From Caecitellus pseudoparvulus (lineage: Eukaryota > Protista > Bigyra: Bicosoecida): a stretch of 64,000 nucleotides of DNA. The notes under the pieces were generated by a model. The model did no database searches. It saw only the letters and a list, made by a program, of their open reading frames with translations, and was not told where the DNA came from. This document shows positions 1 through 64,000 of this stretch, one piece after another. How positions within the stretch are numbered: the stretch's first letter is position 1; the number at the start of each line of letters is the position of its first letter. The position numbers and the translations under genes were made by a program. The stretch is from contig CBFFRQ010000077.1 in the NCBI GenBank assembly GCA_965644315.1, positions 1 to 64,000 on the forward strand. The letters run 5' to 3'.

Positions 1-10
1 ACAGCAACGC

Positions 11-1282
11 TTATGAATGGCGAATCGCCCTGAGCAAGACGACTTGCTTGCGGCCTCGGCGGGTGCTTGCTCCGTCCCACACAGCGTCTTTGCCCGGCTG
101 TTCTGCAATGTGCCCCGCAGCCAGCCGTGCGTGCCTGCTTATCGCCCGAGACCCAGTGAGGGCCAACAATTCCCGCAGCAGAGCAGAATGCCCACCTTCA
201 CACGCAAGCCTGAACGCGGCGCCAGGTCCAGCCTTGTCTTCAGCTTGCACATTCGCCGTCTGGTCGCCGGTGAGGGCCAGCAACTCTTGCACAACTCGTG
301 TGTTCCCCCGGTCGCAAGCCCAGCGCAGGGGGGCTTCCGGGCCAACTCTATCGTGTGCGTGCACATTTGCAGCTCGATGGCCTGTGAGTTGTAGGAGCTC
401 TCTCACAACCTCAGTGTGCCCGCCTCCGCAGGCCCAGCGGAGGCCTGCTTCGGGTCCGATGCAATCTCTGGCGTGGACGTCGACCTCACGCTCACCCTCC
501 AGTGCGAGCAGCTCGCGCACGACAGGGATGTGACCTTCTATGCATGCCCATCTGAAGCCAGCCTCGGGTCCGCTCCTATCCCCTGCGTGCACGTCCACTT
601 CTCGCGCCCCAGTCAGCGCGAGAAGCTCTCGGACGATGCCTACATGGCCGCTCTCACAAGCGCTGCGCAGCACAGCTTCGGGGCCATAGCCGTCAGGAAC
701 ATGTACATCGACTACACGGTCACCACTCAGCTTCAGCAGCTCTCGCAGAACGTGCACATGGCCCCGCTTACAAGCACTTCGAAGCGCGTCTTCCTGGCCA
801 CAGTAGCCCTCTGCGTGCACATCCACTTCCCGCGGCCCCGTCAATGAAAGCAATTCCCGCACCACCTCCACATGACCCATTGCACAAGCACTCCGGAAGC
901 CAGCCTCCGGCCACATGCCATCCCCAACATGAACGTCGACTTCGCGCCCACCCTGAAGGGCGAGCAGCTCGCGGACGATCGCAACGTGGCCACGGGCGCA
1001 GGCTTGCCGAAATCCAACCTCAGGCCCAATTCGATCGCTTGTATGTACGTCCACGGCCATGTCGCCGTCCAGAGCGAGCAATGCGCACAACAAGGAGTGA
1101 TTGTTGCAGCGGCACGCCACAACGAAAGCGGCTGAAGTGTCTCTTCTTGTCAACGAGCCCACAATGACATCTGGCTCTTCAAATACCCCTTGCAGCATAT
1201 CCTGTAGGGTGCCATCATCAAACGTGGCACAAGCAGCTGTCCAGTCATCACGGATGCTGGCCTGTAACTCCCCAACCGCCAT
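11..1282 (-). CDS. Ankyrin-like repeat protein with 8 well-conserved 38-aa repeats plus one degenerate repeat
   Basis: Repeat unit VDVHxxDxxGPEAxxRxACxxGHxxVVRELLxLxGxRx. First ATG in ORF 11..1516 is at 1282 (MAVGELQ). Confidence 0.85.
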   Translation of the reverse strand: MAVGELQASIRDDWTAACATFDDGTLQDMLQGVFEEPDVIVGSLTRRDTSAAFVVACRCNNHSLLCALLALDGDMAVDVHTSDRIGPEVGFRQACARGHVAIVRELLALQGGREVDVHVGDGMWPEAGFRSACAMGHVEVVRELLSLTGPREVDVHAEGYCGQEDALRSACKRGHVHVLRELLKLSGDRVVDVHVPDGYGPEAVLRSACESGHVGIVRELLALTGAREVDVHAGDRSGPEAGFRWACIEGHIPVVRELLALEGEREVDVHARDCIGPEAGLRWACGGGHTEVVRELLQLTGHRAANVHAHDRVGPEAPLRWACDRGNTRVVQELLALTGDQTANVQAEDKAGPGAAFRLACEGGHSALLRELLALTGSRAISRHARLAAGHIAEQPGKDAVWDGASTRRGRKQVVLLRAIRHS

Positions 1283-2043
1283 GGCGTGGCGAAGCAATTT
1301 CCGCTGCTGTGGGAAACGAAGCGTATTCTCTTCGCGTGGCCAAGAGGTACTTTGCAGCACTGCAGAGTTAGTTGAATCCAGAACATACAAGAATTGGCCT
1401 GTCGATCGAAATTGGCTGCTGTCAGTCGACCACATTGAACCCTGGTTGCTTGGGAAGATTCTGACGTTTCTTACGTGCTTGCGAGACCACTTACTTGGTG
1501 GCTGATGGCATGACACCGAAGATAAACCTTCTCAAGCGCTGCCCAGATTACGCCTTATCGCCTCATCAGCTGCCAAGCATGTTATTTTTAGCATCAATGG
1601 GCCTTCCACGATCCAGGCATGGAACCAAACACTGGACTGGGCGGAAAGCGTGAAAGAGTCAACAGTCGTGCCTACAGGCTCCATGCCTGGGACGAACCTC
1701 TGCGGCTCAATGGAAAAGGTTCACGGCATGTCTACAGGCCGAGCCACCAGCTTACTTCGCACCCTGTGCATTGTTGACAACTCTCAAAGGCCGCGCCTGC
1801 AACCCATCTGTAACTTTCAGTGGCTCACTCCACAACAACCTGTGCCCACCAGTGGCACGTCGCTTGGAACATGAGACTCGCGCTGAGTTTGACCCCCGCC
1901 ACCATGCAGCACGGTGCTTCTTCAAGCTAACACACGCAACTAGCTAGCAAGCCCGCCAGCATGGCGCGTTCAGACGGTCAATACCGCAGCCCCAAACAGG
2001 TCTGCAGCTGAAAAACTGCGCCGAGCACTGCTTCCCAGCGCAT

Positions 2044-3255
2044 CTACTCGTCGTCCAGGTCGTCCAAGCCGTCCAGATCGTCTTCTTCCCCACCACCTCC
2101 CCCCGCAAACAGGCTTTCGTCCACCACGACGGCTTCCGTGGGCGCAGGCGGTGCAGATGCCGAGGCAGCAGCTGGGACGGCTGCGGCGGCGGCGGCTGCA
2201 GTGCTGGTGGAAGGAGTACCTTCCCCACCCTCCTCCTCATCGGCGCGCTCTGCATAGTCCGCGTCGTCGCCTGCCCCGTCGTCATCGACGAACAGGTCTG
2301 AGTTGGAAATGTAAATCTCCCGCCCACTGAGCCCTTCGTACACATTGGCGCCCTTCTTGCCCTTTGCCGTGGCGCTTGCGATCTTGGCTTCGATTGCGGC
2401 ACGCTCTGCGGCTTTGCGGCGCTCCTGCCACTCTTCAAAGGTCGCCTTCGTCACTGGCACCAGGGATGCACCGTCCAGTGCTTGGCGCTGCTGCTCCACG
2501 ATCTCCTCAATGGACATCTCTTCCTCCTCGGGCTCGTCGGCGTCGTCGATGGCGGCCTGCTTGTCGCGTGCCTTGCGCTGTGCGCGGCGTCCCACATGTG
2601 CCTCCTTCTCAGCGTACACGATCTTCTTCCGGTTGCGCAGAGGCTTCAGACTGCCGCCTCCTGCCGCTGCGGCAGCTGCAGCTGCCTCTGCCTCAGCCTG
2701 CTGCGCCTCGAGCGCAGCACGCTCCTCAGCCTGCTTCTTCTTTGCAGCCTTGAGCAGAGAGGGGTCTGCTCCCAGGAGTGCGGCGAGCTCTTTCGCGGCA
2801 GCGTCGGCTTTCTTCTTTTCCTCCTTGCGCTTGCGCTGAGGTGCAGGCGGCGGGGTGGGCTGTGTGTGAGTGTGGCTCGCGGAGGCACGCCGCAGTCTCT
2901 CACAGTTTCAGCCTCCTTCTTCAGCTGCTCCTTCGTCTTGCGCTGCTGGAACTCGTTCTTCACCTGCTTCGTCACGCTCTGCACAAACCTGCAGAGCGGG
3001 CCAACGCGAGCCAGTGCAACTCTCCCCTCGGTGGCGCACTCGCAGCGCAGGTAGACGCACTGCTGGACCTTCTTTGATTTTTTCTTGTTCTTTAGGCCAA
3101 ATGTCTTGTCCTCCACAATCTGCAGGGAAGGGCAGGCATGCATACTGACCGTGCTCTGGTGTGCCTGCCGCTCCACCTCGAAAGACACGCTGCCGCACCT
3201 TCTTGGCTTGCTTTGCGGCTGTCCGGCTGGACGTCTTATCCTTCTTCTTGGGCAT
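2044..3255 (-). CDS. ZC3H15: ZC3H15/Tma46 (DFRP1)-like DRG-binding protein; exons 3255-3199, 3119-3061, 2988-2904, 2835-2044
   Basis: Spliced product contains IVEDKTFGLKNKKKSKKVQQFV, SIEEIVEQQRQAL, PVTKATFEEW and GLSGREIY..LFVDDD. The three GT-AG introns join in frame. Confidence 0.85.
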
Positions 3256-3621
3256 GGTGAAATCCTTGGCTGTTTTTCGCCTGGAGCTCGCCGAGTGGAA
3301 CGCGGCAGACAACGAAAGGGGGAGCTGTGGTTCGGCTCAATTTCCGCAGATAACACGCCGACGTAGAGCAGTTGCAGCAGCTTGGCCGAGGACAAGTCCC
3401 GTGGCAAAGCCATCGCTGGTGTTTCTGAAAATGATTCCCGCCCTCTACTGCTGGCTCGCAGCACCTTACCCTCCTCCCACTTGCGTGGGCTGCAGACTTG
3501 AACCGACGGCAAAACCAACAATGCCTACACTCAGCGATAGCTCGCTTGCACACCGCCCCTAGCATCCCTCAGGCCCCACCTTGCCGATACATCGGCACTT
3601 CACTCCCCTCCCTCCTTGGCC

Positions 3622-4792
3622 ATGCTTTCCCGAGTCGTTGGGACTGTGCCAGGAGCTGCTACAGCAGGCCTGCGCCGCTTCAGCAGCTCGCCTGCCGCTG
3701 CGGCCAAGGTGAGCGCCTGTTTGCTTGCTGCCCCCGTGGCCACGGGCACACGGCCACATCCCATCTTTCTGCAGGTGGGTTTCATCGGGCTGGGCAACAT
3801 GGGCAAGCACATGGCAGTGAACCTTGTCAAGGCCGGGCACACCCTCAGCGTCTTTGACCGTGCGTGACACGGCCCACCACTCGCCCAGCAAAGCAGCAGG
3901 GCCACACCCATGCCGCCCCAACACGTTACGCCACAGTGGCAGAGGGCCCCGTCTCTGAGCTTGTGTCTGCGGGCGCTGCCAAGGCCGACAGCGCGGCGGC
4001 TGCTGTGGAAGGCGCAGATGCAGTCGTGACCATGCTGCCTTCAAGTCCTCACGTGAAGGACGTGTACCTGTCGTCGGTCTTTCCCGCTGCAGCAGAGGGC
4101 ACACTGTGCATTGATTGCAGCACAATTGACCCCAACACCACCCGGGAGCTGGCAGGCGCGGCTCAGGAGGCAAAGGTACGGAGCGCTGGTGCAGTGCACT
4201 TGCCGCTCAACCACGCCAGAGGGCTTTCCCTTGCACACAGGTGCGCATGGTGGACGCGCCCGTGAGTGGAGGAGTGGGGGGCGCAGAGGCTGGTACCCTG
4301 ACGTTCATGGTGGGTGGCAGCGAGGTGGACTTCGCCTCTGCCTCTGAGCTGCTGGTGAGCATGGGGAAGAACTTGGTGCATTGCGGTGGCGCTGGCAACG
4401 GGCAGGTGGCCAAGATCTGCAACAACCTCGTGCTGGGCATTTCCATGAACGCCGTGTCGGAGGCCATGAATCTGGGCGTGCAGCTGGGCATCGACCCGCA
4501 CACGCTGGCTGGCATCATCAACACGTCCAGTGGCCGGTGCTGGTCCAGCGACACGTACAACCCCCACCCCGGTGTGCTGCCCGGTGTGCCGTCCTCGCGC
4601 GACTACGAGGGGGGCTTTGGCACAGATCTCATGCTAAAGGACATGGGCCTGGCAGCAGATGCCGCCAAGAGCGTCAAGGCTCCCCTGCCGACCGGCGCTG
4701 CTGCCACCGCCATCTACACAGCCATGTCCCAGCACGGCTTGGGGCGGAAGGACTTCTCTGCCGTGTACAAGTTCCTGCAGGGCAACAAGTAA
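3622..4792 (+). CDS. HIBADH: 3-hydroxyisobutyrate dehydrogenase, mitochondrial; introns 3709-3774, 3860-3936, 4176-4240
   Basis: VGFIGLGNMG, IDCSTID, DAPVSGG, AKICNN, SSGRCWSSDTYNP and KDFS motifs. N-terminus resembles a mitochondrial presequence. Confidence 0.95.
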
Positions 4793-4993
4793 TGCAGCTC
4801 CTCCCCCGTGCTCAGCCCTCGCCTGCCCACTTCGCCTTCCCCCCCCCCTACACAGCATGGCGCCGGTGTGAATCCCTTTGCCCAACACGTGCCCCATGCT
4901 TCGCCTCCAAGCCTGCAGAATAAAACCCTCCCCATTTCCAGCACGGCCCACCCACTACTCAAGCGCAGGGCAGCCCCACACTGAGCGGTAGTC

Positions 4994-7900
4994 TCAGGAC
5001 CGGTACGCAATGCGCTTGGATAGGCGCCACAAGTCGGGGGGATTGAAGCGGTCGTACAGCGGCTCGATCTTCTCACGCCGCTTGTGCCGTGAAAGGGTGC
5101 TGGTGTCTGCCTTCTTGAAGTAGCGTGGCGCCAGCTCCACGAGCCACTTGGGGTCGATGACCATCACGGAGCGCATGTACTCCTTCGTGGTCAGGACGAC
5201 TTCGTTGTAGATGCAGTACTGGGGCTGCTTGTTGAACAGCGCTGAGGAAGGGTGCATGAACACGACGGTGCCGTCTGCCAGCGTGCGGTAGCCCTCGGAG
5301 GGGTCCTTCTTGCAGGCATTCTTGAAGTAGCCGGCACAGATGGCTTTGCAGATGAGGTTGTAGTTGCGGCCTGCACTCACAATGTCCAGCTTGTACCTGT
5401 CCATGATGTTGACCAGCTGCTTGCGCACGTCTTGGGCACGGCGCATGGCGCGAGCCTGGACAAAGGCGTCGTGGCACCAGGCGTTGGAGAACTTGGCTGC
5501 TGCCCAGCTGTTGTACACGTTCAGGTAGGTGAGGTGGTCCCCTTCAGGTGCGTGGAACTTGGCCTTCTTCTGGTCAGCAGCAGTCTGCTTGTCTTTGGGG
5601 CGGTGGAAGATGTTCTCCACAGACAGCATGGCCACCACAGTCAGGATCTCCTCGGAGCAGCCGAGGTCCACTGACGTCAGCAGCATCTTGGCGTGAGCTG
5701 GGGCCATGGGGAACTCCGCCATGCGCCGCCCCACCCGAGTGAGCAAGCCCTCGTCGTCCAGGGCGCCCAGCACGTACAGGTGCTCCAGCGCGGCGATGAG
5801 CGTCTGGGGCGGCGGCGGGTCCATGAAGTCAAAGTGCACGAGGTCGTTGATGCCCATGGCCTTCAGCTGCAGCACGACGGATGCGAGGTTTGTGCGTTGG
5901 ATCTCTGGCACGGTCGCTGGCAGCATCTCGTGTTTGAAGGCGTCGTGTGTGAACAGGCGGTAGCACTTGCCAGGGCCAGTGCGGCCTGCACGCCCCGTGC
6001 GCTGTGTTGCGCTGGCTTGCGACACGGGCACCACCACGAGAGCGTCCATGTTGGTCTTGGGGTTGAACACCATTTGCTTGACGAAGCCAGGGTCCACGAC
6101 GTACACGATGCCGTCGATGGTGAGGGATGCCTCGGCGATGTTGGTGGCAATGATGACCTTCCGCCCAAACTTGGGCGCCGGCTCGAAGATGCGCGACTGC
6201 ACTTCGGCAGGCTGGGACGCGTACACCGGGTGGATGACCAGCTCCGGCACCTTGGGGCCCAGCGCCTTCATGCGGTTGTACAGCGTCTCGCAGGCTGTGT
6301 CGATTTCGTCCTTGCCAGTAAGGAAGACAAGAATGTCTCCCCGGGCCTCGTTCAGGTGGATGTCCATGACCGTCGCCAGGGCCTGCTCCACGTAGTCCGT
6401 CACGGGCTCCTTCACGTACAGCACCTCGACGTCAAAGGCGCGCCCTGGCACCTGCAGGCAGGGGCAGTCGAAGAAGTACTTGCGGAACTTGTCGCTTTCC
6501 AGTGTCGCAGACGTGCAGACCAGGCGAAAGTCGCGGCGCCGGCGCAGGAGGTCTTTCAGCAGGCCCATGAGCACGTCCGTGTTCAGGCTGCGCTCGTGGG
6601 CCTCGTCCAGGATCATGACGCTGTAGCGCTTGAGGGAGTTGTCCATGAGGTACTCGCGCATGAGCATGCCGTCCGTCATGTACTTGATGGTGGTCTTGGG
6701 GCTGGTGCGGTCGTCAAATCGCACGGCGTACCCCACTTCCTCTCCCAGAGGACAACCAAATTCCTCTGCCACACGCTCGGCGATGGACATGGCGGCCACT
6801 CGACGGGGCTGGGTGCAGCCAATCATGCCCGTGCGGCCCCACCCCGCCTCAGCCAAGTACTGCGTCATCTGCGTCGTCTTGCCTGAGCCAGTCTCACCCA
6901 CGACAACGAGCACTTGGTGCTGGGCCACTGCCTCCAGAAACGCCCCCCGTAGCTTGGCGATAGGAAGGCTAGCCCGCTGCTCAGCGATGGACGTCGTGGT
7001 GATCTTGCCCATGGAGAAGTTGCCAGCCTCCACCTTGGCCTTCCACTCCGGCACGGCCGCCTGCCCAGACATATTGGCGGTGAGGACGCCCCGCATGTCG
7101 TCTGCCAGGTGCCGGCTGCCAGCCTCGGGCAGCGGGTCCATCCAGCCCCTGTTCAGGTCCTTGGGGATGGCGTCCAGCACTGCCTGCTCCTGCGTCTGCT
7201 TCAGCTCCCGCCGCTCCTTGGCCAGGGCGGACTGCAGCATGGCGGCGCGGTGCAGGGAGCCGTCTGGCTGCGCCACCACTTTCACGGGGGACAGCTCTCG
7301 CGAGTGCTCCGTCTGCCCCGCCAGGAACGGCGCCTCTTCCTCCACGATCTCCACCTCCACCTCCTCCATGTCCTCCCCCGCCCCTGCCAGCACGCCCTCC
7401 TCCTCGTCGAAGTCAGGCATGTCCTCCGGCGCAAGCACGCCGCTGGCAGCCAGCTGCTGCAGCTCAAAGCGCTCCGGACTGGTCAGGCGCTTCATGCGGC
7501 GGGAGTGCTGCCCCAGCTCCTCTGCCCGGACGCGGGACAGGATGTCTGTTTGGGGACCGGCGGAGGCGGCGGGTGGAGCCGCGTACCCTGGCCCTGCACC
7601 GCGCGTCGGCATGAGGTCCCGGCCGTTGGACTGGTCCACGTCTTTCATGCTCAGGCCGATGCGGTTGCCTGCGATGGACAACACCTTCACCCACACCATC
7701 TCCCCCCTGTGCACGACCTGGGAGGGGTGCTCCACACGGGCACCCATGCGCATGGCAGACACGTGCACCATGCCGTTTGCACGGGGGTACACCCCCTGCA
7801 GGTCCACTATGGCGCCAAAGTCCAGCAGGCGAGACACGTTGCCGCGGTAGATGCCGTGCAACTGCACAGGCCCCTCGGGCGCACCGTGGCGTCCGCCTCG

Positions 7901-8554
7901 TCGCTCGTCGGCGCGACCGTACACTGGGCGCCCACTGGCGTCCAGCGGCGGCCGCCCCCCACCTCGCGAAGGGGGTGGCGACCGTGACCTCCCACGCTCA
8001 CCCCTTGCGGCATGCCGGCCATCGTCCTCCCCACGCCGCTCCGATCGGTGTGCCTCGGCACCAACGGCAGCTGAGGCAGCAGTGGGCGGGGCAGCTGCCG
8101 CGGCTGCTGCCGCTTCATCCTCCGCCATCCATGCAGGTAGCTTGTTGGGCATGGCAAGTCCGGGGAATTGGCGGGTCAGTTCATCTCCGTCTGGAGCAGC
8201 GGCGCTGTGTGAGGCCGTTCCACTGCCCGAGCCGGCAGCTGGAGCCGTGGCGCTGCGAACCACCTGCAGCACAGATGCGACGAGGGAATCTGACAGCTGG
8301 ATGCCCTTCTTTGCAAGGAATTTCTTTATTGCTTCAGGGTCTTGCTTCTTCATGCACAGCTTCAGCATGAACTGCGCAGGAGGGAGGGCAGTTGAGTGCG
8401 GAAAATGAGCCTGCGGCACGCAAGTGCCGGCACCCACTTTGGCCAGGCTCTTGTCGCTCAGCCCCATGTGTGTGTCCAGGAGGGAAATAATCTGGGTGAT
8501 GGCTTCCAGCTGGGCGAGTTCGCTCAGCGTCGAGGCGCCCTGGGAGGCCGCCAT
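4994..8554 (-). CDS. DHX8: Pre-mRNA splicing DEAH helicase Prp22/DHX8; probable in-frame intron 8372-8437
   Basis: S1 domain (GMVHVS..IGLSMKDVDQ), RLTSPERFE, GETGSGKTTQ, DEAH, QRTGRAGR and C-terminal IEPLYDRF. Confidence 0.97.
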   Translation of the reverse strand: MAASQGASTLSELAQLEAITQIISLLDTHMGLSDKSLAKVGAGTCVPQAHFPHSTALPPAQFMLKLCMKKQDPEAIKKFLAKKGIQLSDSLVASVLQVVRSATAPAAGSGSGTASHSAAAPDGDELTRQFPGLAMPNKLPAWMAEDEAAAAAAAAPPTAASAAVGAEAHRSERRGEDDGRHAARGERGRSRSPPPSRGGGRPPLDASGRPVYGRADERRGGRHGAPEGPVQLHGIYRGNVSRLLDFGAIVDLQGVYPRANGMVHVSAMRMGARVEHPSQVVHRGEMVWVKVLSIAGNRIGLSMKDVDQSNGRDLMPTRGAGPGYAAPPAASAGPQTDILSRVRAEELGQHSRRMKRLTSPERFELQQLAASGVLAPEDMPDFDEEEGVLAGAGEDMEEVEVEIVEEEAPFLAGQTEHSRELSPVKVVAQPDGSLHRAAMLQSALAKERRELKQTQEQAVLDAIPKDLNRGWMDPLPEAGSRHLADDMRGVLTANMSGQAAVPEWKAKVEAGNFSMGKITTTSIAEQRASLPIAKLRGAFLEAVAQHQVLVVVGETGSGKTTQMTQYLAEAGWGRTGMIGCTQPRRVAAMSIAERVAEEFGCPLGEEVGYAVRFDDRTSPKTTIKYMTDGMLMREYLMDNSLKRYSVMILDEAHERSLNTDVLMGLLKDLLRRRRDFRLVCTSATLESDKFRKYFFDCPCLQVPGRAFDVEVLYVKEPVTDYVEQALATVMDIHLNEARGDILVFLTGKDEIDTACETLYNRMKALGPKVPELVIHPVYASQPAEVQSRIFEPAPKFGRKVIIATNIAEASLTIDGIVYVVDPGFVKQMVFNPKTNMDALVVVPVSQASATQRTGRAGRTGPGKCYRLFTHDAFKHEMLPATVPEIQRTNLASVVLQLKAMGINDLVHFDFMDPPPPQTLIAALEHLYVLGALDDEGLLTRVGRRMAEFPMAPAHAKMLLTSVDLGCSEEILTVVAMLSVENIFHRPKDKQTAADQKKAKFHAPEGDHLTYLNVYNSWAAAKFSNAWCHDAFVQARAMRRAQDVRKQLVNIMDRYKLDIVSAGRNYNLICKAICAGYFKNACKKDPSEGYRTLADGTVVFMHPSSALFNKQPQYCIYNEVVLTTKEYMRSVMVIDPKWLVELAPRYFKKADTSTLSRHKRREKIEPLYDRFNPPDLWRLSKRIAYRS

Positions 8555-8712
8555 CGTGCCGCTGCCCAGAGCTGTGCTGTTGCCGCTGGCTCCTGGCCCA
8601 AATTCCGTGCCCAAGCCCTAGCCCCCAGTGCTGTGGAGGATGCAAGCGAGCCGGGACGTGTGTACCACCCACCACGCCTTCAAGGTCACAGAGTAGATTT
8701 GTTGAGCCCACT

Positions 8713-11700
8713 TCACTGAATGGTGCAGAGCCCGTCCGGGTCTGCCCCCTGCAGCACGCCCAGCACTGTCTCCATGTGGGCTTCCTGCCCCTCTGTCAGC
8801 GCCAAGGTGGCCTCGCGCCCCGTCGCGTCCAGGGCAAAGTCGTCCCCCTCCCACAGACCCAGCTTGGTCAGCTCTGCCTTGAACGCCTCAACGATGTCTG
8901 CCAGCGCCCCCTGCGTCGCTGCACCTTCACCCGTGCCAGCGGCGATGATTTGGATGGTGCCGTCCGCCACCACCTTGGCCGTGAAGGCGGACCCAGCAGC
9001 CGTGACTAGGGCGGAGAAGCCCACGTCTACCTCTCGTGCTGGCGGCAAGGACCGCATGGCGCTGCGGGAGCGCTTGCTGGTGCCGGGGCTGCGGGAGCTG
9101 GGGCGAGGCAAGGCGTCAGGTTCCAGTGCCACCAGCAAATCCTGCAACACCACCAGCAACTCGAACATCTCCACGTCACCACTGGCCATGTCGCCAGAGG
9201 TGCGCACCGTCGCCGCACTGCTGCCCAGGCGCTGCAGCAGCTGGAACACTTCCGTCTGCCACGCTGCCACGCCGCCGCTGCGAAGGGCGGTTTGCCACTG
9301 CGCCGCCGTCCAGACAGCTGTGTGGGCCAGCATGCGCATGGCGGGGTCGCTGCGGCATTCATCGTGGAAGACGACGGAAATGTACGTCAGCAAGGCGGCA
9401 CGCGCCGCATCCACTCCCGCCACTTGCTCGTCACTCCACTTGCCGCCCCGAGACCGGCGCTTGGCACTGCCGGTGAAGCCGGCGGCCGCCACATCCCACA
9501 CCCGCACATCGCGCTTGGCGGTGGTGACCAACTTGCCTCCCGGCAGGGTTGCCACCGTCGTCACGGGCCTGCGGTGCCCCACGAACTGCAGACTGCACGA
9601 GCCGTCCCGCACACTCCACACACGCACCTCCCCGTCAGCGCCCCCCGTCACCAGGCGCCCATCCTGCAACTCCCCCGCTGACAGCACACGCTCGCCGTGC
9701 CCCAGTAGCATGCGCTCCACCTGCCCCCTCTGCATGTCCCACACACGCACGATGCCGTCAGCACACCCCGCGGCCAACTTGCCACTGGACAGAGCAGCCA
9801 GGCACAACGGCGCGGCGCCGGGGTGCTCCGCCGGCAGCACCTTGGAACAGGAACCATCTGAGACGTTCCACACGCGCATAGCCCCCGCCTCATCGGCAGA
9901 CACCAGGGAGCCTTCCTCCAGCATGGCCAGCGCGACGATGGGCGCGCCGTGCCCCTCCAGCTGGTCCACAGCTTCAATGGTCGTGGTGCGCTTGGTGGCC
10001 GCCTGCCGCGCAGCTGCCTCGCGCTCAGCCGCCACGCGCCACGCCCCGCCCTCGTTCACGCCGTGTGTGATGCGCTGCATGTCGGGGCCGTGGGCAGACC
10101 AGCCGCTTTGCGTGGACATGTCCACCACCATCTTGTCACTGTCGTCCAGTTTCTTCACGACGCCGATCTCGCCGTGGCCCACCGAGCCCCAGCCGTGCTT
10201 GGGCTTCTCCACGTCCCCGCGCACTGTCACGCGGTCGCCCACCTCGAAATCCTCAGAGATGACCAGCTGCAGCTCGTGCGTCAAGCCCACCCACCGCTGG
10301 TGCCCCCAGAACTTCACCGTCACCTCATCGCCACTGGCCTCCACCACCGTACCGACGTCGCCGTGGCTCACAGCACCCCAGCCGCGTGAGGGCTTCAGCA
10401 GGTTTGGGTGCACCCTCACGCGGTCTCCAGCCTCGAACGGCCGGTCCAGCACCACCTTCAAGTCTGACGTGGCAGCGGCCCAGCCAGACTGCGCCCGGAA
10501 GCGGCAGTACACTTTGTCGTTACCCGCTAGTTTGGAGATGGAGCCGATGTCGCCCTTCTTCACAGCGCCCCAGCCGAACTTGGGCGTCTCGCACACCGTC
10601 TGGACGATGTCCCCCACATTGAAGCCAGCCGTGGACACGTGCTCCAGCTCACCCACGTCGCCTTCCCAGTCAGCCATGGCGGGGAACTTCACAGTTACCA
10701 CGCCGCTGTCCACCTTGACCACCTGCCCCACATCTCCCCGGCTCGTGCCGCCCCACCCCCGAGACGGCTCCACAACCGAAGCCTTCACCCGCACGTAGTC
10801 ATCCACCTGCAGCACCCCTGCAGCCAGCCGCTGCATCTCCGTTTCGTCCGCAGACCAGCCCTGCTGGGCGGGGAAGTCCACCTTCACCTTGTTGTTGTCC
10901 CGCAGCCACTGCGTCATGACGCCCGAGTGCCCCGCTTTCACTTTGCCCCAGCCGAAGCGTGGCTTCTCGATGCCAGGCTTGACCCGCAGCAGGTCGCCAG
11001 GCATGAGGTGCCGGTCGGCATGCTCCAGCTCGCCCCAGTCGCCGCTCCAGCCTTGCTGGGCATTGTCCCAGTCGATCTTCAGCAGGTTCTTCTCGGGGTC
11101 CACGCTGCGCACCGTGCCGCACATCTGATGCGTTGCGCCGCCAAAGCCGTACGTGCACTCGGCCACGCTGCTCTTCAGGCGCACCCTGTCCCCCACTGTG
11201 AACACGCCGTCCACCACACGCTCCATCTCCTCCGATTTGCAGATCCACCCCTGCTGGTCGGCAAAGTCCACACGCACGGACGTGCTGCTGTCCAGCTTCA
11301 CCACCACCCCCACCATCTTGTGCTTCACGCTGCCCCAGCCGTAGCTTGGCTTCTCAATGCTGTCCTTCACGCGCACCTTGTCCCCAATTTTCAGCAGCTT
11401 CTCGTCGCAGTGCTCCAGCTCTGGTGCTGACGCAGGGCACTGCGGGTTGGACGGGAAGTTCACGATGAGTTTGGAGCTGGTCACGACCTTGGCCACCGTG
11501 CCCACCTCGCTGTGCGTCACGCCGTTGAACCCGAACCGCGGCTGGAACACCTGCGCTCGCAGGCGGACCAGGTCCCCCTCCACAAACTGCCCGATGGGGC
11601 CCCCCGACGTGCCCTGCCCCCCCGCAGCCACTTCTGCACCGTGTTCATCCTTCACCACCGCCTTCCACACACGCACGACGCCGTCGGAGCTGCCTGACGC

Positions 11701-14202
11701 GAAGCGACGGCCCCCCATGGACACGACGGCGCGCACACCCGGCGCGGAGTGTTCTGCCAGCGCCACGTTCTTGCGCTGGAACAGGCAGTACAGGCTCACG
11801 TGCTGGCTGGCATACCCCACGGCGGCAAGGTGACCAGGCATCTCTGCCATGGACAGGATGGTGGGCTTCACATCCCCCACTGTCCGGCGGTGGGCGGGCC
11901 AGTTCCACTCCACCAGCTTGCCGGTGCGCGTGGCGGCCATGAACTTGCCGTTGGGCAGTGCCAGGGAGGCAGAGTAAGACCCCACGTTCTTGGCTGCCAC
12001 GCACATGGGTGACGACTCGATCGGGACGCCACCGCCCCCGCCTTTCCCAGCAGCCTTCGCTGTGGCCGACTCCAGCTTCGCCCGGGTCTTCTCGTCCAGC
12101 GCCTCACAGTACCGCTGCAGGAGGGCTCGCAGACCGGCCCCCTTCGCCCGCTCTGTGCGGCGGAAGGCTAGGAGGGACTGCCCTGCCGCGAGCAACTTGC
12201 GGAAGGCAGTGGCTGCCGCAGCCTTGGGGTATGGCAGCACGGGCAGCAGCTGCGGCTCAGCAGCGGCCTCCTTCGCATCATCACCGCTCTTTTCCTCCGC
12301 CCCTGCGCCGTCTGCCTTCTCCTCAGCTGCTGCGCCACCTGACTCCTCCTCAGCGGCAGCACTGGCTGGCGCTGGCGCAGGCGCCTTGCGCTCGCCACCA
12401 CACTTGAGAGCGGCAACGTGCACTTTCAGGACCGCCTCGGTCGCCGCCACCCACACATCCCGGTTCACGAGAGATGAGGGCTTAAAGCCGTACATGTCGT
12501 CGTCGCCCTCTCCTTCAGCCATGAGAGCCTGCAGGGTGTTGATCAAGGCTACCGGCGGGCGCTTCTCAGCCAGCTCCACGAGCTCCGCGTCCGGCACGGC
12601 GCCCTCCACACTGCCACTCAGCGCAGCACTGCACGCCGTCTCGCTGCCCACTGAGCTGAACAACTCGAACAGCTCCTCAAGCTTGTCACCCGTCTCGATA
12701 TCAGCCAAGCCAGGCAAGGCGGCTTGCCCCTCTTTGAAGCCGGCCAGGGGCTCATCCTGAAACGTCGTGTCGAACTTGGTGTCGGCGGCGGCGAAGGAGT
12801 TGTCCACCGTGGACAGTGCCTGGGTGGCGGTGGAGGCGTCTCCCCCCACCATGCTGAACTGGCTCAGCAGCTGGCTGTAGCTGGGGCGCAGGAACCACAA
12901 GGCCTGCATACAGCCGATCTGCGTGCGCTGCTTCTCAGACGCCAGGCAGCCAGCAACACGGTGCAGCACGGCACCCACAAGGGAAGGGTCGCTCTGCCCC
13001 ATGCCCTGCAGCTCTACCTTGGACTCGCTTGGCAGGGCCTGGAAGCGCTCGTCGCTGTGCCGGGCCATGGCCTCCACACCCTCCCGCACCCGGGCGCCCA
13101 GCAGCGGCATGAGCTTGAACGTCGCCATGATGCCCGCCTCGACGCAGGGAACTTCACGACTCGTCAGATTAGCAGTGGCTTGCAGCAGGCGGTACGTGGC
13201 TTCCACGGCAGCCGCAACATGCCCGCCCAGTGCGCCCAGCTTGGACAGAGTCTCCATGTCCTGCCCCGCCGCCAGCACGCCCGGCACAAACACTTCAGGT
13301 GCTACAGCTGGTGCCATTTCATCGGCGGCACTCGCCTCATCTTCCTCCTTGGCCTCGCGGGCCAGAGACGGCGTCTTGCTGAGCGCAGTGCCGAACTCTG
13401 CCACGGCAGAAAAAGCAGAGCGCAAGTGCTTCAGCGCAGACTCCCAATGCTGCAAGAGGCGGAGCAAGGACGCAGAAGCTGCGCCACTGCACGCAATCTG
13501 CTTGTACGCCTGCACCACGGCCAGTGTCGGGTCGGCAGCGTCCACCCAGGAGGCCTGCTCCACCAGGGTCAGCGGCTCGCACGCCAGGGGGGCCCGAGGA
13601 CTGCCCAGCACGGAGGGGCTGCCCACCTCCTCAGGCATGTGCATGTGAGAGGGTAACAAAGTTTCAATGGCAGCAGCAGCTGCGACGGCAACCTTGTTCA
13701 GGTCAGCCAGTGTCTGCAGGGGCAGCATGCCCACTGACAGCAGCTTGCTCCCGAGGTGAATCAAGGGTGTCCTTGCCTTCGAGAAGTCTACGCCCTTGGG
13801 TCCAGTGTGTACCTTCTGGGCAAGGTTCTCCAGCGCCTGAGCTGCTTTGGCGAACCCATCGCCTTGCAAGGCCTTTGACGCCCGAGACTCGGTGCCGATC
13901 ACTGCCAGCGTCGCTGGTGCCTGCTCCGCGTGACGGCGCAAAATGCCCGCGAGCGCAGGCAGGACGGACTGGGCCAGGAGGGAGCGCAAGGAAGTAGAGA
14001 GCTCCTCTGCAGCTTCGTCGTACCTCAGTAACTCATCCATCACATCCACCAGGAGGCTCAGCAAGGTGCTGGCAGCGCCTCGCTGCACAGTCACGCCCTG
14101 CCGACCAGAGAACCTGTTCTCCAACAAGGCTGCCGAGCCGACGCTGTCCAGCACACGTGCCAAATCCTGCACTACACGGTCGGCGTACAACCGCTCCGTC
14201 AT
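8713..14202 (-). CDS. Large (~1830 aa) protein: helical N-terminus, WD40 repeats and eight KEG/HERC2-type (Mib-HERC2/SH3-like) repeats
   Basis: Repeats such as VGDRVRVKxxxxKPxxGWGxVxHxxxGxV..W...ELE. WD repeats GH...DGxVRVWD. Start codon uncertain; MTERLY at 14202 chosen. Confidence 0.8.
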   Translation of the reverse strand: MTERLYADRVVQDLARVLDSVGSAALLENRFSGRQGVTVQRGAASTLLSLLVDVMDELLRYDEAAEELSTSLRSLLAQSVLPALAGILRRHAEQAPATLAVIGTESRASKALQGDGFAKAAQALENLAQKVHTGPKGVDFSKARTPLIHLGSKLLSVGMLPLQTLADLNKVAVAAAAAIETLLPSHMHMPEEVGSPSVLGSPRAPLACEPLTLVEQASWVDAADPTLAVVQAYKQIACSGAASASLLRLLQHWESALKHLRSAFSAVAEFGTALSKTPSLAREAKEEDEASAADEMAPAVAPEVFVPGVLAAGQDMETLSKLGALGGHVAAAVEATYRLLQATANLTSREVPCVEAGIMATFKLMPLLGARVREGVEAMARHSDERFQALPSESKVELQGMGQSDPSLVGAVLHRVAGCLASEKQRTQIGCMQALWFLRPSYSQLLSQFSMVGGDASTATQALSTVDNSFAAADTKFDTTFQDEPLAGFKEGQAALPGLADIETGDKLEELFELFSSVGSETACSAALSGSVEGAVPDAELVELAEKRPPVALINTLQALMAEGEGDDDMYGFKPSSLVNRDVWVAATEAVLKVHVAALKCGGERKAPAPAPASAAAEEESGGAAAEEKADGAGAEEKSGDDAKEAAAEPQLLPVLPYPKAAAATAFRKLLAAGQSLLAFRRTERAKGAGLRALLQRYCEALDEKTRAKLESATAKAAGKGGGGGVPIESSPMCVAAKNVGSYSASLALPNGKFMAATRTGKLVEWNWPAHRRTVGDVKPTILSMAEMPGHLAAVGYASQHVSLYCLFQRKNVALAEHSAPGVRAVVSMGGRRFASGSSDGVVRVWKAVVKDEHGAEVAAGGQGTSGGPIGQFVEGDLVRLRAQVFQPRFGFNGVTHSEVGTVAKVVTSSKLIVNFPSNPQCPASAPELEHCDEKLLKIGDKVRVKDSIEKPSYGWGSVKHKMVGVVVKLDSSTSVRVDFADQQGWICKSEEMERVVDGVFTVGDRVRLKSSVAECTYGFGGATHQMCGTVRSVDPEKNLLKIDWDNAQQGWSGDWGELEHADRHLMPGDLLRVKPGIEKPRFGWGKVKAGHSGVMTQWLRDNNKVKVDFPAQQGWSADETEMQRLAAGVLQVDDYVRVKASVVEPSRGWGGTSRGDVGQVVKVDSGVVTVKFPAMADWEGDVGELEHVSTAGFNVGDIVQTVCETPKFGWGAVKKGDIGSISKLAGNDKVYCRFRAQSGWAAATSDLKVVLDRPFEAGDRVRVHPNLLKPSRGWGAVSHGDVGTVVEASGDEVTVKFWGHQRWVGLTHELQLVISEDFEVGDRVTVRGDVEKPKHGWGSVGHGEIGVVKKLDDSDKMVVDMSTQSGWSAHGPDMQRITHGVNEGGAWRVAAEREAAARQAATKRTTTIEAVDQLEGHGAPIVALAMLEEGSLVSADEAGAMRVWNVSDGSCSKVLPAEHPGAAPLCLAALSSGKLAAGCADGIVRVWDMQRGQVERMLLGHGERVLSAGELQDGRLVTGGADGEVRVWSVRDGSCSLQFVGHRRPVTTVATLPGGKLVTTAKRDVRVWDVAAAGFTGSAKRRSRGGKWSDEQVAGVDAARAALLTYISVVFHDECRSDPAMRMLAHTAVWTAAQWQTALRSGGVAAWQTEVFQLLQRLGSSAATVRTSGDMASGDVEMFELLVVLQDLLVALEPDALPRPSSRSPGTSKRSRSAMRSLPPAREVDVGFSALVTAAGSAFTAKVVADGTIQIIAAGTGEGAATQGALADIVEAFKAELTKLGLWEGDDFALDATGREATLALTEGQEAHMETVLGVLQGADPDGLCTIQ

Positions 14203-14764
14203 GTTGGCGGGATAGGAGGAGGTCCAGGCCTGGGAAGCGTCGGGAGTTGCGCTGGCGTTTCGCACGCAATGAGCGACTGCAACCACTCGCACAGCCAGGA
14301 ATGTTAGGGAGCGAAGCAAGCAGGATAATGCAAACAAGGTCTGCAAGGTGGTGAGTCCACCCCCTGTTGTTGAGAAACGCGATTTTGCCAGAAACCTGGA
14401 CTTGCGCGAACGCGGCAACTGCCGACCGAACTTGCGGCAGCAACCACGCCACCTGTGCGGCTTACAGGACTCCTTAGACAGAAAAATAGGACTGTATTGC
14501 TTTGGTGGGCTTGTGGGGCTGTCCCTGATAGCCCGCTTGTGCTGACAGGCTCAAGCGTCGCAAGACGAGCGGGAAGAGTGTCATCCGCGTCGCTGGCGAC
14601 ATGGTCACTGCGAAACTGCACAGGCGCGATACGCATGCATTCCATGCAAAGCGCTGTGGACCTCAAGTTCTTCTACATTAAACTTCCTGCCAGGTGCTCT
14701 CAGCACCTTGCGCAAAACACTGCGGTGGCACAAACGTATGGCACACGTGCTTGCCTTGAGCACA

Positions 14765-15559
14765 TCAGCCACTGCGCTTGATGCTGACCTTCATGGTCCG
14801 CTTCCCTTTGGGCTTTGCCTTCCGGGCTGTCCCCGCGCTCTTACCCAACACAAGACGCGCTGGTGCAGCCTGGGCTGGGCTTGGCGCCTGCGCTGCCGTG
14901 CTTTGCAAGGCAGAAAGCAAACTCTGCCCAGCCTCGGCTGCCGCGAGGGCAGCCTCCGCTGTAGCCCCGGAGCGATCCACCAGTTTCCCGTGCGCCCCCA
15001 GCTTGGCCATGCGCGCCACACACTCCTGCAGTCCGTCAGGTAGCTCTCTTCGCGCCTGCAGGGCAGAAGCCAGCCAGTGCAGCGGCGTGGCGCCCGATGC
15101 AGCTGTGCCGGCACAGACACTGCTGCGCTGCAGTGCGGCGTCCTCCAGCTGTTCTGCAGTGTCCAGTAGCGCCTGCATCGCCGCCACGTTCAGCTCAGCA
15201 GCAGCATGGTGCATGGGCACGATGCCCTGTGCGTCGGCCGCACTGACGCCAGCCGGCCAGGCTCCCAGCAATGCGGCGATGAGCGGCGTCGGGGCGCTAG
15301 AGGAAACCGCCACATGCAGTGCACTCCTACCGTGAGGGTCCAGCGCGCTGGCAGGACTTCCCAGGGCGAGCAGTTGCTCCGCGGCAGTCGTGCTACCAGC
15401 CTTGCAAGCCAGGTGCAGGAGCGTTGAGCCCTCCTCGTCCACGGCGGCCAGCAACTCGGCAGCGCTAGTCGCATGCTGAACTTGGGCACAGAGGGTGTCC
15501 CACTCCCCAGCTTGTGCTGCGGCCACTAGTGCTGCAGGTAGGCTGCTTGTGGCTGCCAT
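14765..15559 (-). CDS. Small ankyrin repeat protein
   Basis: GSTLLHLACKAG, GRSALHVAV, GIVPMHHAA and GATPLHWLA, with a basic C-terminal tail. Confidence 0.85.
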   Translation of the reverse strand: MAATSSLPAALVAAAQAGEWDTLCAQVQHATSAAELLAAVDEEGSTLLHLACKAGSTTAAEQLLALGSPASALDPHGRSALHVAVSSSAPTPLIAALLGAWPAGVSAADAQGIVPMHHAAAELNVAAMQALLDTAEQLEDAALQRSSVCAGTAASGATPLHWLASALQARRELPDGLQECVARMAKLGAHGKLVDRSGATAEAALAAAEAGQSLLSALQSTAAQAPSPAQAAPARLVLGKSAGTARKAKPKGKRTMKVSIKRSG

Positions 15560-16061
15560 GACGCCAGCCGCGTCTGCGGAAATTGCAAGCACGTCAGCGG
15601 CAGCACTCCGATCCTTGCAAGGGAAAGAGGGGCGGGGCCAGGAAGTGGGCGAAGGCTTGGATAATGGTTTCGCTTCGTGGTAATGAAGAAAATGTTGCTT
15701 GAGGCGTGGATCTGTCACATGGGCAACTGGCGACCGTGCTTGGCGGTGGCCGAGAGCTTTGGCCTGGTCTGCATGCCCCGCGCATCCTGCAGGTCACAGC
15801 GCCGCCAAGGCTTTGCCGGAGAATCCCATCCATTGAAGATCTCTGGATCTTCAGCATTCTTGCCCTTGTCCTGCGACTTGGGGCTTTGTCTACCTCTGTC
15901 ACGTGACAAGTAGCAAATACTGATTGAGACAAACACAAGTCAAACGACATACACGGTGACCCGAGACACAGCGACTACCCTTGACTTCATATCCCGAGAT
16001 GGTGCTTCATGTAGCATGAAACTTGCATTTGGCGGGCACTCTGCCTTTCTTGCCAGCCGCG

Positions 16062-19000
16062 TCACCTTGCCAGTGCCTTAGCAATGTGTGCGACGTGGTC
16101 CACCACCACGCCGTGCACGCCAGCGGCGACCTGCACCGCCACGGCCGCCGCGTCATTGTTCCGCTTGCCGTACGTGAACAGGAGCAGGTCGGCACCCAGG
16201 GCAGATGCGACGACACGTGGGCTGCGCACAGCCACGTCGCACTCAGACACCACCCCTGCCAGGCTGTGGGCTGAGGCAAACTTGACGGCGGCACGCAGAC
16301 TGTTGCGGCGGGGGTCAGCACACAGCGCCGTGCCGGCCTCAGTGAGCAGCAGGACGGGGAAGGCTGCCTGCTTGTGCGCCAGGAGCCAGCAGACGTCGGG
16401 GTCGAAGGAAGAAAAGAACACCTTGCGCCCCTTCGCCTCCCGCATGGTCACTGCGAGGATGGTGTCCACGTACCCGCCCCGGTCCACGACCCGCACGCCC
16501 ACCTCCTGCAGCTCCTCCGCTGAAGGGTACTTCACCTCCACATCAAAGCCAGTGCTGGGCGGCACGTGCTGGAACACCTGTGCCAGCGTCACTGCCGAGT
16601 CCATGAGGCCAGAGCGCCACTGGGAGGCGGTGTGGTGCCGCGTGGCATCCACACCAAGCGCAGCCAGCTTGTGCTTCACCTCTGGGCGAGGGTGGCTGCG
16701 GGCGCTATCCGAGTCCCAGGAGTCGGCACGGTCCACGGGCGCCCCTGCAGGGGCTGGTCCCTTGGCTCCGCCTGTGATCTCCATCAGCTGGGCGGCAGTC
16801 AGCGCCGTGATGGGCACTTTCAAGCTGGTGCCGGGCACCTTCACGAGGAGGTCATGGTGCACCACTGGCACGCCGTCGGATGACAGCTGCACGTCGAACT
16901 CGACGAACGACGCCCCGGCAGCAGAAGCTGCGGAGAAACTCAGCAGCGAATTCTCCGCGACGTGAGTCCGCCGCACGGACCCCTCTGCCGTCTCCAAGGG
17001 GGCAGCTGCTGAGTCGGCACCCGCACCTCGATGCCCCACCAGCACCGGCCCAGGCAGCCCTGGCGTGATGAGGGGGCTAGCGGGCGGCTGCAAGTGCTGG
17101 GCGGGGCCAGAGAGCAGGAAGCGAACGCAGGCCGTGCCCACCACCTGACCACCCTGCCCTGGCGCCTGCAGTGTCAGCATGGTCTGCCCCTCGCTGCGGG
17201 GAATGTCAGGCAGGGCCAGCTCCCCGCCACACGCCCCCGAGGTGGCGCTGGATCGCCACAGCATGGCTGCGGGCAGGTGCGCAGTGGCCACCTCCCGCCC
17301 CGCAGGCGTCGTCACACGCACCTGCAAGCTGCCGCCAGCACACACGGCACCGCAGCCAAGGTCGAAGCTGACGCTCATGTCCATCTCATCCTGCGTGCGG
17401 GCGATGTCTTGCGCGGAAGCAGCGATCCACTTGCCCTGGATGCGCTTGCTGCCGCCACACTTGAACTGGGCCAGCGCGACGCGAGAGTGGACGCCAGTGT
17501 CAGTGGGCGCCAGGGGCGGCGGAGGCGCGTCAAAGTACGCCGTGGCACGCGGCACTTCAAAACGAGGCGACAGCGTGACAGGCGTGACGGCGCTCGTTTC
17601 GTGCTTGGTTTGCTGCCACGTGTCGTGCAGTACGCCGCGTAGGGTCTGTGGGGACACAGGGCGCGCCCGCCCAGCTCCCAGCCCAGCAGCGCGCGCCTGC
17701 CCGCTCTCACTCCACCCCAACTGCACGAACAGGCGCTTAGGCAAGTCCTCGGCACCATCAGCGTGCAGGCACAGCGCCGGCTCTGCAGGTGTGCCCTCGT
17801 GCAGCTGCCAGCCGCCCAAGGACACTCGCAGACACCAGTTCCCACGCTCTGGCTCACGCCGCTGAGAGCCAGCTGTCTGCAGCGTGTCTGTCCGCGGCCG
17901 GCGCGCGGTGGGACTGGGCGGGGGGGAGCAGACCTCCGCCTCCTCATGCAGTGGCCGGCCATGCTCCAGACACCAGGCCTCGATGACCCGTGCGCAGGCA
18001 GTGTGGCCACGGTACAGACTGCGGCCCAGCGCACTCCAGCCACGGAAGTCACGGTCCAGCGGACACGCACCGGCCTGCAGCAGCGCCTGCAGCCCCGCGA
18101 CAAACCCCCCATCAACTGCAAGCACTGTGGCCAAGTGCCAGGGCGCCGCCCAGGCAGGCAGCAGAGCACGACTCTCACTCCCGGGCATGGTGGCTTGCAG
18201 ACACCGTGATGCGTCAGGCAGCTCCAGCAGCGCTTGCAGGGCCTCCAAGTGCCCACCCAGCACGGCCAGGTGCACCGACGTCTGTCCGTGGCAGTTCAGC
18301 AGCCACGGCACGGCACCCCGTGAGCCGAGCACGCGGATGCACTGCGCCATGCCTCGGTGGGCGGCCCAGTGTAGGGGCGTATTACGGTGGGACCCCACCC
18401 GCAGGCGCAGAATGCACCCGACAAGGCTGCCGTCTCCCAGCCGCGCCACACCGCTGAAGCCGCAGCGCTCGTCCACCCCCCGCAGCCAGTCCAACAGCTC
18501 GCTAAGCACATCCGCCTGCCCAGCGTCAGCGGCGCCGTGCACAGCACACCACAACACGTCGTCCTCCAGCAACATGCCCTCGAAGGCGTCTGCGTCCAGC
18601 GAGTCTGGGCGCTGGGCGGCGTGTGCTGCAAACAGCGTCCCCGACAACGCAGCCCACACCCGCTGCACTCGATCCCCGGGAGAGCCGGTGTCCATGTCAA
18701 CGGCCTCCAGGTCAGTGTCCAGGTGCTGCAGCAACGCACGCAGACACGCCACCTGTCCATGCACCGCGGCCATGTGCAGCGGGGACTGTGCGCTGCCCTC
18801 ACTGGCGGCCTGGGTCGCCCCAGCGGCCAGCATGCTGCACAGCGCCTCCACCTGCCCCGTGGCGCTGGCGATGCTCAGTGCGTCGTAGCGCCCTGACCGA
18901 GACAGCTCAGGCGCCATGCGGGTGATGGCAGCCACCGTGCTGGCGTTGCCGTGCACAGCAGCAGTCTCCAGCGCATTCAGCCCGAAGGCGTTGACCAGGT

Positions 19001-19866
19001 GCAGGGGGGTTCGCCCCAGGTGTGCCAGATCCTCCAACTGCCCCGCCCGCCCCACTGCCGCGACGCTGTGCAGGAGGGCGGACGCCTGGTGGGGCGGCAC
19101 AGTCCACGTCCCCGACCGCAGTCGAGCCAAGGCCCCTGCCACGCCCAGGCCCGAGGGCTTCCCTGCGCCCTTGCATGCCTGCAACACCTCCTCACACCAC
19201 GCCTCGGCAGCTGGCAGCGAGTATCGTTGGAGAGTGCCCATGCCAGCTGCCTGCTCCACGGCCAGCACGCAGGCCTGTGCCGTGTGCTCTGCATCCGCCA
19301 GCACGCTGCCCCCCTGTGCGTTGGCGTGCTCGCGAATGGCACAGGCGAAGCCACGCAGGTTCAGCGCCACGAACGCCGCCAGCTCCCGCACCTGCTGCAG
19401 CACACGCTCGCACACGAAGCGGCAACTGGCCAAGGCGGAGACATCCACGACTGCACTGCCCTCTGGTGCCGTCAGCGCCGCCGCAGCACCGCCTGAGCCA
19501 GTGCCAGGCGCTGCCCAGCTGCTGTGGGCGAGGCCAGCGGCGCCAGCAGCCGCTTCGGCGCAAGTCAGAACCTCGGCACACTCCTCGTACTGCTGCACAG
19601 CCCAGGCGTCCACACGGGAGAACTCTTCCACTAGCACTTGTAGGAAACTACTTTCTCCATCCTCTAGATCTGGCGCCAACGCTGCAGCCTTCAAACCTGT
19701 AGGTGCGTGGTGAGCGGCGCAAGATGCGGCGAATGGTCCCCCCAGCGGCGATACTCGCCCTGCACGCACGAGGGTATGACAAGCAGTGAGCAGCCCACTC
19801 GAACTTGACTTTGAACCGCAACTTGGTGCCCAACATGCGCTCTGCACTGGAACCCTCGGCAGCCAT
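16062..19866 (-). CDS. SPX-ankyrin-glycerophosphodiester phosphodiesterase (Gde1-like); intron 19697-19769
   Basis: Spliced N-terminus ..FEWAAHCLSYPRLK..FLQVLVEEFSRVD (SPX-like). Ankyrin repeats SPLHMAA and TPLHWAA. GDPD motifs GHRG, ENSLLSF, EFDVQL..DGVPVVHHD, EVKYP and FSSFDPD. Alternative start at 19836. Confidence 0.88.
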
Positions 19867-20213
19867 CCCGGCTCGCAATGCACTGGGCGCTCGGTGCTGT
19901 GTCGCTGGCAGCCGCGCTGAGCTTGGCTCGCTCAGTGCGCTGTCAAAATGAACAACACTGCAAGGAAAGTCTACACTGTGTGCTGGCTCAAATGTTTTGT
20001 TTTCTGTCCCTCACCGTGCAGTGCAGCCTGTACCTTGCCCGCTTGGTCGGCGCCGCCTTTTCCCTGCAACGCCGACGAAACGCCGCAGTGCACGCCAAGT
20101 CAGCCACACCGCTCACAGCAAGGCTAAGCAGACTGTTACCCGCGCGGAAAGCCTGCATTAAGACCAAAACAGCTCCCCGACCAGTCTTGCAAGCCCTCCT
20201 GCTGCTTGCAGCC

Positions 20214-21764
20214 ATGCCACGTGACACGTTGAGCTCGACGGAGCAGCCAAGCACTGCTGCCAACTCGTGCAGCGCAATCGCCAAGCTGCTGACGTCAGAC
20301 CTGCCGCTGGCGTGCTTCGCAATCCTGGTCATCCTCTCCACCATCTCCATCTGCCAATGGGACTCTGCAGCCGTGCCGGCGCTCCTCATCATCCAGCTCG
20401 CTGGCGCAAGCGTGCTTTACTGGGGTCACTTTCGCCACCGCCACGCCTTGACCTGGATGGATGCCCCTGCAGTGTCCCTGGTGCACTCGCAGGTCCTGCG
20501 GCACTTTGCCTTTGGCGCCCTGGTCGTCACCTTCCTCAGCTCCATCACAGAGGGCGCGCTCCTGGTGGCGTGGCTGGTGGGCCTCACCTTCCTCACAGGC
20601 CAGCCGCAGGCCGACCCCTCCGCCGTGCTCACCGCCGACACGCCCTCCGCGGCGCAGCCCATCTCTGCCTCCCTCATCGCCTCCCTCGCCTTCCTCGCCT
20701 TTGTCGTGGCGGGGGGCGTGGAGGAGGCAGGCAAGGCTTGGGCGGTGCGCTGCCACTGCCGGCGCGCGTGCAGCAGGTCGCAGGCGCCGACCGAGGGGCA
20801 GCAGGGCGCCACAGCTCCACAGCGAGGAGCAGGCCAGAGCCCACGGGGACCAGGTGCCCCGCCACCCCCCTCGCGCCCACTGCGGCCCCAGCCCATCGCT
20901 CAGCGCCTGCCAACGGACTGTGCCGTGCTGCAGCCACGACCACACGTGCCACGCGTCACAGTGGCCCTGTTCATCGCAGTGGCGGCGGGCTTCAGCACCG
21001 CCGAGAACATGGCGTACGTGTTCGGAGACCGCATCGCTCAGGCATCCTCAGACGCCCCTTCCAGCTCCACCGCCCTCTGGAGGGCACCCCACATGGCACC
21101 CTCTCCCCTGACCAACGGCCTGTGGCGCCACCTGCAGGCACCGCAGACGCCCACAGCAGCCTCCGCCGCCCCGCCGCCCCCCACAGCCAGCTGGGGCGAC
21201 AGGTGTCTGGGCATGGTGCTGTTCGCAGGCTCCCGCGCACTCCTCTCCCTGCCCCTGCACGTCATGTGTGCCATGCTATCGGCTTTTGCATTCCTGGAGG
21301 TGGACGTGGCAGTGGACGCACTGACGCTGGCTGGACAGGACACGGCGGCATTCAGCGGACCCTGGCCCTGGCTGCGCCGCATGTGGCCCGCCATCGCCCT
21401 ACACGGCACCTTTGACTTCCTGCTCATGGTGGGGGCGGCGGTCATGCCGGGGCGGGTGGGGGAGCTGACCAGCCTGCTCGTCAGCCTCGCCATTGCATGC
21501 GTCATGGTGGTGCTGGGCATCGCGCTCATTCGGTGGCGCTGGCGCAGTGTCAAGGCCATCGTGCAGGGCTTTGAACAGGCTGTGCCGGCCAGCGCAGGCA
21601 GCGCAGGGCAGGGCGAGTACGCGTCCTTGCTCACGGCAGCGGCGACAGCAGATGCAGCTGAAGAGGAAGACGATGCAGAGGCCTCGCCGACCGTGGACAT
21701 TGAGCTGGCGGGGCAGCATGGCGGCCTGCCGCGGGGCGAACCGCCAGCGTCGCCGCCATCGTGA
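20214..21764 (+). CDS. PrsW-family (M82) intramembrane protease
   Basis: Multi-TM protein with VEEAGK, GFSTAEN, RALLSLPLH and LHGTFD, the four PrsW motifs. Start uncertain (ORF is open from 19878). Confidence 0.8.
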   Translation: MPRDTLSSTEQPSTAANSCSAIAKLLTSDLPLACFAILVILSTISICQWDSAAVPALLIIQLAGASVLYWGHFRHRHALTWMDAPAVSLVHSQVLRHFAFGALVVTFLSSITEGALLVAWLVGLTFLTGQPQADPSAVLTADTPSAAQPISASLIASLAFLAFVVAGGVEEAGKAWAVRCHCRRACSRSQAPTEGQQGATAPQRGAGQSPRGPGAPPPPSRPLRPQPIAQRLPTDCAVLQPRPHVPRVTVALFIAVAAGFSTAENMAYVFGDRIAQASSDAPSSSTALWRAPHMAPSPLTNGLWRHLQAPQTPTAASAAPPPPTASWGDRCLGMVLFAGSRALLSLPLHVMCAMLSAFAFLEVDVAVDALTLAGQDTAAFSGPWPWLRRMWPAIALHGTFDFLLMVGAAVMPGRVGELTSLLVSLAIACVMVVLGIALIRWRWRSVKAIVQGFEQAVPASAGSAGQGEYASLLTAAATADAAEEEDDAEASPTVDIELAGQHGGLPRGEPPASPPS

Positions 21765-21805
21765 GTAGGCAGTGGTTCGCCCAGCCAGCCCCCCGTGCGC
21801 TCCTC

Positions 21806-23203
21806 TCACGCCACTGGGACCACAGCATGGCTGGCAGACACAAGCATGTTTTGCAGTGCCCCCAGGGACCCTGCACGCGCTGGGCCAAAGGCACGGAAGA
21901 GGAACAGCAGCAAGCCGATGTTCAGAGCGTGCAGCAGCAGCGTCGACGCCCACTGGCTGTACCACTCGAGCAGGGCGAGGGAGAGGATCAAATTCAACGT
22001 GGGCAGCATCAAGTAGGCGAGAAAAAACAGACGGCACACCTGCAGCGCCTTCATCGTGCCGTATGCGCTGCGGGTCGTGCGGAGCAGGGTGGAGGAGACG
22101 ATCTCCACCCGCAGCGCATTCACAGTCCAATTCACGATGATGATGATGCACAGCACCGCCAGGCTGAACAGGACAAACTCAGTCAAGGTCAGCGTCTCGC
22201 ACCCTGTCGCTCCCAGGAACACAGGCTCGCCGTCCTCCTCGCACAGTGTGCTGGCAACCCCCGCCGCTGTGTACGTACACAGCAAGCACAGCATGCCGCC
22301 CGCCGTGCGGCGGTGCAGGGCGCGAAACGTGGAGCCCAGCCCCGCTGCAACCCAGACATTCGTCACGATGAACACAATGTTCGCCAACACACCCATCAGC
22401 CCAGCGGCCACCTCCCAGCCGCGCAGCTGTGGCGACTGCGTACTAGCTGCGTTCCACCGCCCCACCGACACGAGCCAGTTCAGCCCCAGGGCAATCATCC
22501 ACACGCCCAGCAAGCCGTGAATGGGGGTGAGACGAGACGTTGGGAAGCGGGTCAGGTACGCTGCCCAGCCCACGACCAGGGCGGCCAGAGTCACACTGGA
22601 TGCGGCAAAGAGCAAGGGCAGGTTGCCCTGGTTCACGCTCAGGTGCTGCTGCCCTGGGGCCGCGAAGCGCAAGGCAGCGTCATCTGGAGGGATGAATCCG
22701 TGCACAACGTCGCGAGGGTTCGTAAGCGACACGTCCACTCGCACCGTTCGCGAGAAGCCAGCGTCACACTGCACCATCACGACGCTGACTGGGCCACCTG
22801 ACTGCAGAGTCACCACACTTGGGTCATGGCCTGCCATGATGTCAATGTGACCAAAGGTGCCATTCAGAACCGTGGTGGCATTCTGCTTGACCAATGGCAG
22901 CGCGACTTTGGCCTGGGCGGGGTACGCGCACAGGTGTAGCCCAGCGGCAGAGCCATACGCAAGTACCAGTCGGGCTGGCACGCCAGCCAGCACAGAGGCC
23001 TCCTCGATGAGGAAGACGACGTCCGCGTCAACGTCAGCATTCACACGGAATTGTGCACCCGGGACAGTCCCGAAGCCGGAGATGATGGTGGCGAAAGGCG
23101 CTGACTGGGACAGCTCCACCTCGCCGGCAAAGCGAATTCCGCAGGTGGTCGTCACAGCGGCAGCTGCCACGCATGCGGCCAGCCAAGCCCGCAATGGTGC
23201 CAT
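21806..23203 (-). CDS. Signal peptide + lumenal domain + ~7 TM protein, GPR107/TMEM87 (GOST)-like
   Basis: Hydrophobic N-terminus, LTNP...HLSVNQGNLPLLF before TM1, then about seven hydrophobic segments. Confidence 0.6.
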   Translation of the reverse strand: MAPLRAWLAACVAAAAVTTTCGIRFAGEVELSQSAPFATIISGFGTVPGAQFRVNADVDADVVFLIEEASVLAGVPARLVLAYGSAAGLHLCAYPAQAKVALPLVKQNATTVLNGTFGHIDIMAGHDPSVVTLQSGGPVSVVMVQCDAGFSRTVRVDVSLTNPRDVVHGFIPPDDAALRFAAPGQQHLSVNQGNLPLLFAASSVTLAALVVGWAAYLTRFPTSRLTPIHGLLGVWMIALGLNWLVSVGRWNAASTQSPQLRGWEVAAGLMGVLANIVFIVTNVWVAAGLGSTFRALHRRTAGGMLCLLCTYTAAGVASTLCEEDGEPVFLGATGCETLTLTEFVLFSLAVLCIIIIVNWTVNALRVEIVSSTLLRTTRSAYGTMKALQVCRLFFLAYLMLPTLNLILSLALLEWYSQWASTLLLHALNIGLLLFLFRAFGPARAGSLGALQNMLVSASHAVVPVA

Positions 23204-23535
23204 GCACCGAAGATTCACTGACAGTAGATGTCAGATAGGGAGGCCCCCACCACTCTGGCCCGGCCAGGCAGTCTGGTTGCCGTCTGGCGAGTGCAAGTGC
23301 CAGCGCCTGGCGTTGCTGTTGCGTGCCGCAGAGCGCCGCCTGCCACACTGGCATGCGCCACGCGCAGAGCACCAGGGCATGTGGCTGCAATGTACATTGT
23401 AAACTCTGGGACGTTTGCAGCATTTTACACAGGGTGCATCCCTGGATAAGCCGCGGCAGGCAAGGGGGGCCCTGGGCTCACACAAGCCTGCCACAGGTCA
23501 CCCTGTGCCGTGCAGCGCAGACACAACGCTCGCGC

Positions 23536-24116
23536 TCAAAACGAGACCCCAGTGAGCACCGACTGAGCAGCTTGCAGTCCTGCGGCGAGGGACTGAGCGG
23601 ACACGCCTCCGTCCTTGCACGCTGCAGAGAGGCGTTTCAGCGAATCCACTCCAGACAACGCACGGGCCACTGGCTGCAGCAGAGACTGCTGTCGCTGGGC
23701 CACTGTGCGCAGGGCGCACATGGAAATATGCTCTACTTGAGCTCGTGTCAGCTGCACGTGTGCCCCTAGTGCCGCCATGCGTGACTGGTTCGCTGCCATG
23801 CCAATGTGGCGCCAGCACTGCTGGGCGTGGTCGTGCGCTGACGGATCAGCGAGGAGCGGTGTAGCGGGGGTGGAGGTGCCATCTGGAGTCACAATCTGCC
23901 CTGGCATACCGCCTAGCAGTAGGCCACTCGGTGTTTGCGTGGAGGGGGTGCTCCCTGACAGAGAGGGGGCAGCACGGCTGGTGCGGGGAGCTCCGCCACC
24001 CACCCGAGCAAGCAGGATGCTCAGCACATGCCTGCTGACAGACCGAGCGCACTGCACCAGCACCCGCGTCATGGGATGCATAGTCGTACTCCTTGGGTGT
24101 GGAACCCCGGTAGCCT

Positions 24117-24148
<32 letters not shown>

Positions 24149-27100
24149 TGGGACTTCAGCGTTGGCTGTGCCTTCATCCCAGCCACCAGCTTGCACCACG
24201 CCACTTGCAAGATGGTGCTGAGGTTGCACACGACACCAGCTGGGCTGTTGAAGCAGCCATCAAACAACAACGGATGTAGGCGTGGGCGGGCATACGCGAT
24301 GATTTGGCGGGTCAAGGCCTGCTCCATGCTGCGCCCAGCGGGCTGAGTGGCTGCTTCTTGCATGTGGCACGTCACTGGCACCATGCAGCGTTGGTTCCGG
24401 GCGCCACGCAGACGCTCGACGTCCAAGGACACATCACCACTGGCAAGGTCAAACACCAGTCCACACCAGGCAATGGTCGCCTTGCAGGGGCTGGCGCTGG
24501 CGTCCAGTGTGGGAGGTCGCAGTTGCGTTTTCGCAGGGTTTACCTTCACGGCGTACTTGGTGCTGGGGACGCCTTTCGGGTCATGCATGAGGTCTTCGAA
24601 GGCCTTCGCCACTGATCGCTCAGACGTCAACAGGATGGTGTCGTCCGTCAGGCGCATGAGGGCGGAGGCGTGGGCTTGGTGCTGCGGCATGCTGGACAGC
24701 AAGCACGGCACTGACGCCTCGCACTCCAGCGCGCCCATGTAAAAGTTACACAGACCCGTGGACAGAACCGAGCCCTGTGGGATCCCTTCCTGCTGCACGA
24801 AAGACTTGGCGATGCCGCCATCCCCTGGAACGCAGCGCTGCGCGAGCACGATGTGTCCACGCAAGTGCCCGGCCAGCTGTGCGGCCGCCAGGGCGGCAGG
24901 CAGGCGTGTCGCACGCACATGGTCAATGAAAAGGGAGTTCCTGCGCCCCATGGCTGCAGTGTCCACGACTTCGTCAAAGGGCGTGGAGCCAGTTGTGGGC
25001 GGCTGGCGCGCTTGCCGTGATGCAACGACTGCCCGGTGGTACCGTGTGCGCAGCGCCGGAGTGGATGAGGACGGCTGCACGCCCTGCTGTCGCCGCTTCA
25101 CGGAAACGCATGAGAATTTCTGAACCCGAAATGTGTGTTGCAGGGTCATACGGGGCGCGGTGCTCCCAGCTTCGTGCAGAAGCGGCAGGATGCACTGCAG
25201 CAGCTGGCTGGAGCTGATGCGGTCGAAACACCGCTCGGCGTCAATGCTGACAGCAAACAGGGGCCGGTGCGCGAGCCCCAGTTGCCGCCGCATACGCTGC
25301 AGCAGCGACCAAGTGACGTGGATGCCATCCAGCCCATGCACAGCAGCACCCACCGAGTGAGGGAATGCCCGTCTGATGGTGCTCAGCACCTCGTGCAGCG
25401 CACTTAGCTTGCTGTTGATGCTGCCCGATGACAGGGCGTGCTTGTAAGCACTGCCTTCTTTGCCTGCCAACGCAGACAGTAGCGCAGGGGGCACCATCGT
25501 GCGGGGAAGGCACAGGGCACCAGCCGTCTCAGTAGCAGGGGGCAGGCTAGCAAGGTGCTGCAGCGTGTCGCGCACCGCTTGTTGCGCTCTTGCGCTTGGC
25601 TTCACGGTGGCAAGGTTCATGATGGGCCGCATGCCAGCGGCCTTGGGGTGCAAACGTACCCATGCATGGCCGAGGGGTGTCAGGGGCAGGGGACTGGCGT
25701 GCGCCAGGGGGCGAAGCTTCAAGGCTTTGCGCACGCTACCCATGGCGTGCCGTTGCAGGGCCAGCCACACGGGCTTGCGAATGAACATGGGGGCGAGCTT
25801 GGTGGTGTCAGAGTCAGTGATGTAGAAACACTGCGCGAGCAGTGGCATGATAATGTCTTCAAGCAGCCACACAAGGAAGCACGTGATGGCCACCCGCGCG
25901 TTTTCGGCGGCGGCCGGGTCGCTGGCCCTGACCTTCGACGCTCCCTGCCTCGGCCACGCCCACTGGAACAGCCGGGTGGGCACGCCATGCATCAGCCACG
26001 TGTCTACACGAAGCGTATCCTTTCGTGTGGCAGACAGCAGCGCCTTGACCTTGCGCAGAATGCAGCGAGTGCCGGGCGTCCCGCCGCGCAACTCTGCTGG
26101 AAGCAAACGCAGAAGGAAACCCCGGCAAAACCCCATCACTTGCTGCAAGTTGCAAGCACAGGCAGATGTGACACACCGACCTTGGTCGTCCACTGGTAGT
26201 GTGTCTGTAGGGGTTTGCTTCGAGACCGGCGTGCGTTGTGCTCTCTCCCTTCGACTGCGCTTGGCACCTCCCACCGGCTTGCGAGCGAGAGCAGCCAGCG
26301 CAGCAATATCGGATGCGGCACTGCCAAGACACACTGGAAGCCCAGGAACACTGCTGGTGCCAGTTTGCTCTTCCACCGTGGGTGACTGTGGAGCGTTCAG
26401 CTGCACTGCATCCAGTCGTGGCCGCTTGGTGCCCGATGGCTTGGAATCGCTGGCCGGCTCCCCGCTGCGTCGCCGTTTCGTGCTTGGGCGTGGTGGAGGG
26501 AGGGAAGGTGTTGGGAGTGGGGGGAGGGCACATGCCCTGGACTTGTGGGTGCTGAGCCACGGCGGCAGTGGGCACCATTGCCTCAAGAGTTGCGCAGCAG
26601 GCAAGGCGGCATGCCGCTCGACGACGCCCGAGAATCCCCGCCACAAATGGGCTTTGCGACACCACGCCGCGGCACAATCAGCCCCAGCCCGCCGCATCAC
26701 ACGCTGCATGAGGGCCTTCGCCGCCGCCTCACTTGGAGGCGGAGCTTGCGTCAAGCAACACGGCAGGACTGTGTCATCGGGAGGAGAGTGTGAAGCCTGC
26801 GCGTCACCTCCCCAAGCGACAGCTTTCAGGTGCCGCCAAGAAGTCCACGCAGGAGCACCGCGGAGCTGCATGTCTCGCAGCATATCCATGACAGGTGCAG
26901 GGGTGGGTTCCTGCAGGTGACCTGCTGCCAGCGCGCGGAGGTGGTGCTGTTGGGGCAGTCCAGCGACCGGGGCAAAGGACACCCGGTAGTACATGCGGGG
27001 AAGAGGCAAACAGTGCCGTCTCAAGCGCTGTACAGGTGAGAGATCGTCAACTGCCGTGGGAGGTCCGCCATAGGGGCGTGGCTGTGCTCCAGCGGACGTA

Positions 27101-27672
27101 AACGGCGTACCTGCAAGCTGCCACGCACAGCCGTTGGCAAGCCCTTTCCACAGCACGCACGTCGCAAGCATGCGCACCATGCGGCACGCGCCCACTTGGG
27201 CAAAGGCCCATACCCACTCCTGCCGGCACAGCGTATCGACGCCCGCATTTGGGAAGACACGGTGCAGTTGGGCCACGCTGGGGTCGGCGCTGGCATCTGC
27301 CCGAGTGCCCAGGCATAGGACGTTGGTGCCACCGCACCGGAGCTGGGCGGTGATGGCCGCCCGCACTGCAGCTGCCGGACCAGCCCCGTCCTGCCCTGCC
27401 ACTGCAGCTGCTGCAAGTTCCCGCTGCTTCACCCCAGCGGCAGGCCCAAGAGCCGGGTCATGCGCCACCCAGAAGTGTGACAGAGCCAGCCAGTGAGTGG
27501 CATCTGCTGGGTCAGCTGGACACCGCAGGTTCAGCCATCGTGTCACACGCATGACGCTGAGCGTCCCGCTTCTCGCTAGCTTGCGGAGGGCGGCAGGCAT
27601 GGCTGGGGCTGCGCGGGGCGCCTTGCTCGCAGCAGGCTGGTCAACCTCTGCACTTGGGCCATGCTGGTCCAT
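23536..27672 (-). CDS. TERT: Telomerase reverse transcriptase (apparently a single exon)
   Basis: GQ (NVLCLG..CAWQLAG), CP (LLRQWCPLP), QFP (QVMGF..LLP), T (CFYITD..IRKPVW), motifs 1/2 (RLHPK, MRPIMN), A (IDAERCFDRI), B' (GIPQGSVLS), C (RLTDD), D (VNPAK) and E (WCG). Confidence 0.93.
24118..24144. repeat. (TGC)9 microsatellite encoding poly-Ala in the TERT C-terminal extension
   Basis: Read directly from the sequence. Confidence 0.9.
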
Positions 27673-27971
27673 CGCAGCTGCAGCACCCACAACGACGGTG
27701 ACACTCTACTTTCAGGCCCTTAGCGCTGACACACAACCCAAACCCGTAGTGCCTTTCCGGCTGCGTGCCGTTGGGAAGACTGCGCCCAAATGCCCGCGCC
27801 CTGCAGCTCAAACAGACCTCGGCGCGGTCAATGCAATTTCCGCACTCGACCGCCTGCCTCGGGACTGCCTCTACGCACTTTGCCTGCAGCAGGTGTCGCG
27901 GAATGGCGCCAGTTCAATCAGACAGCTGCAATTTGCATTTCACACGCAGACGCACACGAGCTGACTCTGCT

Positions 27972-30900
27972 TCAGGGGTCTGCGTCCTCTTCCGAGGCCT
28001 TGGCCAGCAGCGCCCCGGCCGCCTCCAAGTCCACCGTCAAGCGGCGGCTGGAGGTTGTGTGCTGCAGCACCTCGATGATGTCGCCCTCTTGCACATCGTG
28101 CCAGGTCGTGCTGATGCCCATGCCGCACTCATCTCCCTTCGTCACGCGTTCCACCTTGTTCTGGAACGACTGCAGGCTGGCCATGGGCGGGCCGCTGTAC
28201 ACGACCTCCTCCCCTCGCAGCACGCGCACCTTGCCGGAGCGTGAAATGGCGCCCTCCAGGACAGTCCCGCCTGCGATGACTGACGGCGCCTTGCGGGCGC
28301 CAGTGCTGTGCAGCTTAATCACCGCCTCCACCCGCGCCCGCCCCATGACCCGCTCCTGCACGTCAGCCGGCAGGAACTGGCTCAAGTGCTCGGCAAGCTT
28401 GTCCACGAAGCCGTAAATCACGCGGTCGGCGATGATGGCGACGCCAGCCTTGTCAGCAGCCCTCTCCACCGCAGCCGGCACACGCACCCCGAACGCCAGC
28501 ACTGTCGCCTCCAAGTCCGCAGCTAGCGCCACGTCACCCTCCGTCACTTCGTGTGCCCGCCCGTCAACGACCTTCACCGCCACCTCATCATCCGGCATGA
28601 GGGCCAGGACAGTGTGCACTGCGTCCAGGGACCCAGCGCAGTCCACCCGCACCAGTGCTGGCACCTGCTTCACGCCGCGGGCCCCGCTGGACACCTCCAG
28701 CTGCCGGCCCTTGCCAAGCTCAGCTTCAATGGCAGCGGCACCACCGCCCGACTCCACCTCTGCGCGCAGCTCCACCTCCCAAGGCTGCTCCCGCAGGTGC
28801 AAGGGGATGTCCTCGCCCTTGTTCGTCAGGTACCGCCGACTGGCGTCACGTTTGGACAGCTGCTCGATGCGCTTCAGCTTCGCGCGGAGGGCCTCGGTGC
28901 GCTCAGACGCAGCAGCCGCAGCCTCTGCAGCAGCGGCGGCATCCTCCATGGCCCGCTTCACCTCTGCCTTCTTGCTGCGCCACTCCGCCACCTCCTTCGC
29001 TCGCGCAGGGGTTGGCTGGGCCAGGATGTGGTGCCCAGCACCAGGCGGCTCAGGCAGCCCCACCACCCGCACTGCCGAGCCAGGGCCCGAGGACTTCACA
29101 CGCTTGCCGGCCGTGTCCACCAGCGCCTTGATCCGGGCATGCTGGTGTCCGACAACTACCGCGTCCCCCACCTTCAGCGTGCCCCACTTCACCACGCAGT
29201 CGGCCACAGCGCCCAGGCCACGCACAGTGGATGCCTCGAGCACCAGTGCCTCACCCGGCGCAGCATCGGGTGCCCGCAGCTCCATCACCTCCGCCTGCAG
29301 TGCCAGCACCTCCTTCAGCTCCTCCACACCCTCCCCCGTCATGCTGGACAGCGCCACCACCGGCGTGTCACCCCCCTGCTCCTCCACCTGCACGCCCGCC
29401 TCCAGCAGCTGTGCAGCGATGCGGTCCACGGCGGCAGTGGTGTTGGGGTGCAGGTCCACCTTGGTCACTGCCACCACCATGGGCACGCCTGCCTCCAGAC
29501 ACAGCTCCACAGACTCCAGCGTCTGCGGCTGCACACCGTCCTCCGCCGCCACGACAATCACCGCCACATCCGTCGCAGAGCTGCCTTGCGCTCGCATGGC
29601 CCCGAACAACGCATGGCCTGGCGTGTCGATGAACGTGACGGTGCCCACTGCGCCTGAGTACGTGCTGTCAGCCTTGCGCAGGGTGGCAGTGGCCGCTTTC
29701 TTCTTCTTTTTCGTCTTCTTGCCGGAGGTAGGCGTCGTGCGCTGCTCCCGACCCGCCAGCGGCACTGATGCCGTGTGCAGGGAGACGGTGAATGCGGAGA
29801 TGCCCTGCGTGATGCCGCCTGCCTCGCCGTCGGCCACAGTCGTGCCGCCGCGCAGACAGTCTAGCAGCGATGTCTTGCCGTGGTCCACATGCCCCATAAC
29901 TGTGACGACGGGGGGGCGCAGACCCCACCCAGCCGCCTCTGCTTCTTCAGTGGAGGGAGGGGGGGTGGGACGGGGGTCTGCAAAGTCTGTGCGTTCCACG
30001 CCCAGGCCCATCTCCTGCACCACGATTTCGGCGATGTCAGTGTCCAGCACCGTGTCCTTGCCACACGCCTCCCCCATAGCCTTCAGCTTGGCCAGCACCC
30101 ACGACACCTTCACACTCATGGACCGGGCGAGGGAGGTGGGTGTCTCCCCCTCGCCCACACGCACAGTGCGGAACTTCAAGCCCTGCTTCTTCAACCACTG
30201 GTCTGTCTCCCGCAGCAGCGTGCGCTGCAGCTCCTTCCGCGATGCCTTGGGCCCCAGTCGCCGCCGAACATCCTTCAGCGTCGGGCGCGCCCCCGACCGC
30301 ACCCCACGCCGCACACTGCCCTTCCCGCGCCGCGGAGCGTGCCGCTTACTGCTGCCCCCCTCCTCATCCAGGTCCACGGCAATGCTGCCTGCCACTGACG
30401 CCTGAGCAGCAGCCGCGCTGGCTTCGGCCCCAGCTCGGGCCACCCGCTGGGCGCGGTGCACTGCCTGCCGCATGCGGGCAGCGGCGTCTGCGCCACGGTT
30501 CTGGCCCCGGTGGCGGGGTTTGCCGCGCCCGGCGCCGCCGGTCAGCCACCCACCCCCATCCGTCGTCTCACCATCCCGCCTCAGGCCCCACGTAGCAGGG
30601 CTGCCGCTGGAGCGCTTGCCACGGCCGCGACCCGCCTTGCCCTTCGCAGCATCCTTGGCGGCTCGGATTTTGGCGAACTCCTCACGCAGCTTGCTGAAGC
30701 TGTCCCCCAGGTCAGGCGTGCTGGAGCCCAGGCTGCCGCCGCCGGCGACGCCGCCCGCTCCCGCCCCAGCTGCTGACAGCAAGGACCCCAGGCCACCGGG
30801 GCGCCCATGTCCACCCTGTGGCGGCGGAGTCCCGCCCGCAGCAACGCCTTTTAGTCCTTGTAGCAGGCTCAGGCTGTCAGCTGCGGAGGCGGGCGAAGGT

Positions 30901-31268
30901 GGCGCCGCGGCACCGCCCCTGCCCAAACCCCCGCCAAAGCCAGACCCTGCACGCTTGCCGCCGCCCTGCTTATCACCGCCTTTCTTGCCGCCACGCTTGC
31001 CCTTTCCGCTCGAAGCACTGGCAGTGGAACTGTGTACGGCACGGACCGGCTGGTACACACTGGCCTGTGGCAGCTGCGGCTCAGCCACGGTGCTGGGGAG
31101 TGCTCGTATCACGGTGGCCGCGGCAACCTGAGCAAGCCGGCGGGAAGTGAAAGTGTGCCGCGCAGTGCTCCGCAATACGCGGACATGACACACCTGTGGA
31201 CTGCATCCAAACAAATGTCGCCTTAAAATACTGCTCGACAGTCGCGTGCCGTGGAGAGCTGCAGCCAT
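27972..31268 (-). CDS. MTIF2: Translation initiation factor IF-2, probably mitochondrial
   Basis: RPPVVTVMGHVDHGKTSLLD, GGITQ, FIDTPGH, DGVQPQT, GTLKVGD and ECGM. Arg/Ser-rich presequence. Confidence 0.92.
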   Translation of the reverse strand: MAAALHGTRLSSSILRRHLFGCSPQVCHVRVLRSTARHTFTSRRLAQVAAATVIRALPSTVAEPQLPQASVYQPVRAVHSSTASASSGKGKRGGKKGGDKQGGGKRAGSGFGGGLGRGGAAAPPSPASAADSLSLLQGLKGVAAGGTPPPQGGHGRPGGLGSLLSAAGAGAGGVAGGGSLGSSTPDLGDSFSKLREEFAKIRAAKDAAKGKAGRGRGKRSSGSPATWGLRRDGETTDGGGWLTGGAGRGKPRHRGQNRGADAAARMRQAVHRAQRVARAGAEASAAAAQASVAGSIAVDLDEEGGSSKRHAPRRGKGSVRRGVRSGARPTLKDVRRRLGPKASRKELQRTLLRETDQWLKKQGLKFRTVRVGEGETPTSLARSMSVKVSWVLAKLKAMGEACGKDTVLDTDIAEIVVQEMGLGVERTDFADPRPTPPPSTEEAEAAGWGLRPPVVTVMGHVDHGKTSLLDCLRGGTTVADGEAGGITQGISAFTVSLHTASVPLAGREQRTTPTSGKKTKKKKKAATATLRKADSTYSGAVGTVTFIDTPGHALFGAMRAQGSSATDVAVIVVAAEDGVQPQTLESVELCLEAGVPMVVAVTKVDLHPNTTAAVDRIAAQLLEAGVQVEEQGGDTPVVALSSMTGEGVEELKEVLALQAEVMELRAPDAAPGEALVLEASTVRGLGAVADCVVKWGTLKVGDAVVVGHQHARIKALVDTAGKRVKSSGPGSAVRVVGLPEPPGAGHHILAQPTPARAKEVAEWRSKKAEVKRAMEDAAAAAEAAAAASERTEALRAKLKRIEQLSKRDASRRYLTNKGEDIPLHLREQPWEVELRAEVESGGGAAAIEAELGKGRQLEVSSGARGVKQVPALVRVDCAGSLDAVHTVLALMPDDEVAVKVVDGRAHEVTEGDVALAADLEATVLAFGVRVPAAVERAADKAGVAIIADRVIYGFVDKLAEHLSQFLPADVQERVMGRARVEAVIKLHSTGARKAPSVIAGGTVLEGAISRSGKVRVLRGEEVVYSGPPMASLQSFQNKVERVTKGDECGMGISTTWHDVQEGDIIEVLQHTTSSRRLTVDLEAAGALLAKASEEDADP

Positions 31269-31813
31269 ACTGCGGCCTACTGTCGAACACAGACGAATGT
31301 GCCGATTTCCGCAGTTGGCACACTGCGCCACGTGCGCGGCTCCGCCTGCACTACGGATGATGCTGAGCACTGAGGGTTGTAGCCAACCAGCACGCCCAAT
31401 GCGCGTGCACCCTTTTCAGTTTTACTGTGCTCAGGAGACTGCCTGCAGCTTGGCTGGCTCCCACTGCGCCAGCCCCTTGAGCTGATCCGCAAGCCGCATC
31501 CATCAAGGCGGAAACGCCCCGCTAAGGTGCGCACAAGAGCCCTCCAGGCACCATTTCCATCCAGTGCCAGAACAGCACGTGGACTGTGCAGCAGCTTGGG
31601 CTCCAGGACACGGCAAAACTGCATCGTTTGTTGAAGGAAGTGCTTCGTGGGAGAGCGGCTCCGAGTCACTTTTTGAGCGTGTGTCACTCTGCTACTTGCG
31701 GAAAAACAGCTCACCGTGCCGGACAGCCCGTGGGCGAAGTGCTGGCAGTGTAGACTGTTGCTTGATTTCCTGCTATTCATTTCCCCGCTTGTTCGGTCGA
31801 GCAATACTTGGCC

Positions 31814-34800
31814 ATGAGGCACGCACCTACTCTGCGAAGTCATGACCAAGCACCTGAGCCGGAGGCCTGGTCAGCTTGGGGCCGGCAAGTAATTGCAAAG
31901 TATTGGACGCTGTTGCTGGCGTACTTGTGCTGGCTGCTTGTTCTCATTTTTCGCCTTGCCCAGGGTGCCTCAGAGTGCGCGGCAGAGCACATGGTGCTCG
32001 CCACCAACGAGCACGCCCGTCTCTTGCTGGAGTGGTGCACCATCATTGCCTGCATTGGGGCTACGCTGCTAGTGCTGCGCCACCAACGGCACCGCATCAC
32101 ACGGCCTGACGGGTCCTCGAGGTCACTCCTGGTAGACGATGCAACGTCCAGCCTGGGCATCGTGCAGAGGGAGGTGAGCATGCGCTCCAGGCAGCTCATG
32201 GCAGCGTTGTTTGGGCCAGCCTGCATCTTGAACGCACTCATCTACGCCTTGCCGAGCCGCGTGTGCCTGACATACTCGGTGGTCATGGCCACCGTGGGTG
32301 TCACGTCTAGCTTGGGTGGATACGCCTTCGTGAGCATGCAGCTGCTTCCCATGCACGGCCGGTCCAGGCAGCCTTCTGAGCCGGTCGTGACCACTGCGCC
32401 TGCATCCACCTTTGCCGCGCTGCTGTACATCCTACCCGTCGTGCAGTTGAGCGTGGGCGCCGTAGTCTTCGAACTAGGCGGCGCCCTCCTCACTGAGGTG
32501 TACCTCTCCATATCGCTCCTCCTCGTGCCCGCCGGCGTGCTTTCCTGGGCCCACTTCATGGTGTCCAAGCCTGCGCTGGCGCCCCATTCCCCGCTCCACC
32601 GACGGGTTCACGCCAGCACTCGGCAAGCACCTTGCCACCGCGCCCTGAGGCTGAAGTTCTGGTTGATGCTCGGGGCGAAGCTCAGTCGGCGAATGCTGTT
32701 CGGCGCACACGCGGTGCACAGAACACTCTCCCTCACACGATCCCAGAGGCGAGTGCTGCGCCAGCACTCCACTGCCCTGATTCCAGCCATGCAGATGGCA
32801 GGCATTATTGGACAGCCTGTGTACTTTCTTGTCTTGCTACAGTCAGCAGTGTGCATCGGGGATGCTGGCGGGGGCAGCGTCGTGGACAGCATCGGCCCCT
32901 TTCCAGGACAACACATGTCGCGGCAGGCCCAGAGCGCATTCGCTGCATGCCATATCCCGGGTATTTCGAGACCCCCGGACGATCCAACGTTCGCGAAACT
33001 ACTCACGCTCATGCTGACTTCTGTCTTTGCCGTCGTCCTCGTCAGCACGTTTGCGTGGGAGCAGGCGCTGTTCGACATGGCCAGCCACGAGCAGCGCCAG
33101 CAGCAGGCGGAGACAACGGCCATGCTGCGCTGGCTCTCCCACGAGTGCAGGTCTCCAGTTGCTGCTGCCATGCTGAGCATTGAGTACATTGCAGACGATG
33201 TCCTGCCCGCAATGCGGGAGCTGCTGCGCGCCTTTACGGAGAGCGGCCAAATGTTGCGCGTAGCATCTGTCACCTCGCTTCCGGGCCGGCTTGGATCTAG
33301 CCCGCTGCACACACAGGCAAGCAGGCTCCCACCATCTAGCTCTCGGCCAAGTGGCGCTGCCTTTGCACTGGGCGCAGCCTTGCAGCCAGAAGAGGACGAA
33401 GGGAGCGAAACCTTGCCACTGACCGCTCGTCAACAGCCTTCGAAAGCGCAGCTGCAGAACATCTCCCTCATGGCGCAGCACCTGGCCGAACTTGACAGAA
33501 GTCTTGGCATGGTCAACCAGCCTGTGAAGGGCCTCTCCGAAGTCTTGGACAACATGCTACTGTACATGCGCCGGCAGCGCGAGGGGTACCGTGGCATCCA
33601 ACGAGCGCCGACGAGGCAGGAGGACTTGCTGGATGTGGCTTCTGCGCTGGAGCTGGCGAGACAAAGTGCTTTTGCCAGCCACGACGTGGAGCACTCCTCT
33701 GGACAAGTCAACGTTCAAGTCAGCTTTGCCTCTGCACTGCACAGGCACAGCATGACTGGTGCCGCACACGGTGCCGTGCATGGGTCTGCGGCGACCTTCG
33801 CATTGCAGCAGCTGGTCATGTGCTCTACCATCACCCATGCCACTATCATGCAAGTGCTGACGAACTACTTGACAAACGCGTTGAAGTATGGGAGGGGCCA
33901 TGAGGGGGTCGTGGATGTGGCAGTCCGCATACGCCTGATGCCCGTGAGCCACAGCGCAGGCGCTGGACATGACAGTCTGCGGCGAACTACATCCCTCGCC
34001 GTTGCTCCGACTGAAAGCAGCACACATGTTTCACTTTCGTCAAGTTCTCGGGATGTGCATGAAGCTGCCCAGGAAGCTCCTCAGAGCGAGGCTGCCCCAG
34101 CGTCGGCTGCAGCTCCCAGCCCAGTGGATGCCCTGGCTGCTGACTGGATGCGGCAGCTACTAGGAGCAGGGCGGGCGCCAGTGGTAGCTCAGAGAGATCC
34201 TCAGCAGTACCGAACATTGCGAAGCGTGGTGCCTGGAGTGCTACACTTGGCTGTTCAGGATAAGGGCACTGGACTGTCGGCTCGCGAAGTGTCCAGCCTG
34301 TTCCAGCCCTTTGCCAGGCTGCGAGCAGGCGCCCAGGCTAAAGGGAACGGCCTTGGGCTTTGGCTCATGAAAGAGCTGATGGAGTCACAAGGTGGGAGCC
34401 TGGGGGTGTCCAGCCCCGGTAAGGGCTACGGCAGCACCTTCACCGCGGCAGTCCCCGTGCTGGTCCGCGCGAAACCCAAGCGCACAAGCATTGCGCAGGT
34501 GGCCGTGTCCCCGACTCATCGTGCGCCCCAGTCATCGCTTTCTTCACAAACAAGCTACAGAAGTCAACGTGCCCCTCCACCACCGCAGCTCTTGCGGCTG
34601 CAGTCCCAAGTGGCTGACGGTCGTTCCCTTGTTCCACTCGCAGCCATGAAGCGCTGCCGGTCTGAGACGGACCTCCAGGCGCTGTCAAAGGCTGCAATTG
34701 GGCCAGCTGAAGGAGACAGAAAACCAAAGATTGACAGGACCGATCTTTCTCCACTGGCGTTTGACCTTGAAGCCGTGTCTCGCACACAGTCTCTGGACGC

Positions 34801-35935
34801 AGGTGGAGGACGCACCGTGCAGAAACCAACAGGCACTGCCTCAAGCAGTCCCTCAGTACACACACCACAGTTGGAGATACCTGAGCGTATATCCATGACT
34901 GCGTCTCAAGAGTGGCATGTCCTTATTGTAGATGACGCTGCAGCCAATCGCACCATGCTTGCTCGGCAGGTGAAGCGCAAAGGTCACCGAGTGGCCACAG
35001 CGGAGGACGGCATTGAGGGGCTCAAGTACTTCTTGGCGCATGCATCAGGGTCTGATCCAGTGCAAATTATAATTACAGACTTCACGATGCCACGTATGGA
35101 CGGGGGTGCTATGGCGGGGCACATTGTTCGATCGTGTGCACCTGGCGACCCGCCCAGCCTGTACTCGGCAGCGAGCTCACTGGGGAATCGCCTGAGTCAA
35201 GCGGAGTTCAAAGAAGGAAGTGCAAGCTCCACACAGGATACTGCACCTGAAGCACAACCTTTCCCAAGGTGGATCGAGCGCCTGCACGCCTGCCTCCCTT
35301 CCGCAGCCGCTGTGGCGCCTGAGCCAATGCCCCCTCACACAGGTGCAGCAGCCGCCCAGACGCCAGAGGCTGCACAGGCAGAAGGAGGCAAAGCTGAAAC
35401 CCAAGGTAGCCAGGCGAGCAGTGACTCTTCCCAAGATGATGAAGACCACGACACTTTCAGCCTCGCCTTCGACCCAAAGTTCTTGCCCCGTCTTGGCGTC
35501 GCTACCTCTGCTTCATCCCTTCAGCTTGTGCAAAGCCCGTCCACGCCCCTCCCTGTCGTGACCCCTGCACGAAGACACCGCCCTGTAATAATTGGTGTCA
35601 CAGGAAACGCAATGGCTGACGATGTTGCCAAGTTCGAGGCTGCTGGTGCGGATGTTGTCCTGATCAAACCCGTATCAACACAGAAACTCCTGGCCACAGC
35701 TGCAAGCTTGCTCGCAAGGCGGGCGAAGCTCCGAGATGCAAGCGTTTCAACATCCAGTTGGAGTGGTATGCTGCCCAGTGACGTGGGTGCAGCAAGTGAA
35801 TTGCACACAGGTCCGCACCAGCAAAGCGATGAGCACGGCGCAGGCCGACCTGCAGTGGCGGCAGGAGATGGCCTCGTCGCACAAGCCATTGGCGCGGTGG
35901 CCGTTCGAACCGCGACATCGTTGTCCTTGGGGTGA
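31814..35935 (+). CDS. Membrane-bound hybrid sensor histidine kinase (about 8 TM + HisKA + HATPase + receiver)
   Basis: H-box LSHECRSP, N-box NYLTNALKY, G1 DKGTG, F-box LFQPF, G2 GNGLGL. Receiver VLIVDD, TDFTMPRMDG, VTGNA and IKP. Confidence 0.9.
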   Translation: MRHAPTLRSHDQAPEPEAWSAWGRQVIAKYWTLLLAYLCWLLVLIFRLAQGASECAAEHMVLATNEHARLLLEWCTIIACIGATLLVLRHQRHRITRPDGSSRSLLVDDATSSLGIVQREVSMRSRQLMAALFGPACILNALIYALPSRVCLTYSVVMATVGVTSSLGGYAFVSMQLLPMHGRSRQPSEPVVTTAPASTFAALLYILPVVQLSVGAVVFELGGALLTEVYLSISLLLVPAGVLSWAHFMVSKPALAPHSPLHRRVHASTRQAPCHRALRLKFWLMLGAKLSRRMLFGAHAVHRTLSLTRSQRRVLRQHSTALIPAMQMAGIIGQPVYFLVLLQSAVCIGDAGGGSVVDSIGPFPGQHMSRQAQSAFAACHIPGISRPPDDPTFAKLLTLMLTSVFAVVLVSTFAWEQALFDMASHEQRQQQAETTAMLRWLSHECRSPVAAAMLSIEYIADDVLPAMRELLRAFTESGQMLRVASVTSLPGRLGSSPLHTQASRLPPSSSRPSGAAFALGAALQPEEDEGSETLPLTARQQPSKAQLQNISLMAQHLAELDRSLGMVNQPVKGLSEVLDNMLLYMRRQREGYRGIQRAPTRQEDLLDVASALELARQSAFASHDVEHSSGQVNVQVSFASALHRHSMTGAAHGAVHGSAATFALQQLVMCSTITHATIMQVLTNYLTNALKYGRGHEGVVDVAVRIRLMPVSHSAGAGHDSLRRTTSLAVAPTESSTHVSLSSSSRDVHEAAQEAPQSEAAPASAAAPSPVDALAADWMRQLLGAGRAPVVAQRDPQQYRTLRSVVPGVLHLAVQDKGTGLSAREVSSLFQPFARLRAGAQAKGNGLGLWLMKELMESQGGSLGVSSPGKGYGSTFTAAVPVLVRAKPKRTSIAQVAVSPTHRAPQSSLSSQTSYRSQRAPPPPQLLRLQSQVADGRSLVPLAAMKRCRSETDLQALSKAAIGPAEGDRKPKIDRTDLSPLAFDLEAVSRTQSLDAGGGRTVQKPTGTASSSPSVHTPQLEIPERISMTASQEWHVLIVDDAAANRTMLARQVKRKGHRVATAEDGIEGLKYFLAHASGSDPVQIIITDFTMPRMDGGAMAGHIVRSCAPGDPPSLYSAASSLGNRLSQAEFKEGSASSTQDTAPEAQPFPRWIERLHACLPSAAAVAPEPMPPHTGAAAAQTPEAAQAEGGKAETQGSQASSDSSQDDEDHDTFSLAFDPKFLPRLGVATSASSLQLVQSPSTPLPVVTPARRHRPVIIGVTGNAMADDVAKFEAAGADVVLIKPVSTQKLLATAASLLARRAKLRDASVSTSSWSGMLPSDVGAASELHTGPHQQSDEHGAGRPAVAAGDGLVAQAIGAVAVRTATSLSLG

Positions 35936-36162
35936 TGTCCACGGAGACACAGGTGTGGCAAGCAACGCCCGTGTTGGACACGACGTGGCCAGCGTGCGAG
36001 TGAGGTGGCCACGTGCTTGTTCGACATCTAGAAATGCAAATTCCATCCGCCCCTGTTCATGTACTGCATGTATTCATGGCCAAGTGGCTCTGCGTTGAGT
36101 CCTCTGCAAGCCGCAGCCGCAGGGCGCAGGGCAGATTTGGTGCACCAGGTCCACAGCAAAGC

Positions 36163-37362
36163 ATGGCTGCTGCTGCGAGCGAGGCTGTGGCCACGGCAGT
36201 GCGCCTGGGGGGCACGTCGCCCAAGGCACTGGCAGTATTTAAGACAGTATTGGATAAAACGAAGGCTATTTTGTTCGACTGCGACGGAGGTACGGCGGTT
36301 GCCAGGGAGGCGTGTCAGCGCTCGCCTGTGCACCAAGTTCCGCACACGTCAGGCCACCCGTGCATCGCGCGCAGTCCTATGGAAAGGAGCAGAGTGCATC
36401 CGCCCAGCTGTCCAAGCCATCTTGTCGACCCAAGCAAAGGATATAGATGTCGTGTACGTCACGAACAACAGCAGCAAGGAGAGGTGAGGGAACGTGCATG
36501 GGTCTGGCAGGAAGCTGGCCAGCACTGCTCCGCTCCCGCCTCAAACAGGTCGCAGTATGTCGCGAAAATCGAGAAAGTCCTGACCCCTGTCAAAGCCACA
36601 GAAGACCGCATCTTCAGCAGCAGCTTCGCTGCAGCAAAGTACTTGGAACGACACGGCTTCCGCGGCAAGCAGGTGATGGGCATCGGCGCACCAGGCATGC
36701 TGGACCAGCTGCGGTCTGTAGCGGGGGTCACTACCATCGGCCCAGAGCTGACTGGGAAGTCCTTCGACCCAGACGCAGACCAGAGTCTTATTAAGGAAGA
36801 GGTGGGAAGCGGCCGGACCCGGGCGGTTGTCGTGGGGTTCGACGGAGACTACAACTACTGCAAGGCCGCCATGGCCGGCTCCATTCTGCGGTACAACGCC
36901 GACTGCTTGTTCCTGGCCACGAACAGGGACATGACGTACCCCACATCCAGTGGCATTCTCTTGCCTGGCGGCGGTAGCGTCGTCAAGTCCGTGGAAGCTG
37001 CCTCTGGCAGGGAAGTGCAAGTAGTCGCTGGCAAGCCCAGCCCTGTACTCATGGACCTCATTGCGGGCGAAATCGGGCTGACCAAGACTGCCGATGGCAA
37101 GTGGCCAGCCCTCATGGTGGGGGATAGATTGGACACCGATATTGCCTTTGGCAACGCGGTGGGCATCCCCACCCTGCTCGTTATGAGCGGCGTTACAAGC
37201 GAAGCGGCGCTGGCGTCCGCTCTGCAAGCAGCCGAAGCAGCGGACCCCCATGCTCCGTGGACAGTGGAGCAACTGTTTGACCCCGCCACCATCCCCGCAC
37301 ACTTGAAAGTGCCCACCTTCATCGCTGATGACGTGGGGGTCCTGCACACTGCGTTGCAGTGA
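36163..37362 (+). CDS. PGP: HAD-IIA phosphatase (phosphoglycolate/pyridoxal phosphatase-like); introns 36290-36374, 36484-36548
   Basis: Spliced FDCDGVLW, VTNNS, ATNRD, AGKPS, MVGDRLDTDI and LLVMSGVT. Confidence 0.88.
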   Translation: MAAAASEAVATAVRLGGTSPKALAVFKTVLDKTKAILFDCDGGTAVAREACQRSPVHQVPHTSGHPCIARSPMERSRVHPPSCPSHLVDPSKGYRCRVRHEQQQQGEVRERAWVWQEAGQHCSAPASNRSQYVAKIEKVLTPVKATEDRIFSSSFAAAKYLERHGFRGKQVMGIGAPGMLDQLRSVAGVTTIGPELTGKSFDPDADQSLIKEEVGSGRTRAVVVGFDGDYNYCKAAMAGSILRYNADCLFLATNRDMTYPTSSGILLPGGGSVVKSVEAASGREVQVVAGKPSPVLMDLIAGEIGLTKTADGKWPALMVGDRLDTDIAFGNAVGIPTLLVMSGVTSEAALASALQAAEAADPHAPWTVEQLFDPATIPAHLKVPTFIADDVGVLHTALQ

Positions 37363-37484
37363 CCCGCTGCGCCCGGGCAGATGTTCGCCTTCGGCACAAT
37401 TCATGTTCGCAAACCACACCCGACCAAGCCCGTGCACGGCCCCACTGTGCCGCCAAGCCCCAGCTCGCCACCCCCGCTGCCACC

Positions 37485-38798
37485 ATGGCTGCTGCCACTC
37501 CTGCCCTGGCTGGCACAGACACAGCCAACAAGATGAGCACTAGCACGCTGCGCGAGCGCCCTGTGTACTGGGAGGGAGGAGTGCTGCACCTCGTGAACCA
37601 GCCTGCCCTGCCTGAGAAGTTTGAGATCGTTACCGCCAGCACTGTGGAGGAAATCGCCGCTGCCATCAAGGCCATGACTGTGCGCGGCGCGCCGGCCATC
37701 GGCGCAGCAGGTGCATACGGCATGTTTTGCGGCGCCCGCGAAAGCGGCGCAGCTTCCTCGTGCGTGGCCACCTGTCAGTGCTACGAGCCTAGGCGTGCAC
37801 TCCGCCTTGCCTCGTACCCTCAGAGCTGACCTCATCAAGGACCTGACCAGCACGAAGGAGACTCTCGACGCGGCACGCCCAACTGCAGTGAACTTGAGCT
37901 GGGTGCGTTTCGCGCGCGTTTCACTCCCGCACCAGAGTAAACCCCAGGTCTCGCCCCCCGCGAGCTGCAGGCGACCAAGCGCCTGTTGGACATTGCTTCA
38001 GTCCTAGCTGATCTAGGTGCCAGCGCTGAGTTCATTCGCAACAAGGTCATCGAGGAGGCTCATGCGCTGTGCGAGGAGGACGTGGCTGTGAATGCTCGCA
38101 TGGCGGAATTCGGTGCTGCCCTCGTGAAGGAGGGCGCCAACATCCTGCACCACTGCAACACGGGGGCCCTTGCGACGGTGGACATTGGCACCGCGTTGGG
38201 TGTCATCTACACCTGCCATAAGCAGGGCAAAGGCATCCACGTGTGGGTGGACGAGACCCGGCCCCGCCTGCAAGGCTCTCGCCTGACTGCGTGGGAGCTT
38301 ATGCAGGGCGGCGTGCCCATGCACCTCATCGCCGACAACGCGTCGGGGCACCTCATGCAGCACGGCAAGGTGGACATCATCCTGTACGGCGCCGACCGTG
38401 TGGCCGCCAACGGTGACGTCGCGAACAAGATCGGCACCTACAAGCTCAGCGTGGTGGGCGCCGAGAACGGCGTGCCAGTGTACCCTGTGGTGCCCACCAG
38501 CACCATCGACCTGACCCTGGCCTCCGGTGCGGACATCCCCATCGAGGAGCGTGGTGCAGAGGAGGTGTCCACCGTCTTTGGCAAGGTCATTGCCCCAGAG
38601 GGCGTGCCCGTCTTCAACCCTGCATTCGACGTCACGCCAGCCAAGTACATCTCAGGCATCATCACGGAGGAAGGCATTGCGTACCCGCCCTTTAGCGTCA
38701 CCCTGCCCAAGATGGTGCAGGCGGCTGAGAAGCGCCGTGCAGACGAGTGGGCCGCAAAGCTCGCCACCATTAAGGCTGAGCTGCAGTCTAGCCAGTGA
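37485..38798 (+). CDS. MRI1: Methylthioribose-1-phosphate isomerase (2 introns)
   Basis: [50 protein letters not shown] and NPAFDVTP. Alternative start at 37533. Confidence 0.95.
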
Positions 38799-38901
38799 AG
38801 GCACCTCGCAGCAATGCACGGGCAAGGCTGGTCTCATGTGTGACCCACACCTTCACGTGCATACGACAAGGACCAGCCTGTGTGGCGCGCACGGGCACCC
38901 C

Positions 38902-40140
38902 TTACAAATTCGCCCGAGAAGCGGCGGCAGAGTCGAGTCTGCGCGCGGCGGACCGAGCCTGTGACTCCTGCAGCCTGCGCTCCCACCCATTGCCACGGTC
39001 CACCCCATCCCACCGATACCCTGGCAAGATGCCAAACCGGTTGGGAGCGCCGAGTTTGCCAGTGTACAAAGGCTTTCCTGTGGCGCTGAGGCGAGGTGCA
39101 GCCACACCGTCCCCGGACACCCCGCCCACCACTGTGGATGCCGAGGTCAAACCAGCCATTGGATCGCCTTCACGCACCCGGGCACGCAGCAGCTGCTGCA
39201 AGTCAGCGTCGTCTGCTCTGCGTGCGAGAGGCTTGGCAGCCTCCACCGCCGCGTACTGAGCTGCGGACTGAGCTGCGAGTTTATCCGCCGCGCCTGTGTT
39301 CCATTCCGCGAGAACACGTGCTTCGTGCGCCTTGGCCGCTGCGGCAGCTGCGGCAGTTGCCTCTGCATGCTCGGCGACGTCGATCACTTTGCCAGTGGCA
39401 GAGTCACGGAACACAGTCGCAGCTCCTCGGCCGTCCAGAGAAGCGGCCGGCTTGGGCGCCGCTCGTCTGGGGGGCGATGCATCGCTATCGCTGTCCAACC
39501 GAGCTCGCCTGGGCGGCGACGCATCGCTATCGCTGTCCAACCGAGCTCGCCTGGGCGGCGACGCATCGCTATCGCTGTCCAACCGAGCTCGCCTGGGCGG
39601 CGACGCATCGCTATCGCTGTCCACTCGAGCTCGCCTGGGCGGCGACGCATCGCTATCGCTGTCCACTCGAGCTCGCCTGGGCGGCGACGCATCGCCATCG
39701 CTGTCCACTTCGGCGTGAGCACGAGCTGGCCGTTTAGAACCTTGCCCTTGAGTCGAGGAAGGATGTACCGATGCCATAACTGCTCCTGGCCTGCTCTGGT
39801 GCGCTGAGCGAGGCCGTTTCACACCGCCAACTGCTACTGTCGTGTGATCTGCATGCCCTGCCGCCCACGACATGTCATCGTCGCCGTGAAAGCGGATCGA
39901 TGACTCACCACTGACATTTCGTTGTTTGGCTTTCTTCCCCTTCTTGGCTGCCTTTTTGGCTTTCTTGGCAGCTTTCCGCGCAGCCTCTTCATCTTCTGCA
40001 GCAAGGGCGGCGCCAGGCACAACGTGCGTTTGACTGCTGGCAATACCGTCGCTGAAGAGAGGCCGCTGGCAACACAAACCTGCTGCAGGCCGATGTCCAC
40101 CTTGTGTATATCGCTGCAGATATGCGAGTTTGCTCGCCAT
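38902..40140 (-). CDS. BUD13: Pre-mRNA splicing RES-complex factor Bud13/Cwc26; probable in-frame intron ~39996-40079
   Basis: MASKLAYLQRY, DSDxSPPRR repeats, TVFRD, GDPMA and PNRFGILPGYRWDGVDRGNGWE. Confidence 0.92.
   Translation of the reverse strand: MASKLAYLQRYTQGGHRPAAGLCCQRPLFSDGIASSQTHVVPGAALAAEDEEAARKAAKKAKKAAKKGKKAKQRNVSGESSIRFHGDDDMSWAAGHADHTTVAVGGVKRPRSAHQSRPGAVMASVHPSSTQGQGSKRPARAHAEVDSDGDASPPRRARVDSDSDASPPRRARVDSDSDASPPRRARLDSDSDASPPRRARLDSDSDASPPRRARLDSDSDASPPRRAAPKPAASLDGRGAATVFRDSATGKVIDVAEHAEATAAAAAAAKAHEARVLAEWNTGAADKLAAQSAAQYAAVEAAKPLARRADDADLQQLLRARVREGDPMAGLTSASTVVGGVSGDGVAAPRLSATGKPLYTGKLGAPNRFGILPGYRWDGVDRGNGWERRLQESQARSAARRLDSAAASRANL
39461..39709. repeat. Coding minisatellite, ~6 x 42 bp (RARxDSDSDASPPR) in BUD13
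   Basis: Unit cgagctcgcctgggcggcgacgcatcgctatcgctgtccaac, nearly perfect copies. Confidence 0.95.
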
Positions 40141-40379
40141 GGCTCACCGGCGCCCAGGGGGAGCCACGCAGTTGAGGCAAGTGCGGAAATCACTTTGCTG
40201 GCAAGGCGCACCCAGCGACAATTCGCGCTCGAAAAGGAAGCAAGCTGGTATAGCACAGCTATCACAACAATGTTTGATGCACGTGAAGTTGATCTACCTT
40301 GTTCTGAATTTGCAGCATTTGCTTTGCCCAACACTGCCATGACTGCTGTGACGGGTGCGCTGCGTCTTTGGGCGGTTCA

Positions 40380-42677
40380 CTACATTTCAGAATCCTCCGG
40401 TTTTGAGGAGGAAGTTGCAGGCTCAGCCCCCCCAGCACTTGGCTCTGGGGCAACAGTGGAGCCACGCTTCTCACCTGCCTCGACCTGCTTGCTGAGGGAG
40501 TCGATGCTATCCGCTGTGTCTTTGTCGTGTGAAATGATCTTCTCACGCTCATTGTAGCTGTAGGACATGAGAATGGCATCTGACATGGTGTCTAGGACAG
40601 ATGCAAAGAGGCCGCCCACTGTGTACCCTGTCAGGAACACAACAACAGCTGGGAGGTATGCGTCTGTGACCGGCCCGTCTGGCATGAAGAATGCCGACAC
40701 CGACGGCGTGCGCAGCCCAACGAAGACAAGCAAGGCAGGAACAGCGCCAGTGATGAGCTTCCCAATGAAGAGAAACACAGCCTTCAGAACGACAAGGACT
40801 CCTACTCGCACGATGTTGGTTGTGATGTACTCGATCGCCTTGCAGGAAGCGGGGACGAAGCTCTTGCCCGTCAATCCGACGAAAATGTACGCGATTTTGT
40901 TCACGAACTTCAGGCAACACTCAATGCACCACAAACAGCATCGCACACAGCAGGCCATCATCTTCACCAGTGGGTTGTTTTCATGCTTTGCGACGACACG
41001 CATGTAGTACTCAAAGGCGGCCCGCAGGAATTGCACTGTTGCAATGAGCAAGCTGCCGAACGCGACGGTTCCTAGGTGGTATCGCAAGACAGTGCACAGC
41101 ATGCGGAAGGAGAGGCAACGAAGAATGCGGCGCTTGCCTTGCTCTTGTGGTGCAAAGTACCAGCTCACGCCCACGAACCCTACCACCATCTGCGTCAAGG
41201 CCATGAACGCTGCCATGACCCACAGAATGCCAAAGAAGTGCAGCACGAACATGTGTCGCATTGTGTCGTTGAACTGGACGGTGCGAGCGATGCCTCCAGG
41301 CACATTCGGCACGCTGACCGGCACCACATCCCCAATAGAGAAGAGGAACACGGACACGACCACCCAGAGCAGCACAGCCACAGCAGTAAGCAAGGTGGTC
41401 ACGAGGGGGACAAGCACAACGCCGGGAGAAGCTGCTACAGCTTGGCCAGTGAGCATCAGCACCTTCACCGCCAAACGCACGCGAGGCAATAAGAAGATTG
41501 ACACCACGCAGCTGAGGACGGCGACGGCAAAGACGGCGAAGCTGCCATAATAGTGCACCTTCCATCGCCCATCCGAGTCGTAGGAGTCGGGAAAGTCGGC
41601 TTTGATCTCCTCTGCCCCGAGGTACAAATACAGCCCGCACACGATGATGCCAACGTTGGCGAGGATCATGGACACGTAGACTGTTGCACCCGCCACCAAA
41701 GCGATGAGCTGTCTGTAAAGGGAAGAACCGTGGGCTGCCGTGCCCCACGACATCTGTACAATGCGTTGGGGACCAGTCTGCACTTACGTGTACAGCATGC
41801 CGACGAAGAAGGTGAGAAGGATGCCAGCGCCAATCGCGAACCGGGCATTCATTAGCGATTCCATGATAGCTCCCACATTGTACGTTTCCATCGCCTCAAA
41901 CGTGGCAGCTGCAGTGGCATTGTCAGTCAGCACTCGGGGTAAGCAGTGCCCAGCAGCTTCTCGACTGTCGGTCGTGAGAAGGAGCTCTTCGTGAGTTGCC
42001 CGGCACTCCGTCGCGGCCCACTCGGCCTGATACACCAGAGAGCTGTTGGAAGGGAATTTGACCGAACCATTCACAGCGTTGAAGCACAGAACTGTGATGC
42101 CTGCTGGTGTGTCTACGCTTGGGCATGCTGAGGCACAGATCTGCGGCGGGCAACGCTTGCCATGAGACCTTAGCGGCGGAACGGCAACGCTACACCTGCT
42201 TCGCACCATGAAAGCGCTGGAACCCAGGCTGTTGGGATTGTACACAGAGATCGCCTTGGATCCCAAGGAAGGGGCGCCAGTCTCCACTGAACATGTGCTT
42301 GTGTTTGGGTTGAAGAGGGAGGCAGTCCCACAGAGACCTACAAAGCCAGGCGCCGGGCGAACGGTGAGGGGCTCAGCCACCTTACGATACTCTGCCTGAG
42401 AACTCACATCCTCGGTAGTCCATGCCGCTGTATAGCTTTCTGGGATCCCCTTGTGTCAATGAGATTCCAGCAATGACGAGCATCACCCCCATGAATGCTG
42501 TGCGGTAGAGGTCACGAGTCATGCGCTGCGCTGGTCCCGCACACCAACGCCGCACACACCGATGAAAGCGATCAGCGCGAAAACATCCGTGCATGACCTT
42601 CGTTCTTTACCTGCTTGAAGTGGGGCCACGGGCTTCTCGTCGCTGTCCCGTGGTGCACAGGAGCAGCACGCTCCCAT
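40380..42677 (-). CDS. Choline transporter-like (CTL/SLC44) protein, multi-exon
   Basis: RSCTDVF, GDPRKLYSGMDYRG, RYHLGTVAFGSLL, CCLWCIECCLKFVNKIAY and GKSF..S. Confidence 0.9.
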
Positions 42678-42948
42678 GCTTGCCGGATCAATGAATTCAA
42701 TTTCCGCTGGTCACTCTGCAGTCACCCTTGCACACACAAGCCTCGAGCAACACACATGTCAAGAGGGGAGCACAAGTGAACTACATATCACCAAACGCAC
42801 GATGATTTGCTCGAAGACTGACTTTGAGGCTGAGAATCTCAACCGCTTGGCTAGTTCATGCAAACCGACAAAAACGGAACCAAGCACAATTACGCTCAAC
42901 GGCACACTATGGCAGGCTACTCTTGATTGCATGAGGATCAGGTGTCAA

Positions 42949-43896
42949 ATGGCTGCTCTCTCAATTGTCTTGCTCCTGGGGGCAGTGGCAAACCTATTGC
43001 ACCCCGTACCAGCTTGTGTCCTGTCACACCAAGATTCAGGCACCTGCACTCCGGTAAACGAGCTTCCCAGTCAAATTCCATTCTGCAGCAGCGTTGTCAA
43101 GTACACTGCATGCCTGCCGAGGACAGTGGTGCGCGAGCAGCCTCCGCCCCCTGCCAACGCGCATGAAACGCAGCGCCGGCCACGCCTGCTTCGTGCAGGA
43201 ACCGTGGACGAACCACACAGCAGCAGCCAAAGATCAGTGGGTTGCATCGAGTGTGAGAAGTGTCATTTCTACCCGTATCGCCATTGAAAACAACCTGACC
43301 TACTTGCAACGAGGTGCGTGCTTATCCGCGGGCACGTCAGACCAAAGCTCTCCAACAGTTGACACTTCCCGCAGGTGTGAACGAAAATGGCATTGTTGGC
43401 GACATTGCACAACGCTTTACTGATGGCCAAGACTGCCAGGACGCCTATCGGAACTTTGCATGCTTTCTGAACTTCCCGCGATGCGACGGGGAGCTCAAGA
43501 GCATGACCCTCTGCAGAAGTGTTTGTGAGAACTTCTTCATCGCGTGCAACGTAAGTGGGGAACACGATCATCACCATGCGATCCGTGTTCAAGCGTGAAT
43601 ACCACAGCTTCCTGTGCTGTGCGCAGTACCCCGAGGATTTGTGGCGGTGTGGCAACCCAGTATTCTTCGGGGCTGATGAGCCGGAGGAAGAGACGGACAT
43701 CGATGAGAACGGACTGCCCATCTTCTGGACGGCGCCCTTTCCAGGCCTCCCCTTCACAGCCAACCGCTTCGATGGAGACGGCAACCCGCTTGAAGCGTGC
43801 ACTCCCAGCATCGCCGGCAGCGCTGCGACGTCCCACACAGCAGCGCTCGCCGCTTTGCTCGCAGCTGCGGCAGCCCTGGCAAGCATGCTCGTGTAA
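42949..43896 (+). CDS. Secreted/GPI-type protein with a Frizzled-like cysteine-rich domain (3 introns)
   Basis: Signal peptide. Spliced CQDAYRNFACFLNFPRC..LCRSVCENFFIAC. Hydrophobic C-terminal tail after TPSIAGSA. Confidence 0.75.
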
Positions 43897-43935
43897 ACAT
43901 ACGGCCCAGTCCAGACCACACTGCTTCGGCAAAGA

Positions 43936-44835
43936 CTACTTGCTGAACATGCCACGCCACTGCTGGTGGCCGCCCAGGACCGCTGTGAAGAGGCCCATGC
44001 TGTTCAAAAGCGTTGGTGACAAACCCAGCCCCTGTGGTAGGGAGTAGTGAAGCGTCACAAGCCAGTCAACAAAGTACCGCAGAATGGACAGGCCTTCACT
44101 CGTCAGCTCTTCCTCACAGACTGCCAGGCGCTGCCGGAGAGTCGCGAGGGCTTCCTGTGGAGGCAGGCCGGGGTCTTCCCCTTCCTCCCGCGGAGACTTG
44201 GCAGAACCGTCAGCGGGCACTGCACTTGAGACGTCAGGCACTGTCGCCTGTCGGTGCACTTCAGCCTCGGCTGAAGCGATGCCAGCACGCAGTTTCGCAA
44301 CCTCGCCGAAAGTGGTGGCAGCTTGTTGCGCCTTCAACAGCAGCTGGCAAGCCAAAAAGAGACACGCACAGCGCGTCCCGAACGTCTGCAATCGGGACAC
44401 AGTGGGCGCTGGCATTACTCCAGGCACAGCTTTATTGAGCCAGGCCACGTGGTCTGTGGGATGGAACAGGATCATGGACACAGCCCCTGCATCGTGTAGA
44501 AGGGCCAGGACGGGATCCCTGCCCCGGTGCGGGTTCCGAGCCAGCGCAACCACCCAGTCTGCCAATCCAAAGAAGCGAAGCATGTGCCGTCCTTCGGTAA
44601 CTTTGTCCGCCACACGGCCCAAAGCCTGCTCGCCAGCAAACGCTGCCAGCTGCAAGCGCGGGTCCGCATCGCCAAAGCCATCCGAGGCCTGAAGCCGCTG
44701 CAGGCCCAAAGCAGCCAGCCGGGACGCATACACCATGACCTTAAACACTTTGTCTGATCCCCAAATATTGCTGGTGAAGGTGCTGAACTTCCCCAGCACC
44801 TCCACAGTGGCGTCCACAGCGTCACCTTCAGCCAT
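43936..44835 (-). CDS. PEX11: Peroxisomal biogenesis factor 11-like
   Basis: DKVFKVMVYASR, RHMLRFFG, DHVAWL and a C-terminal TM helix GLFTAVLG. Confidence 0.75.
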   Translation of the reverse strand: MAEGDAVDATVEVLGKFSTFTSNIWGSDKVFKVMVYASRLAALGLQRLQASDGFGDADPRLQLAAFAGEQALGRVADKVTEGRHMLRFFGLADWVVALARNPHRGRDPVLALLHDAGAVSMILFHPTDHVAWLNKAVPGVMPAPTVSRLQTFGTRCACLFLACQLLLKAQQAATTFGEVAKLRAGIASAEAEVHRQATVPDVSSAVPADGSAKSPREEGEDPGLPPQEALATLRQRLAVCEEELTSEGLSILRYFVDWLVTLHYSLPQGLGLSPTLLNSMGLFTAVLGGHQQWRGMFSK

Positions 44836-45227
44836 GGTGCCAACGGCACTGCAGCACGCCAACGGCAGGAAATGGGTCCGGCAAGAGACGAGGCAGCTTT
44901 CCAAGAGCTGACTGGTGCAGAAGGACGACAGTATTCATTTTCAATGGAGTCTTATGTGCAGCGGGACTTGTTTGGCCTTGGTGTCATTTTGCTCATGATG
45001 CGAATCTGCCCAAAGCGAAACGCAGGCGTTGAGCTGCGACTTGCGGTCAATGAGAAAAGGCCAGCACAATAAAATCCCGCGCAGCAGCAAGAAGTCACTG
45101 TGCAAGCTTCATTGTCACCTGCACACTGTCTTGCAGCAAGGGCTGTGGCCGCCTTGGACTGCAAGCGTGTCGGCGCTTGCGTTTCACTCCTCCACACCGC
45201 CCAGCGTCACAGCTCACTCTGCGAAGA

Positions 45228-46336
45228 ATGGAGGCACTGGCGTTCTGTGGGCTCGCTGGGCCATCTGGCTCCATGATGCAGGCCCAGGGAAGGTGGCGCT
45301 TGGGTGAGAAGGCCTCGCCGCAGTACGCAGCGCATCCTGGTGCGCACTCCCTTGCCCACTCCATCCTCGAGCAGTGACGGGGATTGCCCTCTTGAACTGG
45401 CTGCTGCTGGTGGTCTCTGTCGGACACACGGGCTGGATTGACGGGACGGGACCGCAGAATGCCAACCCTGGATCCCGTGGCCTCGACTTTCACTTCGGTC
45501 AGTGCACGCTGCGACAGAAGGTGCGGAAGTTGGCTTCGCGAGCATCCCTGCTCCCCTCCCGCAGGCCTCCAAACGTTCAGGTATTTTGAGAAGACGAACC
45601 TCATGGGAGTGGCAGTCATAACAACAACATCCTACGATGGTAGGTGCTTGCTCTGTGTTCAACCAGCGCACGGCCGAGCACTGCCCATGTATCCCCCACA
45701 GCTGACCAAGCTCTGGATGTGGCCAACCACAAAAATGCCGGCACGCACCAGGTGAAGCCTGGGCAGCTGTATGCCACACTGGGCCTCATGGTGACAGCTG
45801 TCGTCCTGCAGACGCTGGTGTTGTTGGCCCTCGCCCAACAACGCACAGGCTTCTTCGGGACGAACTTGGAAGTGACGTGGCGAGCTCGCGCTTGCTCCCT
45901 GTGCAACGTCATCTTCGTCATCGCCGCAGTGGGCGCCTTTGCCAATGCGGGATACCTCGATGCGCTCAAAGCTGCCTACGATGCCGACAAGGACGACGAG
46001 ACGCACTATGGCGACGGGTTCAATTCCGCTGCGACGTCCATCGCTGGCCTGCTCATCCAGCTGGCCCTTACTGTCGTCTTTGCAGGCAGCCTGGAACAAG
46101 TGGCCAAGTACTACGCAGCACTGGGGATCGACTCGGGGAACGGCATCGCTGCTGCGGCTGCTGGCTTGTCGGGCACGGATGAGGCCGCCAGCGGCGGCAC
46201 CGCCTCCTCCGCCTACACGACACTGACGCCTGAGGAACGCGCACGGATCCTTGGCAAGTCTGCCCCAGATGGGGATGCTGACTCCGAAGAGCAAGGAGGC
46301 GGCTACCAAGGCTCTTCTGCGTATGCCTCACTCTGA
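45228..46336 (+). CDS. Four-TM membrane protein, claudin/PMP22/amastin-like topology (3 introns)
   Basis: Spliced TM1 followed by W..(F)GL, then two TMs and YGDGF before TM4. Confidence 0.55.
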
Positions 46337-46542
46337 CGTGGGGAAGCAGAGCGCAATGCACCACCTCGACAAGTGCGACGGCTGGAACTACCATTCTTTT
46401 CGACAGTGCAGAGAGAGACGATCACGCTCAGCTACAAGGTACGCCGGCGCAAGGAAGCGCATCTGAGATCTGATTCCAACATCAGAACGGCTGATCTGCG
46501 GCAACATGCATTCGTCTTGTGGGCACGGGGCACTAGAGGTCC

Positions 46543-49500
46543 TTACTTGCCTAGCAGCCGGCCACACAGCCGAGCGAACCAAGCCTGAAACAGAAGAGCA
46601 GCTGGACCGAGAACCCCTGCATCCCTGCCTGTCCCCTTGATGCGGGAGTTCAAACTACTCAAGGAGAATGAGGCCTCTGACAAAGCCGCCACATCCCCAC
46701 CGCACACACCTGCAACATTGATCAACACGTCTGACAGCTCCTCCGCATCCCCGCTGACCCACGCGGCACGCAGCTGCTCTTCAAGAACATGGCGATCATC
46801 CTCGCTGTGCAGAGCCAAAGGCTTGAACTCCCTCAGCACATCCTCCAACACCGAGTCATCCGGCACACCTTGGTCTGCGGCTGGTGCCGCCACTGCAGGT
46901 GGTGGGGCGGCAGATGCCGCAATCGGGGACTCCCCGGTGAAGGCCGAACCCTGAGCCATGCCACTAGGCGCGGCCGTGCCATGCTGTGCAGGCTTGGCTC
47001 GACCCTTACTCCTAACCTGGCCCACCCACCCTTGGAAACGACCAACAGCTTTTCCAAAACCTCCCAACGCAGCACCTCGCTGTTGGTGGCGGTCTTTGAT
47101 GCTCTGCAAGCAACCTTGTGCACTCCGCAGTGCCGCCACATCCCCGCCACACACACCTGCAATGTCGATCAGCACGTCTGATAGCTCCCCCGCATCTCCA
47201 CTGGCCCATGCTGCACGCAGCCGCCTTTTACGAGCACGGCGATGTTGCTTGCTGTATCGAGCGAAAGGCTTGAAGTCCCTCAGCACATCCTCCAGCACCA
47301 CATGATCCCGAACAGCCTGGCCTGTGGCTGATGTTGCCACTGCAGGGGGAAGGGTGGTAGCTGCCTTCCGCCCAGACGGCTTTGTGCCCGGCGTAGCCTT
47401 GGTCTTGGCCTTTGCTGTGCCACTTGGCCCAGTCGTGCCACGTTGTGAAGGCTTGACATGCCCTTCGATCCCCACTCGATGCACCCACCCTTGAAACACC
47501 CGAAAAGCTTCAGCAAGAGCTCCCAACGCAACACCTCGCTGTTGGTGGCGGTCTTTGATGCTCTGCAAGCAACTCTGGGACTCCTGCAGTGCTGCAACAT
47601 CGCCACCGCACACACCTGCAATGTCGATCAGTACGCCAGATAGCTCCCCCGCATCCCCACTGGCCCAAGCGGCACGCAGCTGCTCTTCAAGGACACGTCG
47701 ATCTTCCTTGCTGTATCGAGCGAAAGGCTTGAAGTTCTTCAGCACCTCCTCCAGCACAGTATCGTCCTGCACAACCTGGCCTGTGACTGATGCCGCCACT
47801 GCAGGTGCTGTTGTGGCCGTTGACTTCTGGTCAGATGGCTTTGTGTCCTGCGAAGTGTTGGCCTTGGCCTTAGTCTTGGTTTTGGCCTTGGCCTTGGCCT
47901 TGGCCTTGGCTGGTGCTGCCGTGCCTTCGCCTTTGGGTAAAGTCACGCGTGACACGTCAGAAGTCTGGCTGTTGGGGGCTGACTTGTCAGAGCCTCTGCT
48001 GGTCCGGGATGGTCGCTTGTAAGTTGCTCTGTCTCGTTTGCTGTGAGCAAGCACAGCCACCGGCACCACACTTGGCGGTGCTGGCGAAGGTGCTGGAGGT
48101 TGAGCGGCTGGTTGTGGTTTCTTCAAGCTCGCAGTATGCATCCTCTCGAAGTCCATTCCCAGCTCCGATTCCAGCTCCTTCACAGCAAGTTTGGCTGCAT
48201 CCAAGGCCTCAAGAAACATGTCTGTCGGTGACGTATGGGAACTTCGCCGACGGATGAGCGCTGGCGGAGCGAAAGAGCAGGAGGACCGGGTACCTGCGGC
48301 CTGGAACCTTGCGCCAGATGCCCATTCAACTGGGACCAGCAACCCGTGCTTCGTCCAAAGGCTAAAGGCAGGAAAAGGAAGGGCGGCTGCGAGACGAAGG
48401 GTGGACGATTCAACCCCTCCCCCCATGGCAGTACCTGCGGCGGTTGAACTGCTGGCATCAAGTGCGGCAAACGCCGCATCCTGCAGAACACATGCCCCAA
48501 TGTTCGTTCCTGAGGACGGTTCACCACCGTCCATGCCGGAAGCGGTCTGCCGAGCGGCTGCCCCAGCGCGCCCCGCTGCACGAATGCACCGAATGATCAA
48601 TGACTGCAGCTCTGGGACGTGAGGAGAGGGCTGCAGCATGCACGACAAGGACTGGAGGAGCTTGAGGGCATTTATCGCGCGCAAGTTTGAAAGGGACCAG
48701 TTCAAATTAGTCCAGGAACGGTCTCCCTCCAGCTTTACGCTGCGAATGCGAAGACCAGAGCTTTCCTTGCCATCGGCATCAGCGGCACCGACGCGCCCCA
48801 TCCAAGAGCAGTCCACTGAGAACTGGCTGCAACGTGTCCCCAGCAAGCAGGCAGCCGCCACCATGCCATCATCAGGCCACAGAGCTGACACGTGGTCAAG
48901 TGAAAGGCTGTGCTCTGAAGCGCCTGCCTTGCAAAACGTGAACCACGCACGGTCTGGGCTGCTCGCACCCAGTGGCAGCAGCCGTGTTCTGCTGTGTGGA
49001 GAAGCCAGGCCAACATCGCCTGGCGGAACACACAAAACAGCACCCTCAGTGGACACTGCATGCGAAGTGCTTGCTGATGATCTGCCTTGGCGACGACCTC
49101 GCGCAGATGGACGGCCCCGCTTCAGCCCCGTAACGGCTGTACCGTCGTCACTATCAGCTTCAGCAGCTGCCCCGCCCCCCTCTTTCCCGATTGCGGATGG
49201 TCTCTGAAACAATGGTGTGTCTTCAGACCAGGTGGAGGCAAATTTTGAGAAAGCGTGCGCGTTTGTGTAAGGAGAGAAGGCTAGCTTTGAACACTGCAGC
49301 GAGGAGCTCAAGCACAGGTGCAAGTCTCGAAAGCTGTCAGCATCTTGCCAGTGGGCTGTAACCATGGTCGCCTCCCACCCCCCCCCCAAGGCATCACTGT
49401 CTTCATCTGCTGCCAAAGACAGAAAGCCGCGGAAGTACGTTCGTGTGTCCAGTCGCACCTGGTCTTCCACAGCGACAAGCTCTGGGTCAAAGGCGGGAGG

Positions 49501-52500
49501 CAGCACGCCAGCTCCGGCCTCACCAGAAACCGATGCCTGCTCTGCAGATTTTGCCTTCTTGACGCTTGGAGAAATGAGACAGCCCCAGTTTGGTGACTTG
49601 AAGTGCTTCTTGACAGTCCCAACCACATGGCACTTGGCTCGTCCCCGTGTGGCTCCGACTGGGCTGCTAAGTGCTGCCGCGCCGCCGCTGAAGAGCTGCT
49701 CGATTCTTTGGAGCACTTCGGCCCTCCCACCACTGTTGACAATGCGGAACGAAGAAGCTCTCATTTTTTGCAGCAAGGGAAGTCGCAAATTGCCCCCGAA
49801 ACGCGTTCGCAGCAAGCAAAGCATGGAAGGGTGGATGCCGCTGCGCAAGGGTGCAGCACTGGAAGCTCTGAGCACATCTACAAAACCTTCGTCATGTTGC
49901 ACTTCAGCATGCAGAGCTGATTGTGCGTCATACGCACCCGTAGCAGGGTCACGAAGGCACGATCTTGGCTTCCGTAGGTGAAAGTCAGCCCCAGCTGCGG
50001 TGCGAATGACTGACCTTGGCAGGCTTACACAGGTCCCGGCCGGTGTGCGGTATGCAACTGTTGTTCCTTGGTCATGAACACGCCGTCCAGCCGTGGGGAC
50101 TGCGTGGGGATCGGTGGGAAGCCCAGAATACTTGCAAGACGGCTTTCCTTGGGCCCACGGGTTGAACAGGAGCAATGCCGATGCTTTGCACGTCGTCGCC
50201 GTTGACTTCAGTGTGGCCAAGTCTGACTCTAGACCTTCCAGGTTCAAGTGGAGGCTTGATAGCTGATCGCGGAGATCTTCCTCGGCTTGTGGATCGGTGG
50301 TGATAGAGAGCTCCTCCTCAAGAGCCACTTGCTCCGCTACGAGCTGCTCCTTCATGCGGGCCAGCTTCGCCTTCGACCGCTGCTGTTCTGGCACCACAAG
50401 CAGCAAGCCGCACTGAATGGCTTCAGGAAGTGCGGCGACGAGGACTTCAGGCTGCGAGTGTGAGGTCATGTCCACAGTCACAGTCAACAAGAACTCGTCC
50501 AATCGTTGTGGGTCCGCTTGGAGCATGGCCCGCATGCTCTTCAGGCTCGCCAGATAGTCTTCAGCACTCACACCAGGTGGGGGCCACAGGCGATCCATGA
50601 CTTGGGCGCCCTCTTTCAGCCGTGACGCGTCACCGGTCACCAGATCGCACCATCGCTCTGGGAGCTGTGGTGCTCGTGCCTTGCGTCTTGCGCCCTTTGG
50701 GTAAACAAGCGCGGCACTCACCTCGCGAATCCGACGGTCGAGCTTTATGGCAATCCATGCAACGTTGCTGGACACGGCTTGTGAAGCTGCCTTGCGTTTT
50801 GGGAGCACGCATGCGAGGTTCTCGGAATGCGTCATAGCGATGAGGGAACGCAGGACATCCTCGTCTTGGCACAAGCACTCTTCGGGGACCTTTCTCTTAG
50901 AATCCCGAAGACAGCGGGCTGCAGCTTGCAACGCAGCATGCTGGTCGGCCACCCCTTCGTCATCCGGCAGGTGAAGCTGAAAGTAGCCACCGCCTCCTCG
51001 CCCTGACTGGACTCTTGCTTGCACCTCTGACAATTTCCGAAAATGGTCAAGGGCGCAGTTGTGAATGGCATGAAGAGCTTTTGCCTTGAGACTGTGCTTG
51101 ACGGCCCAAAAAATGCGTTTACCGGAAGGAGTGCTCCTCCAGTGCAAATACGCATTCCGGATGGCAAGAACATCTGACCCATTATCACTCCGAGTGGCAG
51201 ACATGCTTGCCGAGGCCGACGCCCGCATGCCAAGAACTTTTGCTACACTGCCAAAGGAGCTCTGTGGCTGCAAGAAGGGGCTGTCGTTCTCAATGATGGA
51301 GGCAAGGAGGCAGGCTTCAAAGGGGAGGTTCATGGCATATCCCAACCGCAGAAGCAAAGCCGTCTTTTCGTGTTGCGGGAAGCTTGCCATCCACATGCCT
51401 AGCTCTGTCAGCTTCGCATCCTCAGACGCAGACTGGAGTGCCCCAAGTCGCGCAAGGTGGCTCACCGCATCACGCAGCTGTTGCATGCTTGGTGGATCAA
51501 GAGCTTGCTTGAGCAGTTCGCTAACCCTCCCATCGAGCCCTGTTGTCTTGATTCGCAAGATGGTGTTGCGCAGAGGGAGGCGAAGCATTTCCGGGCTGTC
51601 GTGGGGCGGCATGCCAGAAGTGAAGAGAGCCTTGGGGTACAAGCGAAAGGCAACGCCTGGCATCTCGCGCCCCGCTCGACCGCTGCGTTGGGCTGCGGAG
51701 GCTTGCGAAACCCAAACTTGCACGAGCCCCGGCTGCCCATGCTTTGAATCAACTTGCATCTGCTTGGCCACCCCCAAATCAATGACGTGGGAGACCTTAG
51801 GGAGAGTCACAGATGACTCGACAACATTCGTTCCGATGACAACACGCGCCTTGGTGACCATGCCACCAGTTCGGTCAAAAGCCCGGAGCTGCTGGTCGAA
51901 CTCGATTGACGAGTGCATCGGCTGAACGACCAGGGTCTCTCTCTTGCGAACATCCACCAACCTTGGGTCGTCAAACAAATCTGTCAAGGAGTTCAGCGTG
52001 GCCATCCCATCAACAAAGATCAACACGGTGTGCCTGGGCCGTGCAACTGCGACTGCGAGCTCTACAGCCAGCCTCAGCTGAGTTTTCAACCCCTGACCCA
52101 AAAACCTCGGCATGGGAGCGGACCATGCCCTCTTGCCAGGCCTTTGAGCAAAGCACTTTGCGAATTTTTCAACAAGGGGTTGGACTCTTTGCCTCTGCCC
52201 AGGTGTCAGCAGAGGTAGACCCGCACCCCCGCTCTTCCACGTGCGCATCAGCTCATCCAGGAACACAGGGGTCACCTCATAGCGTTTGGCTCCGACGAAA
52301 ATGGCCTCAGGTGTGGGTTCACTTGGGATGCAGTCAAAGTACTCACTGAACAGCCCGGCCTGCAAGGTGGCAGACATGAGCACGAGGCGAGTTCGGCGCC
52401 GGTTTTGAGGAGCTCCATCTGCAGACAGTGAAGAAGGATGCTTGCCACCAGGCGCAACCCCAAAGTCATCATCATCTGCATCAAGGTAGGGTGTGTGTGG

Positions 52501-55500
52501 AGTGGATGGGCAGTGATCTTTGGTCAGCAGCTTCTTCAGCAGTAGACAAAGCAAGTCTGAGTCAGAGCTGCGCTCATGCACCTCGTCCAGGATGATGTGG
52601 GAGTACGAGGACAGCTTCTCCTTATTGTGGCTAAGCCACGTGAGCATCCAGGCAGTGGTCACGAAAGTAAGTTGGGTACCTTGCGACACGCATATTTCAC
52701 GTCCAATTCTGTACCCAACAGTCTTGCCGACAGCCTCCCCACGTTCTGATGCCACTCGCTTTGCGAGAGATGTCGCAGCGATACGAGTTGGCTGGCACAC
52801 TAACACCCTCGGCTTTCGCGCTGCCTGTGAATCATCTAGAACAAACTGTGGAACCTGTGTGCTCTTTCCACACCCAGTCTCTCCCTGGATGACTGTGATT
52901 GTCCGGTTGCGGATGTTGTCAATGATGCCTTCGCGGTGATCCAAGATGGGCAGCCGAGCAGAGCCATCACCCTCCTCTGGCAATGGGGTGCTTGCCTCCT
53001 CAATTTCTTCTTGAGTGGCCACTGGCAACTGTACTTCAAAGGGATTGAAGTACTCCAGACGCTGCTCCACCTCCACCGCCCCCGCCGGAAACGCACCCCC
53101 CTCTGCACGAGACGGCTCACCTCCCTCACCCCAATACCTCAACACATCCCCCAACACACCCTCACGCAGCGCGTCAAAGTACGCACGACCCGCCTCAGGC
53201 AGTGCCTCACGACCCGCCACCACCGCGGGATGCAGCCCACACCCCTCGCGCTGGCACGCCTCACGCTCCACCGCATCCAACAACCCGTACAACGTGCGGC
53301 CATCGTACACACCACCCAACCACACCATCGGCAACGCCCCGCCACCCCCCGCACCACCCGCCACCGCATCACCACCTGCTGCACCCACGCCTGCTCCTGC
53401 TACTGCCGCACCGCCCTCAACACCCGACATCGGCCACCGCACAGACTCGGGTGCCGGGCTCGCGCTGCCCCCCAGACCGCACATCACGCCGGCGTTCATG
53501 AACTCGTCCACCACGTTCTGGTAGCACTTCACCATCTCCACGTGCTCGTACCGAGGCACCTCAGCACGGTCCAACGCCAGACCGCTCGGACACCCAAACT
53601 CCAACGACACCAGCATCAACAACAGCACGTCCACCTGCACTGGCGTCAACAACACAGGCGCCGACATCGCCACGCCACTGCTGGCTCCCAATGTAACGTG
53701 TGCCTCTGTCTTGCGTGCCCACATGAGCTGCAGGCCCATGAGGTACCGCAGGGCCAGTGCGCCGACGATGGGTGTGGCAGACCGTGCATGGTCGGGGGGG
53801 GTGTCTTGCATGGCCTCCATGAACATGCGGTCAAGCAGCGGCAATTCGTCATCGTCTGGGGCCAGAAGCGTCTCAACCTTCCCTACCTGCATAGCTTTCT
53901 CAAGAATCGCATGGTGCTCTGCGTTTCTGACCTTAGAAACGCTGACGGGGCCGACAGGCCAGCTCCATGTTTCGCCTGCCGCTGAGTTGGCGGCAGAACT
54001 GGTTGTCACGCTCACGAGACGCAGCCAAGTCTTGAGGCGCTCCTCGCGAGACCCGTTGAAGTGTGCAAAGTTTGGAATGCTTGTTTCCTGCAGAGACGCT
54101 TGGATGGCAGCAGCGTCTTGGGGATCAACGCATCTGCACAGCTCGGGCTCTGGCGTCTCAAGATCGCCAACGACATTCACACCCCGGAACACAAAGTATG
54201 CCCGTGTGACACTATCGCCGGATTCAGTAGCGGCGGTGGCTGACCCCTCATCGTGTGGAGTTGGCTCGCTGACTCCTTCTCCTGCTGTGGGCACCGGAGG
54301 GGCAGCAGCCCCAGCCTCATGGGCCCACGTGTCAAATGGAGTGTGGCCATTCAGCATGATACACCCCGTGCAGAACGCCCTGCGACCCAGCGATCCGGTT
54401 GACGAGGCAATCAGGGGTGCTGTGACGAGCGAGGCCAACGGCAAGCTAGCTTCCCATGCAGCTGCTCGCCGAATGGCCTGCTTCCTCTCTGTACTATCGT
54501 CCAGATCTTGCAAATCATCTAGAGTGAACTCCAGATCCGAGAGGGATGGCGATGGAAAGTCTCTTGCAACCCATGACAACCCATCGGAGGAACCAGCCCA
54601 CGCTTTGCCTGAGGCGACCACTCGCGCCGTCTCATTAAGGTGAAGCTTGTACAGCCAGATGAGGGCTTGCCCAGACGTGTATGGCTTTTGAACGCCAGCA
54701 CACGTCGAGAGATCGACCAGGTTCTGAGCCAGTGCAAGGGCCACTTGCTCACAGCTCTCCCCATCCCCGGCAAGATCCTGGACACTGCATGCCTCAAGCA
54801 CTCTCTGAGACCTTTCCATCAATTCGCAAGTTTCAAAGCGGTCCACGGCAAGGGTGTGCGACACGCTGTCGATGAAGCGTTGCTCAACCTCCCCAACTGC
54901 GCCGGGAAACAGTAAGTCGCGGGTACTTTCCCAAGCTCCCCTTGGGTCACGATCACAGCCTGCAGTGGCGTCGATTTCCACTTTGTGAAGCAGAGCCTTC
55001 AGTGCCTTGGCAGCAGCGGGAACGTTGGGTAGGTCCTGGGACAGAGGTGGGAGCCCCAGACGTGTTCGAAGGTCGGCGTCTTCGACGAGCTGCTTCGTGT
55101 AGTCGTTCCCTGCAAATGCGCCGACCAGTCCAAGGAAGTCTTCATGCAGACTTAGCTCGCTGCCCAAGTCAGCAGCGGTCAGAGCTGGAAGCACAAGCTC
55201 ATCATCAGTCGGCCACCGGTGCGCCATGCCCGCGACCGCGCCCGGCTGGGCAGCCTCGCCGGGAACTTGAAGCTCATCTACAGCTGCCGCCACAAGAGTG
55301 CCAATCACCTCACTCAGCTGCAGTGGATGCCATGTGCATCCAGCCACCGTAGCGAAGTCAGTGTCACTACTGACTACCCCCTCACACACCCCTCGCACAA
55401 CCAGTGCGGAGAGAAGGTCATCGGCTTCGCCTGCGGCTTGAACGACATGCACTTGGGCCTGACAGCCCTCAAGTGGTGTGTGGCTGACTTTCTCCAAGAC

Positions 55501-55944
55501 TGCGATGCTGACTTCAAGGATGGGGCCGCCGATAACTTTGCAGCCTTGATACTCGACGTCCCTGTCAGCAGCAGTTCCTGCGCAGAAGTCCCTCAAAACC
55601 GCTTGCTTTTCCATGCGCTGCATGCTCCGGCGTGCATCCTCATCTGCTTTGAAGGCTGCCACCTTGATTGAGTCATGGGTCTTCCCATCCAGGACGAACA
55701 CCAGCTGCTCGGCATTCCCAAAACCGCGCGCGATAACTAGCTCCAGTACTTGCTCAAACGAACGCAGCTCTCCACCCCACGCTCCAGGAATGTCGCCATC
55801 GAAAACCTGTCTCATGTACAGTTCATTCACATGAAAAATCAACGAATACGCGTCGACGGCAAGCCGCCGGCCTGGGATTGGCTGCTGAGGCACTCGGCCA
55901 TCCAGCCGCTGATTGATGTACGACAGTAGATGCTTGACACCCAT
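46543..55944 (-). CDS. 3133-aa fusion: Asteroid/FAM120-type XPG-PIN nuclease + Spindle-E/TDRD9-like DExH helicase + 3 C-terminal repeats
   Basis: Nuclease motifs MGVKHL, AVDA, VLDG, GEAD, SSDTD and GNDY. Helicase motifs GETGCGKSTQ, GYRIG, DEVHER, MSAT, TNVVESSVT, QRSGRAGR and PEMLRLPL. One uninterrupted 9.4-kb ORF. Confidence 0.88.
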   Translation of the reverse strand: MGVKHLLSYINQRLDGRVPQQPIPGRRLAVDAYSLIFHVNELYMRQVFDGDIPGAWGGELRSFEQVLELVIARGFGNAEQLVFVLDGKTHDSIKVAAFKADEDARRSMQRMEKQAVLRDFCAGTAADRDVEYQGCKVIGGPILEVSIAVLEKVSHTPLEGCQAQVHVVQAAGEADDLLSALVVRGVCEGVVSSDTDFATVAGCTWHPLQLSEVIGTLVAAAVDELQVPGEAAQPGAVAGMAHRWPTDDELVLPALTAADLGSELSLHEDFLGLVGAFAGNDYTKQLVEDADLRTRLGLPPLSQDLPNVPAAAKALKALLHKVEIDATAGCDRDPRGAWESTRDLLFPGAVGEVEQRFIDSVSHTLAVDRFETCELMERSQRVLEACSVQDLAGDGESCEQVALALAQNLVDLSTCAGVQKPYTSGQALIWLYKLHLNETARVVASGKAWAGSSDGLSWVARDFPSPSLSDLEFTLDDLQDLDDSTERKQAIRRAAAWEASLPLASLVTAPLIASSTGSLGRRAFCTGCIMLNGHTPFDTWAHEAGAAAPPVPTAGEGVSEPTPHDEGSATAATESGDSVTRAYFVFRGVNVVGDLETPEPELCRCVDPQDAAAIQASLQETSIPNFAHFNGSREERLKTWLRLVSVTTSSAANSAAGETWSWPVGPVSVSKVRNAEHHAILEKAMQVGKVETLLAPDDDELPLLDRMFMEAMQDTPPDHARSATPIVGALALRYLMGLQLMWARKTEAHVTLGASSGVAMSAPVLLTPVQVDVLLLMLVSLEFGCPSGLALDRAEVPRYEHVEMVKCYQNVVDEFMNAGVMCGLGGSASPAPESVRWPMSGVEGGAAVAGAGVGAAGGDAVAGGAGGGGALPMVWLGGVYDGRTLYGLLDAVEREACQREGCGLHPAVVAGREALPEAGRAYFDALREGVLGDVLRYWGEGGEPSRAEGGAFPAGAVEVEQRLEYFNPFEVQLPVATQEEIEEASTPLPEEGDGSARLPILDHREGIIDNIRNRTITVIQGETGCGKSTQVPQFVLDDSQAARKPRVLVCQPTRIAATSLAKRVASERGEAVGKTVGYRIGREICVSQGTQLTFVTTAWMLTWLSHNKEKLSSYSHIILDEVHERSSDSDLLCLLLKKLLTKDHCPSTPHTPYLDADDDDFGVAPGGKHPSSLSADGAPQNRRRTRLVLMSATLQAGLFSEYFDCIPSEPTPEAIFVGAKRYEVTPVFLDELMRTWKSGGAGLPLLTPGQRQRVQPLVEKFAKCFAQRPGKRAWSAPMPRFLGQGLKTQLRLAVELAVAVARPRHTVLIFVDGMATLNSLTDLFDDPRLVDVRKRETLVVQPMHSSIEFDQQLRAFDRTGGMVTKARVVIGTNVVESSVTLPKVSHVIDLGVAKQMQVDSKHGQPGLVQVWVSQASAAQRSGRAGREMPGVAFRLYPKALFTSGMPPHDSPEMLRLPLRNTILRIKTTGLDGRVSELLKQALDPPSMQQLRDAVSHLARLGALQSASEDAKLTELGMWMASFPQHEKTALLLRLGYAMNLPFEACLLASIIENDSPFLQPQSSFGSVAKVLGMRASASASMSATRSDNGSDVLAIRNAYLHWRSTPSGKRIFWAVKHSLKAKALHAIHNCALDHFRKLSEVQARVQSGRGGGGYFQLHLPDDEGVADQHAALQAAARCLRDSKRKVPEECLCQDEDVLRSLIAMTHSENLACVLPKRKAASQAVSSNVAWIAIKLDRRIREVSAALVYPKGARRKARAPQLPERWCDLVTGDASRLKEGAQVMDRLWPPPGVSAEDYLASLKSMRAMLQADPQRLDEFLLTVTVDMTSHSQPEVLVAALPEAIQCGLLLVVPEQQRSKAKLARMKEQLVAEQVALEEELSITTDPQAEEDLRDQLSSLHLNLEGLESDLATLKSTATTCKASALLLFNPWAQGKPSCKYSGLPTDPHAVPTAGRRVHDQGTTVAYRTPAGTCVSLPRSVIRTAAGADFHLRKPRSCLRDPATGAYDAQSALHAEVQHDEGFVDVLRASSAAPLRSGIHPSMLCLLRTRFGGNLRLPLLQKMRASSFRIVNSGGRAEVLQRIEQLFSGGAAALSSPVGATRGRAKCHVVGTVKKHFKSPNWGCLISPSVKKAKSAEQASVSGEAGAGVLPPAFDPELVAVEDQVRLDTRTYFRGFLSLAADEDSDALGGGWEATMVTAHWQDADSFRDLHLCLSSSLQCSKLAFSPYTNAHAFSKFASTWSEDTPLFQRPSAIGKEGGGAAAEADSDDGTAVTGLKRGRPSARGRRQGRSSASTSHAVSTEGAVLCVPPGDVGLASPHSRTRLLPLGASSPDRAWFTFCKAGASEHSLSLDHVSALWPDDGMVAAACLLGTRCSQFSVDCSWMGRVGAADADGKESSGLRIRSVKLEGDRSWTNLNWSLSNLRAINALKLLQSLSCMLQPSPHVPELQSLIIRCIRAAGRAGAAARQTASGMDGGEPSSGTNIGACVLQDAAFAALDASSSTAAGTAMGGGVESSTLRLAAALPFPAFSLWTKHGLLVPVEWASGARFQAAGTRSSCSFAPPALIRRRSSHTSPTDMFLEALDAAKLAVKELESELGMDFERMHTASLKKPQPAAQPPAPSPAPPSVVPVAVLAHSKRDRATYKRPSRTSRGSDKSAPNSQTSDVSRVTLPKGEGTAAPAKAKAKAKAKTKTKAKANTSQDTKPSDQKSTATTAPAVAASVTGQVVQDDTVLEEVLKNFKPFARYSKEDRRVLEEQLRAAWASGDAGELSGVLIDIAGVCGGDVAALQESQSCLQSIKDRHQQRGVALGALAEAFRVFQGWVHRVGIEGHVKPSQRGTTGPSGTAKAKTKATPGTKPSGRKAATTLPPAVATSATGQAVRDHVVLEDVLRDFKPFARYSKQHRRARKRRLRAAWASGDAGELSDVLIDIAGVCGGDVAALRSAQGCLQSIKDRHQQRGAALGGFGKAVGRFQGWVGQVRSKGRAKPAQHGTAAPSGMAQGSAFTGESPIAASAAPPPAVAAPAADQGVPDDSVLEDVLREFKPLALHSEDDRHVLEEQLRAAWVSGDAEELSDVLINVAGVCGGDVAALSEASFSLSSLNSRIKGTGRDAGVLGPAALLFQAWFARLCGRLLGK
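46560..47800 (-). repeat. Three tandem ~450-bp (~150-aa) coding repeats at the C-terminus of the nuclease-helicase
   Basis: VLE(E/D)VLxxFKPxAxxS..LRAAWxSGDAxELSxVLIxxAGVCGGDVAAL..FQxW occurs three times, with spacings of 459 and 447 bp. Confidence 0.92.
53071..53837. repeat. Copy 1 of a ~765-bp near-identical direct repeat (copy 2 at 56539-57302)
   Basis: Alignment by eye shows scattered, mostly third-position substitutions and one codon indel. Confidence 0.95.
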
Positions 55945-56508
55945 GGCCACAAGAGCGTACAGAGATCTATCAAGGAGACGAACAAGAGACGTAACAATGT
56001 GAAGTCTGATGATGAAGTTTGGTGATTGGAAAGTGGTCACCCGGTTCTGCTGAACGCTTCTGGCACGCACTCGCGCAAGCGGTCAACACAGTACGCACCA
56101 CCACGCCAACGCCACCTCGATCAAGACCCTCGGTAAGATTCTGAAGCAGTCTTGTCCTACTAATCAATCACACTAAACTGAAATAAAAGCAATCGTCACA
56201 CCCGGGGGCTGTGACCAGTCACACGAAGCGCTGAAAGTGTCTGAAGCGAATGGCTGGTGTGCTATCAATTTCCGCAAGACTCAAAGACACACCTGTGGCC
56301 TGCACCAGCCACTGATGGCACACGCGAAATGAATTGAACGTGCAAACCACGTGCACACATATGGGGCCTCAAGCGTTCATACAATGAATTGCAAGTGTAC
56401 CCAACTTGAGCCGAGAAGTACAGTTCTACCACATATGCGTGGCAGCCAGCACATACACCAATGCAAGGGGACAGGACTCTCACAGACAAGGGAAACACGG
56501 AACAAGAG

Positions 56509-59343
56509 CTAGGTCCAGTACGCAAGCCCAGCCTCATACTCCACCACCCCCGCCGGGAACGCGCCACCCTCCGCGCGAGCAGGCTCACCTCCCTCACCCC
56601 AATACCTCAACACATCCCCCAGCACACCCTCACGCAGCGCGTCAAAGTACGCACGACCCGCCTCAGGCAGCGCCTCACGACCCGCCACCACCGCAGGATG
56701 CAGCCCACACCCCTCACGCTGGCACGCCTCACGCTCCACCGCATCCAACAGCCCGTACAACGTGCGGCCATCGTACACACCACCCAACCACACCATCGGC
56801 AACGCCCCGCCACCCCCCGCACCACCCGCCACCGCATCACCACCTGCCTCCACACCTGCTCCCGCTACTGCCGCACCGCCCTCAACACCCGACATCGGCC
56901 ACCGCACAGACTCGGGTGCCGGGCTCGCACTGCCCCCCAGACCGCACATCACGCCAGCGTTCATGAACTCGTCCACCACGTTCTGGTAGCACTTCACCAT
57001 CTCCACGTGCTCGTACCGAGGCACCTCAGCACGGTCCAACGCCAGCCCGCTCGGACACCCAAACTCCAACGACACCAACATCAACAACAGCACGTCCACC
57101 TGCACTGGCGTCAACAACACAGGCGCCGACATCGCCACGCCACTGCTGGCTCCCACTGTGACGTGCGCCTCTGTCTTGCGTGCCCACATGAGCTGCAGGC
57201 CCATGAGGTACCGCAGGGCCAGTGCGCCGACGATGGGCGTGGCGGACCGTGCATGGTCTGGAGGGGTGTCTTGCATGGCCTCCATGAACATGCGGTCAAG
57301 CACTGGCTCACCAGGACCGCCACACAGTGGAACTGCCCCGAGTTGGGCCGAACGTTTAGGGATCATTGATCCGAGGTAAGCTTTTGAAGGCTCCTTAGTT
57401 GTGACAGAGACAGGCTCGACGGGCCAGCTCCAAGCTTCACCTACTGGTTGGTGGGCCGCGGGAGAAGTCGTCACGCCCACAATGCGCAGCCAGTACAGGC
57501 AGCGCTGTTCCAGTGTGTCGAGCACCATACTTCGTGCAGGGAAGTCTGTGCTCTTCAGGCTTTCCGCGATTTCAACAGGTTTCTGGGGATTCACCCTGTC
57601 CATCAGGTGAACACCAGCTGCGTCTTGCGACTCAGGGAGCACGCTGAGACCAGGCACGACATAAAAAGTTCGTGCACTCTTGACTCTTTCCCGTGCACTT
57701 GAGTGCTGTCCGAAGGCATGATGGCTTCGACGAGCTCCTCGCCTCCTGTGCCTGTCGAAATGAGATGCCCCGTGTGGAGCTCCTTCCTGCAGCCACCCGC
57801 AGTCATCAGCAGAAAGGCGTCTGAAGAGCAAGTATCCAGAAACACCAAGAGTTCCAGCCATGGTAGCTTGAATAGGCAAGCTTGACAAGGTCGCGAGTGG
57901 GAGGCCCAGTTCCCAGGAGAGTGCTTTGCGGATCTTCGCCGCTCGTGGTGTGCTGTCACCCAAGCGCTCCACTTCTGCAGTAGTGGCATGAAGGGAAGCA
58001 AGGACACTGTCAGCCGGATCTACAAGTGTCGGAGGTGAGAACCCATCCCATACGGATACCCACAGCATCTTGTCCTCTAAAATGTTCTCAATGAAGCTCA
58101 GGTGCGAAGCAGTGGCCCACAGCTGGAGCTTGCCGAAGTTGTAGCCCCTGCTGATGCCCAGCGTGTTCGAGGCGCGAGCGAAGGCATGCCCCAACGTATC
58201 TGCTTGACCCTGCATCTCTTGTTCATCAGTTCCAAGCAGCGCCACTAAGTCGCTGCTTTCCACGGCTCGAATCAAGGCTGAGACTGCTGAATGGACCCGG
58301 AACGAGTGAGAGTCAAGCGTCCTTTGGACTCTGCGACGGAACTCTGGCAACCCTAAGCAGGAGTGCTCGCGTTCAAGGAGCGTGTGCAGCTGCTCCCACG
58401 TCGCTTGCAGTCCGCCTGGCGGGGCATCAAGTACCTCCAAGCCAAGCTGTCGGAGTAGGCTAGAGAGCACCTTGACATGTCCCGGCAGGCAGGGCACTTC
58501 TTCCGATGGGTAAAACCCTAGGGTCTTCCGTGCAGAACGGTCGTACAGCATGGATCTCGTGAAGTTGTTGCCCACGAAAGCTGAGACGAGGGGCATGTAC
58601 TCCGAGTGCACTCCAAGCCCGAGTGCCACCTCGTCGCTGGTGACCAAGGGTAGAAACGCAGGCCCGCCACCATCATCATCGCGAAGGAACTCTCCAAAGC
58701 TGACCGGATGCCACTGACTGTGTGGATATGCGGCAAGATCTGAGTTGTGGCTCACAGCACCGTCACAAACGCCGGAATGTACGAGAGCTGCGATGTGCGC
58801 GCTGGTGGAGTCGTTGGCGAACGTGACGTGGATGATGGCATCTGTGTGAACAGGGCGATCACGGGCCATGGCTATCAATGCTTGGTGCCCCACGTCCCCC
58901 AGCAGGCACTGGCTATCCTCAAGGAAAGAGTTCCGGTCTTGGGGGTCGAGCGGCAGTCTCTCAGAGGCGGGTTGGGGAGACTCCAAGTACTGCACGAATT
59001 TGTCTGCTTCCCGCACCCTGCCGACAAAACGGTGCAGAGAAGCTTGGTCTGCGACGTCAAATACAGTTGCTTGGAAGAAGTTGCTGCAGTGTAGCACAAA
59101 CACCAAGGTGTGTGCTTCGCCGAACCTTTGCACGACTACTTGCGTCAAGAACTCTGCGAAGCCGCACAGGTCCCCGCCTTGCACCACCCCAGCCGCCTCC
59201 CCTTCTGAGCGCCGGTAGAACTCATTCCTAGCGGCTGAGATGAGTGCTTCGCCATCGATGGCAAGGCGTCGGCCAGCGACAGGTACGGACTGCGACGGGT
59301 AGCCAGCAGCCGCGAGAGCACTGGTCAGCCCACGGATACCCAT
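56509..59343 (-). CDS. 944-aa Asteroid/PIN-like paralogue of the N-terminal part of the downstream gene, with a degenerate active site
   Basis: MGIRGL, AIDG, VLHC, SHNSD and GNNF align co-linearly with the motifs of the 3133-aa protein. Intact, intronless ORF. Confidence 0.85.
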   Translation of the reverse strand: MGIRGLTSALAAAGYPSQSVPVAGRRLAIDGEALISAARNEFYRRSEGEAAGVVQGGDLCGFAEFLTQVVVQRFGEAHTLVFVLHCSNFFQATVFDVADQASLHRFVGRVREADKFVQYLESPQPASERLPLDPQDRNSFLEDSQCLLGDVGHQALIAMARDRPVHTDAIIHVTFANDSTSAHIAALVHSGVCDGAVSHNSDLAAYPHSQWHPVSFGEFLRDDDGGGPAFLPLVTSDEVALGLGVHSEYMPLVSAFVGNNFTRSMLYDRSARKTLGFYPSEEVPCLPGHVKVLSSLLRQLGLEVLDAPPGGLQATWEQLHTLLEREHSCLGLPEFRRRVQRTLDSHSFRVHSAVSALIRAVESSDLVALLGTDEQEMQGQADTLGHAFARASNTLGISRGYNFGKLQLWATASHLSFIENILEDKMLWVSVWDGFSPPTLVDPADSVLASLHATTAEVERLGDSTPRAAKIRKALSWELGLPLATLSSLPIQATMAGTLGVSGYLLFRRLSADDCGWLQEGAPHGASHFDRHRRRGARRSHHAFGQHSSARERVKSARTFYVVPGLSVLPESQDAAGVHLMDRVNPQKPVEIAESLKSTDFPARSMVLDTLEQRCLYWLRIVGVTTSPAAHQPVGEAWSWPVEPVSVTTKEPSKAYLGSMIPKRSAQLGAVPLCGGPGEPVLDRMFMEAMQDTPPDHARSATPIVGALALRYLMGLQLMWARKTEAHVTVGASSGVAMSAPVLLTPVQVDVLLLMLVSLEFGCPSGLALDRAEVPRYEHVEMVKCYQNVVDEFMNAGVMCGLGGSASPAPESVRWPMSGVEGGAAVAGAGVEAGGDAVAGGAGGGGALPMVWLGGVYDGRTLYGLLDAVEREACQREGCGLHPAVVAGREALPEAGRAYFDALREGVLGDVLRYWGEGGEPARAEGGAFPAGVVEYEAGLAYWT
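56539..57302. repeat. Copy 2 of the ~765-bp direct repeat (copy 1 at 53071-53837)
   Basis: Same alignment as copy 1. Confidence 0.95.
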
Positions 59344-59685
59344 GAGACACGACTCGCCCCGCAAACCGCACAGCGCACTCCAGAAGCATATGCTGGAGGG
59401 GACCAACTTCGGGGGAGGATTGTAGCAGCCGAACGATGACGATGCAAGATAGACAAATGTGTTTTAGGGTTGGCACGCTTGCTTGCAGGGCTGTCGAAAC
59501 CAACTCCCGCCGCCCACCACAGGGTTGAGAGTGAGAAAACATGCAATGCGCTGCATTCAGGTGCCTTCCTGTAGCCTCCTGTGCGGACTCCTTGCGAGAT
59601 TTCTGCGCTGGCTTGTTTGGGCTTGCCCATCCGCTTCGTGCCAACGTGGACAGCCATTGCAGCTGTGCGACAAGACGCAGACGCC

Positions 59686-60486
59686 TCACGCTTGGTCTGG
59701 AGAGGGTGCGTACGCTGATGAGGAGGCTTGGGCTGGGCCATCACCAGCCACAAGCGGGCGCTGCTCAGCGGCGTCTGTGGCGGCGGACAGCGTCTCCATG
59801 CCCTCTCCCCAAGCCGCCCAGAGCCAGAGGGCCCCCTGGATCGCCAGCAGCGCCGTGGCGGCAGCAACACAGTCAAAGGCCGAGCCGTACCCACAGAAAG
59901 ACTTCTGCCCTGGCGCAAGTGCGCCTGGGCCGGTCCAGAACGAGCACATCACAGGCTTCAGGTCGCTGGCGGCGACGGTGCCGACGGCAGCGATGCACAG
60001 GATGACCCCTAGGAAGGGCAGGACACCCGCAGTCCAGAATAGGAGCTTGCGTGAGAAGCTGCTGAGCGACACGTTCAGGGCTGTGACGAGCAGCAGGGTC
60101 GTTGCAGCGGCCATCACGGCTACGGTCACCATCACGCCGGCCACGCGGCCAGGGAGCTCTGCGTCAACAGTGGTGCCGCCAGTCACTTTCTGGATGCCGT
60201 TCACGACGCTGAGCTGCTTGTCCACGGTGAAGTAGCAGTACTGGAACTGGTGGTCGCCCGTCATCTCTCGCTGCTGCTGCTTGGTCCAAAACAGGCCGAG
60301 TTGGTTCAGCTCCACCAGGCCCTCTGGCATGGAGTCATCGCCTGGCGCCCGATACAGCCCGGATGAAATCCAATCGAAGCCGATGACCCCGTTCAGCACC
60401 ACAGCCAGGTTGATGAGGGACAGGTACAGCACTGCGCAGGGCCAGAGCGAAAGCTGCCAGTCTTGCAGAGCGCAACAGGCCACCAT
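59686..60486 (-). CDS. Four-TM membrane protein, claudin-like topology
   Basis: TM1, FDWI..LGLFW..C, two TMs, then GYGSAF before TM4. Confidence 0.6.
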   Translation of the reverse strand: MVACCALQDWQLSLWPCAVLYLSLINLAVVLNGVIGFDWISSGLYRAPGDDSMPEGLVELNQLGLFWTKQQQREMTGDHQFQYCYFTVDKQLSVVNGIQKVTGGTTVDAELPGRVAGVMVTVAVMAAATTLLLVTALNVSLSSFSRKLLFWTAGVLPFLGVILCIAAVGTVAASDLKPVMCSFWTGPGALAPGQKSFCGYGSAFDCVAAATALLAIQGALWLWAAWGEGMETLSAATDAAEQRPLVAGDGPAQASSSAYAPSPDQA

Positions 60487-61180
60487 GTCGGCACGCACCT
60501 GTGCGAGTTCGACCAAGAATGCTCTTCTGAGATCCAGTGGCAGCATTTAGCCCGAAGTGGTCCGAGAATCGCCTCAGGCAGCCCTCCATGGCCTCGTTCC
60601 TTGCACGGGCGTGTTGGCTCCCAACGGCACTGCACTTGACACCCGCCGCGCTGAAGCGCAGGAAGCGAGCAGACACTGAGGAATGGAGAGAGGCAAGAAT
60701 CGGATTCATATGAAGGATGGGTTTTGGATGTCTGTGGATTTTTTCGGAGCGTTGCTGCTGCTCTGGTCTCCTGGTTCCCCTGTCTGGTTCAGCAGGAGAT
60801 GAAGCCAAATCTCGTCCGCAGCTTCGCGGCACAATGCACGATGCATTCAGTGCGCTATAAAAGTATGTTGAGACATGGTCGACGAAGAAGCGCTGAAGGT
60901 CCTCGTTGGCGACAGTGAACAATATCCAACTCTGACCAGCACGCAAGAACCAAAAAGGGACTCGGCAACCTTCACGGTGAAAGACAAGGGTCCAAAGTTG
61001 CCCCCTTGACAACAAAGTAATTAACCAAGTGTAGCAAAACAACTTACACCAAAAGCCCGCTCATGTCTATCTTCGATTGGCAGTTTCTTGTCCTCTATAC
61101 AGCTGCCGCCAGTGCTTCTTTCGTCCTGGTGTGGCTCGGTAATCCGCAGCAGGAAGCGATTTCCGCACCGCTTGCCAGGC

Positions 61181-61915
61181 ATGTTGAAGCCGTTCAAGTT
61201 CACGCACGTGCTGTACGAGGACGGTGACGCTCTCGGGTTCATCTTTGCAATTGTGTCCCTGCTGCCTGTGTGCGTGCTCGCGCCTGCTCGCCGGGTGTTG
61301 GCAGCAACCACAGACCTTTTCCCGACTCACAGCATTGTGCTCGTTGGTCTGTTCACGCTGTTCGTGTCACGACGGGACTTCCGGACGCTGGCCCTCACAG
61401 TGGGCCTGCTTGTGAATGAGATCTTAAACAATGTTCTCAAGCGCCTCATTGCCCAGCCCCGCCCTGACCTGCTCGTGAACCAGGTGCACGTAGCGGACGG
61501 CGTGGCTGTGAGCGGCATCGCACCCGGCCACGGCATGCCCTCTGCTCACGCCCAGTTCATGGCTTTCCTGGCCTCTGCTGTGACGGGTTGGATTTGGCAC
61601 CGCTGGTTCGTGTGCAGCCGCCTGCGGTGGGCAGGCACTGCGGCAGTGCACCTGGCGCTGGCCGCAACGATCCTGTCACGGGTGTACTTGGGGTACCACA
61701 CGCCTGCCCAAGTGGCTGTTGGCTCTGTGCTGGGGTATGCGATGGGCTGCTTGCATGTGCTGCTGTGTGAGTTGGTGTTGGTGCCGTCTGTATTTCCGCG
61801 CCTGGCCCGAACTGCTCTGGCCAGAACGCTGCAGTTGCGCGACACGTCCAGGGTGCAGAACGTGTTGCGCGTGGAGTATTACGCGGCGACATCCTCCAGC
61901 GCCGGCGGGCGGTGA
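61181..61915 (+). CDS. DOLPP1: Dolichyl-diphosphatase (PAP2 family); probable in-frame intron 61270-61332
   Basis: THVLY..GD, KRLIAQPRP, GMPSAHAQF and SRVYLGYHT. Confidence 0.92.
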   Translation: MLKPFKFTHVLYEDGDALGFIFAIVSLLPVCVLAPARRVLAATTDLFPTHSIVLVGLFTLFVSRRDFRTLALTVGLLVNEILNNVLKRLIAQPRPDLLVNQVHVADGVAVSGIAPGHGMPSAHAQFMAFLASAVTGWIWHRWFVCSRLRWAGTAAVHLALAATILSRVYLGYHTPAQVAVGSVLGYAMGCLHVLLCELVLVPSVFPRLARTALARTLQLRDTSRVQNVLRVEYYAATSSSAGGR

Positions 61916-61922
61916 GCGCCCC

Positions 61923-63998
61923 TCACACCAGCAAGGCACTCCACGTTTCAATGCCAGCCCCCACCGCGGCCACTGCTGCCGCCTCCTCCCACCCGAGAGC
62001 CATGAACACACCCGGAACATCCAGCGCAGCGCCATGGGCGCCGGAGCACAGCATGCGGGCCGTGGCCAGGGCGGTGTCAGTGTCACTCTCGCTCCGCTCA
62101 GCTGCAGCCAGCACTACTTCGGCCAGAACGCCACTCTCAGCCGGCGCCACCGCGGGCAGCGCTGCCACGAGCGCGGCTGCGATCGCAGTTGCTGTGCTGC
62201 GTTGCGCAGCTCGGGCCGCCGCGTCTGCTGCTGCCTTGTGCGCTGCCTGCGTGGCTGCTGCGTTGGCCGCCACGGCAGCTTCCAGCGCAGCCATGTCGTC
62301 ATCCTCCTCCTCTGGCGCGGTGACCGGCGCCGCCACACGCTTCTTCTTGGAGCGCTTCTTGCCCCTGCCCTTGCCCTTGGGCTTGGCCTGCTGTGCGCTT
62401 CCTTGGGCAGCTGACACTGAGCGCGAGGGTGGTGCTGTGTCAGCCCGTGCATCTGTGACTCCTGGAGGCACAGTGGGTGACTCGCACCCTGCGCCCGCCT
62501 CCACTGTCCCCACAAACTCTGAGGCGCCACATGCACCTTGGTCAGCTGCAAGCAGGGTGGGTGTGTCTTCGGCTGGGGCTGCGTCGGATGTGCTGCGTTT
62601 CGAGGCAGGCGTTGACTCGCTGGTCTGTCGCGGCCGCCTGCTCACCCAAGCTCGGCGCAACTGGCGGTATGCACTTAGCAGCTCGGCGTGGCTGGGCTTC
62701 TTGGTGACGAAGGGTATGCGGCGAATGCGCGGGTCTGTGCGGGGGAGAGGCAGGCTCCCATCCCCCGTGGCAACGGCCGTGGCACCGCTTGCACCCTGCT
62801 CGGCTGGTGCGACGTGCTCGGCTGGCAGGGGCGGCGGCGCCACTGCTGCTGGCGGGCGCCACACCTGTCCCCCGGGCAGTGCGTCGAACGCCGCCGCGGC
62901 AGCGACAGCAGCTGGCGCCAGGGGGGTGTACGTGTGCACGTGGGTGAGGCGGCCTGCGGCACTGTCTGGCATGCCGCCCCCACTGCCGTGCAGAATGCCC
63001 ACAGTGCCCTTGGAGGCCCCGACGAAGATGTGCGAGCAGCGGTCCAGCAGCGGTCGCCAGGAGGCCAGCAGCTCGTGCACCTTGACGGCCAGGTGCACTT
63101 CGTTGGCACGTCGCATTTGCGAGCCGATGCTGCGTGGGCGACCGCCACCTGTGTTGTCGCGGCGACTCTGGGCGCCGCCCTGCTTGGCCCGGTTGGTGTA
63201 GGCCCGCATGGTCTTGTGCAGGACACAGGTGTGGCCACAGGCGTGGTGGGAGGCGTGGGGCGGCCACTCGCCAGTGGGCAGCGTGCGCGCTCGCGCTGCG
63301 ACCAGGTCCTGCGCCACATCGACCAAGTCAACAGGCGTGACGTCAGCTGACTGGTCCAGCGCCGACAGTGTCGCCCACGCTGTCGCCTGCCGCTGTGCAT
63401 CGCTGCCAGAGACGCTGCTGGAGGGTGCACTGCCACTGCCGCCCTCTGCTGCTTCCTCTGCCGCTGCGGTGAGGGCGGCGTCAGCTGCCGCCTTGACAGC
63501 TTTGGGCAGTTGAGGGGGGGCGGCCTGGAAGACTCCCGCTGAGAAGGCGCCTGACCGGAACAGCAGCACTGCCCACAGGGCTCTGGGCCCGCCAGTGAGG
63601 ACGTCCGTGGGCATGGCAATGCAGGGTGGGAGCGAGGGATGTTCGTGCAGAACAGAGGCGAAGTTGCCGAAGTCGGCAGGCAGCAAGCACTTGTGCACGT
63701 GGGTGAGGCGGTCTCCCAGTGCTGCCTCGCCGCTCCCTGGCGCTGTCAACAGCAGGCTGGCCACGGGTGAATGCTGCCACAGTCTGCGTGCCGTGGCCTC
63801 CACTTCCTCTGCCGCAGAGGATTCGTGGGAGGACACACGGCTCAGGAGGGGCGGCGGAGACGGCAGCCCGCCGAGAGCCTGGCCGTGCGGCACCGCTGCA
63901 GAGAGCGTCGCCGCGTGTTCGGGGCTCTTGAAGTGTTCGCGCTGGGCAGCGACGTCAGGGAATGTCAGCCCGCACTTGCGGCATGTGGGCTGCCCCAT
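61923..63998 (-). CDS. ANKZF1: Vms1/ANKZF1-like VLRF1 peptidyl-tRNA release/tRNA-cleavage factor; start is at the window edge and may extend upstream
   Basis: C2H2 finger CRKC..HFKSPEH, HKTMRAYTNRAKQGGAQS, SIGSQMRRANE and DPRIRRIPFVTKKP. Confidence 0.85.
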   Translation of the reverse strand: MGQPTCRKCGLTFPDVAAQREHFKSPEHAATLSAAVPHGQALGGLPSPPPLLSRVSSHESSAAEEVEATARRLWQHSPVASLLLTAPGSGEAALGDRLTHVHKCLLPADFGNFASVLHEHPSLPPCIAMPTDVLTGGPRALWAVLLFRSGAFSAGVFQAAPPQLPKAVKAAADAALTAAAEEAAEGGSGSAPSSSVSGSDAQRQATAWATLSALDQSADVTPVDLVDVAQDLVAARARTLPTGEWPPHASHHACGHTCVLHKTMRAYTNRAKQGGAQSRRDNTGGGRPRSIGSQMRRANEVHLAVKVHELLASWRPLLDRCSHIFVGASKGTVGILHGSGGGMPDSAAGRLTHVHTYTPLAPAAVAAAAAFDALPGGQVWRPPAAVAPPPLPAEHVAPAEQGASGATAVATGDGSLPLPRTDPRIRRIPFVTKKPSHAELLSAYRQLRRAWVSRRPRQTSESTPASKRSTSDAAPAEDTPTLLAADQGACGASEFVGTVEAGAGCESPTVPPGVTDARADTAPPSRSVSAAQGSAQQAKPKGKGRGKKRSKKKRVAAPVTAPEEEDDDMAALEAAVAANAAATQAAHKAAADAAARAAQRSTATAIAAALVAALPAVAPAESGVLAEVVLAAAERSESDTDTALATARMLCSGAHGAALDVPGVFMALGWEEAAAVAAVGAGIETWSALLV

Positions 63999-64000
63999 GG

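What the first reader, a model, noticed from the sequence alone, without database searches (positions are those of the whole stretch)
46543..59343. Candidate undescribed two-gene system: active PIN-nuclease/DExH-helicase fusion beside a catalytically dead, helicase-less paralogue
Seen: two tandem, co-oriented, intronless genes with co-linear N-terminal regions. Gene A (55944-46543) keeps every acidic XPG/FEN1-type metal ligand (AVDA, VLDG, GEAD, SSDTD, GNDY). In gene B (59343-56509) the equivalent positions read AIDG, VLHC, DSTS, SHNSD and GNNF, so most ligands are lost. Gene B stops about 9 codons after the shared domain, just before the point where A continues into the helicase, and its 944-codon frame is intact. 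Established: FEN1/XPG-fold catalysis needs these carboxylates. Inference: B is a maintained pseudo-nuclease acting as an inhibitor, decoy or sensor partner of A, like paired immune receptors, possibly in anti-viral or anti-transposon defence.
Basis: partly seen in the sequence, partly recalled or inferred. Interest (0 to 1): 0.9.

Follow-up and report, generated by a model that had tools for sequence, protein, structure and literature searches.

The report
Dead nuclease copy beside nuclease-helicase fusion
A protist gene that joins a nucleic-acid-cutting enzyme to an RNA-unwinding enzyme (a widespread but apparently unstudied family related to an animal RNA-silencing helicase) has left two shortened copies in this genome, one of them a preserved but catalytically dead version next door, and the three keep swapping one protein domain, which hints at a role in genome defence but is not a conserved two-gene system.

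Summary
Observation confirmed: A (3133 aa) keeps all 7 FEN1-type acidic ligands; B (944 aa) keeps 2 of 7, has the same predicted fold and is under selection. The framing changes. A is not unique: Asteroid-type nuclease + DExH helicase fusions occur in oomycetes, dinoflagellates, an annelid and many metagenomes, as a clade sister to Spindle-E (100/99). I found no paper on it. There are three paralogues, not two: C (contig C78) also lacks the helicase and ends like B, but has an intact site. The last 255 codons of the shared module are 96% identical in A and B against ~30% elsewhere, and an independent allele of C carries the A/B version: ongoing gene conversion. A's two haplotypes differ 4-7 times more than neighbouring genes. 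No B-like neighbour at six orthologous loci. Best reading: a lineage-specific, Mkt1-like pseudo-nuclease acting as non-cutting RNA/partner-binding cofactor in A's probably RNA-silencing pathway; direct inhibitor or decoy role untested. No expression data obtained. The scan had noted A and C separately.

The parts
46543..55944 (-). Gene A: Asteroid-type XPG/FEN-fold nuclease module (aa 1-~960) + Spindle-E-related DExH (DEAH/RHA) helicase + long unassigned C-terminus, 3133 aa
54955..55944 (-). A nuclease core (aa 1-~330) with Gly2, Arg106 and all seven acidic ligands
53071..53837 (-). A copy of the 767-bp converted tract (aa ~703-957), helical C-terminal part of the Asteroid-like module
51085..52926 (-). 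A helicase core and HA2 region (aa ~1007-1620), motifs I, II, III, VI intact
48025..51084 (-). A C-terminal region without family match; strongly divergent between haplotypes
46685..47871 (-). Three internal repeats near A's C-terminus (77-81% DNA identity)
55945..56508 (.). 564-bp intergenic spacer between B stop and A start
56509..59343 (-). Gene B: helicase-less Asteroid-type paralogue, 944 aa, 2 of 7 acidic ligands left (D30, D202), Gly2 and Arg105 kept
56539..57302 (-). B copy of the converted tract, 96% identical to A's; 24 synonymous vs 5 non-synonymous differences

Best explanation
A is this genome's single member of a conserved protist family in which an Asteroid-type 5'-structure-specific nuclease is fused to a Spindle-E-related DExH helicase; most likely the helicase unwinds or remodels structured or small-RNA-targeted RNA and the nuclease cuts or trims the exposed 5' end (function inferred, family membership shown). 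Two lineage-specific partial duplications of the nuclease module produced B (older) and C (younger). B lost five metal ligands but kept the fold, the N-terminal Gly and the helical-arch Arg, so it probably still binds nucleic-acid ends and partners without cutting, as Mkt1 does: a non-catalytic cofactor or competitor in the same pathway. Repeated gene conversion keeps the C-terminal helical domain of A, B and C alike, which would keep any partner-binding surface shared. It is a local paralogue trio, not a conserved two-gene system.
For: Family and architecture: (closest relative L055 also has the helicase behind the nuclease). Helicase tree: fusion clade 99/98, sister to Spindle-E 100/99. Nuclease tree: (P0002,(B,(A,C))), ABC 98/93. 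Dead site. Fold kept. Selection on B: P(no stop) 0.001 after only 0.1 neutral substitutions/site while pS to A is saturated at 0.76; B-branch 14 synonymous: 0 non-synonymous in the tract. Conversion. The genome has one Piwi/Argonaute, one RdRP and one RNase III gene. Precedent: S. pombe Mkt1 keeps two of six ligands, works without them and is needed for RNAi silencing (PMC7026591); Mkt1, ASTE1 and FAM120 form one structural class and Mkt1-C binds Pbp1 (PMC12345631).
Against: RNA versus DNA substrate is not shown: human ASTE1 acts in DNA repair (PMC12345631) and A's fold hits are DNA nucleases. Spindle-E is represented by only two insect sequences in the tree, and A has no Tudor domain hit. The Argonaute match is weak and divergent. 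The 14:0 ratio may partly reflect variants imported from A or C by conversion rather than selection on B. The converted tract may be homogenised for mechanical reasons.
Confidence: 0.5

Rival explanations
1. One reading: B is a dedicated inhibitor, decoy or sensor that binds A (or baits a viral inhibitor of A), like a paired immune receptor; the converted tract is the co-evolving interface.
For: Tandem position; dead site with intact fold; tract held near-identical; A haplotypes hyperdivergent, dS 0.31 and dN 0.12 vs dS 0.04-0.07 in flanking genes, as seen at immune loci; Spindle-E can be antiviral (PMC5850395).
Against: No B-like neighbour at six orthologous loci; tandem position follows from duplication; conversion also involves C on another contig; no interaction evidence; complex prediction not available.
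Confidence: 0.2
2. B has diverged to a job unrelated to A (for example an mRNA-binding scaffold), and the shared tract is a by-product of ectopic, GC-biased conversion between similar sequences.
For: Codons 1-680 of B are only ~30% identical to A, branch length 1.96; GC3 rises from 0.60 to 0.71-0.75 in the tract; Mkt1-type proteins act as general mRNA scaffolds (PMC3985637).
Against: Conversion stops sharply at the domain border and tract differences are nearly all synonymous (dN/dS 0.07), so the swapped domain works in all three contexts.
Confidence: 0.2
3. The family acts on DNA or R-loops (ASTE1-like repair nuclease coupled to an RHA helicase), and B is a dead DNA-binding paralogue.
For: Best structural matches are FEN1/EXO1; ASTE1 is a DNA-repair nuclease.
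Against: The helicase groups with Spindle-E rather than DHX9/29/36/57; Mkt1 and FAM120A relatives act on RNA.
Confidence: 0.07
4. B is a decaying pseudogene or an assembly chimera.
For: No independent copy of B's N-terminal part found; 96%-identical tract could be mis-joined.
Against: A and B tracts differ at 29 coding sites; an independent metagenome allele of C carries B-type variants; 680 divergent codons without stop or frameshift.
Confidence: 0.03

Closest known systems
Asteroid/ASTE1 and FAM120 proteins (Pfam XPG_I_2, Asteroid_N, FAM120A)
   Same: XPG/FEN-fold N-terminus plus long helical C-terminal half; nearest clusters by features (0.97) and by structure over residues 1-~800; seven acidic ligands in A and C.
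   Different: A is fused to a DExH helicase; module is ~960 aa with large insertions; sequence below Pfam cut-offs; B lacks the ligands.
Spindle-E/TDRD9 helicases (piRNA pathway)
   Same: A's helicase clade is sister to insect Spindle-E; best PDB sequence hit is Spindle-E (narrowly).
   Different: N-terminal nuclease module; no Tudor hit; host has a single divergent Argonaute/Piwi, no evidence of ping-pong.
Mkt1 (fungi, trypanosomes, apicomplexans)
   Same: Dead FEN-like PIN protein keeping two acidic residues, non-catalytic role in RNA silencing and mRNA control (PMC7026591, PMC3985637).
   Different: B has no Pfam MKT1 match and nests inside the A clade: a convergent, recent loss of catalysis.
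Unnamed oomycete/dinoflagellate XPG_I + DEAD + Helicase_C proteins (e.g. Phytophthora infestans P0020, Lagenidium P0033, Symbiodinium P0032)
   Same: Same domain order, same seven ligands, one helicase clade: A's orthologues.
   Different: 1750-1950 aa against 3133 aa; no helicase-less neighbour seen.
Paired NLR / integrated-decoy immune receptors
   Same: Adjacent active and inactive paralogues, divergent haplotypes (from general knowledge).
   Different: Tandem rather than head-to-head, three copies, pair not conserved, no interaction shown.

Membership tests
FEN-like PIN nucleases (Matelska 2017, group 1) | PIN core with helical arch and H2TH/H3TH; FEN1/EXO1-like fold | tested here: met
   AlphaFold + Foldseek for A and B
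FEN-like PIN nucleases (Matelska 2017, group 1) | 6-7 acidic active-site residues (gene A, gene C) | tested here: met
   7/7
FEN-like PIN nucleases (Matelska 2017, group 1) | 6-7 acidic active-site residues (gene B) | tested here: not met
   2/7
Asteroid/FAM120/Mkt1 class | PIN-like domain followed by long helical C-terminal half | tested here: met
   Atlas features; structure match over residues 1-~800 to Asteroid/FAM120 clusters, TM by target about 0.5, (C-terminal model is low confidence)
Asteroid (Pfam XPG_I_2) | score over Pfam cut-off | tested here: not met
   no hit on A, B or C; oomycete orthologue 18 bits vs cut-off 24.2
Mkt1 | MKT1_N/MKT1_C domains and descent from Mkt1 | tested here: not met
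   no Pfam hit; nests with A and C (no Mkt1 sequence was in the tree)
DEAH/RHA helicases | motifs I, II (DExH), III (SAT), VI, HA2 domain | tested here: met
Spindle-E/TDRD9 | helicase core groups with Spindle-E | tested here: met
   sister clade 100/99, only two insect sequences sampled
Spindle-E/TDRD9 | C-terminal Tudor domain | tested here: not met
   no Tudor hit in A; PF00567 is present in the insect hits
Paired sensor/helper immune genes | pair conserved in relatives | tested here: not met
   no second paralogue beside orthologues in L056, L058, L059, L075, L076, L077; no close relative with long flanks was available
Paired sensor/helper immune genes | physical interaction and functional dependence | not testable with these tools
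   no complex prediction or bench data

The most novel reading that the evidence does not exclude
The Asteroid-Spindle-E fusion is an unrecognised core nuclease-helicase of RNA silencing or antiviral defence across SAR protists, and in this lineage it is tuned by a dead paralogue (B) and a free active nuclease (C) whose shared docking domain is kept matched by gene conversion while A's C-terminus diversifies against viruses.
Probability: 0.15. Interest if true: 0.85.

Novelty: new variant of a known kind. Interest (0 to 1): 0.5.

Why it matters
The main value is the family, not the pair. A single-chain Asteroid nuclease + Spindle-E-like helicase is conserved with an intact active site in oomycetes and dinoflagellates and seems unstudied; it links two poorly understood classes (Asteroid/FAM120/Mkt1 and Spindle-E) and can be tested in tractable oomycete lab strains. 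It may bear on where the animal piRNA helicase came from. B shows an independent repeat of the Mkt1 route from active nuclease to pseudo-nuclease, with its active sibling still present for comparison, and the locus shows domain-limited gene conversion plus a divergence island, both typical of genes in conflict.

Tried and rejected
Homologue search with A 1-958 found only C. Homologue search with the family alignment for standalone copies returned nothing, not even C or P0002 which are in the database, so it is uninformative. Metagenome scans for B or the family found nothing; exact look-ups of A and B failed. PDB sequence search of the PIN part gave only chance GST hits. A's C-terminal 1000 aa: no Atlas hit, no clear match to family C-termini. 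PADLOC: only weak P-loop hits. Four literature searches for this fusion found no description. Assembly collapse as the source of the 96% tract was rejected (29 coding differences; same variants in an independent sample). The 'compact Asteroid-like' gene noted by another reader was not recovered by my profile. The organism was not identified.

Full report
Observation. The window is from a GC-rich (about 60%), intron-poor eukaryote, 30.6 Mb in 215 contigs; the organism was not identified. Gene A (55944-46543, 3133 aa) and gene B (59343-56509, 944 aa) are open, co-oriented and 564 bp apart. Both start with the Met-Gly typical of the family. A has DEAD, Helicase_C and HA2_N hits at aa 1007-1523 and a weak XPG_I hit; B has no Pfam hit. 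AlphaFold2 models built on a 32-row alignment give a confident N-terminal 340 residues for both, and Foldseek places both with FEN1/EXO1/XPG. The Atlas puts the module with Asteroid and FAM120 proteins, by features and by shape. The seven acidic ligands are intact in A and in 26 of 31 other rows; B keeps only D30 and D202, plus Gly2 and the near-invariant arch Arg105.

A is not unique. A search with A's helicase region returned a block of 1750-3000 aa proteins annotated XPG_I + DEAD + Helicase_C from Phytophthora, Pythium, Bremia, Peronospora, Lagenidium, and unannotated equivalents from Symbiodinium, Effrenium, the annelid Owenia and many metagenomes; 34 of them carry an N-terminal PIN region by a local profile. 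In helicase trees they form one clade with A (99/98), sister to two insect Spindle-E proteins (100/99), apart from DHX29, DHX57, YTHDC2 and DHX34. The closest relative of the nuclease module (P0002, locus L055) is also followed by a helicase 53% identical to A's, across a frame change. A is the only member of this helicase clade among the genome's DEAH genes. I found no paper describing the fusion, though the library lacks most subscription journals.

Three paralogues, not two. A third copy, C, lies at G000:C78:418281-421169 (962 aa). It is 70% identical to A 1-966, keeps all seven ligands, has no helicase and stops at the same place as B with a similar last ten residues. A 96%-identical allele of C was assembled independently from a metagenome (L046). 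A tree of the unconverted part gives (P0002,(B,(A,C))) with A+B+C at 98/93. Since the outgroups are fusions, B and C are truncated duplicates that arose in this lineage, B first. No second paralogue lies beside the orthologue in six other loci with useful flanks (L056, L058, L059, L075, L076, L077), but all are distant relatives.

Gene conversion. A and B share about 30% of residues over codons 1-700, with synonymous sites saturated (pS 0.76), and then 96% DNA identity over 767 bp. In the tract dS is 0.13 (A-B) and 0.23-0.26 (to C), against 0.83 for A-C outside it; GC3 rises from 0.60 to 0.71-0.75. The metagenome allele of C differs from B at one site in the first 300 bases of the tract but from the genome's C at 37. 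The tract is therefore still exchanged among the three loci, and is not an assembly collapse. It covers the helical C-terminal part of the Asteroid module; the C-terminal domain of the related Mkt1 binds its partner Pbp1 (PMC12345631), so a docking role is a reasonable inference, not a result.

B is maintained. In simulation, 680 codons of B survive 0.1 neutral substitutions per site without a stop in 0.1% of runs, far less change than separates B from A. B keeps A's residue at 16 of 27 family-conserved non-catalytic columns and at 17 of 107 variable ones (p=1.4e-5). B-specific changes in the tract are 14 synonymous to 0 non-synonymous, though some may be imported by conversion. Expression could not be checked.

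A is a divergence island. Contig C110 (11.4 kb) is collinear with window 39716-51090 and is probably the other haplotype. Neighbouring genes differ at dS 0.04-0.07; A's C-terminal half differs at dS 0.31, dN 0.12. Old, divergent haplotypes confined to one gene fit balancing selection, as at defence genes; recombination with an unassembled paralogue is the alternative.

Mechanism. Shown: domain content, ligand loss, family, paralogy, conversion, selection. Inferred: A couples a Spindle-E-like ATP-driven RNA remodeller to a 5'-structure-specific nuclease. Spindle-E serves piRNA amplification (PMC11094040) and can be antiviral (PMC5850395); the genome encodes one Argonaute/Piwi, one RdRP and one RNase III protein. 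B most likely binds the same kind of ends or partners without cutting. The precedent is Mkt1, which in S. pombe keeps two of six ligands, does not need them, and is required for RNAi silencing (PMC7026591); whether its two residues are the same positions as B's was not tested. B is not an Mkt1 by descent.

Verdict. A real and tidy case, but made of known parts: pseudo-nucleases of this fold and paralogue conversion are known, and the pair is lineage-specific. What is new is the apparently undescribed Asteroid-Spindle-E fusion family and the active-fusion/active-free/dead trio linked by domain-limited conversion. New variant of a known kind; interest 0.5. 

Noticed in passing
G000:C78:418281-421169 (+) (L010, L046): Third paralogue C: helicase-less, active site intact; two alleles differ mainly in the converted tract.
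   Followed up: yes
G000:C110:1-11451 vs window 39716-51090: Probable haplotig; divergence concentrated in gene A (75-89% identity vs 96-98% in flanks).
   Followed up: yes
window 46685-47871: Three ~110-aa helical repeats at A's C-terminus, order of variants differs between haplotypes; no family match.
   Followed up: partly
L055:3100-3500: Closest relative has a frame change (small intron or error) between nuclease module and helicase; the gene caller split it in two.
   Followed up: partly
window 4994-8614 (-): S1-domain DEAH helicase (Prp22/DHX8-like), ordinary.
   Followed up: partly
window 31808-35935 (+): Membrane hybrid histidine kinase (HATPase_c + response regulator).
   Followed up: partly
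window 61923-63998 (-): VLRF1/Vms1-type release factor domain protein.
   Followed up: partly
window 11-1516 and G000:C78:422460-423490: Ankyrin-repeat gene with a 64%-identical relative just downstream of gene C, near the end of C78; C78 and C77 may be neighbours.
   Followed up: no
G000:C41:~127800-130000 (L071) and G000:C73:~59900-63500 (L073): The single Argonaute/Piwi and single RdRP found are both very divergent (Piwi 34 bits).
   Followed up: no
P0103, P0104, P0112: Oomycete/metagenome proteins fusing a DExH helicase to an RdRP domain, another helicase fusion with an RNA-silencing flavour.
   Followed up: no

What the first reader, a model, noticed from the sequence alone, without database searches (positions are those of the whole stretch)
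50800..55944. Asteroid/FAM120-type nuclease fused to a Spindle-E/TDRD9-like RNA helicase
Seen: the helicase carries VGYRIG, DEVHERSSDSD, MHSSI..QQ, ESSVTLPKVSHVID and PEMLRLPLRNTILRIK. From memory these resemble the TDRD9/Spindle-E/plant DExH8 subgroup more than spliceosomal DEAH proteins (compare DHX8 in this window: GYAVRF, DEAH, PEIQRTNL). The region after the PIN core (HVEMVKCYQ..VYDGRTLYGL) resembles the Asteroid C-terminal part. Established: Spindle-E/TDRD9 act in piRNA transposon silencing. DDX60 also couples a PIN-like domain to a helicase, but of Ski2 type. I do not know a characterised protein with this architecture. Inference: a single-chain unwind-and-cleave effector for RNA or R-loops.
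Basis: partly seen in the sequence, partly recalled or inferred. Interest (0 to 1): 0.82.

Follow-up and report, generated by a model that had tools for sequence, protein, structure and literature searches.

The report
Asteroid-like nuclease fused to Spindle-E-like helicase
One 9.4-kb gene of a marine stramenopile protist encodes a single protein that joins an apparently active FEN/Asteroid-type nuclease to a DExH helicase whose closest studied relative is Spindle-E. The same undescribed combination turns up in oomycetes, diatoms, dinoflagellates and sponges.

Summary

- **Nuclease:** residues 1-415 form a FEN/XPG-like PIN nuclease domain. All seven acidic active-site positions are present. 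The predicted fold matches FEN1, EXO1 and XPG among solved structures, and matches Asteroid and FAM120 models best among predicted ones.
- **Helicase:** residues about 995-1560 are a complete DExH/RHA helicase. In a careful tree it falls in a clade that is sister to a Tudor-bearing Spindle-E (support 100/99). That clade is separate from the DHX36, DHX29, DHX57 and DHX34 types and from the spliceosomal DEAH proteins.
- **Distribution:** the protein is not a one-off. At least 34 public proteins carry the same nuclease-then-helicase order. They come from oomycetes, diatoms, a labyrinthulid, a dinoflagellate and sponges, and all are unnamed or auto-named. I found no paper on them.

Not supported:
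- The region after the PIN core showed no likeness to Asteroid.
- There is no Tudor domain, so the protein is not Spindle-E or TDRD9 itself.
- A single transcript was not shown by reads.

Function is inferred: helicase-fed cutting of RNA, or of RNA:DNA.

The scan had already noted this stretch in another window (s1-677818).

The parts
46543..55944 (-). Whole coding sequence of the nuclease-helicase (3133 aa plus stop), no stop codon inside
54700..55944 (-). FEN/XPG-like PIN nuclease domain of the Asteroid/FAM120 type (aa 1-415). Acidic residues D31, D86, E173, D175, D194, D196 and D281 are all present. Starts with the family's MGxxxL.
   Evidence: Pfam XPG_I 21.7 bits. Profile vs PDB: FEN1 4.6e-5. 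AF2 model pLDDT 70.7. Foldseek: FEN1 1e-6, then Rad2/XPG, EXO1, GEN1. Atlas shape search: Asteroid TM 0.61, FAM120A 0.56. Motif table.
53838..54699 (-). Lineage-specific linker (aa about 416-702). Relatives are seen only in the close paralogues and in P0122.
53049..53837 (-). Block (aa about 703-965) kept nearly identical to the tail of the neighbouring paralogue by gene conversion. No likeness to Asteroid was found.
   Evidence: contigs of other runs break at 53094-53099 and 53837
51265..52962 (-). DExH/RHA helicase core (aa about 995-1560): motif I GETGCGKST, motif II DEVHER, motif III SAT, motif V TNVVESS, motif VI QRSGRAGR. A lineage-specific insert of about 150 aa lies between RecA1 and RecA2. 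A weak winged-helix (HA2_N) match follows.
46546..51264 (-). C-terminal extension of about 1570 aa with no detectable relatives outside this genome. It ends in a 153-aa repeat, 2.6 copies (DNA 46685-47873).
56509..59343 (-). Neighbouring helicase-less paralogue (gene A, about 944 aa from its Met). It has lost five of the seven acidic positions. It is listed as context, not as part of the protein.

Best explanation
The gene encodes one polypeptide. An N-terminal Asteroid/FAM120-type FEN-like nuclease with a complete two-metal active site is joined, through a lineage-specific linker of about 580 aa, to a complete DExH/RHA helicase. It belongs to an old, conserved and so far undescribed eukaryotic family with this same domain order, seen here in stramenopiles, a dinoflagellate and sponges. 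The helicase of this family is the sister group of Spindle-E/TDRD9. That much is shown.

The mechanism is inferred. Like other DEAH/RHA enzymes, the helicase loads on a 3' single-stranded tail and moves 3' to 5' using ATP. It opens duplexes or strips proteins, and hands the displaced strand or the junction to the FEN-like site in the same chain, which cuts it. The most likely substrate is structured or duplex RNA, such as transposon, viral or aberrant transcripts, in a surveillance or silencing pathway. RNA:DNA hybrids are the second choice.
For: - **One frame:** 3133 codons without a stop.
- **Nuclease fold:** the family profile hits FEN1 and EXO1, N-terminus to N-terminus. The AF2 model hits FEN1, Rad2/XPG, EXO1 and GEN1. 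The nearest predicted folds and language-model neighbours are Asteroid, ASTE1 and FAM120A.
- **Active site:** all seven acidic positions are kept here and in most relatives, and are lost in the neighbouring paralogue.
- **Helicase:** all motifs are present. HrpA/HrpB models score 1e-55 to 1e-59.
- **Helicase placement, tree:** the careful tree puts Spindle-E plus this clade together at 100/99. The clade without Spindle-E gets 99/93. DHX36-, DHX29-, DHX57-, DHX34-like and spliceosomal types lie outside.
- **Helicase placement, scores:** the clade profile scores Spindle-E at 494.8 bits against 461 for DHX29 and 457 for DHX36. This genome's own DHX36/DHX29-like paralogues score Spindle-E far below DHX36.
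- **Same architecture elsewhere:** 17 proteins carry precomputed XPG_I + DEAD + Helicase_C. Coordinates confirm the domain order in four of them. A model built only from this lineage finds the PIN domain in front of the helicase in oomycete, diatom, labyrinthulid, dinoflagellate and sponge proteins, with E-values down to 4e-16.
- **Nearest large relative:** P0140 is a single 3196-aa frame on an independent 76.8-kb metagenome contig and has the full PIN domain.
- **Expression hint:** metatranscriptome contigs lie on both halves at similar low depth.
- **Silencing genes:** the genome has a Piwi-domain frame and an RdRP frame.
Against: - No read or contig bridges the nuclease-helicase junction, because the repeated block breaks all short-read contigs there. 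The metatranscriptome runs are also flagged 'probably DNA'.
- In this protein XPG_I scores below Pfam's cut-off and XPG_I_2 does not score at all.
- The AF2 model rests on 7 sequences, and its arch region (aa 90-138) has low confidence.
- The Spindle-E link rests on one Spindle-E sequence with a long branch and an odd composition.
- HA2_C and the OB fold were not detected here.
- Nothing tested here shows nuclease or helicase activity, the substrate, or any tie to small RNAs.
- Human ASTE1, the best-studied Asteroid, cuts DNA (PMC9894118).
Confidence: 0.6

Rival explanations
1. It is a DNA-directed enzyme for replication or repair. The helicase opens DNA structures (flaps, G-quadruplexes, R-loops, resected ends) and the FEN-like domain trims them, in the manner of Dna2, or of ASTE1 acting with a helicase.
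For: FEN1, EXO1, XPG and GEN1, the nearest solved folds, are DNA nucleases. ASTE1 trims 3' DNA overhangs (PMC9894118). RHA-type helicases such as DHX9 and DHX36 also act on DNA (established knowledge).
Against: The helicase's nearest characterised relative is an RNA-pathway helicase. Asteroid relatives in moths degrade dsRNA (PMC7598268). FAM120A binds RNA (my own knowledge). No PCNA-box or repair-partner motif was looked for or seen.
Confidence: 0.25
2. The PIN-like domain is a nucleic-acid-binding or docking module without catalysis, as proposed for FAM120 and Mkt1. The protein would then be only a helicase with a substrate-recognition head.
For: The nearest predicted-fold neighbours include FAM120A. 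Inactive copies do arise in this very family: gene A here, and partly P0157 and P0158.
Against: All seven acidic residues are kept in this protein and in most relatives across very distant lineages. That pattern is what selection on catalysis predicts.
Confidence: 0.1
3. The fusion is an artefact. Two genes would have been joined by mis-assembly across the repeated 790-bp block, or by a lost stop in this assembly only.
For: The block is repeated 3.47 kb upstream, and all short-read contigs break at its edges. One contig path joins 53097 to 56567.
Against: With one unique segment between the two block copies, only one linear order is possible, and the copies differ at about 7% of bases. The frame continues in phase for 2170 codons. 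The same fusion exists in independent assemblies from many taxa. The joint has only 27 nt on its shorter side.
Confidence: 0.03

Closest known systems
Spindle-E / TDRD9 (piRNA-pathway DExH helicases of animals)
   Same: The DExH/RHA helicase core. Spindle-E is the best solved-structure match to the clade profile (494.8 bits) and the sister of the clade in the tree (100/99).
   Different: No Tudor domain. Carries an N-terminal nuclease that Spindle-E lacks. Lies beside the Spindle-E branch, not inside it. The organism is a protist, and piRNAs are known only from animals.
Asteroid / ASTE1, lepidopteran REase, and FAM120 (XPG_I_2 / Asteroid_N / FAM120A families)
   Same: FEN-like PIN fold with the same acidic residues. 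These are the nearest predicted folds (TM 0.56-0.61 over 296-320 residues) and the nearest language-model neighbours (0.95). The diatom orthologue P0148 passes the XPG_I_2 cut-off.
   Different: Those proteins have no helicase. This protein itself does not reach the XPG_I_2 or XPG_I cut-offs. No likeness was found beyond the PIN domain.
Other single-chain nuclease-helicases: Dna2, Cas3 (HD nuclease plus SF2 helicase), WRN (exonuclease plus RecQ helicase), PhoH2 (PIN plus PhoH ATPase), Dicer
   Same: The working logic: a motor that feeds a strand to a nuclease in the same chain. PhoH2 is cited as a PIN-plus-helicase RNase in PMC5499597.
   Different: Different nuclease and helicase families and a different domain order. 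None combines a FEN-like PIN with a DEAH/RHA motor. These comparisons come from established knowledge and were not tested here.
FEN1 / EXO1 / XPG / GEN1
   Same: Fold and active-site geometry.
   Different: Only 12-16% identity. Stand-alone DNA-repair enzymes. The Atlas shape search ranks XPG-type models (TM 0.48) below Asteroid-type ones.

Membership tests
FEN-like (XPG/Rad2) branch of the PIN-like nuclease superfamily | PIN-like fold with N-terminal MGxxGL and helical insertions | tested here: met
   AF2 model with pLDDT 70.7 and pTM 0.69. Foldseek against PDB puts FEN1 first at 1.2e-6 (the 50 rows shown reach 4.4e-4), followed by Rad2, EXO1, GEN1, XPG and T5 FEN. The profile aligns to FEN1 residues 1-187 starting from residue 1.
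FEN-like (XPG/Rad2) branch of the PIN-like nuclease superfamily | Seven acidic metal-binding residues (FEN1 D34, D86, E158, E160, D179, D181, D233) | tested here: met
   D31, D86, E173, D175, D194, D196 and D281 are present. They are invariant or nearly so across 20 sequences.
FEN-like (XPG/Rad2) branch of the PIN-like nuclease superfamily | Pfam XPG_I above the gathering score | tested here: not met
   18.7-21.7 bits against a cut-off of 24.9 for this protein. The orthologues P0129, P0146, P0148 and P0162 pass, at 25.8-40.7 bits.
Asteroid / FAM120 (PF12813 XPG_I_2, PF27698, PF27242) | Match to the family models | tested here: inconclusive
   No XPG_I_2 hit for this protein. One lineage member scores 8.7e-4. 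Diatom P0148 scores 29.1 bits against a cut-off of 24.2. The Atlas shape and feature searches both rank Asteroid/FAM120 clusters first.
   The Atlas feature search of aa 420-948 gave no usable hit. The lineage profile matches relatives only up to about aa 310. BLAST finds only P0121 and P0122.
DEAH/RHA (DExH) helicases | Helicase motifs I, Ia, II (DExH), III, V and VI; DEAD and Helicase_C domains | tested here: met
   GETGCGKST, QPTRIAA, DEVHER, SAT, TNVVESS and QRSGRAGR are present. Pfam finds both domains over their cut-offs. HrpB scores 2.7e-59. There are 70 PDB DEAH hits.
DEAH/RHA (DExH) helicases | C-terminal winged-helix, ratchet (HA2) and OB-fold modules | tested here: inconclusive
   HA2_N scores 17.3 bits, below its cut-off of 21. 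HA2_C and OB_NTP_bind are not hit. The clade profile aligns to Spindle-E up to residue 694 and to DHX36 up to residue 738, which takes in the winged helix and part of the ratchet. Relatives P0127 and P0140 do hit HA2_C.
Spindle-E / TDRD9 | Groups inside the Spindle-E/TDRD9 clade in a helicase tree | tested here: inconclusive
   It is sister to the single Tudor-bearing Spindle-E available (P0174) at 100/99, and the clade excluding P0174 gets 99/93. Only one Spindle-E sequence could be used, and no TDRD9.
Spindle-E / TDRD9 | C-terminal Tudor domain | tested here: not met
   No Tudor (PF00567) match in the whole 3133-aa protein at E up to 0.1 or in its C-terminal 1418 aa at E up to 1.
Spindle-E / TDRD9 | Acts in piRNA-guided transposon silencing | not testable with these tools
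   This needs genetics and small-RNA sequencing. The genome does hold a Piwi-domain frame and an RdRP frame.

The most novel reading that the evidence does not exclude
The nuclease-helicase is the surviving form of an ancestral eukaryotic silencing or surveillance effector. In it a Spindle-E-type motor and an Asteroid-type nuclease work in one chain. On this reading, animal Spindle-E/TDRD9 would be a derivative that lost the nuclease and gained a Tudor domain. This would give the piRNA helicase a pre-animal origin and a testable ancestral activity.
Probability: 0.2. Interest if true: 0.8.

Novelty: new variant of a known kind. Interest (0 to 1): 0.6.

Why it matters
Spindle-E and TDRD9 are essential for transposon silencing in animal germ lines. 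What they do to RNA is still debated, and their origin is unknown. Here the sister family of that helicase, spread from sponges to diatoms and oomycetes, carries a nuclease with an intact active site in the same chain.

That gives a concrete biochemical hypothesis, unwinding coupled to cutting, that can be tested in culturable organisms such as diatoms. It also extends the Asteroid/FAM120 nucleases, themselves poorly understood, to a new partner.

The family sits in public databases under names such as 'hypothetical protein', 'HrpA-like helicase', 'DHX29' or 'spn-E'. A proper description would correct those labels.

Tried and rejected
- **Single-sequence AF2 of aa 1-382:** useless (pLDDT 36).
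- **Word search for full-length relatives through the nuclease region:** nothing.
- **Exhaustive HMMER search with the N-terminal 948 aa:** only three hits among 1.84 billion representatives, none with a helicase. On its own this would have suggested, wrongly, that the fusion is unique. The relatives came out only through the helicase.
- **Sequence search of the N-terminal part against PDB:** only chance GST hits.
- **AF2 with the 20-row alignment A2:** They were used only in local scripts and in an earlier Pfam scan.
- **Read laying:** could not bridge the junction.
- **Gene next to the relative P0140:** checked as a possible helicase-less paralogue. It is not one.
- **C-terminal 1570 aa:** no relatives in my set.
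- **Four literature searches for the architecture:** nothing found.
- **Not done:** a tree with TDRD9, Ema1, DExH8, YTHDC2, DHX9 and DHX30.
not tested.
Full report
**What is in the sequence**

The minus strand of the window holds one open frame from 56070 to 46543 (3175 codons). The first Met is at 55944 and opens with MGVKHLLSYI, giving a protein of 3133 aa. At 60% G+C a random frame of this length would stay open with a probability near 1e-45 (my arithmetic). The finding's coordinates cover the first 1715 residues. The gene continues for another 1400.

**The organism**

The genome is 30.6 Mb in 215 contigs, and its long frames have no interruptions. Sequencing runs that hold this stretch are marine metagenomes and a coded 'organism A'. 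The nearest relatives of the helicase are from Nannochloropsis, diatoms and a labyrinthulid. An earlier follow-up in this scan calls it a marine stramenopile protist (s1-652535). I take that as likely but did not prove it.

**The nuclease**

- **Family models:** Pfam gives only a sub-threshold XPG_I match at aa 165-198 (18.7-21.7 bits against a cut-off of 24.9).
- **Direct searches:** a sequence search of PDB gives nothing real. An exhaustive HMMER search of 1.84 billion representatives gives three hits, all short or helicase-less.
- **Profile against PDB:** a profile of these sequences plus the genome's own paralogues (A1) matches FEN1 at 4.6e-5 and EXO1. The alignment runs from residue 1 to residue 1.
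- **Active site:** it places D31, D86, E173, D175, D194, D196 and D281 on the seven acidic residues of FEN1.
- **Solved folds:** an AF2 model built on seven sequences reaches pLDDT 70.7 and pTM 0.69. Its best solved-structure matches are all FEN-like: FEN1 at 1e-6, then Rad2/XPG, EXO1, GEN1 and T5 FEN.
- **Predicted folds:** in the ESM Atlas the best matches are an Asteroid-domain protein (TM 0.61 over 320 residues), ASTE1 (0.57) and FAM120A (0.56), ahead of viral XPG-type proteins (0.48).
- **Language-model features:** the nearest neighbours are the same families, at 0.95.

The protein itself does not pass the family's Pfam model.

It found no support. The Atlas search of aa 420-948 gave nothing. 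The lineage profile matches distant relatives only up to about aa 310. The stretch lies in a block that is kept nearly identical to the tail of the neighbouring paralogue.

**The helicase**

Residues about 995-1560 carry every DExH motif, the DEAD and Helicase_C domains, and strong HrpA/HrpB matches.

- **Single sequence against PDB:** Spindle-E is first but tied with DHX29 and DHX36 (219.6, 218.2 and 215.4 bits).
- **Control with this genome's own paralogues:** its three DHX36/DHX29-like paralogues score DHX36 or DHX29 at 421-572 bits and Spindle-E at only 254-296. The near-tie for the fusion is therefore a real shift towards Spindle-E.
- **Profile of 18 clade members against PDB:** the gap widens to Spindle-E 494.8, DHX29 461.4 and DHX36 456.7 bits.
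- **Careful tree:** IQ-TREE with LG+C20+F+G4, 55 rows and 548 columns. It joins the one Tudor-bearing Spindle-E I could obtain (P0174) to a 34-row clade holding the query, with support 100/99. The clade without Spindle-E gets 99/93. DHX57, the DHX36/DHX29-like group, DHX34 and the spliceosomal paralogues lie outside.
- **Quick trees:** they give the same picture under two models.
- **Caveats:** one Spindle-E sequence only, with a long branch and an odd composition. No TDRD9, Ema1, YTHDC2, DHX9 or DHX30 could be included.
- **Missing modules:** there is no Tudor domain, and the OB fold was not detected.

**The architecture elsewhere**

Searching with the helicase part, restricted to long proteins, returned 66 hits. 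Of these, 17 have precomputed XPG_I + DEAD + Helicase_C. They include:

- oomycetes: Pythium, Phytophthora, Lagenidium, Peronosclerospora and Albugo;
- a diatom, Mayamaea, which also passes XPG_I_2.

Pfam coordinates show XPG_I at about aa 200-290 and the helicase behind it.

A model built only from this lineage's sequences, so independent of those proteins, finds the PIN domain at the N-terminus of 27 helicase-bearing proteins, with E-values down to 4e-16. With one oomycete sequence added it finds 34. Besides those above, they include:

- the diatom Epithemia;
- the labyrinthulid Hondaea, labelled 'DHX29';
- the dinoflagellate Effrenium;
- two proteins whose EukProt labels I read, from memory, as the sponges Sycon and Ephydatia.

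The acidic residues are kept in most of them. PIN-bearing members lie in every major sub-clade of the helicase clade. The fusion therefore probably predates the clade, with later losses or truncated gene models.

The nearest large relative, P0140, is a single 3196-aa frame on an independent 76.8-kb metagenome contig of an intron-poor eukaryote. It has the complete PIN domain.

The fusion is therefore neither an assembly artefact nor private to this genome. Four full-text searches found no paper describing it. The 2017 classification of PIN-like domains lists Asteroid as 'function unknown' and, in the passages my term search returned, names no DEAH fusion.

**Transcript evidence**

I could not show one mRNA. 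Contigs from a seawater metatranscriptome lie on both the helicase (51198-52944) and the nuclease (54440-56008) at similar low depth and 92-95% identity. The run is flagged 'probably DNA'. Every contig of every run stops at the edges of the repeated block, at 53094-53099 and 53837.

One DNA contig path joins 53097 to 56567 with only 27 nt on one side. That is a walk through the repeat, not an isoform. Because only one unique segment lies between the two block copies, and the copies differ at about 7% of bases, the assembled order is the only linear one.

**Local family in this genome**

- **Gene A:** it lies just upstream on the same strand (56509-59343). It is a helicase-less paralogue, 44% identical overall and nearly identical over the last 260 aa or so. 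It has lost five of the seven acidic positions.
- **Third copy:** on contig 78, helicase-less with an intact site, 73% identical. Its environmental counterpart P0121 stands alone on a metagenome scaffold.
- **Contig 110:** holds a second copy of the C-terminal 1500 aa, cut by the contig end.

**How it most likely works**

Shown:

- one chain;
- a FEN-like site with all its catalytic residues;
- a complete DExH motor;
- conservation of the pair across very distant eukaryotes.

Inferred from what is established for DEAH/RHA helicases (3' to 5' translocation on single strands) and for FEN-like nucleases (two-metal cleavage of strands at junctions): the motor opens a duplex or clears proteins and delivers the strand to the nuclease.

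I favour RNA as the substrate, at roughly 55%, for three reasons:

- the kinship to Spindle-E;
- the dsRNA-degrading Asteroid relatives in moths (PMC7598268);
- the presence of Piwi-domain and RdRP frames in this genome.

DNA or RNA:DNA hybrids remain a serious rival, at about 30%, because ASTE1 and all the solved FEN-like relatives cut DNA (PMC9894118).

**Verdict**

The thing is real and undescribed. It is a member of a widespread family and not a singular invention, and its function is still a hypothesis. This stretch was also noted by the scan in another window (s1-677818, s1-677953). My tests agree with those notes.

Noticed in passing
window 56509-59343 (-): Helicase-less paralogue directly upstream on the same strand. 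Five of the seven acidic active-site positions are replaced (D86, E173, D175, D194, D281), so it is probably a dead nuclease. Its last 260 aa or so are nearly identical to gene B.
   Followed up: partly
window 53049-53837 and 56517-57300: A block of about 790 bp shared by the two otherwise 44%-identical paralogues, consistent with gene conversion. It breaks every short-read contig laid on the region. The environmental protein P0121 resembles the contig-78 copy at the front and the window's block at the back, so conversion seems to act among all the paralogues.
   Followed up: partly
G000:C78:418281-421109 (L002): Third paralogue, 73% identical to the N-terminal 948 aa. It is helicase-less, keeps an intact active site, and ends with the same tail as gene A.
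   Followed up: partly
G000:C110:6832-11451 (L006, L007): A second copy of the C-terminal 1500 aa or so of the fusion protein (75-84% identical). Its open frame runs off the contig end inside the helicase. The front of this copy is not in the assembly.
   Followed up: no
window 46685-47873: Tandem repeat with a 459-nt period, 2.6 copies, 76% matches. It encodes a 153-aa repeat at the protein's C-terminus. There is a weak Pfam match to the dinoflagellate Luciferase/LBP N-terminal domain (23.8 bits, cut-off 25).
   Followed up: partly
G000:C41:129337-129717 and G000:C73:60724-62292: The genome holds a Piwi-domain frame (34 bits, 918-aa open frame) and an RNA-dependent RNA polymerase frame (154 bits, 1198-aa open frame). 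An RNA-silencing toolkit is therefore probably present.
   Followed up: no
P0125 and P0163 (Calypogeia fissa, a liverwort): These proteins have the same helicase type, and their nearest rows in a quick tree are members of this clade. They carry a 3'-5' exonuclease domain (PF01612) instead of the PIN domain. Nuclease-helicase coupling may have arisen more than once in this helicase clade.
   Followed up: partly
window 52000-52450 (aa about 1145-1295): An insert of about 150 aa, low in complexity and partly acidic, lies between the two RecA-like halves of the helicase. It is absent from Spindle-E and DHX36 in the PDB alignments.
   Followed up: no
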